A stretch of DNA of 34,468 nt, taken from positions 1-34,468 of the forward strand of contig JAGCFA010000042.1 in the NCBI GenBank assembly GCA_017650375.1. Reading direction: 5' to 3'. Positions 1-34,468 of the stretch are shown piece after piece. The notes below the pieces were generated by a model. That model saw only the letters and a program-made list of their open reading frames with translations, was not told the DNA's origin and searched no databases. Origin of the DNA: Alphaproteobacteria bacterium. GTDB taxonomy: Bacteria > Pseudomonadota > Alphaproteobacteria > CAAHEQ01 > UBA3637. A program made the translations under genes and the position numbers. Every line of letters starts with the position of its first letter. The stretch's first letter is position 1.

Positions 1-13
1 AAATCCGAGCAAG

Positions 14-1246
14 GTGTGGGGAAAGATGATGGATACCTACGCACAACGTCGTCAAAGCTCTGATGAAAAACAACAAGCGAATAAAACGGATGGTTTGAAA
101 AAAACGCTGAAGGAAAGATATGCAGAAAGCAATACTGCTTGGTCTATCGGGCGAGATATTATGATGGATGTTTACTCTAATCCTGAAAATTGGGGAAGCG
201 TTAAATCCGGGGAATCTTTTCCTTTGTGGAAAGACCAAGAGGTTTTATTTGAACAGCAATGGGATCAATTTTATGAAAAACTGAATGCTTCTTATGGCGC
301 TCCTTTAAAAGGGCGTCCAGCTGTTGACGAAGAAACACGTCATAATGCACAGAAATACGATACTGTTTTGGCGGCGCATAAAGCATATGTGGCTAAAATT
401 AGCGCAGGAAAGGATAAAAACAAAACAGCTATTGCTTCTGCAAATCCACCACGCGCTCCAAAACCATTGCCCAAATGGCAGGATATTGTAAAAGTTGATC
501 CTCTTTCTCGACAGGTAATTCCTGAAATGCCAGAGCCGTGGAAGCAAATGGCTGAAAATAATTTTGAAAATTATTCAGGCAGTGGGGAAATGGGCGTTTT
601 CTTTAATGGAAAGACGTTACAGCCCACAGCGCAAGCAACTGCAGGTGGGAAGAGTGAGCTGGAAACAGAATATGAAATGAACTTGGCCCTTGATTCTTTG
701 GACAAGGGGGCCTTAGGAACTGCAGAACAACAAAACAAGATGGTTAAACCTTTTGTACAAAAGCTGTCTAAGGTTGGTATCCAAATGCCTGATTTTGATA
801 TTTCGAATCGAGCGCAATATCTTTCTGTTCAAAAACAGTTAAAAGAAATGAAAAAACAAGCCATAATAGAAGCTTATCAATATGTGGATTTGTTGGAAAA
901 ACAAGATAAAGAAGAACCTGAATTGGTGGCAAAACGCTCTAAATTACAGGCGGCAAAACAGGCTCGCTTATCTGCTGAAGCTCAGAACGAAACAAAGGGA
1001 TTGGGAGATGTGATCCAAATTCAGCAAATGTCCCCTGTAAGTCAGCAAAGACTTGTTTTATCTGCCCTTGAAAAAGATGAGTATGCGACGGTCTTTTTGA
1101 CAGAAACAAATGCTATAAATGTAGATCAAATGATGCGTGAACAGGAAGCAACAGATAAGATTATTCAAGAATCTTTTCAACAAGTTGCAGATAGCATGGA
1201 TAAACAGCGTGAGACTATACCAGAGATACGTAAGTGTCAATTCTGA
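14..1246 (+). CDS. Hydrophilic coiled-coil protein of unknown function immediately upstream of the T4SS genes. It may be 5'-truncated by the window edge, for example the C-terminal extension of a VirB6-like protein
   Basis: Long ORF with no TM segment or signal peptide. It is K/E/Q-rich, with a Pro-rich patch (ANPPRAPKPLPKW) and a coiled-coil-like C-terminal half. The frame stays open back to nt 2, so the gene may start upstream. Alternatively, GGGGA (18-22) followed by ATG at 26/29 could be a genuine start. The ORF ends 16 nt before the first virB8 paralog. Confidence 0.6.
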   Translation: MWGKMMDTYAQRRQSSDEKQQANKTDGLKKTLKERYAESNTAWSIGRDIMMDVYSNPENWGSVKSGESFPLWKDQEVLFEQQWDQFYEKLNASYGAPLKGRPAVDEETRHNAQKYDTVLAAHKAYVAKISAGKDKNKTAIASANPPRAPKPLPKWQDIVKVDPLSRQVIPEMPEPWKQMAENNFENYSGSGEMGVFFNGKTLQPTAQATAGGKSELETEYEMNLALDSLDKGALGTAEQQNKMVKPFVQKLSKVGIQMPDFDISNRAQYLSVQKQLKEMKKQAIIEAYQYVDLLEKQDKEEPELVAKRSKLQAAKQARLSAEAQNETKGLGDVIQIQQMSPVSQQRLVLSALEKDEYATVFLTETNAINVDQMMREQEATDKIIQESFQQVADSMDKQRETIPEIRKCQF

Positions 1247-1262
1247 TTTCGGGGTGTGAAGC

Positions 1263-1871
1263 ATGGCACTCAGGAACCTTAGCGCTGAACGTCGTTTTTA
1301 TATCAGTCTGATTGCGGCTGTTTTACTGTTGATTTTATTGGTTTTGAATTGTTTAACAGCCCTTCAAACTGGGGGAAAGTTGCAGGTTATTGCTCAATTT
1401 TTTCCCGCTAATTTGCGTGAATTCTCTCATTTGAATACCCTTTCTGCTCTTGATTCTGTGCGGAAAAGAAGAGATCGTGAAAAAATAGATGAAATGTTGG
1501 TGCGCTACTATCTGGAAATGCGCTATACGCAAATTCCGGACAGAAACGAGATGCTCTATCGATGGGGTAGAGGAGGGCCTTTGTACCTCCTTTCGTTGCC
1601 CAGTTTATACGCAGAATTTGTGAAGGATTTTGATCACAAGCTTGAATCTATCAGAAACGTTCAGACAATTAAGATTATTAAAGTGGAAAAAGATCAAGAT
1701 AATGTTTTCAGAGTGAATTTTTTTATCTATGAACATATTCCACAGAAAGCACCTATTGAAAAGGAAAAAACAGCAACCATTACTTTCGGATATGAACCCA
1801 AAAGAATCAGACACTCATCTGTTTTTTCAAATCCATATGGTTTGATGGTTATTCGTTTTCATGAAAGCTAA
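1263..1871 (+). CDS. virB8: VirB8-family T4SS inner-membrane protein, divergent paralog 1 (short N-terminus)
   Basis: Bitopic layout with one N-terminal TM helix (ISLIAAVLLLILLVLNCL) followed by a ~150-aa periplasmic domain. It shares blocks with the downstream canonical VirB8: MLVRYYLEMRY/LIREYILARY, RNEMLYRWG/EVENRWG, and the C-terminal SNPYGLMVIRF versus TNPLGFVVTSF (VirB8 NPxG signature). Confidence 0.8.
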   Translation: MALRNLSAERRFYISLIAAVLLLILLVLNCLTALQTGGKLQVIAQFFPANLREFSHLNTLSALDSVRKRRDREKIDEMLVRYYLEMRYTQIPDRNEMLYRWGRGGPLYLLSLPSLYAEFVKDFDHKLESIRNVQTIKIIKVEKDQDNVFRVNFFIYEHIPQKAPIEKEKTATITFGYEPKRIRHSSVFSNPYGLMVIRFHES

Positions 1872-1953
1872 AAAAATAAATGAAGGGGGATTGACTATTC
1901 ATGTTTTTTTGTGTTAAACTGAAGAAGTATTCATTTTTAAGAAGGAGAGTGTA

Positions 1954-2130
1954 ATGAAAAAAATAAGTTTATTGTTGATCGTATTGGGGCTTTTTGTTTT
2001 GGTTGCCTGTGCATCTGAATATGAAAAAGAACCTGTCGGCATTGGCTCAAATTATTCAGAGTTAAAGCGTTCTCCTTGTGCTTGTTTGGAATTAAAAAAA
2101 GCGCCACAACTGCCTAGTTGGTTGACCTAA
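1954..2130 (+). CDS. virB7: VirB7-like small outer-membrane lipoprotein (58 aa, below the ORF-track cutoff)
   Basis: My translation is MKKISLLLIVLGLFVLVACASEYEKEPVGIGSNYSELKRSPCACLELKKAPQLPSWLT. It has a signal peptide plus lipobox L-V-A-C (Cys19). A strong SD, AAGGAGAG (1941-1948), sits upstream of ATG 1954. The gene lies between two virB8 genes and just upstream of virB9, which is the expected VirB7 slot. Two additional Cys residues occur in the mature part. Confidence 0.6.
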   Translation: MKKISLLLIVLGLFVLVACASEYEKEPVGIGSNYSELKRSPCACLELKKAPQLPSWLT

Positions 2131-2143
2131 AGAAAGAAAAAAA

Positions 2144-2848
2144 ATGGTCCAGCAAAACGAAGAAAAAACGACAGAAACTTTAAAGGAAGAGCGCTATATT
2201 TGGATGGCTAGATCTTTTTCTTTGGTCGCTTTTTTGGCGTTGTTGGCGAACATTTTTATGATAGTTGCTTTGTCTGGATTAACCCCTTTGGTTCGCGTGC
2301 AGCCGTTTTACCTGATTACCCAGAGTAAAGAACAGCAGGTTGTTTCTGTGGAACGTTTTTCCAGTTTGAAAACGAAAGATTTACAGCAATCGCTTATTCG
2401 TGAATATATATTGGCCAGATATGGTATTTCTTCTGATAAATCAGAGGTGGAAAATCGATGGGGGGTTAACGGGCTTGTTTTTGCGATGAGTACAGATCCC
2501 GTATATCAAGATTTTACACTCAATGAATCAGAAGCTCTTTTAAGACGTATGGATGAAGAAGGATTAACCCGTAATGTTAAAATTAAAAGCGTTGTTCCCT
2601 CTCGTCCTCGGTCAGATGGGCGTTATATTTGGAAGGTTGAAATGGACACAATTGATATGAGCCAAAAAGCGGGGGATAAGTTTACGCAATCTTGGACAGT
2701 TTCTTTGGCTGTTGATTTTTTGCCGACACAATCTATGAACTGGGATAAAAGATTAACAAATCCTTTGGGCTTTGTGGTGACCAGTTTTGGTCGGGTTCCT
2801 TCTGAAGATAGAGCAAAAATCTTAAGAGGCTATGATTTTGGAGATTAA
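2144..2848 (+). CDS. virB8: VirB8 T4SS inner-membrane protein, paralog 2 (canonical)
   Basis: Cytoplasmic N-terminus, a single TM helix (FSLVAFLALLANIFMIVALSGL) and an NTF2-like periplasmic domain ending in the VirB8 signature NPLGFVVTSF. Expected family is PF04335. Confidence 0.9.
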   Translation: MVQQNEEKTTETLKEERYIWMARSFSLVAFLALLANIFMIVALSGLTPLVRVQPFYLITQSKEQQVVSVERFSSLKTKDLQQSLIREYILARYGISSDKSEVENRWGVNGLVFAMSTDPVYQDFTLNESEALLRRMDEEGLTRNVKIKSVVPSRPRSDGRYIWKVEMDTIDMSQKAGDKFTQSWTVSLAVDFLPTQSMNWDKRLTNPLGFVVTSFGRVPSEDRAKILRGYDFGD

Positions 2849-2965
2849 AACGTAAGATATTTAAACAAAAAATAATTTTTGTGTTAAATTTTAAAAAAAG
2901 TATGGACTTTCTGATTATTTTTGTTTAAAATGCTCATAATAAATTAAAATAATTTGGGAGGAAAG

Positions 2966-4642
2966 ATGAAAAAATCGATTTTTTGTCCGTTTCTTAAGGG
3001 GAGTCTTATTGCTTTTCTAATGGCTTTTTCAGCACAGGCTCAGGTTCAAACACCTACTGATACAGAAAGTGCTATGATGTTGGATGCCATCAACCAAACC
3101 GCTGGTTCTTTTGATCAGGTGGATTTGGGTTATATTCATTCTTTGGGTATGCAACAAAAAGCATGGAATAATCCGATGGAACACTTGGGAGAAGGGCAAA
3201 CAAAGCCGGGATATTCTCGCTATAATTGGATGCCGGATACCGTTCTTCCTATCCGTTTGCGTGAAGGAATGATGACTTTGATCAATTTGCCTGCATGGGA
3301 ATTAATTGAGAAAGTTCATATCGGATCCCCAGAATCTTTCGGCGGGGAAATTGTGGCGCCGAATTCTTTGTTGCTGTATGCAGATCCGTCCTATATCGGT
3401 GTTGATAGTAATATGATTATTTTTGGTCGCTCTGGCAATCGGTATGTTTTTTACTTGCGCAGTGAAACCTTTAATACAGATAAAATTACTCAGTCTGTTG
3501 TGGATGTTTTAGTTGGTCCACGCTGGACACCTGTTGCTGATGGTGGTCAGATGGCAGAGGCCAACGGAGCTAGTTCAATGGCCGCAGCACCTAACCCTTC
3601 CAGTGGATTGACTACAAACGGAGCACGTTCGAACGTTGCCAGTTCTGCAGGGCCTAAAGATTGGTTGAAAACAATTCCTATGGATCCAGAAAGTATTCGT
3701 TTTGATTTGGATATGTTTATCCCGAATCCGGATGATGTGGATATTGCACCGGATAATATTTGGCGTGATAATATATTCACCTATATTGATTTGGGACCAA
3801 AAGCTTTGACAATGACGCAACGTCCCATTGTTACTTCTTTGGAACAAGGGACAGAAGTGCCGGTCGGATATCGCACCTCAGGCCCTAACAGTCGCTTGAT
3901 TGTTGTGGAAGCAATAGGGGATCTTGTTTTGCGTAATGGTAAAAAAATTATTTGTATTAAATTACGCAGAGATCCTGCTGCAGGATTAGAATATACAGAT
4001 TACAGCGGTTCTGTTTCAAACAACCAGAATTGGAATGGAATGCCGACCAATCCTGGGTTAGCTAATCCGTATCAATCTGACAGTGCACTGCTGGCGGGCG
4101 GTGGTGCTGTGTTGTATGATGCAGTTGAACCGGCAACTTCTTCAGGACTGAACCCGTACACATCGGTTAGAACTGAAAGAAATCACGGTTTGTATGGAAA
4201 TGAAGTAGCTCCTTATTGTTATGATGGCAAAATGTCAGGTCGTTGCTCCAACAAGAATGCAGTGAATGGATGGCAAGATCTAAGGGCAATTCCGAAAGAA
4301 GCTCGTCAATCTGTGCAAAATCAACAAGCTGTTCAAGATATTATTTCTTATAATTCTCAGGCCATTACACCGCTTGAAGGTGGGGAATCTATTGCTTTGG
4401 AATTTGGCACTGGGTTACAAATTTCAGAGTTAGAATCTCTGTGGAATAAAATTTACAGCAAGAATAAGGATATTTTGACAGGCTATGAACCGTATTATTC
4501 TGTAGATGCGACAGCAGATGGTGATGTGATGGAACTTTTCCGTTTGCGTGCGGGGATGGTGAAAGATGTATCGACAGCAGATGCTTTGTGTCGTAAAATC
4601 GGTCGTCGAGGCTTTTCTTGTTCTGTTGTTCGTATTCAATGA
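2966..4642 (+). CDS. virB9: VirB9/CagX/TrbG-family T4SS outer-membrane core protein with a long C-terminal extension ending in a SPOR-like domain
   Basis: The likely start is ATG 2966 after GGAGGA (the track begins at TTG 2954). Signal peptide MKKSIF...AFSAQA|QVQ. N-terminal VirB9 domain (YSRYNWMPDTVLPIRLREGMMTLINLP...NRYVFYLRSE). C-terminal VirB9 beta-sandwich (IWRDNIFTYIDLG...RLIVVEAIGDLVLRNGKKIICIKLRRD). About 220 extra residues follow. Confidence 0.85.
   Translation: MKKSIFCPFLKGSLIAFLMAFSAQAQVQTPTDTESAMMLDAINQTAGSFDQVDLGYIHSLGMQQKAWNNPMEHLGEGQTKPGYSRYNWMPDTVLPIRLREGMMTLINLPAWELIEKVHIGSPESFGGEIVAPNSLLLYADPSYIGVDSNMIIFGRSGNRYVFYLRSETFNTDKITQSVVDVLVGPRWTPVADGGQMAEANGASSMAAAPNPSSGLTTNGARSNVASSAGPKDWLKTIPMDPESIRFDLDMFIPNPDDVDIAPDNIWRDNIFTYIDLGPKALTMTQRPIVTSLEQGTEVPVGYRTSGPNSRLIVVEAIGDLVLRNGKKIICIKLRRDPAAGLEYTDYSGSVSNNQNWNGMPTNPGLANPYQSDSALLAGGGAVLYDAVEPATSSGLNPYTSVRTERNHGLYGNEVAPYCYDGKMSGRCSNKNAVNGWQDLRAIPKEARQSVQNQQAVQDIISYNSQAITPLEGGESIALEFGTGLQISELESLWNKIYSKNKDILTGYEPYYSVDATADGDVMELFRLRAGMVKDVSTADALCRKIGRRGFSCSVVRIQ
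4385..4639 (+). other. SPOR-like peptidoglycan-binding domain at the C-terminus of VirB9
   Basis: ESIALEFGTGLQISELESLWNKIYSKNKDILTGYEPYYSVDATADGDVMELFRLRAGMVKDVSTADALCRKIGRRGFSCSVVRIQ. This matches the alphaproteobacterial SPOR pattern: (Q/E)hG.....A...W..h.....hL.g..P.......g...hhRLR.G.......A..LC..h...G..C.VV. Confidence 0.6.
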
Positions 4643-4654
4643 AGGTTTTAAAAT

Positions 4655-7600
4655 ATGGTAAATAATCGGGAAAGTTTATCAGAACAATCAAAACGGCGTA
4701 CCAACTATCTGTTATTTGGGGTGGGTAGCGTTTTGCTTTTGTTCTTTTTGCTGGCGTGGTGCAGCATGCAGCCCGAAGAAAAAACAGAACGTCCTCGTGA
4801 GAATCCTGATGTTTTTAACCTTTATAGAGAAGGGGGAGATCCTGGAAAAGATGCTGATATGCCTGTTTTTGCCTCTCAAGGAGATGCACAGTTAATTATT
4901 ACACCACGAGAAGTGGTGATGGATAAAGTCATCATCGGTTCAGAAGTAGCTCATTCTGTTGTTTTGAGGGCGGAAAATGCCCCCTTATTGCTTAAGAAAA
5001 AGGAATTGGCAGAAAAAGACCAAAAAGAAGGTTTTGACTTGGGTGGTTCTTGTATGTCTCTGGATCGTTTGGAAAAGAACGAAGAATGTCTTTTAAAAGT
5101 TTCTTGGCATCCGACAGAATTGCGTAATATTCAAAATACCTTAACAATTACTTGGATTGAAGACAGCCGTTCCGTTTTTAAAGAAGAACGTTCTGTAATT
5201 ATTTTAAAAGGACAATCCACAGATTCTAAAGACTGTGTGATTTGTGAAGATATTCGTAAAGAGGCTGAACAGATTCCTGAAAAAAAACTCGGGACAAACG
5301 GAAAAGAAGAAAATTTAAATGGTGACGAAAAGAAAACCGCAGATTGTTTGATTAAGGATGACGATGATAAGATCATTGGTATTTGTCGTGGAGAATTAAT
5401 CCCCTTAAGTTTGAAGAATGAGTTATTAGGGAAAGTAGATGATAGTCATAATGTTATAGATGCAAATGGTCAAAAAATAGGTCGTTTGTTAGGAGATGAT
5501 ACCATTGTCAATTCTAAATTTGAAGTGATTGGGAAAGCCATTCCTTCTGTATTGACGGCCATGAAGGGAAATGGGCGCGTTTTTGGTAAGATTTCTGTTG
5601 ATAATAATGGTGTTTCTATTATTGATGCTAATGGAAAGATATTGGGTTTTCCCAATATTGATGGTCAGGTTGTAGATAAAGACGGTCAACCTATTGGTTT
5701 TTTAAGCCCTTGGGGCGGTGTCATTGATTCTATGGGGAACTTTTTGGGTGTAACGATGCCAGATGGTTCTGTGTTAAATGATAAAAATGAACGTGTAGCC
5801 TATATGCGTCCGATGGGATTGGCTGTTGATTCAAAGGGTATTTTGGTTGGGGGAATCGTGCCCCGTGGTATTGGTGTGGGAATTGGTCGCTCTTTAGGTG
5901 AAGTTTCTCTGAATGGGGATGTTAAAGATTCTTTCGGACAAGTTGTCGGACGGGTTTTGTTGGATCACTCTGTGGTAGATGCTCAAATGAATGATTTAGG
6001 TCGTGTGGTGCGCCAAGGGGTTATTATTGATACAAACGGCCAAGTGATTGGTTTTGTAAATTCTATAGGAGAAGCAGTTAATTTTGAAGGTAAGATTATT
6101 GGTCATGTTAGACCTGACGGGACTGTTTTTGCGGGTAAAAGATTTGTAGGATCTGTTATGAAAGAAGGTCGCGTTATCAAAGATGGTTGTCAGCAGATTG
6201 GGTCAGTTTATCCAGATGGTTCAGTGGTAAATTTGGCTTTAACAAAATTAGGCAATGTGACGTCAGAAGGAATTGCTTTGGATACTCGTCATCAGAAATT
6301 AGGTTTCATTTCTCCTTGGGGAACGGCGATTGCTAGTGGATGTCATTTGTTGGGACTATTGTCCTTAGATGGGGATGTAGTTTCGGTTGATGGAATGAGA
6401 ACTGGCTGTGTAAATTCGGATTTATCAGTTCAGAATTTACAAGGGGAAATATCTGGTCAAGTGACGCGTTTGGGATTGTTTGTGGACAATCAAAATCAAG
6501 TGATTGGGCGCGTGCGTTTAGATGGTCAGATTATGGACAATAAAGGAACAATTATCGGATGTTCATATGAAGCAAAAAAACATCCTGGTGTTCTTGTTTC
6601 CGATGAAGCACAAGGGGTCATTGTGGATGAAAATGGTCTTCCCTTAGAGGGGACTTTTATTGGGAATAAGGCTTATGACGAACGAGGGAATTGGTTGGGA
6701 AATGTTTATTTTAACGGTTGGGTTATTGGTGATAAAGGTAAGCTGATCGGACGTGTTCCTTTCTCTGGACTTGTGTTTGATGATAAAGGTCAAATTTTAG
6801 GCTCATATAATCAGAAAACAGGAACTTTGGTGGATACATCAGGGGATCGTTTGGGACGTGTTTTACCAGGCCTTTCAGTGATTAGTTTGGATGGAAAAGC
6901 TATTTTAGGAAAACTGATTCCTTTTGGAACGCCTTTTGTTGCTATGGATGGTACTTTTTTGGGCAATTTACGTTCGGATGGTTTGGTTGTAGATGGGGCA
7001 AAGTCTGTTGATGGAACGCTGTTGGCAAATGGTTCGATTATTGGTAAAGACAAAAAGCTGTTGGGGGGGATGATTTCTGCTGGACCAGTTATCGCCAGTG
7101 ACGGAAAATATGTTGGATTGTCTGTTGGCAACGGAGAAGTTGTTAATGCTCAAAATGTGAAGATTGGGCGTATGTTATCTAATGGATTAGCCATTTCAGA
7201 TGCCAACCAAGTTTTAGGACATGTTTTCCCAGAGCTTTCAATAGCTGTTTCAGCACGTGGTTTCATTGGCTTTTTAGAACCAAATATACAAGGAAGCCAA
7301 GATAATCCGTCGTACCAGTTACAGGTTAAAGATACAAAAGGAAATATGGCAGGAACGGTTTCCAGTACAGGTGTTGTTTTAGGGTTAAATAACACTGTTT
7401 TAGGGAATTTAGTGCCTGTAGCTCCGTTTGTTGATGGCAAAGGAAAATTGATCGGCTGGTCAAATTTTGAAGGTGGTGTTAATAATTTAGATGGGCGTTC
7501 CATTGGAACAGTTTTGCCTTCAGGAGCAGCTTTGGATAGTTCTCAAGATTTGTTTGCCAGCGTTGTGAATAATGCTGTTGCCGTGGATAATTTTGGGGCG

Positions 7601-10600
7601 TATTTGGGGCATTTTAACAGTCGCGGAGAAGTTTTGTCTGATCGAGGTGAACTTATTGCTCGTATTGGTCAAGGTGGTTTCCTTTCTAATGCAGACGGTA
7701 TGCTAATCGGTCAGGTTTTAAAACCTGGTGTAGCTGTTGATAACAGTGGTCGTTTTATGGGATGGACACGCTATGATGGCCAGATTGAAAACGGTGTTCA
7801 GGTTGTAGGACAAGTTGGTTTGGATGGTCATGTGTTTGATGCTGCTGGTCAAATGGTTGGCCGTTATTTACCGTTGGGAACGCCGGCCTTTAATGATGAT
7901 GAAAAGTCAGTAGGTTTCTTATCAGATAATGCTGAAGTAATGGATGCAGCCGGATTAAAATTAACCAAAATGGGATACGAACCTTTTGTAATGAATAAAG
8001 GGAACTTGGTTGCTCGGTTTATAGAAGGTGATAATTTCGTGACTTCTTTGGAACAAGGTGAAGTGATTGGAATGACAACCAATGATGGCTCTGTTATTCC
8101 TTTGACTTCTGATCGTTCTGTCGGATCGCTTAAAATGAATCGTCAATTCCTTTCTTCTCGTCAGATTAAAGGGGCTTTAGTTCCGATGGGTGTGCCGGTG
8201 ACACCAACGTTGGGAGTGATCGGCAGTGCAGAATTAAACGGGGAAATATTTAAGGCAGGAAAGCGTTCCGGAATTATAACTGGGATGGGATTGGTATATT
8301 CTCCATCCGGAGAATTAGTGGGAAGTGTTTTAACCCCAGGTGTTATCATTGATTCTAAAGGGGCTTTTGTTGGCCGTAGTTCTGGTACATCAGCGGTTTT
8401 TTCGGGCAATCAACAAATCGGTAATCAGTTAACCTTTGGTGCAGTTTTATCCACTTCCAATGAATGGCTAGGACATTCTATGAAAACGGGGGCTGTTGTT
8501 AATGCTCACGGTGTTTATCAAGGAATTATTGGTTCTAATGGATTGGCTGTTGGTCCAAATGGTGTTTTTGTCGGGCGTGTTTTGCCAGATGGATCAGTTG
8601 CCAGTGTATCTGATTCTTCAGTGTTTAATACAATGCCTTATATTGGTCATACAGTAGAACAAGGAATTGCTATAGAGTATTCAGAGAAAAATACTTCTTT
8701 GGGACATACAACAGCTAACGGTGATGTACTGGATTGGGGTGGCAAAAAAATCGCTCGTATTTCTGATAATGCTTTGGCTTTAGCTAGGAAAGAAGATAAA
8801 ACATTGCCATCGGCTCATATTTTCCCACTTATTTCCGCTATAGATGTTAAGGGAAATGTGATGGGAACAGTAACGTCAGATGGCCGTGTAATCTCTTATA
8901 AAGGTAAGGTCCTAGGAAAACTGGATAATGGGGGCCGTATTCGTTATTTAGAACCAAAAGATAAAGAAGAAAGTTTGAAAATCTTAGGGACAATTGTTCC
9001 AGACGGATTGGTTGTGAATGATTGTAAAATTGTGGGGCAAACGGCATATGATGGTCGAGTAATCAATGGCCAAGGTGTTGTTGTTGGGCGAATTAATACT
9101 GATAAATGGGCAATTGATGTCAATGGTAATAAAATTGGTCGTGTTGCTAAAAATAACCAACCTTGCATTACGGAAGATGGTAAATATTTAGGGCGGAGTT
9201 TGCCTAATTCTATTGTTGTTGATGTAAATGGGGTCCCGGTCGGATGTGCAACAAATTCAGGAGAGATGTTGGATTCTAAAGGCAATTTGCTCTGTAAGAT
9301 TGTTGAAAGAGGGCCTATTGTAGATGGTAATGGAGATATTATTGGTTATCAAGATGACAAAAATTGGGTATGGGATGGTGGGAAAGAACCCATTGGAACA
9401 GTGGATTGGGATAATAAGGCCTGGGATAATAATGGAAACCAAATTGGTATTGGAATTGGCGATCGGACTCTTTTAGATGGAGGTAATACACAAGGAGGAG
9501 ATGGCTGGATTTATAATAAAGAGGGAGAGCCTGTTATCTGGATAAACCCCGACACAGGAAATGCGGAAAATCCGGATGGCGTCGCAGGACTTCATAACTA
9601 TGTTTTGGGAAGAGGTTACTTTGAAGGATGTGATTTTATGGGCTTAGATGGGCGTAAGGTTGCGACGTTGATGGCTGATGGGACGATGCGTGATGAAAAT
9701 GGAGATTTATATGCAACGGTAACACCCAATGGAGATATGTATGAACCCAATGGTAATTTGATTGATCATATTCGTGGATTGGATGTATCCACTCAGTTGA
9801 AACAATGTGGGATGTCTGGTGCCGGAAAAGGGGCTAATCGTATTGTTAAAATTGGTGATCAGCCATTTTTTGTGGATCCCAAAGGTTCTGTCTATAACGA
9901 AGATAATGAAATTATCGGTTGGATGGGCGATGATGGTAAATTATATACCTTTAATAACAAGCCTATTACAGGGGATGTTGGTGGACGCAAACCGCCAGAA
10001 CCTCAAACCGTTGATATTCCAAAAGAAAAGTTAGAGGATTTTCAATCTCGTTTAGCAGAAAAACGCAAGAGTATGCGTGAAAAGTTTGGTAAGGGAACCT
10101 TGTTGATTCCGTCGCCGGAATTGCAAGCACGTGCTAAACCTAAAAAAGATACAGATTGGTCAAAGTTGGGTGTGAGTAAAGATTCTGTTTCAAGTTGGCC
10201 TGTAGATATGACCCATGTTATTTTAGAAGGAAAAGCTATTCCGGCTGTTTTGGCGCGTTCAATCGATTCTCGTTATCCGGATAGTTCCGCTTTGGCGATT
10301 GTTGAAAAGAACGTTTATGGGGAAGAAGGACGTAATATCTTGATTCCGGCAGGCAGTCGTTTGATCGGACAAGCAAGTACCGGACTCAATGCAGCTGGTG
10401 TGGCTAAGATTCAAATTAATTGGAAACGATTAATTCGTCCGGATGGATCAGCCTTTAATTTGGATGATTCGCCTTCTGGAGACGCACAAGGACGTGGTGG
10501 CGTGGCTGCATATCTGGATGCACAATTATGGAATAAATATGCAACGCCTGTTTTGTCGACTTTAGCAACTTCAGCAGTGGCTTATATGATGGCAACCAAT

Positions 10601-11077
10601 GATGATGTGACCACATCTAGCGGTGGTAGTAATGGTCAGCAACAGACGATGTCTCAGAAAGCACAAGCAGCAGCTGATGCACGTAAAAACTTTATTGATA
10701 TGATTCAAATTATTCTGGAAAAAATGATTGAAGAAGCAAATGAAGAACCTCCTGTTATTTATGTGCCAGCAGGAACACGGTTGGTTGTTTTCCCGAAAAA
10801 GGACTTGTGGCTGCGTTCTGTTACGGATGATGAAAAAGATGCCGAAAAGGAATTTGGACCACCTTCTACTGAAGCGCAAGTGCCAGATATGGATTCATGG
10901 GCAGAAAAGAGAAAATCTGAACGGGAAGAACAAGGGGCTTCGGAAAATACAGATGGTGCTTCTGAACAGGTTCCTCCAGATACGGTGGCACCGATTTATA
11001 ACGGGCAAGAAGATATGCCTGATTTGTCTGACAGAAAAGTGATGCCAGTCACGCAAGAAGATAAAAATATGTTTTAG
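4655..11077 (+). CDS. virB10: Giant VirB10/TrbI-family T4SS core protein (2140 aa) with an internal repeat expansion
   Basis: N-terminus: short basic tail plus TM helix YLLFGVGSVLLLFFLLAWC. C-terminus (nt ~10150-10815): TrbI/VirB10 barrel blocks AIPAVLARSIDS, NILIPAGSRLIGQ, INWKRLIRPDGSAF, GRGGVAAYLD, the two antenna helices (NKYATPVLSTLATSAVAYMMA and QKAQAAADARKNFIDMIQIILEKMIE), and VIYVPAGTRLVVFPKKDLWL. An acidic ~85-aa tail follows. It sits between virB9 and virB11 as expected. Confidence 0.9.
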   Translation: MVNNRESLSEQSKRRTNYLLFGVGSVLLLFFLLAWCSMQPEEKTERPRENPDVFNLYREGGDPGKDADMPVFASQGDAQLIITPREVVMDKVIIGSEVAHSVVLRAENAPLLLKKKELAEKDQKEGFDLGGSCMSLDRLEKNEECLLKVSWHPTELRNIQNTLTITWIEDSRSVFKEERSVIILKGQSTDSKDCVICEDIRKEAEQIPEKKLGTNGKEENLNGDEKKTADCLIKDDDDKIIGICRGELIPLSLKNELLGKVDDSHNVIDANGQKIGRLLGDDTIVNSKFEVIGKAIPSVLTAMKGNGRVFGKISVDNNGVSIIDANGKILGFPNIDGQVVDKDGQPIGFLSPWGGVIDSMGNFLGVTMPDGSVLNDKNERVAYMRPMGLAVDSKGILVGGIVPRGIGVGIGRSLGEVSLNGDVKDSFGQVVGRVLLDHSVVDAQMNDLGRVVRQGVIIDTNGQVIGFVNSIGEAVNFEGKIIGHVRPDGTVFAGKRFVGSVMKEGRVIKDGCQQIGSVYPDGSVVNLALTKLGNVTSEGIALDTRHQKLGFISPWGTAIASGCHLLGLLSLDGDVVSVDGMRTGCVNSDLSVQNLQGEISGQVTRLGLFVDNQNQVIGRVRLDGQIMDNKGTIIGCSYEAKKHPGVLVSDEAQGVIVDENGLPLEGTFIGNKAYDERGNWLGNVYFNGWVIGDKGKLIGRVPFSGLVFDDKGQILGSYNQKTGTLVDTSGDRLGRVLPGLSVISLDGKAILGKLIPFGTPFVAMDGTFLGNLRSDGLVVDGAKSVDGTLLANGSIIGKDKKLLGGMISAGPVIASDGKYVGLSVGNGEVVNAQNVKIGRMLSNGLAISDANQVLGHVFPELSIAVSARGFIGFLEPNIQGSQDNPSYQLQVKDTKGNMAGTVSSTGVVLGLNNTVLGNLVPVAPFVDGKGKLIGWSNFEGGVNNLDGRSIGTVLPSGAALDSSQDLFASVVNNAVAVDNFGAYLGHFNSRGEVLSDRGELIARIGQGGFLSNADGMLIGQVLKPGVAVDNSGRFMGWTRYDGQIENGVQVVGQVGLDGHVFDAAGQMVGRYLPLGTPAFNDDEKSVGFLSDNAEVMDAAGLKLTKMGYEPFVMNKGNLVARFIEGDNFVTSLEQGEVIGMTTNDGSVIPLTSDRSVGSLKMNRQFLSSRQIKGALVPMGVPVTPTLGVIGSAELNGEIFKAGKRSGIITGMGLVYSPSGELVGSVLTPGVIIDSKGAFVGRSSGTSAVFSGNQQIGNQLTFGAVLSTSNEWLGHSMKTGAVVNAHGVYQGIIGSNGLAVGPNGVFVGRVLPDGSVASVSDSSVFNTMPYIGHTVEQGIAIEYSEKNTSLGHTTANGDVLDWGGKKIARISDNALALARKEDKTLPSAHIFPLISAIDVKGNVMGTVTSDGRVISYKGKVLGKLDNGGRIRYLEPKDKEESLKILGTIVPDGLVVNDCKIVGQTAYDGRVINGQGVVVGRINTDKWAIDVNGNKIGRVAKNNQPCITEDGKYLGRSLPNSIVVDVNGVPVGCATNSGEMLDSKGNLLCKIVERGPIVDGNGDIIGYQDDKNWVWDGGKEPIGTVDWDNKAWDNNGNQIGIGIGDRTLLDGGNTQGGDGWIYNKEGEPVIWINPDTGNAENPDGVAGLHNYVLGRGYFEGCDFMGLDGRKVATLMADGTMRDENGDLYATVTPNGDMYEPNGNLIDHIRGLDVSTQLKQCGMSGAGKGANRIVKIGDQPFFVDPKGSVYNEDNEIIGWMGDDGKLYTFNNKPITGDVGGRKPPEPQTVDIPKEKLEDFQSRLAEKRKSMREKFGKGTLLIPSPELQARAKPKKDTDWSKLGVSKDSVSSWPVDMTHVILEGKAIPAVLARSIDSRYPDSSALAIVEKNVYGEEGRNILIPAGSRLIGQASTGLNAAGVAKIQINWKRLIRPDGSAFNLDDSPSGDAQGRGGVAAYLDAQLWNKYATPVLSTLATSAVAYMMATNDDVTTSSGGSNGQQQTMSQKAQAAADARKNFIDMIQIILEKMIEEANEEPPVIYVPAGTRLVVFPKKDLWLRSVTDDEKDAEKEFGPPSTEAQVPDMDSWAEKRKSEREEQGASENTDGASEQVPPDTVAPIYNGQEDMPDLSDRKVMPVTQEDKNMF
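5360..9980 (+). repeat. Protein-level tandem array of degenerate 16-18-residue repeats inside virB10, on the order of 80 units. Consensus approx G-x-[VI]-[VI]-D-x-x-G-x-x-[IL]-G-x-[VL]-x-x-[DNP]
   Basis: Consecutive units can be read directly, e.g. DGQVVDKDGQPIGFLSPW / GGVIDSMGNFLGVTMPD / GSVLNDKNERVAYMRPM / GLAVDSKGILVGGIVPR / GDVKDSFGQVVGRVLLD / HSVVDAQMNDLGRVVRQ / GVIIDTNGQVIGFVNSI / GEAVNFEGKIIGHVRPD. The period persists to ...GSVYNEDNEIIGWMGDDGKLYTF. The underlying DNA is diverged: I saw no long identical nucleotide repeats by eye. Confidence 0.8.
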
Positions 11078-11087
11078 GAGATAAAAG

Positions 11088-12077
11088 ATGAGTACTTTGT
11101 CAATTTCCGATACATATAAAGTTTTAGAAATGACCTTAAGGCCGATTGCTTATTGGTATTCTCAAGATAATGTGGAAGAAGTGGCTATTAATAATCCAGG
11201 AGGGATTTGGCTTCGTTTAAGGGGAAAACATGCCCACCCTTGGCATTATTATGAAGATCCTAAATTAACGCGTGAATATTTAAATGATATTATGTATATC
11301 ATCGCCAATACATATGATTTGAACTATGATCCTGTTGGGGGAATTCCGGTCGTATTTGCAGCTTTGCCGGGCGGACATCGTTTTTCTGGGATTGCTGGAC
11401 GTAATGTGATGTATGATAATGATGATTTAACCGGTGGGGTGGCTATGGCCATTCGTGTTTATCGGGAAGATTTAGGTATCAGTATGGAACAGTTTGGGCT
11501 GGTTCAAGGCGGTCGGCTACGCCAAATCAATAAGTTAAAGGATGTGGAAGATCCAGATGATCCTTATGAACGGTTAATTTTGTCAATCAGACGCGGTGAT
11601 CATATTTTGATTAGTGGTGCAACTGCGACAGGTAAAACGACTTTTTTGAATAATATGATTAAGTTATTGGATGAACATAAGCGCATTTTAACTATTGAAG
11701 ATACGCGGGAATTGATTATTACTCAGCCTAATCGTGTGCATATTGTAATGCCTAGAACGGAAGCAGCAAATACGTTTACCTATAAAAACGTGATTGATTT
11801 GGCTGTGCGTTTTACACCGGATTGTATTATTGGTGGGGAAATTTCAACAACAAATGCGGGGGCTCTATGGGAATTGATGGGCTCAGGGCATGACAACTGT
11901 TTTGCCACTATCCATGCGGAAAATCCGGATGCAGCTTATAAAGCTTTTATCGGACGTATTATGCATACTTATCCGGCGATGGATCGGGATAAGCTTTATA
12001 AAGAAATGAAAGAAAAATTGCGTGTAGTTCAGATTAATCGCGATGGCAATATTCGTGCGATTACTGAGATTACTTAA
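11088..12077 (+). CDS. virB11: VirB11 T4SS traffic ATPase
   Basis: SD AGGAGA upstream. Walker A GATATGKTT, Asp box/Walker B region ILTIEDTRELI, His box GSGHDNCFATIHA. Typical length of 329 aa. Expected family is PF00437. Confidence 0.95.
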   Translation: MSTLSISDTYKVLEMTLRPIAYWYSQDNVEEVAINNPGGIWLRLRGKHAHPWHYYEDPKLTREYLNDIMYIIANTYDLNYDPVGGIPVVFAALPGGHRFSGIAGRNVMYDNDDLTGGVAMAIRVYREDLGISMEQFGLVQGGRLRQINKLKDVEDPDDPYERLILSIRRGDHILISGATATGKTTFLNNMIKLLDEHKRILTIEDTRELIITQPNRVHIVMPRTEAANTFTYKNVIDLAVRFTPDCIIGGEISTTNAGALWELMGSGHDNCFATIHAENPDAAYKAFIGRIMHTYPAMDRDKLYKEMKEKLRVVQINRDGNIRAITEIT

Positions 12078-12088
12078 AGGGGGATACA

Positions 12089-12622
12089 ATGGTGCCAACG
12101 CTTTATATTTCCAGAACACCTGATGGAGAAGGTTTACCTCTTCCCAGCTATGAATCAAAGAACCATATTGCTTTAACATTACAGGCTGCTATTTCTATTC
12201 CTGTTCGATTAAAAGCGGGTGAACGTGCTTATGTTCCTGTGGGTTTTGCAATTGGGATTCCCAATGGTTTTTGTGGACAAGTGGTGAGTTTACCTAAATT
12301 AGCACGAGCAGATGGAATAGTTGTTTCTGATGCTCCTCATATTTTGCATCCGGCAGACAGGAACCCACTGTTTGTTTTACTCAGAAACACGTCCGAAAAT
12401 GACTTTGTTTTACACCGTGGTGTTGTGTGTGCACAGTTGGTTATTTTCCCCGCAGTTCAAGTAACATGGAAGGAACTTGAACGTCATGTTAATTCTTCTT
12501 TGACATCAACAGATGAAATTTTATTGGATGAAGCAGAAGAAGAAGTTGTTGATGCAATGGCACCTTCAGCCAGGCGTGAAGTACGTTCAATTCGTAATCG
12601 GTACAAGAAAAATGAAGAATAG
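12089..12622 (+). CDS. dUTPase-fold protein with degenerate catalytic motifs (probable pseudo-enzyme), translationally close-coupled to virB11
   Basis: Collinear with trimeric Dut: LPLPSYESKNHIALTL versus FPLPTYATSGSAGLDL, VPVGFAI versus VPTGLAI, and VCAQLVIFP versus RIAQMIFVP. The motifs are lost. Motif I D is replaced by T (IALTL). Motif II PRSG is replaced by SLPK. Motif III GLIDSDYQG is replaced by HILHPADRN. The Gly-rich motif V is absent and replaced by an acidic-then-basic tail (EAEEEVVD...RREVRSIRNRYKKNEE). SD AGGGGGA. The gene starts 11 nt after the virB11 stop. Confidence 0.7.
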   Translation: MVPTLYISRTPDGEGLPLPSYESKNHIALTLQAAISIPVRLKAGERAYVPVGFAIGIPNGFCGQVVSLPKLARADGIVVSDAPHILHPADRNPLFVLLRNTSENDFVLHRGVVCAQLVIFPAVQVTWKELERHVNSSLTSTDEILLDEAEEEVVDAMAPSARREVRSIRNRYKKNEE

Positions 12623-13082
12623 TTTTGTGTTTTTTCTTTTGTTTGTCCTTTCCACGCCTGTTTTAGGGGCAGAATATGCTTCATTGAAATACGATAAGGT
12701 GAACTTGCGTACGGGGCCGGGGGAACGCTTTCCGATTTTATGGGTTTATCAGGAAAAAAACTTTCCGGTTGAAGTGTTGGACAGCTTTGAAATTTGGCGT
12801 CAAATTCGCGAAAAAGATGGCACGCTTGGTTGGGTACATCAAAATATGTTGAAAAAAACACGTTATGCTATTGTTGAACGGGAAGCTTCTCTTTTAAAAA
12901 AAGATGATCCTCAAGCGCCGGTTGTGGCACTGGTTCAACCGGGAGTGATTGCTAAGGTTGAGGAATGTCCAAAGGGAAATTATTGTCGGATCAGCGTATC
13001 AGATGAAACTCATGCCAAAAAAGGCTGGTTTTTGCGTTCAAACCTATGGGGATTGGACAAAGGCGAAATTATTGAACGTTAG
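12612..13082 (+). CDS. Secreted bacterial SH3-domain protein (COG3807-like)
   Basis: The likely start is ATG 12612, which overlaps the upstream stop. Signal peptide MKNSFVFFLLFVLSTPVLGA. Two SH3b-like segments (VNLRTGPGERFPILWVY...GTLGWVH and ASLLKKDDPQAPVVALVQPGVIAKVEEC...GWFLRSNLWG). Confidence 0.7.
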   Translation: MKNSFVFFLLFVLSTPVLGAEYASLKYDKVNLRTGPGERFPILWVYQEKNFPVEVLDSFEIWRQIREKDGTLGWVHQNMLKKTRYAIVEREASLLKKDDPQAPVVALVQPGVIAKVEECPKGNYCRISVSDETHAKKGWFLRSNLWGLDKGEIIER

Positions 13083-14176
13083 CTTTTTACTTTTCTCAAC
13101 AATTTTTTAAATTTTTCGCACAGGGGATTTTGTTCAGGAATCTCTGAGAAACTTTCCCACAATTCCTTTTGCTTCTTAGTTAGGTTTGTTGGGATTTCCA
13201 CTTGGAAGATGACATGCAAATCGCCACGTTTCTTTCCGCGCAAGGCTGGCATACCTAACCCATCAAACACTTTTTCTGTGCCTGATTGCAATCCGGCCGG
13301 TACTTTATATTCCTTAAGTTCCCCATCCAAAGTCGGAATCTGAACAGTTCCCCCAAATACGGCTGTTGTCAAGGGTAGTGGCATTTTCAAAAACAATTCG
13401 GTCCCCTGGCGTTCAAAAAGGGGATGTTTTTCCACCGTCAAAAACACATATAAATCGCCAGTCACACCATGGGGGGCATAGTTCCCCTCGCCGGACAGAC
13501 GCATGCGTACGCCTGTTTCCACACCGGCTGGGATATTGACTTCCAAAGTTTTCTTTTGGCGCGTCCGCCCACTCGCGCGACATTTAGGACAAGCCTTTTG
13601 AATGGTTTTCCCTGTGCCATGGCAAGTGGGGCATTCTGTTTCCACCACAAAAAAGCCTTGACGTTGCCTAATATGGCCCATTCCACGACAAGTGGCGCAG
13701 GTTTGTACGCCTTCTCCGCCTTCCCCATGACATTCGGGACAAGCCCCAAAATGTTCCACTTCAATTTCTTTTTTAAGGCCAGTCAGAGCTTCTTCCAAAG
13801 TAATTGTCATGTCTGCGCGAATATCTTCCCCGCGAATCCGGCGTGCTTCGCCAGAACGGTGCATGCCAAACATTTCGGAAAAAATGTCTTCAAAGCCTGT
13901 GCCTGAAAAATCAAAGCCTCCAAAGCCGTTTCCGAATCCACCTTGCCCCATACCAGCCTTATAGGCTTCATGTCCAAATTGATCATAGCGTGCGCGTTTA
14001 TCTTCGTCTTTTAAGGTATCATAGGCTTCCACCAATTCTTTAAATTTCTTTTCGGCCTCTTTATCCCCTGCATGATGGTCGGGATGGCAATCTTTGGCTT
14101 TTACGCGAAAAGCCTGCTTAATTTCGTTGGCAGAAGCTGACTTTGAAACACCTAAAATATCATAATAATCGCGCAT
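13079..14176 (-). CDS. dnaJ: Chaperone DnaJ (Hsp40)
   Basis: J domain MRDYYDILGV...HPD, a G/F-rich region and four CxxCxGxG zinc-finger repeats. The true start is probably the MRDYY Met at 14176. The track's longer start at 14209 runs into an intergenic hairpin. Confidence 0.97.
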   Translation of the reverse strand: MRDYYDILGVSKSASANEIKQAFRVKAKDCHPDHHAGDKEAEKKFKELVEAYDTLKDEDKRARYDQFGHEAYKAGMGQGGFGNGFGGFDFSGTGFEDIFSEMFGMHRSGEARRIRGEDIRADMTITLEEALTGLKKEIEVEHFGACPECHGEGGEGVQTCATCRGMGHIRQRQGFFVVETECPTCHGTGKTIQKACPKCRASGRTRQKKTLEVNIPAGVETGVRMRLSGEGNYAPHGVTGDLYVFLTVEKHPLFERQGTELFLKMPLPLTTAVFGGTVQIPTLDGELKEYKVPAGLQSGTEKVFDGLGMPALRGKKRGDLHVIFQVEIPTNLTKKQKELWESFSEIPEQNPLCEKFKKLLRKVKS

Positions 14177-14208
14177 GTCATATCCTTTTATGTTCTTTAG
14201 TATGCACA

Positions 14209-14235
14209 AAAGGCGGGCCTTAAAAGTCCGCCTTT
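14209..14235 (-). terminator. Stem-loop in the dnaK-dnaJ intergenic region (possible attenuator or partial terminator)
   Basis: AAAGGCGGGC / CTTAAAA / GTCCGCCTTT gives a 10-bp stem including one G-U pair, with only a short U-tract on the - strand RNA. This would fit partial termination that sets the DnaK:DnaJ ratio. Confidence 0.4.
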
Positions 14236-14251
14236 CATTAACAAGTTATTT

Positions 14252-16150
14252 TTACTTTTTAACCTCTTCATAATCTGCATCAACCACATCTTCCTTTTTT
14301 TCTTCTTGAGGTTGGTCGCCAGCGGGGTTCGGATTGCCTTGGGCTTGCTGAGCTTTATACATCGCTTCACCCATTTTCATGCTGGCGTTTTGAAGGGCCT
14401 CTGTTTTATCTTTGATCTTTTGTGTATCATTGGATTCAATGGCTTCCTTCAAATCTTTGATGCAGGTTTCGATTGCTTCTTTGTCCGCTGCTGGAATCTT
14501 ATCGCCATTTTCTTTCAGCATCTTTTCGGTACTGGCGACCATTGCATCCGCGTGGTTCTTGGCATCCGCAGCCTCTTTGAATTTCTTATCTTCTTCGGCA
14601 TGCGCTTCAGCATCTTTCACCATTTTTTCAATGTCAGCGTCAGAGAGTCCACCAGAAGATTGAATCCGGATGGATTGTTCTTTGCCTGTTGCTTTATCTT
14701 TGGCCGACACATTCACAATACCGTTGGCGTCAATATCAAAGCTGACTTCAATTTGTGGCATGCCACGGGGAGCAGGAGGAATTCCCACCAAGTCAAATTG
14801 ACCCAACAATTTGTTATCTCTGGCAATTTCACGTTCTCCTTGGAACACACGAATTGTGACGGCTGTTTGACCATCTTCGGCTGTGGAGAATACTTGTGAT
14901 TTCTTTGTCGGAATGGTGGTGTTGCGGTCAATTAAACGTGTAAACACACCACCCAAGGTTTCAATACCCAAGGAAAGCGGGGTTACATCCAACAACAACA
15001 CATCCTTCACATCACCTTTTAACACACCGCCTTGGATAGCAGCACCCATGGCCACCACTTCATCAGGGTTCACGCCCTTATGGGGTTCTTTACCAAAGAA
15101 GTCTTTTACGATTTTTTGAACCGCAGGCATACGGGTCATACCACCCACTAAGATCACTTCATCGATTTGGTTTTTACTAAGGCCGGCATCTTTCAAAGCA
15201 TTTTCCATTGGCTTTTTGGTGCGTTCTAACAAATCTTCTACCAAGCTTTCCAATTTAGCACGGGTGAGAGAAATGTTCAAATGCTTTGGTCCTGTAGCAT
15301 CAGCCGTAATAAACGGTAAATTCACATCGGTTGTAGTGGCTGTTGAAAGCTCAATCTTGGCCTTTTCGGCAGCTTCTTTTAACCGTTGCAAAGCCATGCG
15401 GTCTTCACGCAAGTCAATGCCGTTTTCTTTTTTGAATTCTTCAGCCATGTAATCCACAATGCGGGCGTCAAAGTCTTCCCCACCCAAGAAGGTATCTCCG
15501 TTGGTGGATTTCACTTCAAACACGCCATCGCCGATTTCCAAAATAGATACGTCGAAGGTACCACCGCCCAAGTCATATACAGCGATCATCCCTGATTTTT
15601 TCTGATCCATCCCGTAAGCCAAAGCGGCTGCGGTAGGTTCGTTAATAATACGCAATACTTCCAAACCAGCGATTTTACCCGCGTCTTTAGTGGCTTGACG
15701 TTGGCTGTCATCAAAGTAAGCCGGCACCGTAATAATGGCTTGGGTCACTTTTTCGCCCAAATAACTTTCGGCATCTTCTTTTAATTTTTGTAACACATAA
15801 GCGGAAACTTGGCTGGGGGCATATTTTTTGCCTTCTACCTCTACCCAAGCATCCCCGTTTTCACCAGAAACGATGTGATAAGGCACCATCCCTTTATCTT
15901 TTTCCACCATTTTGTCATTAAAACGACGTCCGATTAAACGTTTAATAGAATAAAGCGTTCCAGTTGGATTCGTCACAGCTTGACGTTTAGCCACTTGTCC
16001 CACCAGGCGTTCGCCCTTGCTTGTAAAGGCCACGATAGAAGGGGTTGTTCTGGCGCCTTCACGGTTTTCTAACACTTTGGCATCTTTGCCATCCATAATG
16101 CACATACAGGAATTGGTGGTTCCCAAGTCGATTCCTAAAATTTTACTCAT
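14252..16150 (-). CDS. dnaK: Chaperone DnaK (Hsp70)
   Basis: Unmistakable Hsp70 motifs: [25 protein letters not shown]. 632 aa, alphaproteobacterial flavour. Confidence 0.99.
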
Positions 16151-16203
16151 TTTTTGCTCCTTTTTTATTAAAATTGATACAATTTTTTTACTTGATGAAC
16201 TTC

Positions 16204-16231
16204 ATATAGGACATAAAATCATATTTTTCAA
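16204..16231 (-). promoter_or_regulatory. Putative RpoH (sigma32)-type heat-shock promoter for dnaK-dnaJ
   Basis: The - strand reads aTTGAAA-N15-CCTATAT. This resembles CTTGAAA / CCCCATNT (E. coli) and CTTG-N17-18-CYTATNT (alphaproteobacteria). It lies about 50 nt upstream of the dnaK ATG. Confidence 0.4.
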
Positions 16232-16299
16232 TGGGCAAATTTTCTTTTTTCATTGATTTTTTATATTTTTTTGCTAAACTGGACAAAAAGGAGTTTTAT

Positions 16300-17865
16300 A
16301 TGTTACATCAAATATGGACAACATTTATTGATTTTTTTGGAAAAAATGGCGCAGAATGTTTAGGATATTTTGTGATGGCGCTGTGTTTTGGTATGTTTTT
16401 CTTGCGTTCTACTCAGAAGAGGCGATTTCATTTAATTTCTTCAGCCTGTTATGTTTTGGCAACGGGGGCATTTTTGCAGGTTATTTTTCCGATTTTAGGT
16501 TTGTTGAATCCACATTTTACATTCTCTGAAAAAGGCTATCAATTAATTCAACTTGTTTTTGTTTGTTCTGGCGCCTCTTTGGTTTGGTCTAGTGTATTTG
16601 TAAATGTTTTGGGTTTCTCTGCGTTGATTGGGATTTCTATAGCTTTTTTCCTTTTGCAAGGAACATTGGTTTATTTTGTCCAACCGATTGTTCCTGCTAT
16701 TAACTTGAGCTATGTTCTGTTAACATTATCGTGGATTGTGGCGGGTTTGTCATTTCATTTTTTACAAGCAGGTGGCAAGACATCTTTGTTTGGAACCGTT
16801 GGGGACGCCTTCTTTGTTTTGTCTCTTTATTATATAGCACGTGAATTGGGGATATCTGGAACGGTTTGGTTCCCCATCATTGTGTTTGGTGGAAGTTCTG
16901 TGGTTGTTTTGATGGCACAAATTAAGTTTATGGAAGCAACTTGCGTTGGTTTTGAAGCTAATTTAAAAAAAGAAAAAGAACGCAGGACCCTATTTTGGGA
17001 CATAGCCCCTTTTCCTATTTTGGTTTCGCGCCTGCTGGATGATTCTGTTTTGTACATTAATCCGCGTGCACAAGAAGTGCTTAAAGTATCAAATAATGAA
17101 ACTTCTCAATTTCACCTAAATGATTATTTTATTGACAAAACAAAACGAGAAGAATTAATAACGCGGGCACGCTTGGATAAAATTGTTAATCACTTTGTTG
17201 TTCAGATGAAATCCCCAAGAACATTGGAAGATATGTGGCTTGATTTATCTGCAAGAGTGGTGGAATTGGATGGAGAATTGGCTTTATATATGAATCTGCA
17301 GAATATCACGGCCCAAAAACAAAATGAAGAAAAATTATTTAAACAAGCCTCTACGGATGCTTTGACAGGGCTTTATAACCGGCGTCAGTTTGAAGCAATG
17401 AGCTCGATGGCTTTGGCTAATTGTATTCGCCAGAAAAGACCCTATTGTGTAATGATGTTGGATATTGATCATTTTAAACATGTCAATGATACTTATGGGC
17501 ATGATAAAGGGGATCTCGTGTTGCAAAAAATAGCAGATGTTTTACGTCAGACGCACAGGGCTTCAGATGTTATTGCTCGTTATGGTGGGGAAGAATTTAT
17601 TTTCTTCTTAACAAATACGGATATTGAAGGTGCTAAAATAGCTGCAGAGCGCGTCAGATCAGCTGTTGAAAAAACAGTAATTATGGCGGATGATAAACAA
17701 ATTCCTGTTACGATAAGTTTGGGAATCAGCGCGACTCAAAATGGAGATATTTATGCGATGACCAAAGAAGCAGATATTGCGCTTTATCATTCTAAAGAGG
17801 GTGGTCGTAACCGTTATACTGTTTTTAGTGAAGAAATGCGACAAGAAGAAGGGGAAAATGCATGA
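16300..17865 (+). CDS. Membrane-anchored diguanylate cyclase (multi-TM N-terminal domain, PAS-like domain, GGDEF domain)
   Basis: The likely start is ATG 16300 after AAGGAG. About 7 hydrophobic helices, then a PAS-like segment (ILVSRLLDDSVLYINPRAQEVL). GGDEF domain with DALTGLYNRR, an active-site GGEEF and an intact I-site (RASD, five residues upstream). Expected family is PF00990. Confidence 0.9.
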   Translation: MLHQIWTTFIDFFGKNGAECLGYFVMALCFGMFFLRSTQKRRFHLISSACYVLATGAFLQVIFPILGLLNPHFTFSEKGYQLIQLVFVCSGASLVWSSVFVNVLGFSALIGISIAFFLLQGTLVYFVQPIVPAINLSYVLLTLSWIVAGLSFHFLQAGGKTSLFGTVGDAFFVLSLYYIARELGISGTVWFPIIVFGGSSVVVLMAQIKFMEATCVGFEANLKKEKERRTLFWDIAPFPILVSRLLDDSVLYINPRAQEVLKVSNNETSQFHLNDYFIDKTKREELITRARLDKIVNHFVVQMKSPRTLEDMWLDLSARVVELDGELALYMNLQNITAQKQNEEKLFKQASTDALTGLYNRRQFEAMSSMALANCIRQKRPYCVMMLDIDHFKHVNDTYGHDKGDLVLQKIADVLRQTHRASDVIARYGGEEFIFFLTNTDIEGAKIAAERVRSAVEKTVIMADDKQIPVTISLGISATQNGDIYAMTKEADIALYHSKEGGRNRYTVFSEEMRQEEGENA

Positions 17866-18152
17866 GTCGGATTTCTTTTTTTAAAGTTATTCCTTTGGTT
17901 TCTGTATTGATTACGACTTACTTTTTTTATCACGGTATTTATGGAAACAGAGGCTTTTTGAGATTGGAACAAATTCATCAAGAATATGCCAATGAACAAA
18001 AGATCGCTCAAAATATTTCAGCTGAGAAAAATATGTTGCAAAAAAAAGTTAAAGCCTTACAAAATGGAGCACCTGATTTAGTCCAAGAAGAAGCCTTACG
18101 CGTTTTGAATATGGCTGAGGAAGATAATTTAATCGTATTGGAGAGTAAATAA
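17862..18152 (+). CDS. ftsB: Cell-division protein FtsB/DivIC family (septum formation initiator)
   Basis: 96 aa with an N-terminal TM helix (VIPLVSVLITTYFFYHGIYG), a coiled coil, and a C-terminal ...DLVQEEALRVLNMAEEDNLIV motif typical of FtsB. Its ATGA start overlaps the stop of the upstream cyclase gene. Confidence 0.7.
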   Translation: MSRISFFKVIPLVSVLITTYFFYHGIYGNRGFLRLEQIHQEYANEQKIAQNISAEKNMLQKKVKALQNGAPDLVQEEALRVLNMAEEDNLIVLESK

Positions 18153-18526
18153 TTGATGCAGGCTGGGACCATTCATTTTCTTTTTATCTTCCCATGTTTG
18201 TTTTTTTAGCTGCGGATCATTTAAAAACTTTGTTTGATGAAAATTTTTTATAACAAATAGACGATCTTTTCTTTCTGTGTTCTTTCTTTGAATCCATTCA
18301 ATCATATCATCAGTATCATAACAATTTTTTATTTGATAATGTTCTAAGGCCTATCTTTTTAAAAAGGATCAAAATAAATATACCCGCGTGAGGATATATT
18401 TTGGGGTAAAATATGATGTTCTTGCTCGTAAACAGGATGAGTCAGCTCTCCTGTTGTTTTTCAAATATCTACAAAAGGTGTAGGGTTATTATCCTTGTAA
18501 TAAACACTATATTTGACTTGCATCAT
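18129..18526 (-). pseudogene. Decayed gene remnant downstream of ampG (in-frame stops plus a frameshift)
   Basis: On the - strand, ATG 18526 overlaps the ampG stop (ATGA coupling). Translation gives MMQVKYSVYYKDNNPTPFVDI, then TGA (18463-18461). The same frame continues KTTGELTHPVYEQEHHILPQNISSRGYIYFDPF, then TAA (18361-18359). A different frame then reads ALEHYQIKNCYDTDDMIEWIQRKNTERKDRLFVIKNFHQTKFLNDPQLKKQTWEDKKKMNGPS... to a stop at 18131-18129. The text looks protein-like but the frame is broken. Confidence 0.35.
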
Positions 18527-19764
18527 TTTTTCTCAAACAATCTATCACAATATTTTAAAATGCATAGCGCTGGGATCATTAAGATACCAGTGAACCCAAA
18601 GAACAAAGGCCAGCCCATAAACTTGGCTAAAAATCCGCCTGAACTGGCAATGACCGAGAGCGGTACCATGTTGAGAGCGGTTAAAAAGGCGTACTGTGTG
18701 CCTGAAAATTTCCGATTGCAAAGGGTAGATAAATAGGCAACCCACACAGCACCGCCCATTCCAGCCAAGATGTTATCAAACAAAATGACGGCAAAAAATA
18801 AAGGCATACTGGGGCCAACCAAAGCCAATCCCGCAAAGGCGAGAGAGGTGAAAATTTCAACAAAGCCTAAACAGAAAAGCAATGGGCGATAGGCATACTT
18901 CAGCATAACTATCCCCCCTAAAACCACACCAAACATGGTAACAAAAACACCAAAAGTACCTGATACGATTGAAATTTGTTCTGCCGAAAAACCCACATCA
19001 TAATAAAAAGGATAAGCCATCGGGCCCAAAACACCATTACATAGTTTATAAGCTACAACGAACAAACACAACAGACCAAAATGTTTATTGCGCAAGATAA
19101 AATCTTTGAACGGATCAATAATCAATTCTTGGAAATTAACAGGCTTGATTTCGGCTTTTTTCTCACGTACAAAACACAGCGAAATAAATCCTAATACGAT
19201 GGAAATGATGGAAATTTGATAGGCCGTTTGCCATGACACATGGGCAGATAAAAAGATCATGCCAGCCACAGCCCCCAACATCCCAATACGCGCGCCGATT
19301 TGATAGGCAGAAGTTCCTTCTTTTAATTCGTCCCCTTCCAACGTGTCAATTCTCAGGGCGTCAATCACAATGTCTTGCGTGGCAGAAGCAAACGCAATCA
19401 TCAAACACACAGCAAAAACGCTTGTTAAATTTTGTGTTGGACTGGAAAGTGATAGAACAAACAGACAACACATCAACAAAATTTGTGTGAGAAGTCCCCA
19501 AATTTTTTTGCGTCCGAAACGTGTTGCACCAGGTAAATTAATGCGGTCAATAAAGGGTGCCCATAAAAATTTTAAAGTATAAGGAATCAGAACCAACCCA
19601 AACAAGCCAATTTTTCCCAAATCCACGCCTTCGGTGCGAAACCAGTATTTTAACGTTCCTCCGATTAAATTAACAGGCGCTTGACTGGCTAAGCCTAGCC
19701 CCAAAAATGGCCAAATGTTCCCTTTAGTAGACAAGGTTTTTAATTTTGATAAAACTGATTTCAT
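18523..19764 (-). CDS. ampG: AmpG-family MFS muropeptide permease
   Basis: 12-TM MFS protein with the AmpG N-terminal signature ...LKYWFRTEGVDLGKIGLFGLVLIPYTLKFLWAPFIDR. Confidence 0.85.
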   Translation of the reverse strand: MKSVLSKLKTLSTKGNIWPFLGLGLASQAPVNLIGGTLKYWFRTEGVDLGKIGLFGLVLIPYTLKFLWAPFIDRINLPGATRFGRKKIWGLLTQILLMCCLFVLSLSSPTQNLTSVFAVCLMIAFASATQDIVIDALRIDTLEGDELKEGTSAYQIGARIGMLGAVAGMIFLSAHVSWQTAYQISIISIVLGFISLCFVREKKAEIKPVNFQELIIDPFKDFILRNKHFGLLCLFVVAYKLCNGVLGPMAYPFYYDVGFSAEQISIVSGTFGVFVTMFGVVLGGIVMLKYAYRPLLFCLGFVEIFTSLAFAGLALVGPSMPLFFAVILFDNILAGMGGAVWVAYLSTLCNRKFSGTQYAFLTALNMVPLSVIASSGGFLAKFMGWPLFFGFTGILMIPALCILKYCDRLFEKK

Positions 19765-19835
19765 ATTTTCCTTTCAAAAGATTTATAATATTTGCATCCA
19801 GTATACACTTTTATTTTATAATTTTCTATTTTTTT

Positions 19836-21728
19836 TTAATTTAACTGCTTATATATCAGAGCCTGATTTAACCTTTTATGGATGACTCTCTTTTTATGAC
19901 TTCTAAGTCCCTTTAGTAATTTTTGTTTTTCTTCCCATTGAATTGCTTGAGGATCCAGTTTTAAGGGTTTTTGAGATGCTTTAAATAAATCCAAAACGGG
20001 GCCTTTTTGCCTCTTTAATTCTTCGGGTGTCCCGTCTTGGATAATAGCACCATCTTTCAAATAAATAATCCTGTCAGCAGATTCAATCTCACGTACATCA
20101 TGTGTTACAACAATAACCGTTTTATCCTTGGCAATACGTTGTAAGTTATGCCAAATACGGCGTTTATTATTTTCATCTAAATTAGCGGTGGGTTCATCGT
20201 AAATAATGATTGGCTTATCTTGTAAAAAAGATTCTGCAATATTTTCCCGTTGTTGTTGTCCCCCAGAAAGTTCATTCATTTTTTTATTTTCATATTCATC
20301 AGGTGAAATTTCACCATCTAGCGCTGCTCTATGCAAAGCTTTCCTGATGGAATGAGAATCCGCTAAAGAAGAAACGCTCATCAGATTTTCCTTCAATGTC
20401 CTATGTGAAAAGAAATCTGGGCGCTGATTAACAATGGCGATTTGTTGCTCTAAATACCCTTTTGGTAGTTGTGTTAAAGGTACACCATCTAATAAGATAT
20501 TTCCATCGCCTTCTCGTGTGTGTTGTAATAATTTTAATAGGGTTGATTTTCCTGAACCACTGGGGCCGGTGATCACAGTTACACCATTTCCCAAGGATAA
20601 GTTAATTCCCGTTAGGGCTGGTTTTGGGGGCTCTGCGGGGTAGGTATAGCTTACATTTTTAACCTCTATTTTCCCTTGGACTTTTTGTGGGGTTACATCA
20701 CCATAAGTCAAATCGTGGGATTTATCGTATTGTAAATCTTTTTCTGTGTTGCGCCAAGAATCAAAATTTTCTTTCATACGTCCCCACATATTTGTGATAC
20801 GACCAGCTGAAAACATCATAGCTGATGAAGCAGACATCAACGCCATTGCCATCCCGATATCACCAGACTGAACGGCTTTTACACCAGACCAAATACCTAT
20901 TCCTATATAAGCCGTGGTGGATAAAGCCAATTGGAGTGCCCTATTTAATCTGAAACGACGATTGCGTTTATCTAAAACATCATTTGCTTGTCGTGAAAGT
21001 TTTTCTAATTGTTCAATTTCTTCTTTTTCTCGCCCTAAATTTTTAACGCGTTGATAATGTTGGACAACATCTACTTGGCGTGCTGAATATTGTTTATTTG
21101 TTTGACGAAATTCTTCGTTTGGCTGTTTATTTGATTTGGCGTTTTTGTATGTTAGATAGCCATTGAGGGTACATGTAGCCAAAGCGGTTGCGCCAATGGC
21201 TGGGTCAAGTGCTGTCGCTAAAATAGCCGAACTAAGAGCATAAGGGATTTGAAAGGTAAGAGCGCTGGTATCATTCAGTAGTTTTGTTGCATAAGAAGCG
21301 CTCTGATTTGCACTTTGTGATAGTTCAACGGATGGCTTTTTTTGTGCTTCCTCAGGAATGTTGGCAGCTTGCTGCGTTTTCTTTAAAGCTAATGGTCTTT
21401 CTGTTGAAAAATTAAAAGAATCCCAAGCTGTAGCAATATAAGTATCCACAAAACCATCAAGTCCCTTAAGGGCGCGTTCCATGGTTATAGCTCCAAAATA
21501 GGTTGCTCCTAAGGCGCCTCTTCCAATGGCTGCTGTTAAAGCGTTAATAGACCATCTGGATGCTAATGGCATTCCAATACCACATAAAATAGAACTGGCG
21601 GCCATTGCACCGTTTAAAATAAAAAACTTTTTCTTGTTGTCTTTTAATAAATTTTGCTTATAAAAGAGATAAAGTTCTTTCACTGTTTTAGAAAAAGTTT
21701 GTGAATCTGTATTTTCTTTATTTGGCAT
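19836..21728 (-). CDS. Fused TMD-NBD ABC exporter (half-transporter), substrate unknown
   Basis: The C-terminal NBD has Walker A GPSGSGKST, a Q-loop, signature LSGGQQQR, Walker B IIIYDEPT and H-loop VVTHD. The N-terminal ~350 aa has about 6 hydrophobic helices interrupted by hydrophilic/coiled-coil inserts. A ~60-aa basic C-terminal tail follows. Confidence 0.9.
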   Translation of the reverse strand: MPNKENTDSQTFSKTVKELYLFYKQNLLKDNKKKFFILNGAMAASSILCGIGMPLASRWSINALTAAIGRGALGATYFGAITMERALKGLDGFVDTYIATAWDSFNFSTERPLALKKTQQAANIPEEAQKKPSVELSQSANQSASYATKLLNDTSALTFQIPYALSSAILATALDPAIGATALATCTLNGYLTYKNAKSNKQPNEEFRQTNKQYSARQVDVVQHYQRVKNLGREKEEIEQLEKLSRQANDVLDKRNRRFRLNRALQLALSTTAYIGIGIWSGVKAVQSGDIGMAMALMSASSAMMFSAGRITNMWGRMKENFDSWRNTEKDLQYDKSHDLTYGDVTPQKVQGKIEVKNVSYTYPAEPPKPALTGINLSLGNGVTVITGPSGSGKSTLLKLLQHTREGDGNILLDGVPLTQLPKGYLEQQIAIVNQRPDFFSHRTLKENLMSVSSLADSHSIRKALHRAALDGEISPDEYENKKMNELSGGQQQRENIAESFLQDKPIIIYDEPTANLDENNKRRIWHNLQRIAKDKTVIVVTHDVREIESADRIIYLKDGAIIQDGTPEELKRQKGPVLDLFKASQKPLKLDPQAIQWEEKQKLLKGLRSHKKRVIHKRLNQALIYKQLN

Positions 21729-21824
21729 TATTAATCCTTTAAGATAACAAATTATACACCCTTATGCAGAGTATATACATTTTATTTCAAAGTTGCCACA
21801 ATTTTTTTCAAAAATTTTATTTTT

Positions 21825-23642
21825 TTATAACCGTCCACGTTCAAATTTCCGACGTTCGTTGGAATCTAGATATTTTTTACGCAAACGAATGTGCTTGGGG
21901 GTTACTTCCACCAATTCGTCATCAGCAATATAAGAAAGAGCGGCTTCTAAAGGCATCTGTGTTGGAGGCACCAAAGCCACTGCCTCATCTTTGCCAGCAG
22001 CACGCATATTAGTCAGTTTCTTTCCCTTAATGGGGTTCACTTCAATATCGCCCATTTTGGCATTTCCACCGATAATCATCCCAGGGTACACATCTACACC
22101 CGCCCCGATAAATAAGGGGCCGCGTTCTTGAATATACCACAGAGCATACGCCACAGATTTTCCGCTTTCAGTAGAAATCAACACGCCATTGTGACGGGTT
22201 TGGATGTCGCCCTTATAAGGAGTATAGCTGTGGAAAATACGGTTCATCACACCCGTACCACAAGTATCGGTTAAAAATTCACTGTGATAGCCGATAAGTC
22301 CCCGTGAAGGCGCATGAAAAATCAATCTGGTTTTTCCTTGACCCGAAGGTGTCATTTCCACCATTTCAGCCTTGCGTTCACTCATTTTTTGAACCACAAT
22401 ACCGCTGTAATTATCATCCACATCCACAACCACTTCTTCCATTGGTTCCAGCTTTTGTCCGTTTTCTTCTTTGAACAAAACGCGTGGACGGGACACAGAA
22501 AGCTCATACCCTTCACGGCGCATGGTTTCAATTAAAATACCAAGTTGTAATTCACCACGTCCGGCCACTTCAAAGGCATCGGTGGTATCTGTTCTGGAAA
22601 TCCTTAAAGCCACATTTCCTTCAGCTTCTTTTTGCAAGCGATCCCAGATCATGCGTGAGGTTACTTTATCTCCATCACGTCCTGCTAACGGGGAAGTATT
22701 GATGGAAAAGGTCATTGCCAAAGTGGGTGGATCAATGGGTTGCGCTTGCATAGGCTCCGTCACACTTTGATCACACAAAGTATCGGCCACAGTTGCCTTT
22801 TCAAACCCAGAAATGCTGACGATATCCCCAGCGACACCTTCGTCAATTGCTTGGTGTTTCAATCCACGGAAAGCTAAAATCCGGCTGACACGCGCAGTTT
22901 CCACAACTTTTCCATCGCGTGATAAGGCCTTAATCATTTGGTTGGTTTTAACGGATCCTGAAGTAATCCGCCCTGTCAAAACACGTCCCACAAACGGATC
23001 CATGTGAAGTGTTGTAATCAGCATTTTAAAGGGGCCATTTGCGTCCACAACAGGTGCAGGGACATGGTCAATAATTTTTTGGAACAAGGGTTCAATGTTG
23101 ATGCGTTCATCATTTAGGTTTTCAACTGCCCATCCTTCACGACCACTGGCAAATAAAATCGGGTAGTCCAGCTGTTCATCGGTGGCGCCCAAATTGGCAA
23201 ATAAGTCAAAAACTTCGTTGTTGACTTCCATTGGGCGAGCGTCCGTGCGGTCCACTTTGTTGATGACCACGATGGGTTTTAATCCTAATTTTAAGGCTTT
23301 TCCCACTACGAATTTTGTTTGAGGCAAGGGGCCTTCAGCTGCATCTACCAATACAATTACGCCATCCACCATGGACAAAATGCGTTCTACTTCGCCGCCA
23401 AAGTCAGCGTGTCCAGGGGTGTCTACAATATTGATGCGTGTGCCATGCCATTCAACGGAAGTGCATTTTGCGAAGATGGTAATTCCGCGTTCACGTTCCA
23501 AATCACCGGAATCCATGGCGCAGGTGGCGACTTGTTGGTTATCTCTGAAAGTCCCAGATTGCTTTAAGAAAGCATCCACAAAAGTAGTTTTCCCATGGTC
23601 CACGTGGGCGATGATGGCAACATTACGCATATTTTGACTCAT
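21825..23642 (-). CDS. typA: Translational GTPase TypA/BipA
   Basis: [33 protein letters not shown]. 605 aa with EF-G-like domain order and a BipA-specific C-terminus. Confidence 0.97.
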
Positions 23643-23720
23643 TTTAATATCCTTTTCCCTTTAAAAAATAAGGCGTATTATACCATAAAAGTGTAAGAAA
23701 GTAAAGAATGAAAATAGATA

Positions 23721-23749
23721 TTGACAATATAAAAAATACAAGCTACACT
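23721..23749 (+). promoter_or_regulatory. Consensus sigma70-type promoter placed for a leaderless transcript of the small lipoprotein gene
   Basis: TTGACA (23721-23726), a 17-nt spacer, TACACT (23744-23749), then only 6 nt (ATCCCC) before ATG 23756. No SD is present. Confidence 0.5.
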
Positions 23750-23755
23750 ATCCCC

Positions 23756-23875
23756 ATGACAAAAATATTTTGTATTTTGATTTTGGCTTTGGCAATAGCG
23801 GGATGTGGTCGGATTTCTAAACCACAAGCTCCCAAAGGATCCACATATCCTGAAACATACATTGTCAAAGAATAA
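23756..23875 (+). CDS. Small lipoprotein (39 aa), LptM/YifL-like in appearance
   Basis: MTKIFCILILALAIAGCGRISKPQAPKGSTYPETYIVKE, with lipobox I-A-G-C. It is below the ORF-track cutoff. The antisense 82-aa track ORF covering this region is less plausible. Confidence 0.5.
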   Translation: MTKIFCILILALAIAGCGRISKPQAPKGSTYPETYIVKE

Positions 23876-23883
23876 GGGGGAGA

Positions 23884-24474
23884 ATGAAAAAAAATCATCC
23901 GCCGGCGATGGCGATTTTTGGCAGTTCCAATTGGGATATTGCTGTTAATTGTTATTCTAGGGTTTATAAGACAGGTCAACTGATTGCTCAAAAAGGCTAT
24001 ACCTTGATTTACGGCGTTGGGGATGTTGGGATGATGGGCGCGGCCTATAGCGGGGCTCGTAGTGCTGGTGGTAAAGTGCTGGGTGTTACAATTCCCGTTT
24101 TGTTAAAACGTCAATGTGCTGATCCAAGTATTTTCAAACGTGGAGAGTTGAAACTTGTTAAAACCTTGGAAGAGCGTAAAAAAATCATGGTGACACGTGC
24201 AGATGTGATTTTGGTTGCTCCAGGTGGTTGGGGGACTTTAGATGAAATCGGCACTTTTGGTGTACGCTTTAAAATTGGTGAATGGCCGGCGGTCCCTGTG
24301 ATTTTTTTGAACTATAATCATTATTGGGACGGCTTTTTAAAGTTCATGAAACAAATGGTAAAAGATAAAGCTGTTCGTCCAAACCAAATGGCCTTTGTTG
24401 GATCAATTCGTTCCCCTAAAAAATTATTTACAGAAATTAAGCGTGTCAAAACGCAAATGGAAAAATATCAATAA
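23884..24474 (+). CDS. LOG-family (TIGR00730) nucleotide phosphoribohydrolase / 'lysine decarboxylase-like' protein
   Basis: SD AAGGGGGAG upstream. Motifs IYGVGDVGMMG, ERKKIM and APGGWGTLDEI (the PGGxGTxxE signature). Confidence 0.85.
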   Translation: MKKNHPPAMAIFGSSNWDIAVNCYSRVYKTGQLIAQKGYTLIYGVGDVGMMGAAYSGARSAGGKVLGVTIPVLLKRQCADPSIFKRGELKLVKTLEERKKIMVTRADVILVAPGGWGTLDEIGTFGVRFKIGEWPAVPVIFLNYNHYWDGFLKFMKQMVKDKAVRPNQMAFVGSIRSPKKLFTEIKRVKTQMEKYQ

Positions 24475-24878
24475 TTATCCAAAAATTGTTGTAAAATGAC
24501 ACGGGCGCTTTCAGCATCTAAAATGTCTTTCCGTTTATCTGGGCGCATGAACAAGCTATCTCGCAGATATTCTTCAGATTTTTTACTGGACAGGCGTTCA
24601 TCCACATAAAAAACAGGAATTCCAAACTTTTCGATTAAACGTTCACAAAACAGCTTAACTTGCCGGCAAGTTTCGCCTTCTGTTCCATCAGGTTGTAAAG
24701 GCCATCCCACAACAAAAGCATCCACATTTTTGGCAGGTATAATATCCTCTAATTCCTTTAATTGATGGATTATTTTAAAGGGACGCGCTGCTTTTTCGGC
24801 TATATTCCCTAATGCCAAACCAATGCGTTTGGTGCCATAATCAATTCCTAAAAAAGTTTTTGCTTGTAATTTATTCAT
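24468..24878 (-). CDS. ruvX: YqgF/RuvX putative pre-16S rRNA nuclease (Holliday-junction resolvase-like)
   Basis: FLGIDYGTKRIGLALGN near the N-terminus and ...VDERLSS later. The likely start is Met at 24878 (MNKLQAKT...) rather than the track's 24923. Confidence 0.9.
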   Translation of the reverse strand: MNKLQAKTFLGIDYGTKRIGLALGNIAEKAARPFKIIHQLKELEDIIPAKNVDAFVVGWPLQPDGTEGETCRQVKLFCERLIEKFGIPVFYVDERLSSKKSEEYLRDSLFMRPDKRKDILDAESARVILQQFLDNY

Positions 24879-24917
24879 TTTTCGCCTACAATATATAGTA
24901 TCAAAATTGAGGTGAAA

Positions 24918-25367
24918 ATGCAAACAATTTTAATGGCCGCCGATCATGGGGGCGCAAATTTGAAGAATATTTTAAAGTCTTACTTACAAAAGAAAGGCTT
25001 GTCTGTAGTGGACTATGGTCCTGAAAATGCAGATACTTCGGTGGATTATCCCGATAAAGCTTTGGAATTGATTAAAGGGATGCAAAAAGATGAATCTGCT
25101 AAAGGGATTTTAGTTTGTACTTCTGGAATAGGGATGAGTATTGCTGCTAACAGATATCCTTTTTTGCGTGGGGCGTTGGTTTTTAACCCGGAAATGGCTG
25201 AAATGGCTAGGGGGCATAACAATGCCAATGTGTTGATTTTTGGGGCAAAATTCATTTCGGAAGAAACAGCCAAAAAATGTGTAGATGTATTTTTGAGTAC
25301 CGAGTTTTTGGGTGGTCGGCATGAACGCCGTGTGAATAAACTTTCTTGTATGGGAGGGGAAAAATGA
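24918..25367 (+). CDS. rpiB: Ribose-5-phosphate isomerase B
   Basis: [12 protein letters not shown]..., [32 protein letters not shown] lies 5 nt before ATG 24918 (the track starts at GTG 24912). Confidence 0.9.
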
Positions 25368-25825
25368 AGTGTCCTTTTTGTGGCTGTGCTGATACACAGG
25401 TGAAAGATTCACGTCCCAGTGAAGACGATACCATGATTCGCAGACGTCGAGAATGCATTAAATGCCATGCGCGTTTTACAACGGCTGAGACAGTTCAGTT
25501 GCGGGATTTAATTGTGGTGAAACGCAACGGGACACGTGTTCCGTTTCAACGGGATAAGCTGGCGCATTCTATTTTATTGGCTTTGCGCAAACGAGATGTT
25601 CAATTTGATAAAGTAGATCAATTGGTGAATTCCATTGTGCGACGCTTGGAACAATTGGGAGAAAGCGAAATTAAGTCCAGTGAAATCGGAACATTTGTGA
25701 TGGAAGCTCTTTTGCAACTGGATAAAGTGGCTTATATCCGTTATGCCTCTGTTTATAAGAATTTTGAAGAACCAAAAGATTTTGAAGATTTTGTAAATAA
25801 ACTGACAGGAAAGAAAAGAAAATGA
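25364..25825 (+). CDS. nrdR: Transcriptional repressor NrdR
   Basis: MKCPFCG...[17 protein letters not shown] zinc ribbon plus an ATP-cone. Its start overlaps the rpiB stop (ATGA). Confidence 0.95.
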
Positions 25826-26286
25826 CAAATCCAAAACAACCTTTTACAAATGCGCGTTTAATGGCAGTGCAAGCTTATTATGCTAAAGCTTTGAGTGGCG
25901 AAAGCTGGGATCAAGTGATCAGCCGTTTTTTGATGGAAGAAATCGGGGGCTCTGTTTTACAGGGCGAAAAAGAAGAAGTGGTCGTTTTGGAACCAGCTGA
26001 TAAAAGTCTGTTTGCACATCTCACTCAATATGTTCGTGATAACGAAAAAGATTTGGAAAAGATGATTGAATCGGCCTTTTCTGAAAAAATTAAAAAGGAT
26101 AAATTAGAACCGACTTTCAAGGGAGTTTTACTAATGGGGACAGCCGAATTTTTTGTGAATCCCGATTTAGATACGCCGATTATCATCAACGAATATGTGG
26201 ATATTGCACGTTCCTTTTACAATGGTGCCGAAGTTAAAATTGTCAACGCCGTGTTAGATAAATTGGCACAAGTTGTTAGAGCTTAA
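25822..26286 (+). CDS. nusB: Transcription antitermination factor NusB
   Basis: [10 protein letters not shown]... N-terminal NusB motif, ~150 aa, and the usual position after nrdR in alphaproteobacteria. ATGA overlap with nrdR. Confidence 0.85.
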
Positions 26287-26293
26287 AACGTCA

Positions 26294-26322
26294 TTGACAT
26301 CTTATTTTAAATGTGATAGCAT
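26294..26322 (+). promoter_or_regulatory. Predicted sigma70 promoter with extended -10 for the 26354 gene
   Basis: TTGACA (26294-26299), a 17-nt spacer, TGaTAGCAT (-10 at 26317-26322). SD AGAGGGGGA sits before ATG 26354. Confidence 0.5.
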
Positions 26323-26353
26323 ACAAAAGTAATATTTATCCAGAGGGGGAAAA

Positions 26354-27469
26354 ATGGAATTAAATTTAAAGAAAAATCTGTTTCGTTATGGTAAAAATGA
26401 ATCCTTAACTTTTGGGGTTATTCTTGCTTTGATTTTTTTTGATATTTTGATATGGAATATTATATCAATGGGGATGATCAGCGTTGATTATCGTTTTGCA
26501 GATAACAATAATTGCTTGTCTCAAGTGGGAAGCGTTTTAAATCGTGATATTCCAACATTTTCGCACTATTCTATCAAAACAGGAAAGTATTGTACCTTGT
26601 TTCAACATGAATATAATAAGGCTGCACGGAATGAAATTGTTATAGAACTTTCAGGTCAAATTCAAAAGACACAGAAGGATATTAACCAACTTGATAGAGA
26701 AATCAGAACAAACAGACGTTCTTTAGAAGGAAATGCGACAGCCTATGGTTTGGCTATTCAAGAACAAAAAGGGCTTGATTTAGCTTATACGGAAAAACTG
26801 AAACAAATTCAAGAACAAGAAAAATTGCTGGAACAAATGAAACAAGATTTGGAACAGCAAAAACAAGTTTTTAAAGCGTTGCCAGCTGTTCAAAAATTAA
26901 CGCAATATGCACGTCAAAACAGCTCTTCCATATCTGATAGATATCATTTTATGAAAAGATTGGATTTATTTTTGAGTTATATTTTTGCGATGCTGTTTGT
27001 TCTTATCTTGATTCCTGTTTTCGCACTGTTGCGTCACAGATTGATTAAAAAAGAAAAATACATTCGATTATTGCTTGTTAATCATGTTATTTTAATGGCT
27101 GTATTGCAAGGTATTTATATCACTGTTTGCTTTATTTTACATATTCTTCCAGAGACCTTATTGCGTCATTTGATTCGGTTTTTTCAATCGTTTCATTTGA
27201 TGGCATTGTGGTATTATATCGCAATATTTTTATTGTTCTTGTTGTTTGCAGGGGGTGTTTATTTTTTGCAAATAAAAGGCAGACGTCGAAATTTGTACAA
27301 AAAGCTGATTAAAGGGAAGTGTTGGAGTTGTGGAGCTCGAGTGCTTGATAATGATTTTTGCTTTTCTTGTGGAGAAAAGCAGATGCGCATTTGTTCGCAC
27401 TGTCACAAAAAAACATATATTAAAATGCCGTATTGTCGATTTTGTGGTCGAGAGTTACCAGAAAAGTAA
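26354..27469 (+). CDS. Membrane protein with an extracytoplasmic coiled-coil region and a C-terminal double zinc ribbon, function unknown
   Basis: TM1 (FGVILALIFFDILIWNIISMGMI), a ~160-aa Q/E/K-rich coiled coil (QIQEQEKLLEQMKQDLEQQKQ), three more TM helices, then CWSCGARVLDNDFCFSCG...CSHCHKKTYIKMPYCRFCG (4 x CxxC). Confidence 0.8.
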   Translation: MELNLKKNLFRYGKNESLTFGVILALIFFDILIWNIISMGMISVDYRFADNNNCLSQVGSVLNRDIPTFSHYSIKTGKYCTLFQHEYNKAARNEIVIELSGQIQKTQKDINQLDREIRTNRRSLEGNATAYGLAIQEQKGLDLAYTEKLKQIQEQEKLLEQMKQDLEQQKQVFKALPAVQKLTQYARQNSSSISDRYHFMKRLDLFLSYIFAMLFVLILIPVFALLRHRLIKKEKYIRLLLVNHVILMAVLQGIYITVCFILHILPETLLRHLIRFFQSFHLMALWYYIAIFLLFLLFAGGVYFLQIKGRRRNLYKKLIKGKCWSCGARVLDNDFCFSCGEKQMRICSHCHKKTYIKMPYCRFCGRELPEK

Positions 27470-27480
27470 CTGACGATAAA

Positions 27481-27513
27481 AACCCTTCGAAAGAATATCG
27501 AAGGGTTTTTTTT
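27481..27513. terminator. Rho-independent terminator, potentially bidirectional (between the 26354 gene and tRNA-Trp)
   Basis: AACCCTTCGA / AAGAATA / TCGAAGGGTT gives a perfect 10-bp stem followed by a T-run on the + strand. An A-run precedes it, which gives a weaker U-tract on the - strand. Confidence 0.8.
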
Positions 27514-27514
27514 A

Positions 27515-27590
27515 TGGCAGGGGCAGTAGGACTTGAACCCACAGCCTTTGGTTTTGGAGACCAATGCTCTACCAATTGAGCTATACCCCT
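27515..27590 (-). tRNA. trnW: tRNA-Trp (anticodon CCA), with CCA end encoded
   Basis: The - strand reads AGGGGTATAGCTCAATTGGTAGAGCATTGGTCTCCAAAACCAAAGGCTGTGGGTTCAAGTCCTACTGCCCCTGCCA. The acceptor stem AGGGGTA/TGCCCCT pairs, D and T arms are canonical (GGTTCAAGTCC), and the anticodon loop CTCCAAA gives CCA. Confidence 0.95.
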
Positions 27591-27601
27591 AAGCACTTTT
27601 C

Positions 27602-27630
27602 ATTATGGCATTTTTTGTTCTAAAAGTCAA
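27602..27630 (-). promoter_or_regulatory. Predicted sigma70 promoter for tRNA-Trp
   Basis: The - strand reads TTGACT-17 nt-CATAAT, ending 11 nt upstream of the mature tRNA 5' end. Confidence 0.55.
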
Positions 27631-27659
27631 GGAGAATTTTTTGTTGTACAGTGCTAAAG

Positions 27660-27688
27660 TTGACAAAATTGACAAAATATGTTACAAT
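27660..27688 (+). promoter_or_regulatory. Consensus sigma70 promoter placed for a leaderless transcript of the 27695 gene. It contains a tandem 9-nt direct repeat
   Basis: TTGACA (27660-27665), a 17-nt spacer, TACAAT (27683-27688), then 6 nt (TATCCC) before ATG 27695. No SD is present. TTGACAAAA is duplicated in tandem (27660-27668 and 27669-27677). Confidence 0.55.
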
Positions 27689-27694
27689 TATCCC

Positions 27695-28579
27695 ATGTCT
27701 TTTTTTGAAAATAGTAAAGGAAATCCACAAATTTTTTGGCATGGAACTTGTGCTGATTTTGATGTATTTTACCCACTTTCATACTTTGCTGTAGATAGGC
27801 ACATTTCAGAAAGTGCAGAGTTTTATAAGGAACGACGTTATGTGCACAGAAAATTTATTTCAGACGAGGAAGCTGTGAATAATACGAATGATATGTTACA
27901 GGAACTGGAAGAAGCGTTTTCAGCTGTTTTATCAAATACACCTAATTCAAAAAGGCAAGAAAGACATCCGAATTTTAAAATTATTCCGGTTCACTTAAAA
28001 ATGAAAAATCCTTTACGTCTTTCCAGTTGGGAATTTCATTTAGATGAAGCTTTAATCGGATTGGTTTGGGGATTAACGCGTCGTCCAGAAGAAAATAGTT
28101 TACACACTATAAAAGATGCCAATATCTATGCTGATTTTATTTTTAAGGATAGCCAAACATGTCCACATGATGAAGTTCAAAAAGAATTAAAAATGGGGCA
28201 TTTATTTGCTATATCCCAAAATGAAGAAGAAAATCGGTATCACCTGACCGCTCAACGATTGATTTTATTCTTGGAAAAGTTGGGATATGATGCCGTAGAA
28301 TATGAGTATATGAAAGATTCTGTAGATGCTTATAGAGCTGGTGAAATTAAAGATTTTGATAATCGTGCCTATGTGGTTTTTCGGCCAGAGCAAATTGTGC
28401 GTTTAGATAAAAAAACTGACTTGCCAAATACACAATCTACATCTCAAGAAAAAATTGAATTTAATAAAATTTTCTATCGCTATCAACAAACACATCGTCC
28501 CTATAAAATAGATGAAAAAGAATGGATGCATCGTGTCTGCTGGGGAACGCTTATTAAAAATCAGTTGCGTTCTAGGTAA
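27695..28579 (+). CDS. Orphan 294-aa protein with PARP/ART-like H-Y-x motifs. Candidate ADP-ribosyltransferase-fold protein or effector
   Basis: The start at Met 27695 is inferred from the promoter geometry (the track ORF begins at 27605, inside the promoter). N-terminal IFWHGTCADFDVF...LSYFAVDRHISESAEFY. Later KIIPVHLKMKNPLRL, LGYDAVEYEY and NRAYVVFRPEQIV. Basic C-terminal tail ...TLIKNQLRSR. I recognise no other family. Confidence 0.75.
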   Translation: MSFFENSKGNPQIFWHGTCADFDVFYPLSYFAVDRHISESAEFYKERRYVHRKFISDEEAVNNTNDMLQELEEAFSAVLSNTPNSKRQERHPNFKIIPVHLKMKNPLRLSSWEFHLDEALIGLVWGLTRRPEENSLHTIKDANIYADFIFKDSQTCPHDEVQKELKMGHLFAISQNEEENRYHLTAQRLILFLEKLGYDAVEYEYMKDSVDAYRAGEIKDFDNRAYVVFRPEQIVRLDKKTDLPNTQSTSQEKIEFNKIFYRYQQTHRPYKIDEKEWMHRVCWGTLIKNQLRSR

Positions 28580-28593
28580 GATTTTGGTATAAT
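28565..28593 (+). promoter_or_regulatory. Predicted sigma70 promoter (extended -10) for proS
   Basis: TTGCGT (28565-28570), a 17-nt spacer ending in TGG, then TATAAT (28588-28593), about 35 nt upstream of ATG 28630. Confidence 0.5.
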
Positions 28594-28629
28594 ATCACCA
28601 TTGACGCAACTAACGGAAAGGATCACCCA

Positions 28630-30342
28630 ATGCGCGAATCAAAACTTATTTCCAAAAAACATAAAGAAAAACCCGCGGAAGCCACTTTGGCCAGCCACAT
28701 TTTTTTGCTGCGTGGCGGTTATATGCGCCCTCTGGCTAACGGGATTTATTCCTTGCTTCCCCCAGGTAAACGTATTCAACAAAAAATTGAAGCCATTATC
28801 CGAGAAGAAATGAACAAAGTGGATGGGCAGGAAGTGATGATGCCTGTTGTGATGCCCCGTGAATTATGGGAGGAATCAGGGCGTTGGGATTCTGTTGGAA
28901 CCGAATTGTTGCGTTTCAAAGACCGAACTGGTCATGATATGTTGTTGGGGATGACACATGAGGAAGCCTGTACCGCTTTGGCGCGTACCGAAGCCACCAG
29001 CTATCGTGATTATCCATTTATGCTTTATCAAATTCAAACCAAATATCGTGATGAAGCCCGTTCACGTGGAGGGTTGGTGCGTGTGCGTGAATTCACCATG
29101 AAGGATGCTTATTCTTTCCATACGGATGAAAAAGATTTGGATGAATACTATGACCGTGTAGCCAAGGCCTATCATACAATCTATCGTCGGATCGGGATTC
29201 CTGAAGTGGTGGCTATTCAATCTGATACTGGCATGATGGGCGGAAAGGTTGCTCATGAATATCAACTAGTGACAGATTCCGGTGAAGACAGAATCGTGAT
29301 GTGCGATAAGTGTAAATCCTATTGGAATGCGGAGGTGGCAACCACCGAGTATTCTTATGAAAAAGAAAAACTCTTGCCTTTGGAAGAAGTGGCCACACCC
29401 GATACCAAAACGATTGAAGATTTGGAAAAGACACTTAAAATCCCCGCCACGAAAATGGCAAAAATCGTTTTCTATACCACTGAAAAAGGGCAAACAGTGG
29501 CTGCTATGATTCGTGGGGATTTGGAAGTTAATGAAACCAAATTTGCCAAAGTGGTGAAGTGCTTGTTTAATTTTGCCACAGATGCTGAAATCCTTAAAGT
29601 GGGTGGTGTCCCAGGTTTTGCGACTGGCATGAATTTAACCTGTCCTGTTTATGTGGATAAATCTATTGCGGGCGCCTATAATTTGGTATGTGGTGCCAAC
29701 AAAGAAGGTTATCACTTTAAGAATTTTAATGTTTCACGTGATTTAGCAAAAGCTGAAATTGTGGACATAGCCACCGTTATTGAAGGCGATATTTGCCCCA
29801 AATGTGGTGCAAAATTGCACTTGACTCGCGGTATTGAAGTCGGGAATATCTTTAAACTCGGCACAAAATATACCGAATCCATGCACATGACTTATACCGC
29901 TGAAGATGGTTCTGAAAAAACACCAATTATGGGGTGCTATGGGATTGGCGTTGGGCGTTCGTTGGCCTCTGTTATTGAAGCACATCATGACGATTATGGT
30001 CCCATTTGGCCTCTTTCTATCGCTCCATGGCAAGTTCAAATCAATGCGATGGGCTTGGATAAAGATGGAATTCAAGAAACTGCCGAAAAACTTTATGCTG
30101 ATTTAGAAAAAGCCGGCGTGGAAGTTCTTTATGATGACCGCAACTTGTCCGCCGGTGTTCAATTTGCCGAAGCCGATTTAACAGGGATCCCACTTCGTTT
30201 GATTGTTGCACCAAAGGCGCTGGCCCAAGGTATGATTGAATACAAAATCCGTGGGACAGATGAAAGAGGAATGATTCCTGTGGCTGAAGCGACAGAATTC
30301 GCACAAAATTGGATTCAAAAAGAAATGAAAAAATATCAGTAA
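28630..30342 (+). CDS. proS: Prolyl-tRNA synthetase, long bacterial type with a full INS editing domain
   Basis: MRESKLISKKHKEKPAEATLASHIFLLRGGYMR..., class II motifs (FRDE..., REFTMKDAYSF, GCYGIGVGR), INS domain (IRGDLEVNETK...), and an anticodon-binding C-terminus. 570 aa. Confidence 0.97.
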   Translation: MRESKLISKKHKEKPAEATLASHIFLLRGGYMRPLANGIYSLLPPGKRIQQKIEAIIREEMNKVDGQEVMMPVVMPRELWEESGRWDSVGTELLRFKDRTGHDMLLGMTHEEACTALARTEATSYRDYPFMLYQIQTKYRDEARSRGGLVRVREFTMKDAYSFHTDEKDLDEYYDRVAKAYHTIYRRIGIPEVVAIQSDTGMMGGKVAHEYQLVTDSGEDRIVMCDKCKSYWNAEVATTEYSYEKEKLLPLEEVATPDTKTIEDLEKTLKIPATKMAKIVFYTTEKGQTVAAMIRGDLEVNETKFAKVVKCLFNFATDAEILKVGGVPGFATGMNLTCPVYVDKSIAGAYNLVCGANKEGYHFKNFNVSRDLAKAEIVDIATVIEGDICPKCGAKLHLTRGIEVGNIFKLGTKYTESMHMTYTAEDGSEKTPIMGCYGIGVGRSLASVIEAHHDDYGPIWPLSIAPWQVQINAMGLDKDGIQETAEKLYADLEKAGVEVLYDDRNLSAGVQFAEADLTGIPLRLIVAPKALAQGMIEYKIRGTDERGMIPVAEATEFAQNWIQKEMKKYQ

Positions 30343-30346
30343 AATT

Positions 30347-31240
30347 TTATCTAGAAACATACTGTTTCATCTGTTGCCATTTTGATGCCATTTGAAGTGT
30401 TTTCTTTAGTACAAATCTCAGAGCATATAGTCCCATATAAATTTTTTTGATATCGTTTATATCTTCTTTGGGAATTTTTTGTCCTGTTTGTTGTTGAAAA
30501 GTATTGTAAAACAAACGAATGTCTTTTTTGTTCCAATAAAGACGTGGATGAAATTCAATGGCGGGAATTCCCTGTTGTAAAGAATCAAAATCTAAGATTC
30601 CGACCAAACGATCTCTGTCATCTAAGCAAATATTATTTGCTCGTAAATCAGAATGGCAGATGACGGGATGATTTTTTGCTTTTAATTTTGTTAACATATG
30701 CGCGAATAAATTTTGTGTTCTTTTTTGCCAATTATCTGGAGCATACGAAATTTGCATTTTCAAAAATTGCTTAAAAAAGTCTTCAGATTTGATTAAAGAA
30801 CATGGTAATCTTTCAGTGGGAATAGCCTGTAATTCTTGTGTTGCAACAGAAAGTTGTTCAAAGAAAGATTTTTTAAATTTGGGATCTTGTTTGGTGAATT
30901 CATTTGAATCAATAATATGTCCAGGGATCTTTTCGTAAAAAGAAGATAAAATTCCTTCTTCGGATGTTGAATTTAAAAAGACCGTTTTTAGCTGGGGTTG
31001 CGGAATTTGATAAGATAAATGTTGTTGCATAACAGGGGCACAGAGGCTGGCTTTTTCCCAATTATCCACGGGGGTTCTGGGCCCCGGAATTTTAAAAATA
31101 ATATGACCATTGATTTCATAACTGGATGAAATCCATCCTCCATTTAAAGGCGCCAACGAATACACGGGTTCTGACACCGCTTGTTCTGCCAAGTAGCGAA
31201 TCAGATGAAAATCTTTTTTTTGGTCTTCTGTTAAAAACAT
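30347..31240 (-). CDS. APH/choline-kinase-family phosphotransferase (kinase-like fold), substrate unknown
   Basis: Catalytic loop VICHSDLRANNICLD (HxDxxxxN) and metal-binding ILDFDS. The start is uncertain: Met 31240 (17 nt after the upstream stop) or Met 31291 (34-nt overlap). Confidence 0.8.
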   Translation of the reverse strand: MFLTEDQKKDFHLIRYLAEQAVSEPVYSLAPLNGGWISSSYEINGHIIFKIPGPRTPVDNWEKASLCAPVMQQHLSYQIPQPQLKTVFLNSTSEEGILSSFYEKIPGHIIDSNEFTKQDPKFKKSFFEQLSVATQELQAIPTERLPCSLIKSEDFFKQFLKMQISYAPDNWQKRTQNLFAHMLTKLKAKNHPVICHSDLRANNICLDDRDRLVGILDFDSLQQGIPAIEFHPRLYWNKKDIRLFYNTFQQQTGQKIPKEDINDIKKIYMGLYALRFVLKKTLQMASKWQQMKQYVSR

Positions 31241-31257
31241 TTTGTCAACCCATAAAG

Positions 31258-31536
31258 TTAAAAATCTAAGAAAGAATAAATCTTTCCCCATATGCCTGTT
31301 CTCATCGCTTTTTCTAAAGCACTTTCACATTCTTTATGCGATAGTTCAGGCTCTGTAAAAGATCTGATGGGAATGGGTTTTCCATCTTTTCCCCCATACA
31401 TACGCTTTTCCCAAAGAGTCATCTCCGCCCAAGGTTTATGGTGCAATAAATGTTCAGGACGTTTTTCTGGGCGAAATTTGTGATATAAGACACGTCCCCG
31501 ATTGATAAGAATATTTTTCAAAGTTTCTTTTGTCAT
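31258..31536 (-). CDS. Hypothetical 92-aa protein, first gene of a two-gene unit with the kinase-like gene
   Basis: Strong SD AGGAGA about 6 nt upstream of ATG 31536, and a consensus promoter just upstream. The sequence (…RVLYHKFRPEKRPEHLLHHKPWAEMTLWEKRMYGG…) matches no family I recognise. Confidence 0.6.
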   Translation of the reverse strand: MTKETLKNILINRGRVLYHKFRPEKRPEHLLHHKPWAEMTLWEKRMYGGKDGKPIPIRSFTEPELSHKECESALEKAMRTGIWGKIYSFLDF

Positions 31537-31557
31537 ATTTTCTCCTGGCTATTTTTT

Positions 31558-31585
31558 ATTATACCGCAAAAGTAGAATTTGTCAA
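31558..31585 (-). promoter_or_regulatory. Near-perfect sigma70 promoter for the 92-aa ORF plus kinase-like gene
   Basis: The - strand reads TTGACA (31585-31580), a 16-nt spacer, TATAAT (31563-31558). Confidence 0.55.
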
Positions 31586-31638
31586 GTTATTTTAATTTGT
31601 TCAAAATACGTTGGTGCAGAGAAAATTTTAACACTTTT

Positions 31639-32583
31639 TCATTTGAGTTTTTCCAGTTCAATTTTAAGATTTTCTAAATCTTTGGGTAAGGGCACTTCAA
31701 AAATCATTTGTTTTTGGGTAATGGGGTGAATAAAGCCTAATAAACCAGCATGCAGAGCTTGGCGGGAAAAAGAGCGGATATTTTCAGGCGCTCCTTTCGG
31801 GGCATTTCCATAAAGATCGTCCCCAATCAAGGGATGTTTTATACTTGTCATATGCACACGAATTTGGTGTGTCCGTCCCGTTTCCAAATGACACTTAATA
31901 TGGCTGGCAGTAATGCCATAGGCACCCACCCGTTCAAAATGGGTAATGGCGGGTTTCCCACCCACTTTCACAATCGCCATTTTTTGACGATTGGTGGAAC
32001 TACGGCCGATATTCTCTTCAATTCGTCCTGATTCAGGGGTGAGCCCCCATACAAATGCGTCATAAGTGCGCTGGATAGAATGGACTTCAAATTGTTTGGC
32101 AAGTCCTACATGGGCTTTATCATTTTTGGCCACAACTAACAATCCCGAGGTATCTTTATCGATTCGGTGAACGATGCCCGGACGTTTGACACCATTAATG
32201 CCGGATAATGAATCACCACAATGATAGAGCAGGGCATTCACCAAAGTTCCCGTCCAATTGCCGGCCCCAGGGTGAACGACTAATCCAGCGGGCTTATTGA
32301 CAACCAATAAATCTGCATCTTCATAGACAATATCTAGGGGAATGTTTTCGGGTTCAGGATCTGGTTCAACAGGTTCGGGTGGAATGATGGTATAGGTTGC
32401 TCCTGCTACTACCTTATCATCAGGGGAAAGAGTGATCTTTTGTCCGACAATCTGTACTGCACCCGCTTCAATCAAATGAATAAACTGATTGCGTGAATAT
32501 TCGGGGAAACTTTCCGCCAAGAATTTATCCAGGCGAATTTTTGAAATATCTTCAGGTGCTGTGACAGTTAAATTTTCAATCAT
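31639..32583 (-). CDS. rluD: RluA-family 23S rRNA pseudouridine synthase (RluD-like) with an N-terminal S4 domain
   Basis: S4-like RLDKFLAE..., catalytic motif HRIDKDTSGLLVVAKN, GRTHQIRVH. Confidence 0.9.
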   Translation of the reverse strand: MIENLTVTAPEDISKIRLDKFLAESFPEYSRNQFIHLIEAGAVQIVGQKITLSPDDKVVAGATYTIIPPEPVEPDPEPENIPLDIVYEDADLLVVNKPAGLVVHPGAGNWTGTLVNALLYHCGDSLSGINGVKRPGIVHRIDKDTSGLLVVAKNDKAHVGLAKQFEVHSIQRTYDAFVWGLTPESGRIEENIGRSSTNRQKMAIVKVGGKPAITHFERVGAYGITASHIKCHLETGRTHQIRVHMTSIKHPLIGDDLYGNAPKGAPENIRSFSRQALHAGLLGFIHPITQKQMIFEVPLPKDLENLKIELEKLK

Positions 32584-33082
32584 CTTTCCCTTTAAAACCT
32601 AAAAAGATATCATGAGTCATCACGTGATTAATTTCTGTATCGCAATCAAATTCAGGCTGACGAATACCGCCCATTTTTTGATAAAAATTAAGAGCTTTTG
32701 TGTTGCCGTCTAGCATATAGACACAAAAAGATCTTCCCTTAATTTTTTCTTTAAAAGCATTGATAAGGGCTGTTCCAATTCCGACTCGCCAACAATCGGG
32801 ATGGACATAAAAAACATAAATTTCATAAGGGTAAGGGACGTCTTTGTTTTTTGTTTTTCCGCCCACTAAAAAGCCAACAACACCATTTTCATTTTCGGCA
32901 ACCAAATAAATTTCAACTGTTGCGATGGTTTCTTCTGTGCGTTTAATTCGTTTTTCTGTTACTTCTATTGCATCCAAAATACTATCAGGTATTAAACCCC
33001 GATAGGCTGTTTTCCAGCCCAGCACATTGATGGTTGCAACTGCAAAAGCATCTTTTTTTTCGGCAGGACGAATTTTAAGCAT
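32576..33082 (-). CDS. GNAT-family N-acetyltransferase
   Basis: 168 aa. Motif A region HPDCWRVGIGTALINAFKEK and C-terminal NTKALNFYQKMGG. SD AGGGAGA upstream. Confidence 0.85.
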   Translation of the reverse strand: MLKIRPAEKKDAFAVATINVLGWKTAYRGLIPDSILDAIEVTEKRIKRTEETIATVEIYLVAENENGVVGFLVGGKTKNKDVPYPYEIYVFYVHPDCWRVGIGTALINAFKEKIKGRSFCVYMLDGNTKALNFYQKMGGIRQPEFDCDTEINHVMTHDIFLGFKGKDD

Positions 33083-33155
33083 TATTTTCTCCCTTTAAAT
33101 CCCCCAAATCCCCGTGCCGATAAAATCGGCTGGGGAATGGGAAAAGACGTAAAGC

Positions 33156-33530
33156 TTATTCAGCAGCTTTTGTGTCTTTCTTTTCAGCAATACGGGCTTT
33201 CTTACCGAATAAAGCGCGTAAGTAGTACAATTTACTGCGGCGCACTTTACCACGACGTACCACTTTGATTTCCACAATGTTTGGGGAATAAAGCGGGAAC
33301 ACACGTTCCACACCTTCACCAAAGGAAATCTTGCGCACTGTAAAGGTGGAAGCAGCCCCCGCATTATGACGGGCAATACACACGCCTTCATAAGCTTGAT
33401 TACGGGTATTTTTTTCTTCCACGATTTTGCACACGACACACACGGTGTCCCCTGTGGTAAATTCAGGAATTTTTTTATTCAACTTTGCGACTTGTTCAGC
33501 CTTTAAATCTTGAATAATTTTCTTTGTCAT
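33156..33530 (-). CDS. rplS: 50S ribosomal protein L19
   Basis: [10 protein letters not shown]...[50 protein letters not shown]. Confidence 0.97.
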
Positions 33531-33532
33531 TT

Positions 33533-34228
33533 TTATGATCCTTTCTTTAAATTGGTCAGATATTTTTCATACAAGTCTGGCCGTCTTGTTTTGGTTAAAT
33601 TTTCAGATTGCTCTTTGCGCCAAGCGGCAATTTTGGCATGATTTCCAGAAAGCAAAACTTCTGGCACCATGCGCCCTTGCCAATTTTGGGGCTTTGTATA
33701 TTGTGGGTATTCCAAAAGGTTATTTGAAAAGCTTTCTTCCAATATGGATTCAGCGTTTCCCAAAACCCCAGGAATCAAGCGAATGGTTGCATCCAGCATG
33801 GCCATCAGTGCCACTTCGCCCCCCGATAACACAAAATCACCCAAACTTATTTCTTGGATTTGCCATTTTTCCAATACGCGTTCGTCAATTCCTTCAAAAT
33901 GCCCACAAATGAAAGTGGCCTCTGATAAACTGGCCCATTCTTTCGCAGTTTTCTGATTAAAAGTTTGACCCCGCGGGGAAAGATAATAAATTGGTCCCTT
34001 TGGATTCACAGAACTCAAAGCTCTATCCACCACTTCGGCCTGCATCACCATACCGGCGCCACCGCCAAAGGGGGTATCATCCACTGAACGATAATTGTTG
34101 GTGGAAAAGTCACGGATATTGATTAAGTTCAATTCCCATTTCTTTTCGGCCAAGGCCTTACCCATCAGCGAATACCCCAGCGTTCCGGGAAACATTTCGG
34201 GATAAAGTGTCAAGATGGTTGCTTTCAT
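33533..34228 (-). CDS. trmD: tRNA (guanine37-N1)-methyltransferase TrmD
   Basis: [10 protein letters not shown]..., [39 protein letters not shown]. Conserved rimM-trmD-rplS order. Confidence 0.97.
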
Positions 34229-34468
34229 TCGGCCACCTCTTTCAATTCATCAGGAAGAACAAGTTCAATCTGATGATTTTCAATATCCACTTTTGGGAAA
34301 ACAGTTTTGGAAAACGGAAAATCCAGTGTTTTGCCTGAATTTGTCTTGATTTCCAAAATAACGCCGGCGCCATAGTTTGGCACATTCACTACACGCCCAA
34401 AGATTTCACCCTTTACCATCACATCCATTCCCATCAAATCACAGCAGTAAAATTCACCCTCTACGATT
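34225..34468 (-). CDS. rimM: 16S rRNA processing protein RimM, C-terminal part (5' end lies beyond the window)
   Basis: The frame is open to the window edge (…IVEGEFYCCDLMGMDVMVKGEIFGRVVNVPNYGAGVILEI…), showing the PRC-barrel motif EFY..DL.G..V. It overlaps the trmD start by 4 nt. Confidence 0.85.
   Translation of the reverse strand, partial: IVEGEFYCCDLMGMDVMVKGEIFGRVVNVPNYGAGVILEIKTNSGKTLDFPFSKTVFPKVDIENHQIELVLPDELKEVAE

Follow-up and report, generated by a model that had tools for sequence, protein, structure and literature searches.

We have identified, in a stretch of alphaproteobacterial DNA of 34,468 nucleotides (the whole of which is called the window here), an intact gene for a VirB10 protein of 2,140 aa, in which some 1.6-1.7k extra residues (about 1,650) lie between an N-terminal membrane anchor and a C-terminal outer membrane barrel. 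The protein is probably the envelope-spanning VirB10 of a chromosomal, vertically inherited and expanded VirB-type (type IVA) secretion system (T4SS), in which a long array of beta-hairpins is built into a periplasmic ring or cage of very large size. Such a giant beta-hairpin VirB10 would represent a third route, after CagY and DotG, to an oversized secretion machine. The gene and its modules are as follows:

4655..11077, + strand: giant VirB10 open reading frame, 2,140 aa, ATG start, intact
4703..4768, + strand: single N-terminal transmembrane helix, aa 17-38 (hydropathy scan; AF2 helix aa 8-37)
4886..5224, + strand: ASH/PapD-like Ig beta-sandwich, aa 78-190 (AF2 pLDDT 80-90; Foldseek)
5234..5245, + strand: CxxC motif C194/C197 in the segment STDSKDCVICE (invariant in alignments of 11-73 sequences)
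5282..9949, + strand: beta-hairpin array, aa 210-1765 (Pfam, period, DSSP)
10022..10093, + strand: linker helix, aa 1790-1813 (AF2 DSSP)
10187..10816, + strand: TrbI/VirB10 C-terminal beta-barrel, aa 1845-2054 (Pfam TrbI, PDB matches, Foldseek)
10523..10744, + strand: two-helix antenna, aa 1957-1981 and 2001-2030, with a low-confidence loop between (AF2 DSSP)
10817..11074, + strand: acidic C-terminal tail, aa 2055-2140, mostly disordered (net charge -14)

An earlier note on this DNA had read the frame as a single VirB10 with its end modules in place, and the present analysis bears this out. The hydropathy scan has its sole peak at aa ~15-40, behind a cytoplasmic tail of 16 aa, and together with AF2 locates the helix within a few nucleotides of the position proposed earlier (nt 4710-4770). 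The barrel with its antenna, expected at nt ~10150-10815, is likewise found almost exactly there in the AF2 model, followed by the acidic tail that had been described, the last residues of which, the terminal Phe included, are conserved across the family. The C-terminus, for which a test against the TrbI profile had been proposed, matches Pfam TrbI over aa 1856-2053 with 120 bits against a cutoff of 35 (E=1.2e-34). Sequence matches of the barrel in the PDB include ComB10, Xanthomonas VirB10, TrwE and TraF, and Foldseek (prob 1.0, TMt 0.5-0.64) retrieves TrwE, X. citri VirB10, CagY, TraF, ComB10, F TraB and DotG; by sequence or fold, every barrel of the VirB10 family with a solved structure is matched. 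The score against the NCBIfam VirB10 equivalog is 113.6 with a cutoff of 220, and that of the neighbouring VirB9 against its own equivalog is likewise far under the cutoff, which marks the system as very divergent. The protein is nevertheless a genuine VirB10/TrbI in its sequence, fold, topology and gene context, and it carries the automatic NCBI annotation "TrbI/VirB10 family protein" (MBO7483877.1). With the canonical members (TrwE of R388, TraF of pKM101, X. citri VirB10 and ComB10; 380-480 aa) it shares the topology, the TrbI domain, the antenna and the gene neighbourhood; unlike in these, most of the Pro-rich periplasmic linker has given way to the extra residues. The replacement of the linker claimed earlier therefore holds for the greater part only, as a short Lys/Pro-rich linker (aa 1771-1844, by composition) remains in front of the barrel, surrounding the linker helix.

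The insert proved to be composed as the earlier note had it, of an Ig-like module and a repeat array. The Ig domain (conserved residues C133 and C145) matches CEP192 (6fvi), HYDIN (2e6j, TMt 0.71), 7ptb and pilus chaperones in Foldseek at prob 1.0, and Pfam ASH/Cep192_D4 below threshold; a profile search identifies it as a unit of a widespread tandem Ig repeat. The CxxC region that follows is disordered in the AF2 model. Altogether, 10 Cys residues are near-invariant in the family alignments of VirB10, which is compatible with a periplasmic location.

The array contains ~85 hairpins of 17 aa each (consensus about PVIDGDGKLLGRVNSDG), ~1,550 residues in all, at a period of 17 aa and with no super-repeat seen. 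DSSP counts 170 strands in the AF2 models, where pLDDT is mostly 85-95; the two AF2 models are confident, with pLDDT 84.6 and 78.3 and pTM 0.74 and 0.63. Pfam Bflower_2 matches the array in 11 stretches (183.7 bits against a cutoff of 38, E=9e-55), with matches spread along its whole length, and Pfam Bflower matches at E=3e-13. Judged by these profiles, the repeat is of the beta-flower/DUF3659 hairpin type, already catalogued in Pfam clan CL0395, which unites the beta-flower families and the Tubby C-terminal domain. As in the beta-flowers (PF21784, PF21785, PF21786) and DUF3659 (PF12396), each hairpin turns at a [DNEQ]xxG tip, and its strands are very short. The beta-flowers described so far are single domains of small size (~96 residues), and some are lipoproteins or enclose a helix, whereas here ~85 hairpins follow one another without interruption within a T4SS subunit, and the likeness is at the level of the hairpin repeat. 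The hairpins may close into separate 4- or 5-fold flowers, pile up as a rod or build a single continuous superstructure. The paper that defined the beta-flowers does not mention a link to T4SSs. Of the novelty claimed for the architecture, the repeat type must accordingly be subtracted; for the giant beta-hairpin VirB10 itself no published description was found, and it appears to be undescribed so far.

The structural matches of the array raise another possibility, namely that the hairpins wind up to enclose a hollow cocoon, as in teneurin, Rhs and TcB-TcC proteins, around a cargo or a part of the channel. The top Foldseek matches of the array are indeed the teneurin YD shell (8fia, E=6.6e-10) and the Rhs cores of T6SS (7pq5, 8qjb), and precomputed Pfam RHS_repeat matches exist in ~15 homologues. 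The TM-scores of these matches are, however, <=0.10 with rmsd 30-37 Å and probabilities 0.1-0.8, so that the likeness is local and confined to the hairpin. The strands of the array have 3-5 residues, as in beta-flowers, Bflower_2 is by far the strongest Pfam signal, and the protein in the window has neither an RHS match nor a toxin or autoprotease domain. We consider a shell of this kind very improbable.

The DNA comes from a short-read metagenome assembly, and genes rich in repeats are easily mis-assembled; an erroneous assembly, a gene fusion created by sequencing errors or a pseudogene in decay had to be considered. This explanation is effectively refuted. A frame of 2,140 codons cannot arise by chance at 40% GC, and the homologues are equally long, which shows the ORF to be real. 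The identical product of 2,140 aa occurs in at least 4 independent assemblies, and collinear full-length homologues exist in >100 species. A search of the virB10 DNA for tandem or long direct repeats found none, the repeats being degenerate at this level (none >60 nt at 72% identity). Relatives are present in 133 GTDB species genomes; in the 80 loci analysed the match extends over most of the VirB10 length, and the homologues have a median length of 2,192 aa. Among the protein clusters listed, 116 of 120 exceed 2,000 aa, at >=82% query coverage and 27-57% identity. Nearly all carriers are labelled as uncultured gut or rumen Alphaproteobacteria, probably with reduced genomes. The giant VirB10 is thus not a one-off; it is under selection and forms a large family in gut Alphaproteobacteria, found in >100 species.

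The gene is embedded in a cluster with the conserved order VirB8, VirB7-like lipoprotein, VirB8, VirB9, VirB10, VirB11, preceded by one further conserved gene:

14..1246, + strand: u520, C-terminal part; 520-aa Sec-signal protein (tblastn, 55/80 loci)
1263..1871, + strand: VirB8 paralogue a, 202 aa, divergent (Pfam VirB8 E=1.4e-6, above the gathering score)
1954..2130, + strand: 58-aa lipoprotein, lipobox LVAC (71/80 loci, median 62% identity)
2144..2848, + strand: VirB8 paralogue b, 234 aa (Pfam VirB8 E=1e-19)
2966..4642, + strand: enlarged VirB9/CagX, 558 aa (Pfam CagX aa 88-336, E=2e-13)
4400..4639, + strand: SPOR (peptidoglycan-binding) domain at the VirB9 C-terminus (Pfam SPOR)
11088..12077, + strand: VirB11 ATPase, 329 aa, last gene of the cluster (NCBIfam VirB11 E=3.7e-42; Pfam T2SSE)

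The conserved genes of the core cluster begin with u520, which has no Pfam match and is complete in loci L001 and L083. The two VirB8 paralogues share 20% identity (E=1e-7), and paralogue a is found in 71 of the 80 loci. The small lipoprotein belongs to no Pfam family; from its position and size we infer that it is VirB7-like. VirB9 (76/80 loci, median 56% identity) has a C-terminal extension of ~220 aa. Pfam SPOR matches the tails of all 16 family VirB9 proteins (16/16, best E=9.4e-8), the copy in the window falling just below the cutoff (E=0.0011). VirB11 is the most regular companion (79/80 loci, median 75% identity). Upstream of the cluster are six co-oriented Sec-signal proteins without a known family. 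Genes for VirB2, VirB3, VirB4, VirB6 and VirD4 are absent from the cluster and from the 10 kb around it in the 80 loci. The neighbours are genes for an aminoacyl-tRNA synthetase, an M48 peptidase, dut, dnaJ/K, typA and proS, and the cluster is chromosomal as seen from these flanking genes.

With one end of VirB10 held in the inner membrane and the other at the outer membrane, the array of ~172 kDa would sit in the periplasm. At the 14-16 copies per machine that are usual in other T4SSs, from which the stoichiometry is assumed, it would add ~2.4-2.8 MDa, and, if a ring is likewise assumed by analogy, it may surround the translocation channel as a large ring, sleeve or cage. The SPOR domain of VirB9 would tie this structure to peptidoglycan, and the secreted proteins encoded upstream would probably decorate it. 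The array would then be a functional analogue of the periplasmic rings of CagY/CagX and DotG/DotH/DotF, built from a different, all-beta repeat. Host targeting, named in the earlier note for CagY and DotG, would for this machine likewise be an extrapolation.

CagY of the Helicobacter pylori Cag T4SS (~1,900 aa) is similarly a giant VirB10 with an N-terminal anchor and a C-terminal barrel, and its barrel structures (6x6k, 6x6s, 6odi) superpose on the present one (Foldseek prob 1.0). Both have an enlarged VirB9 partner (CagX ~520 aa, 558 aa here), and both systems are chromosomal and include system-specific extra proteins. Beyond the barrel there is no sequence similarity between the two proteins. 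In the available account of CagY, its repeats are rich in Cys and helical, and they are specified by long direct repeats in the DNA whose recombination modulates function. The array described here, by contrast, is made of all-beta hairpins, lacks recombinogenic DNA repeats and has a register that is fixed across species. DotG (IcmE; ~1,050 aa) of the type IVB Dot/Icm system of Legionella and Coxiella is another inflated VirB10 in an expanded machine, and shares the C-terminal domain that makes up the outer membrane dome (Foldseek 9ngw and 7muq, prob 1.0). Its insert consists of pentapeptide-type repeats, and no Pfam Pentapeptide match is present in the array, so that the earlier view of a repeat unlike either CagY or DotG was correct. 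The present protein is twice as long as DotG, and its system, with VirB8, VirB9 and VirB11, is VirB-type rather than type IVB.

The repeat region of CagY has been reported outside the outer membrane, which sets a precedent for a module of surface contact or adhesion. In that case, the array and the Ig domain would be partly or wholly external and serve in contact sensing or in binding a target cell, possibly host epithelium, a protist or a bacterium. Ig domains of the ASH/PapD kind and long arrays of beta-repeats are features typical of adhesins, the ~1,560 folded residues of each chain far exceed what a normal periplasm crossing takes, and organisms that probably have reduced genomes may rely on partners. 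Yet a chain anchored in the inner membrane and terminating in a barrel at the outer membrane is periplasmic by default. The Gly columns are invariant along the entire array across the family alignments, array length and register are conserved in >100 species, the register being kept down to 27% identity, and conservation of the array stays at a uniform 30-42% throughout, contrary to diversifying selection. A register kept so strictly, in DNA free of recombinogenic repeats, speaks for a fixed scaffold and against a surface that varies antigenically, and we regard a surface module as unlikely.

A scaffold could also act as a spacer or ruler, that is, a rigid strut by which an unusually large or reinforced distance between the membranes is set or bridged, with VirB9-SPOR pinning the machine and no ring chamber being formed. 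VirB10 is the sole T4SS subunit that bridges both membranes (PMC12857230). The tightly conserved length and the SPOR domain on VirB9 are in keeping with this, and the high pTM of the models suggests a rigid body. Fully extended, however, ~85 hairpins would by our estimate measure tens of nanometres, well past typical periplasms. This alternative, which we hold to be as doubtful as a surface module, overlaps with the periplasmic ring or cage, and the two may be compatible.

Among the Alphaproteobacteria, a close parallel is the rvh T4SS of Rickettsiales, in which RvhB10 is of ordinary size. Hallmarks of rvh are duplication of VirB8 and VirB4, a second VirB9, multicopy VirB6 and the lack of VirB5 (PMC11077975). 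In the present locus no second VirB9 is seen, and VirD4 does not follow VirB11. The two systems nonetheless have in common that they are VirB-type, chromosomal, lineage-wide and vertically inherited, with VirB8 duplicated and, presumably in the present case too, the remaining T4SS genes located elsewhere.

The 2,140-aa giant VirB10 encoded in the window is a member of the VirB10/TrbI family: it has the domain, the fold, the topology and the gene context that define the family. Its gene is an uninterrupted ORF of 2,140 codons with an ATG start (window 4655-11077, plus strand). The TrbI domain (PF03743) was matched at aa 1856-2053 over positions 2-188 of the 188-position profile, scoring 120.2 bits against a Pfam gathering score of 35. 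VirB10 and ComB10 are the top NCBIfam models, both under their equivalog cutoffs (113.6 bits for T4SS_VirB10, where the equivalog-domain cutoff is 220); the barrel is divergent, and the low NCBIfam score does not contradict membership at the level of Pfam and fold. Hydropathy shows one peak only, at aa ~15-40, giving a single TM segment behind a short cytoplasmic N-terminus, i.e., a bitopic topology. The gene has virB9 on one side and virB11 on the other, within a virB-type cluster, an arrangement kept in 76-79 of 80 fetched loci that bear a relative. AlphaFold2 (AF2) was run on two overlapping slices of 1,100 residues with 35-sequence family alignments, and both models are confident (aa 1-1100, mean pLDDT 84.6 and pTM 0.74; aa 1041-2140, mean pLDDT 78.3 and pTM 0.63). 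They give the following order of modules.

Modules of the giant VirB10 (plus strand; amino acid numbers of the product; from AF2 unless stated)
aa 8-37: TM helix
aa 39-75: disordered, acidic, Pro-containing linker
aa 79-189: beta-sandwich (Ig-like)
aa 191-205: disordered stretch with an invariant STDSKDCVICE/CxxC motif (AF2 and alignments)
aa 210-1765: run of short strands without a break, the hairpin array (AF2 DSSP)
aa 1790-1813: linker helix
aa 1845-2054: barrel with two long antenna helices (aa 1957-1981 and 2001-2030) and a low-confidence loop between them (AF2 DSSP)
aa 2055-2140 (window 10817-11074): C-terminal tail, mostly disordered, acidic, net charge -14 (AF2 and composition)

In Foldseek searches of the PDB, the C-terminal domain matched all solved barrels of the VirB10 family, with probability 1.0 and TMt 0.5-0.64: TrwE (8rt6, 7o3j), X. 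citri VirB10 (6gyb), CagY (6x6k, 6odi), TraF (3jqo), ComB10 (2bhv), F-plasmid TraB (7spc) and DotG (9ngw, 7muq). The sandwich retrieved ASH/PapD-like Ig domains, also at probability 1.0 (CEP192, 6fvi and 7ptb; HYDIN, 2e6j, TMt 0.71; chaperone-usher chaperones), and a search of viral structures returned generic Ig-domain matches only. The earlier note had placed a TM helix, an Ig-like module, a repeat array, a TrbI barrel and an acidic tail along this ORF; ORF calling, Pfam, hydropathy and composition show all the coordinates it gave to be right to within a few tens of bases, and both the full-length TrbI match and the Ig-like fold bear it out. By composition, the Pro-rich periplasmic linker is reduced to short stretches at aa 39-77 (12.8% Pro) and aa 1771-1844 (9.5% Pro), and the remaining linker space is taken by the Ig domain and the array. 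No match to aa 1-1815 was found in a PDB sequence search, and when the N-terminal 235 aa were used in a profile search, no short VirB10 with the same N-terminus came up; all matches were giants, obvious fragments or unrelated proteins with several Ig domains. Ten Cys are near-invariant in the predicted periplasmic part (C133, C145, the CxxC pair C194/C197, C512, C563, C585, C636, C1457 and C1531), which suggests conserved disulfides or a redox or metal site. The tail is poorly conserved overall, yet it ends family-wide in a conserved motif, ...R.V.PV.P.......LF, with a terminal Phe, that may be a docking or assembly signal.

The repeat of the array is the catalogued beta-flower/DUF3659 family, at a scale and in a context without earlier description. 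Counted by DSSP, the array holds 170 strands, that is ~85 hairpins, with a unit of 17 residues made of a strand of 5, a turn of 4, a strand of 3 and a loop of 5; a self-built 17-aa hairpin HMM caught just 27 of the ~85. The autocorrelation of residues has its peaks at 17, 34, 51 and so on in steps of 17 and falls off monotonically. No added peak marks a super-repeat of 4, 5 or 6 hairpins (68, 85 or 102 aa), which makes one hairpin the unit of evolution. Its consensus from the HMM is PVIDGDGKLLGRVNSDG, and both the semiconserved [DNEQ]xxG hairpin tip and the short strands that are hallmarks of beta-flowers are present. Bflower_2 was matched in 11 stretches (183.7 bits against a Pfam gathering score of 38, E=9e-55) and Bflower at 50.5 bits against 25 (E=3e-13). 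Closure of a beta-flower (CL0395) takes 4, 5 or 6 hairpins in a shallow barrel, the “flower”. In the paper that describes the fold (Durairaj et al., 2023; PMC10584680), which nowhere mentions T4SSs, it is a shallow barrel ~96 residues long with ten short strands, and PF21784, PF21785 and PF21786 were added to Pfam in the Tubby clan. When fifteen slices of 200 aa were scanned with Pfam, Bflower_2 and DUF3659 came up in every slice from aa ~300 to ~1600, with HMM registers that slide along the array, so that the slices define no flower boundaries. The array may be organized as discrete flowers, as a stacked rod or as a continuous superstructure; the high pTM of the models suggests a rigidly packed body, not loose beads.

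The best Foldseek matches of the array in the PDB are YD/Rhs shells (teneurin 8fia, Rhs 7pq5 and 8qjb), as would be expected if the array formed an Rhs-like shell. However, with TM at most 0.10 and rmsd above 30 Å, the likeness holds at the level of the hairpin only, and the protein has neither the global YD-shell fold nor any match to the RHS_repeat HMM, leaving such a shell very improbable. The beta-flower array has a Gly content of 15.6%, a mildly acidic net charge of -31 and 12 Cys. In the DNA that encodes it (window 5001-10000), GC skew is 0.23-0.40, mostly well above that of the neighbor genes (~0.13-0.21); Gly/Val-rich (GGN/GTN) hairpin codons would explain this, and a replication signal is not needed.

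A protein identical to the giant VirB10 is listed by NCBI as MBO7483877.1, [quoted passage not shown], and gene calling gives this 2,140-aa product on contigs of at least four different ENA assemblies. When 5.8 billion proteins were searched, 137 relatives came up at E <= 1e-10. Among the 120 matches listed of these, 116 exceed 2,000 aa (maximum 2,609) with at least 82% query coverage and 27-57% identity, the other four measure 1,527-1,888 aa, and all 120 combine TrbI with beta-flower-type hairpin domains (Bflower, Bflower_2 and/or DUF3659). The median length in the family is 2,192 aa. GTDB species genomes hold 133 loci with a relative, of which 80, matched over most of the protein length, were fetched. 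An artefact has practically no chance in the face of identical products in several assemblies and full-length relatives in many species genomes. The giant VirB10 is thus a real and recurrent protein. The fetched loci come from uncultured MAGs of the gut or rumen of human (Hadza, Nepal, UMGS, HGM), goat, sheep, yak, roe deer, buffalo, horse and rabbit, and nearly all are labelled Alphaproteobacteria, with a few Holdemanella, Lactobacillales, Pseudomonadota and Rhodospirillaceae. Three loci (L030, L035 and L043) are from MAGs labelled Holdemanella biformis or Lactobacillales; wrong binning or labelling of these contigs is probable, since both the gene and the genes around it match the alphaproteobacterial family. 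In alignments of 13, 35 and 73 members the hairpin register is kept from end to end, dozens of Gly columns are invariant, and insertions are limited to a few sites. Tandem Repeats Finder detected no tandem repeats in the array DNA, and the longest direct DNA repeats in the gene are 54-60 nt at 70-72% identity. The repeats exist at the protein level only and, with the register kept, the array is therefore ancient and fixed.

To our knowledge, massive inflation of VirB10 is known in two lineages only, Cag and Dot/Icm, the flagship host-injection machines. CagY has helical, Cys-rich repeat modules built from long direct DNA repeats, and recombination between these modulates cagY function; the array described here is all-beta in the models, has no such DNA repeats and shows no sequence match to CagY outside the barrel. 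DotG/IcmE has a pentapeptide-repeat center and is encoded among Dot/Icm genes in a type IVB set, whereas the giant VirB10 has no Pentapeptide match in Pfam and has VirB8, VirB9 and VirB11 as neighbors. Because the defining repeat features of both were looked for and are absent, assignment as CagY-type or DotG-type was ruled out. Literature searches on giant or large VirB10, beta-flower, DUF3659 and RF32 T4SS, and the 2025 T4SS nomenclature review, yielded no description of the architecture, and databases list the protein under automatic names only. The earlier note had seen a repeat type unlike those of CagY and DotG, had proposed that the protein would make a novel T4SS variant, had named an assembly artefact as a refuting outcome and had left the phyletic range to database searches; on repeat type and novelty its view stands, the assembly holds, and the range proves wide. 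The giant VirB10 is a third, independently evolved inflation of VirB10 and defines an apparently clade-wide expanded T4SS of gut Alphaproteobacteria.

The giant VirB10 belongs to a cluster that lies on one strand in the source genome. Its upstream part was read from L083, a locus of the same genome that extends beyond the window; the upstream proteins are named by their length in amino acids.

Gene order in the cluster (one strand)
L083 2579-9984: u789, u310, u285, u272, u268 and u520, six co-oriented genes, all with Sec signal peptides
window 14-1246: end of u520, the last of these six
window 1263-2848: VirB8a (202 aa), a 58-aa lipoprotein and VirB8b (234 aa)
window 2966-4642: VirB9 (558 aa)
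window 4655-11077: giant VirB10
downstream of the giant VirB10: VirB11

The system is chromosomal and on no obvious mobile element, because housekeeping genes bound the cluster on both sides (class II aminoacyl-tRNA synthetase, M48 peptidase and LemA upstream; dut, an SH3 protein, dnaJ, dnaK and others downstream). The block from u520 to VirB11 is kept in 55-79 of the 80 loci. The genes beyond u520 are paralogous, carry Sec signals, encode largely helical proteins and vary in number between species (95 ORFs in 53 loci, the ~270-aa ones being paralogues). The upstream secreted proteins have no match among Pfam families or PDB sequence profiles, and are candidate system-specific components of the core complex, of a pilus-like structure or of the secreted set. 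A complete functional T4SS of the VirB/D4 type would have the VirB4 ATPase, VirB6, VirB3, VirB2 and, optionally, VirD4 in its genome; none of these was found in the cluster or, in the 80 loci, at a distance of up to 10 kb. VirB9 is double the normal size and has a C-terminal extension of ~220 residues that ends in a SPOR domain (window ~4400-4639), recovered in 16 of 16 family members tested (best E 9.4e-8; the window copy, at E=0.0011, falls just short of the threshold). This unusual fusion suggests, from domain content, an outer-membrane complex pinned to the cell wall. VirB8a and VirB8b are distant paralogues (20% identity, E=1e-7), and the lipoprotein between them (lipobox LVAC) shows 62% conservation between species. 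Chromosomal, lineage-wide and with VirB8 in duplicate, the system brings to mind the rvh T4SS of Rickettsiales with its duplicated RvhB8; here the pair flanks a small lipoprotein, and the locus has one VirB9. Hallmarks of rvh are duplicated RvhB9 and RvhB4, multicopy RvhB6 and the lack of VirB5 (PMC11077975). We have not filed the system as rvh, the likeness resting on the duplicated VirB8 and on locus-level data.

VirB10 gates the T4SS channel. It is the one T4SS subunit that bridges both membranes (reviewed in PMC12857230), and because the N-terminus of the giant form would be anchored in the inner membrane and its barrel placed at the outer membrane, the ~172-kDa array would be periplasmic. 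Exposure of the array on the cell surface, as an adhesin or contact sensor, appears unlikely. With 14-16 copies of VirB10, a periplasmic array would add ~2.4-2.8 MDa, most likely in the form of a large ring, sleeve or cage round the channel, tied to peptidoglycan via the SPOR domain of VirB9 and possibly completed by the upstream secreted proteins. Such a structure would be the all-beta counterpart to the rings that Cag and Dot/Icm have in the periplasm. The fixed register and length of the array suggest a precise geometry; that it serves purely as a spacer or ruler we consider improbable. A more far-reaching proposal can be made. Multiplied by the ring stoichiometry, the array could form a class of T4SS superstructure not seen before, either a multi-MDa all-beta chamber in the periplasm or a tube that traverses the envelope or lies outside the cell. 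This superstructure would be the third independent “expanded” T4SS architecture and the signature organelle by which an order-level clade of reduced-genome gut Alphaproteobacteria found in humans and livestock attaches itself to partner cells or injects into them, be they host epithelium, protists or other bacteria. In this full form the proposal is doubtful.

The identity of the host clade bears on such a role. In the ruminant RGIG catalogue, the novel Proteobacteria are mostly Alphaproteobacteria, and 38 high-quality genomes of the order RF32 average 1.59 Mb and have lost amino-acid biosynthesis extensively (PMC8199421); Rs-D84 and RF32 MAGs from the rumen have likewise been called functionally reduced (PMC8992543). 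A tentative assignment of the giant-VirB10 clade to RF32 or Rs-D84 is plausible, because many of the loci come from RGIG, whose novel Alphaproteobacteria include RF32. If it is true, a dedicated machine for cell-cell interaction would fit a partner-dependent lifestyle. The third inflation of VirB10 is larger than those of Cag and Dot/Icm and uses a different, all-beta repeat, and its fixed geometry in more than 100 uncultured gut species of humans, ruminants, horses and rabbits suggests a specialized secretion organelle in abundant, unstudied and probably partner-dependent commensals. Its size, fold and breadth of conservation would surprise a T4SS specialist. For the structural biology of T4SSs it provides a new architecture and a concrete target to solve, for the recently defined beta-flower fold a first clear functional context, and for microbiome research a marker gene and a candidate interaction machine for an uncultured clade.

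Two observations concern the genes downstream. The dut-like gene (window 12089-12622), whose dut match is under the NCBIfam and Pfam cutoffs, overlaps the gene of the SH3-domain protein (12513-13082 in the ORF list; the public gene call starts at 12612). The stretch at window 26354-28579 encodes a 371-aa protein that carries a double zinc ribbon at its C-terminus and, after it, a 324-aa protein that matches the ART-PolyVal ADP-ribosyltransferase domain (E=8e-9, over the cutoff); the two may form a pair of toxins or effectors and lie ~15 kb away from the T4SS genes.

What the first reader, a model, noticed from the sequence alone, without database searches (positions are those of the whole stretch)
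5360..9980. Novel 16-18-residue Gly/Asp repeat (G-x-V-V-D-x-x-G-x-x-I-G-x-V-x-x-D), ~80 tandem copies, diverged at DNA level
Reading the translation in 17-residue steps gives a persistent register: a small or Gly residue, two beta-branched hydrophobics, Asp/Asn, x-x-Gly, x-x-[IL]-Gly, x-[VL]. The alternating hydrophobic pattern with fixed glycines suggests stacked beta-hairpins or a solenoid. It is not the pentapeptide-type repeat of DotG, nor the CagY repeat modules, nor YD/RHS, hexapeptide or RTX repeats. Equivalent units have different codons, for example FLSPWGGVID at ~5700 versus FISPWGTAIA at ~6307. So the array looks ancient and structurally constrained, rather than a recombination-driven, phase-variable array like CagY.
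Basis: seen in the sequence. Interest (0 to 1): 0.75.

Follow-up and report, generated by a model that had tools for sequence, protein, structure and literature searches.

The report
Giant VirB10 with beta-hairpin repeat array
The repeat is real: about 90 diverged 17-residue beta-hairpins fill the periplasmic middle of a 2140-residue VirB10 secretion-system protein from an uncultured gut alphaproteobacterium, but the hairpin type is already catalogued (Pfam beta-flower/DUF3659, a structural relative of YD/RHS repeats), so only its use as a fixed-length giant VirB10 body looks undescribed.

Summary
ORF 4655-11077 (+) encodes a 2140-aa VirB10/TrbI protein. Residues 231-1778 (nt 5345-9988) form about 90 tandem 17-residue units, G-x-V-V-D-x-x-G-x-x-I-G-x-V-x-P-D (period-17 autocorrelation z = 15.9). 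There is no DNA-level repeat.

"Novel repeat" is not supported. The array scores 183.7 bits (E 9e-55) on Pfam PF21785 (5-fold beta-flower) and also hits PF21784. Homologues carry DUF3659 and RHS_repeat hits. AlphaFold models (pLDDT about 89-90, pTM 0.76 and 0.84) find Rhs cocoons and teneurins as their best PDB matches (E 1e-23), but with TM of only about 0.1.

"Ancient and constrained" is supported. More than 110 full-length homologues (32-57% identity), all from uncultured gut Alphaproteobacteria, are collinear with no whole-unit indels in the core. Units match their positional orthologues better than their paralogues.

The gene sits in a VirB8 / VirB7-like / VirB8 / VirB9 / VirB10 / VirB11 cluster that matches the Rickettsiales rvh gene order. 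Shorter arrays of the same hairpin occur in other VirB10 proteins, in one DotG/IcmE and in one CpaB.

Best reading: a rigid periplasmic scaffold that enlarges the type IV secretion core, analogous to the CagY and DotG repeat regions but invariant. The function is inferred. The three-dimensional supercoil could not be inspected.

The parts
4655..11077 (+). Giant VirB10/TrbI-family gene (2140 aa)
   Evidence: ORF and translation. Pfam TrbI E 1.2e-34. NCBIfam T4SS_VirB10 E 8e-33 and ComB10 E 5e-27. Identical protein P0001 is named 'TrbI/VirB10 family protein [Alphaproteobacteria bacterium]'.
4706..4762 (+). Single N-terminal transmembrane helix (aa about 18-36), preceded by a basic cytoplasmic N-terminus
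   Evidence: A Kyte-Doolittle window at aa 15-33 scores 1.67 and is the only such segment in the protein. Sequence YLLFGVGSVLLLFFLLAWC is seen. The bitopic inner-membrane topology is inferred from canonical VirB10.
4886..5224 (+). PapD/ASH-like Ig-fold domain (aa about 78-190) with conserved Cys133/Cys145
   Evidence: AF2 model 1 is strand-rich here with pLDDT about 85-95. Foldseek PDB hits at prob 1.0 include CEP192 ASH/PapD-like domain 6fvi, HYDIN 2e6j and fimbrial chaperones. Weak Pfam hits to Cep192_D4 and ASH. The two Cys are conserved in 51/51 homologues.
5234..5245 (+). Invariant CxxC inside the motif S-T-D-S-K-D-C-V-I-C (aa 194-197)
   Evidence: Cys194 and Cys197 are conserved in 51/51 homologues. 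The motif was used as a search pattern and found family-wide. Function unknown.
5345..9988 (+). Array of about 90 tandem 17-residue beta-hairpin units (aa 231-1778), the feature in the finding
   Evidence: Periodicity. Unit segmentation. Pfam Bflower_2, Bflower and DUF3659 hits along the array. AF2 pLDDT about 90 with pTM 0.76 and 0.84. 182 strands.
9305..9814 (+). Distal, less regular part of the array (aa about 1551-1720), which is the main length-variable zone in distant homologues
   Evidence: Insertions of 10-210 aa of extra hairpin units map to query positions 1552-1720 in P0022, P0025, P0066, P0081 and P0073. One further hot spot lies at aa 637-641 in P0019.
6188..6562 (+). Four invariant cysteines inside the array (aa 512, 563, 585, 636). 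Others are at aa 1457/1531 and 1659/1718.
   Evidence: Conserved in 51/51 homologues (48/51 for 1659 and 1718). Spacings are 51 aa (three units, same register) or 73-74 aa (hairpin tip to the base of unit i+4). That they form periplasmic disulfides is an inference.
10220..10813 (+). C-terminal TrbI/VirB10 barrel domain (aa 1856-2053)
   Evidence: Pfam TrbI aa 1856-2053. The profile of the family hits solved ComB10 2bhv (E 8e-25), Xanthomonas VirB10 6gyb, TrwE 7o3j and TraF 3jqo.
1263..1871 (+). VirB8 paralogue 1
   Evidence: Pfam VirB8 E 1.4e-6. One N-terminal TM segment.
1954..2130 (+). 58-aa lipoprotein, VirB7-like by size, position and lipobox
   Evidence: Translation MKKISLLLIVLGLFVLVAC... 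has an L-V-A-C lipobox. It is a called gene in the public contigs. Assignment as VirB7 is an inference from position, by analogy with rvhB7.
2144..2848 (+). VirB8 paralogue 2
   Evidence: Pfam VirB8 E 1e-19.
2954..4642 (+). VirB9/CagX-family protein (558-562 aa, with a C-terminal extension)
   Evidence: Pfam CagX E 2e-13 over aa 88-336. Signal-like N-terminus.
11088..12077 (+). VirB11-type ATPase
   Evidence: Pfam T2SSE E 1.5e-20.

Best explanation
The region is the middle of a giant VirB10, the subunit of a type IV secretion system (T4SS) that spans from inner to outer membrane. The system is chromosomal and rvh-like, and belongs to an uncultured gut alphaproteobacterium.

The protein has these parts in order: a short cytoplasmic N-terminus, one inner-membrane helix, a PapD/ASH-like Ig domain, a CxxC motif, about 90 consecutive 17-residue beta-hairpins (about 1550 aa), a short linker, and the canonical TrbI/VirB10 barrel domain that forms the outer-membrane cap together with VirB9 and VirB7.

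The hairpins belong to the [DN]xxG-tipped family that Pfam files as beta-flower and DUF3659, which is structurally closest to YD/RHS repeats. Here they take the place of the short proline-rich periplasmic linker of ordinary VirB10.

AlphaFold predicts that they pack into one rigid body rather than floppy beads.

My inference is that the 13-16 VirB10 copies of one machine together build a large, fixed-geometry periplasmic scaffold (a collar, ring or cage) between the inner-membrane complex and the outer-membrane cap. It is probably stapled by conserved disulfides. This would be the same role proposed for the repeat regions of CagY and DotG, but without their recombinational length variation.

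Shown here: the identity of the protein, the hairpin repeat, its family, its conservation and collinearity, and the T4SS context. Inferred: the periplasmic location, the disulfides, the stoichiometry and the scaffold function.
For: Identity and context:
- TrbI domain and a single N-terminal TM segment.
- Neighbours are VirB8, a VirB7-like lipoprotein, VirB8, VirB9 and VirB11, in the same order as the Rickettsia rvh islet rvhB8-II / rvhB7-rvhB8-I-rvhB9-II-rvhB10-rvhB11.

Repeat and family:
- Period 17 with z = 15.9, 90 units and 182 strands.
- Bflower_2 at 183.7 bits. Sub-fragments covering aa 231-739 each pass the Pfam cutoff on their own.
- The [DNEQ]xxG tip motif defined in PMC10584680 is present in column 5-8 of the unit.

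Rigid body:
- pLDDT 89.3 with pTM 0.76 for aa 60-800, and pLDDT 89.8 with pTM 0.84 for aa 790-1800.

Constraint:
- Collinear homologues with no whole-unit indels down to 34% identity.
- Positional orthologues are the best-matching units.
- Length changes are limited to aa about 640 and about 1550-1720.
- No recombination substrate in the DNA.
- Invariant Cys pairs fit an oxidising compartment.

Generality:
- The family is found in at least 176 stretches of species-representative genomes, all labelled as gut or rumen Alphaproteobacteria MAGs apart from a few differently labelled bins.
- Shorter arrays of the same hairpin lie in the same position in 9 of 10 sampled smaller proteins, all TrbI-domain proteins.
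- One of these is a DotG/IcmE encoded next to DotH/IcmK.
- The same array also occurs in a CpaB/RcpC, another periplasmic machine subunit.

Analogy:
- The DotG repeat region has been proposed to form the 13-fold periplasmic 'collar', and the CagY repeats likewise.
Against: - No experiment or in situ structure exists for these uncultured organisms.
- I could not inspect model coordinates or the predicted aligned error. Closed 5-fold flowers, a continuous hairpin spiral and a cocoon-like shell therefore remain undistinguished.
- Foldseek matches to Rhs shells have TM of only 0.08-0.10.
- The periplasmic location is inferred from topology only. CagY's repeat region has been suggested to be surface-exposed (cited in PMC6761968).
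[quoted passage not shown] A ligand-binding role is therefore not excluded.
- No VirB2-B6 or VirD4 is recognisable in the window or in 10 kb upstream. The upstream genes have no Pfam hits, so completeness of the system is unproven.
Confidence: 0.6

Rival explanations
1. String of discrete closed beta-flower barrels. The 90 hairpins would fold as about 18 separate five-petal (or four- or six-petal) mini-barrels, as in the Pfam families. These would act as ligand-binding modules for peptidoglycan or membrane lipid, tethering the T4SS to the cell wall or membranes.
For: - The best Pfam match is the 5-fold beta-flower model, and the 4-fold model also hits.
- Cys pairs spaced 73-74 aa apart (unit i to unit i+4) could close a five-petal ring.
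Against: - There is no 5-unit (85-aa) super-period. Autocorrelation decays monotonically, and unit-lag similarity shows only a weak 3-unit signal.
- The 17-residue register runs on without linkers.
- pTM values of 0.76 and 0.84 over 741 and 1011 residues argue against independently moving beads.
- The Cys pairs 512-585 and 563-636 would straddle adjacent five-unit blocks.
- The tip-to-base geometry of those Cys positions fits poorly with side-by-side petals (inference).
Confidence: 0.2
2. Rhs/YD-type cocoon. The array would spiral into a hollow shell that encapsulates a cargo or part of the protein itself, as in Rhs toxins, TcB/TcC and teneurins.
For: - The top Foldseek PDB hits of model 2 are Rhs cores (8qjc E 1.2e-23 prob 0.96, 7pq5, 7q97, Tse5), teneurins and TcB/TcC. 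These alignments span about 1100-1200 columns.
- RHS_repeat Pfam hits occur in homologues.
- The very high pTM fits a compact closed body.
Against: - TM-scores are only 0.06-0.10 with RMSD of about 30 Angstrom.
- This protein has no RHS_repeat hit at E <= 1.
- No Rhs core, aspartyl-protease, plug or toxin domain is detected.
- The family profile finds no Rhs or teneurin sequence in the PDB.
- The unit is 17 aa. The YD unit is usually given as about 20-22 aa (my own knowledge, not measured here). The YD dipeptide is absent from the consensus.
Confidence: 0.1
3. Surface-exposed, host- or prey-contacting adhesin or antigenic region, varied in the way CagY is.
For: - CagY, the VirB10 homologue of Helicobacter pylori, carries large repeat regions that change by intragenic recombination and has been described as decorating the surface (PMC6761968).
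- The host organisms live in animal guts.
Against: - The array lies between the inner-membrane helix and the outer-membrane TrbI domain, which is topologically periplasmic.
- There are no DNA repeats to recombine.
- Copy number and unit identity are conserved across species.
- The conserved Cys pairs and hydrophobic positions indicate purifying selection rather than diversifying selection.
Confidence: 0.07
4. Chance or compositional artefact: a Gly/Asp/Val-rich low-complexity stretch with no true repeat.
For: High GC skew and Gly-rich composition across 5000-10000.
Against: - Period-17 z = 15.9 against composition-preserving shuffles.
- Curated HMM hits far above their cutoffs.
- A high-confidence hairpin model.
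- More than 110 conserved homologues.
Confidence: 0.01

Closest known systems
Pfam beta-flower families PF21785 (Bflower_2, 5-fold) and PF21784 (Bflower, 4-fold), clan CL0395 (Durairaj et al., Nature 2023, PMC10584680), with PF12396 (DUF3659)
   Same: The same short beta-hairpin unit with a [DNEQ]xxG tip. HMM scores are far above the curated cutoffs. Homologues carry DUF3659 hits and that NCBI name.
   Different: The described beta-flowers are small closed barrels of 8, 10 or 12 strands (about 96 residues), often stand-alone lipoproteins. Here there are about 182 strands in one uninterrupted array inside a VirB10. There is no 4-, 5- or 6-unit super-period, and the whole is predicted as one rigid body. 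Closure into flowers was not verified.
YD/RHS repeat shells (Rhs T6SS effectors such as 8qjc, 7q97 and 7pq5, TcB/TcC, and teneurins)
   Same: A continuous strip of beta-hairpins with Asp-x-x-Gly-type tips. These are the best structural matches in the PDB, at E 1e-23 to 1e-17. RHS_repeat Pfam hits occur in homologues.
   Different: TM-score is about 0.1, so the global shape is not shown to be the same. This protein has no RHS_repeat hit. The consensus has no YD motif. No cocoon-plugging, autoproteolysis or toxin domain is found. No sequence-profile hit to solved Rhs proteins.
CagY (Helicobacter pylori Cag T4SS VirB10 homologue)
   Same: A roughly 2000-aa VirB10-family protein whose extra mass is a large repeat region N-terminal to the TrbI domain. 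That region has been proposed to extend from the periplasmic ring to a collar.
   Different: CagY repeats are DNA-level repeats that recombine to change length. Here there are no DNA repeats and the unit number is fixed. The repeat sequence and fold are different.
DotG/IcmE (Legionella Dot/Icm T4BSS VirB10 homologue)
   Same: A VirB10-family protein with a repeat-rich middle region, proposed to form the 13-fold collar. At least one uncultured gammaproteobacterial IcmE, encoded next to DotH/IcmK, carries the same beta-flower/DUF3659/RHS-like hairpins.
   Different: Legionella DotG has variable numbers of 10-aa or 'pentapeptide' repeats with low-confidence structure predictions. This array has 17-aa hairpins, a fixed number of units and a high-confidence prediction. 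No Pentapeptide Pfam hit was found.
Rickettsiales vir homologue (rvh) T4SS
   Same: A chromosomal T4SS with duplicated VirB8 and the local gene order B8 / B7 / B8 / B9 / B10 / B11.
   Different: No virD4 follows virB11 here; a dUTPase-like gene does. I did not compare RvhB10 itself. Its ordinary size is stated from my own knowledge. Phylogenetic relatedness was not tested.

Membership tests
VirB10/TrbI family | C-terminal TrbI/VirB10 beta-barrel domain | tested here: met
   Pfam PF03743 at 120.2 bits against a cutoff of 35, aa 1856-2053. The family profile hits solved ComB10, VirB10, TrwE and TraF.
VirB10/TrbI family | Bitopic inner-membrane anchor: a short cytoplasmic N-terminus plus one TM helix | tested here: met
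   One hydrophobic segment at aa 15-33, and no others.
VirB10/TrbI family | Encoded with VirB8, VirB9 and VirB11 partners | tested here: met
   Pfam VirB8 (twice), CagX and T2SSE on the flanking genes, plus a lipobox mini-protein.
VirB10/TrbI family | NCBIfam equivalog score for VirB10 | tested here: not met
   NF038091 scores 113.6 bits against a cutoff of 220. Only the domain matches, and the protein is far larger than the model.
Beta-flower (PF21785/PF21784) | HMM score above the Pfam gathering threshold | tested here: met
   183.7 bits against 38 (Bflower_2) and 50.5 against 25 (Bflower). The three fragments covering aa 231-739 each exceed 38 bits.
Beta-flower (PF21785/PF21784) | Semi-conserved [DNEQ]xxG motif at the hairpin tip | tested here: met
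   Column 5 is D/N in 77% and column 8 is G in 83% of matched positions.
Beta-flower (PF21785/PF21784) | Closed shallow barrel of 8, 10 or 12 strands with 4-, 5- or 6-fold symmetry | tested here: inconclusive
   No 4-, 5- or 6-unit super-period. pTM of 0.76 and 0.84 indicates one rigid body.
YD/RHS repeat proteins | Pfam RHS_repeat (PF05593) match | tested here: not met
   No hit at E <= 1 for the window protein. It is met in some homologues.
YD/RHS repeat proteins | Hairpin strip folded as a hollow cocoon superposable on solved shells | tested here: inconclusive
   Foldseek E 1.2e-23 with prob 0.96, but TM 0.08-0.10 and RMSD of about 30 Angstrom.
YD/RHS repeat proteins | Rhs core with aspartyl autoprotease and a C-terminal toxin or cargo | tested here: not met
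   No such domains in the Pfam or NCBIfam scans. The C-terminus is a TrbI domain.
CagY-type repeat region | DNA-level direct repeats that allow in-frame recombination and length variation | tested here: not met
   TRF finds none. The longest exact repeat is 14 nt, equal to the shuffle expectation. Orthologues are collinear.
DotG pentapeptide/10-mer repeat region | Pentapeptide-type or [KR]xAG[FY]...[LI] 10-aa repeats | tested here: not met
   No Pentapeptide family among the Pfam hits at E <= 1. The period is 17, not 5 or 10, apart from a minor lag-10 peak with z = 4.9.
rvh-like T4SS | Duplicated VirB8 and the gene order B8 / B7 / B8 / B9 / B10 / B11 | tested here: met
   compared with the R. 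typhi operon map in PMC4676284.
rvh-like T4SS | Phylogenetic affinity of components to Rickettsiales Rvh proteins; multiple VirB6, VirB4 and VirB9 paralogues; VirD4 | not tested
   No phylogeny was made. No VirB4, VirB6 or VirD4 is recognisable in the window or in 10 kb upstream.

The most novel reading that the evidence does not exclude
The about 90 hairpins may not form Pfam-style closed flowers or an Rhs cocoon. They may instead form a previously unseen continuous beta-hairpin super-structure with inter-turn disulfide staples. Thirteen to sixteen copies would assemble into a megadalton periplasmic cage or collar of fixed dimensions. That would define a new architectural class of expanded T4SS, widespread in uncultured gut and rumen Alphaproteobacteria. 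The same module would have been recruited independently into DotG/IcmE and CpaB. It would also be the first VirB10 repeat region that can be modelled with confidence, which could be used to test what the 'collar' of expanded T4SSs does.
Probability: 0.3. Interest if true: 0.7.

Novelty: new variant of a known kind. Interest (0 to 1): 0.45.

Why it matters
VirB10 is the only T4SS subunit that spans both membranes. The two best-studied expanded systems, Cag and Dot/Icm, both carry large unresolved repeat regions in their VirB10 homologues, and the role of those regions (the 'collar') is unknown. One reason given is that the DotG repeat region lacks a confident structure prediction (bioRxiv 10.1101/2023.03.22.533729).

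This family offers a third kind of expansion, even larger than the other two. It is invariant in unit number and is predicted at pLDDT of about 90 and pTM of up to 0.84. It could therefore serve as a tractable model for how such regions build the periplasmic part of the machine.

It also shows that a conserved, chromosomally encoded T4SS is a hallmark of a widespread but uncultured alphaproteobacterial lineage of human, ruminant, rabbit and horse guts. That points to contact-dependent interaction with host cells or other microbes.

Finally, it extends the recently described beta-flower/DUF3659 hairpin family from small stand-alone barrels to 1500-residue arrays, and links it structurally to YD/RHS repeats.

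The repeat itself is not new, so the original claim of novelty should be marked down.

Tried and rejected
1. An HMM built from single 17-aa units and iterated with hmmsearch found only about 39 units. It was too insensitive, so I replaced it with a wrap-around profile alignment.

2. I tested mutual information between repeat columns at unit lags 0-8, to infer which hairpins touch. Far lags served as the null. No signal emerged, and the Z-scores were biased by sample size. This was uninformative.

3. A search for a higher-order period gave only a weak 3-unit (51-aa) signal of about 3 standard errors. It is not enough to fix the number of hairpins per turn.

4. Spacing of tight strand-to-strand connections in the DSSP strings shows no periodic pattern.

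5. A sequence search of the array against PDB chains gave no hits with phmmer. The family profile hit only the TrbI domain.

6. Literature searches for VirB10 + DUF3659, for RF32 + 'type IV secretion' + Alphaproteobacteria, and for RF32/CAG-239/'secretion system' found nothing relevant. The ten 'beta-flower' papers found show no T4SS link in the listed titles; I read only Durairaj et al..

7. Pfam scans of the six genes upstream of the cluster in a related locus, and of a 1384-aa upstream ORF in a distant locus, gave no hits. VirB3, VirB4 and VirB6 partners were therefore not located.

8. Model coordinates and PAE are not exposed by the tools. Closed-flower, spiral and cocoon geometries could not be told apart.

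9. Minus-strand ORFs inside the array (6811-7131, 7150-7503 and 8944-9285) were judged to be by-products of a long conserved plus-strand gene and were not pursued.

Full report
**What is at the coordinates**

The finding (nt 5360-9980) lies inside one long plus-strand ORF, 4655-11077, of 2140 codons.
- Its C-terminus (aa 1856-2053) is a TrbI/VirB10 domain. Pfam gives E 1.2e-34 and 120 bits against a cutoff of 35. NCBIfam gives T4SS_VirB10 E 8e-33 and ComB10 E 5e-27.
- A profile of the family hits the solved structures of ComB10 (2bhv, E 8e-25), Xanthomonas VirB10 (6gyb), TrwE of R388 (7o3j) and TraF of pKM101, and only through this domain.
- The N-terminus has a basic stretch followed by the only hydrophobic helix of the protein, at aa 15-33. 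This is the classical VirB10 bitopic inner-membrane topology.
- An identical protein is already in NCBI as 'MAG: TrbI/VirB10 family protein [Alphaproteobacteria bacterium]'.

**Check of the observation**

The repeat is real.
- BLOSUM62 autocorrelation over aa 236-1776 peaks at lag 17 (z = 15.9 against 200 shuffles). Harmonics appear at lags 34, 51 and 68, and nothing comparable is seen in the N- and C-terminal flanks.
- A wrap-around alignment to a 17-column profile keeps one register from aa 231 to aa 1778 (nt 5345-9988) with very few indels. It gives 90 units, of which 57 are exactly 17 residues and 79 are 16-18 residues.
- The consensus is G-x-[VAI]-[VIL]-[DN]-x-x-G-x-x-[ILV]-G-x-[VIL]-x-P-[DN]. 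Frequencies are G12 88%, G8 83%, G1 67% and D/N5 77%.
- At DNA level there is no repeat. Tandem Repeats Finder returns nothing. The best direct repeat is 60 nt at 72% identity. The longest exact repeat is 14 nt, within the 11-16 nt range of codon-shuffled controls.
- Units are on average 40% identical in DNA and 22% in protein.

**What the repeat is**

It is not a new repeat family.
- The protein scores 183.7 bits (E 9e-55, 12 stretches) on Pfam PF21785, '5-fold beta-flower', and 50.5 bits on PF21784, '4-fold beta-flower'.
- When the array is cut into nine pieces, the three covering aa 231-739 each pass the Pfam cutoff. Later pieces match more weakly, and aa 1246-1409 does not match at all. 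DUF3659 (PF12396) also appears.
- Durairaj et al. (Nature 2023, PMC10584680) created these Pfam families for a fold found in AlphaFold models. It is a shallow barrel of 8, 10 or 12 short antiparallel strands whose 'petals' are beta-hairpins with a semi-conserved [DNEQ]xxG tip. [quoted passage not shown]
- Homologues of the window protein carry pre-computed PF21784, PF21785 and PF12396 hits, and about one in eight also carries PF05593 (RHS_repeat). Some are named 'DUF3659 domain-containing protein' by NCBI.

**Structure prediction**

I ran two AlphaFold2 jobs, each using an alignment of the query segment with 49 collinear homologues.
- aa 60-800: mean pLDDT 89.3, pTM 0.76.
- aa 790-1800: mean pLDDT 89.8, pTM 0.84.
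- DSSP shows a monotonous pattern of a 5-residue strand, 4-residue turn, 3-residue strand and 5-residue loop. There are 182 strands in aa 231-1780, which is about 91 hairpins.
- Values of pTM this high over 741 and 1011 residues mean the predictor places essentially all hairpins in one rigid body, not as independently moving beads. This is my inference from the definition of pTM.

Foldseek against the PDB gave two kinds of match.
- Model 1 mostly found its N-terminal domain. Residues about 78-190 form a PapD/ASH-like Ig fold (CEP192 6fvi, HYDIN 2e6j and fimbrial chaperones, all at prob 1.0).
- Model 2, which is pure array, found Rhs cocoons as top hits: 8qjc (E 1.2e-23, prob 0.96), 7pq5, 7q97 and Tse5. 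Teneurin YD shells and TcB/TcC followed. The alignments span about 1100-1200 columns, but TM-scores are only 0.06-0.10 and RMSD is about 30 Angstrom.

So the local architecture is that of the YD/RHS class, a continuous strip of Asp/Gly-tipped hairpins. The global supercoil is either different or simply cannot be superposed. The tools do not expose coordinates or PAE. I therefore could not decide between closed five-petal flowers, an open spiral and a cocoon.

Indirect clues on the supercoil:
- There is no 4-, 5- or 6-unit sequence super-period. There is only a weak 3-unit one, where lags 3, 6 and 9 are positive at about 3 standard errors.
- Cysteines inside the array are invariant at aa 512, 563, 585 and 636, and again at 1457/1531 and 1659/1718. 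A further pair near 411/484 is present in 80% of homologues.
- The Cys spacings are either 51 aa (the same register, three units apart) or 73-74 aa (a hairpin tip to the base of unit i+4). This pattern suggests contacts between successive turns of a spiral, and fits an oxidising, periplasmic location. Both points are inference.

**Evolutionary behaviour**

- A search of 5.8 billion proteins found more than 110 full-length homologues of 2063-2609 aa at 32-57% identity, with a few more divergent ones at 26-28%. Every source name that identifies an organism says Alphaproteobacteria MAG, apart from one bin labelled Lactobacillales.
- A scan of GTDB species representatives found 176 encoding stretches. 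The 76 loci retained come from human (Hadza, Nepal and others), goat, sheep, yak, buffalo, roe deer, rabbit and horse gut or rumen MAGs.
- Among the 17 closest homologues (42-57% identity), no insertion or deletion in the array exceeds 10 residues, and none is a whole unit.
- Among 51 homologues down to 34% identity, the 1541-residue region has only about 20-90 gapped positions.
- The positional orthologue is the best-scoring unit for 46 of 57 query units in a 57%-identical homologue, and for 21 of 57 in a 35%-identical one. Chance is about 1 in 57.
- In more distant, longer homologues the extra length maps to two places only: aa about 637-641 and the irregular distal part at aa about 1550-1720. 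There, runs of very regular 'DKDGNLIGxV' hairpins are inserted.
- The array is therefore old. Each hairpin has its own identity and the core unit number is fixed.

**Genomic context**

- The gene order is VirB8 (1263-1871), a 58-aa lipoprotein with an LVAC lipobox (1954-2130, VirB7-like), VirB8 (2144-2848), VirB9/CagX (2954-4642), the giant VirB10, then a VirB11 ATPase (11088-12077).
- The rest of the window is housekeeping: dUTPase-like, DnaJ, DnaK, BipA, ProS, TrmD and others. The system is therefore chromosomal.
- The order B8 / B7 / B8 / B9 / B10 / B11 with a duplicated VirB8 is that of the Rickettsia rvh islet, as described in PMC4676284.
- No VirB2-B6 or VirD4 is recognisable in the window or in 10 kb upstream. 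The upstream genes have no Pfam hits.

**How general is the module?**

- An exhaustive phmmer search of 1.84 billion representative proteins with aa 231-739 found only 182 hits at E <= 1e-3.
- Besides the giant proteins and their fragments, I sampled ten smaller hits of about 700-1970 aa. Nine are TrbI-domain proteins with a shorter Bflower_2/DUF3659/RHS_repeat array in the same position. The tenth is a CpaB/RcpC Flp-pilus assembly protein carrying the array.
- One of the nine (P0179/P0276) is named icmE and is encoded directly after a DotH/IcmK gene in a gammaproteobacterial MAG. The same hairpin module therefore also fills the DotG position of at least one type IVB system.
- In the most distant alphaproteobacterial loci the giant gene is split into two adjacent ORFs. 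The first has the TM helix, ASH domain and hairpins. The second has hairpins and TrbI.

**Most likely mechanism**

- Shown: a VirB10 whose short periplasmic linker is replaced by an Ig domain plus about 1550 residues of rigid, position-specifically conserved hairpins, in a T4SS operon.
- Inferred: the array is periplasmic, because it lies between the inner-membrane helix and the outer-membrane TrbI domain and has conserved Cys pairs.
- Inferred: VirB10 is present in 13-16 copies per machine. The figure of 13 for DotG is; 14-16 for other systems is my own knowledge. On that basis the arrays would add roughly 2-2.7 MDa of beta-structure, forming a collar, ring or cage between the inner-membrane complex and the outer-membrane cap.
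- This is the role proposed for the repeat regions of DotG and CagY. Their collar is absent from minimal conjugative systems that lack such regions.
- The difference is that DotG and CagY repeats vary in number by recombination, whereas this array is fixed. That argues for a dimension-setting structural role rather than antigenic variation.
- I put about 0.6 on this reading.
- Rivals are ligand-binding strings of closed flowers (0.2), an Rhs-like cocoon (0.1), a surface-exposed variable region (0.07) and a chance artefact (0.01).

**Novelty and score**

- The repeat unit is known, and the protein is already annotated in databases at domain level.
- What I could not find described is the architecture: a 90-hairpin, fixed-length VirB10 body conserved across a whole gut alphaproteobacterial lineage, and the recurrence of the module in other VirB10 proteins, a DotG and a CpaB.
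- I rate it a new variant of a known kind, with interest 0.45.
- It is useful to T4SS structural biology because, unlike the DotG repeat region, this one is predicted with high confidence. It does not overturn anything.

Noticed in passing
L063:9767-13069 and 13069-17823; the same pattern in L064, L065, L066, L070, L072 and L076: In the most divergent related loci (human-gut MAGs, 26-27% identity) the giant VirB10 is split into two abutting ORFs. The first (about 1040-1140 aa) has the TM helix, ASH domain and Bflower/DUF3659/RHS_repeat hairpins. The second (about 1255-1620 aa) has hairpins and TrbI. Together they total about 2700 aa. The split recurs in seven independent MAGs, so it is probably real rather than a sequencing frameshift.
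   Followed up: partly
L079:8001-10415 (protein P0179): An 804-aa protein named icmE or 'YD repeat-containing protein', from a gammaproteobacterial MAG, is encoded directly downstream of DotH/IcmK. It carries the same Bflower_2/DUF3659/RHS-like hairpin array in front of its TrbI domain. Some type IVB DotG proteins therefore use this module instead of the Legionella-type repeats.
   Followed up: partly
protein P0158 (900 aa; cluster members named CpaB): A Flp-pilus assembly protein CpaB/RcpC from Gammaproteobacteria MAGs carries a long Bflower_2/Bflower/DUF3659 array. The hairpin module has therefore been recruited into a second kind of envelope-spanning machine.
   Followed up: no
window 1954-2130 (+): A 58-aa ORF between the two VirB8 genes encodes a lipoprotein signal with an LVAC lipobox. 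It is probably the VirB7 equivalent and sits in the position of rvhB7 in Rickettsia. It is below the ORF-length cutoff used at first.
   Followed up: partly
window 4886-5245 (+), aa 78-197 of the VirB10: A PapD/ASH-like Ig domain (Foldseek prob 1.0 to CEP192, HYDIN and fimbrial chaperone domains) is followed by an invariant S-T-D-S-K-D-C-V-I-C motif (CxxC). I do not know of such a domain in canonical VirB10. Its function is unknown.
   Followed up: partly
window 2954-4642 (+): The VirB9/CagX homologue is 558-562 aa. The CagX domain covers only aa 88-336, leaving a C-terminal extension of about 225 residues with no Pfam hit.
   Followed up: no
window 1-1246 (+) and L077:1-6592: Six consecutive genes upstream of the VirB8-B11 cluster have no Pfam hit. 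They are 789+, 310, 285, 272, 268 and 520 aa, and the last is the truncated first ORF of the window. In the related locus L002, five of the six syntenic upstream ORFs have one hydrophobic segment, N-terminal in four of them. They are syntenic in related loci and may be lineage-specific T4SS components.
   Followed up: partly
window 26354-28579 (+): A 371-aa protein with a C-terminal double zinc ribbon is followed by a 324-aa protein matching the ART-PolyVal ADP-ribosyltransferase family (E 8e-9). This could be a toxin or effector near a T4SS.
   Followed up: no
window 5345-9988, unit level: There is a weak three-unit (51-aa) super-period in unit-specific sequence deviations, with lags 3, 6, 9, 12 and 15 positive. 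Residue autocorrelation at lag 51 (z = 10.8) is at least as strong as at lag 34 (z = 10.2). This is unexplained. It may reflect ancient duplication in three-unit blocks, or about three hairpins per structural turn.
   Followed up: partly
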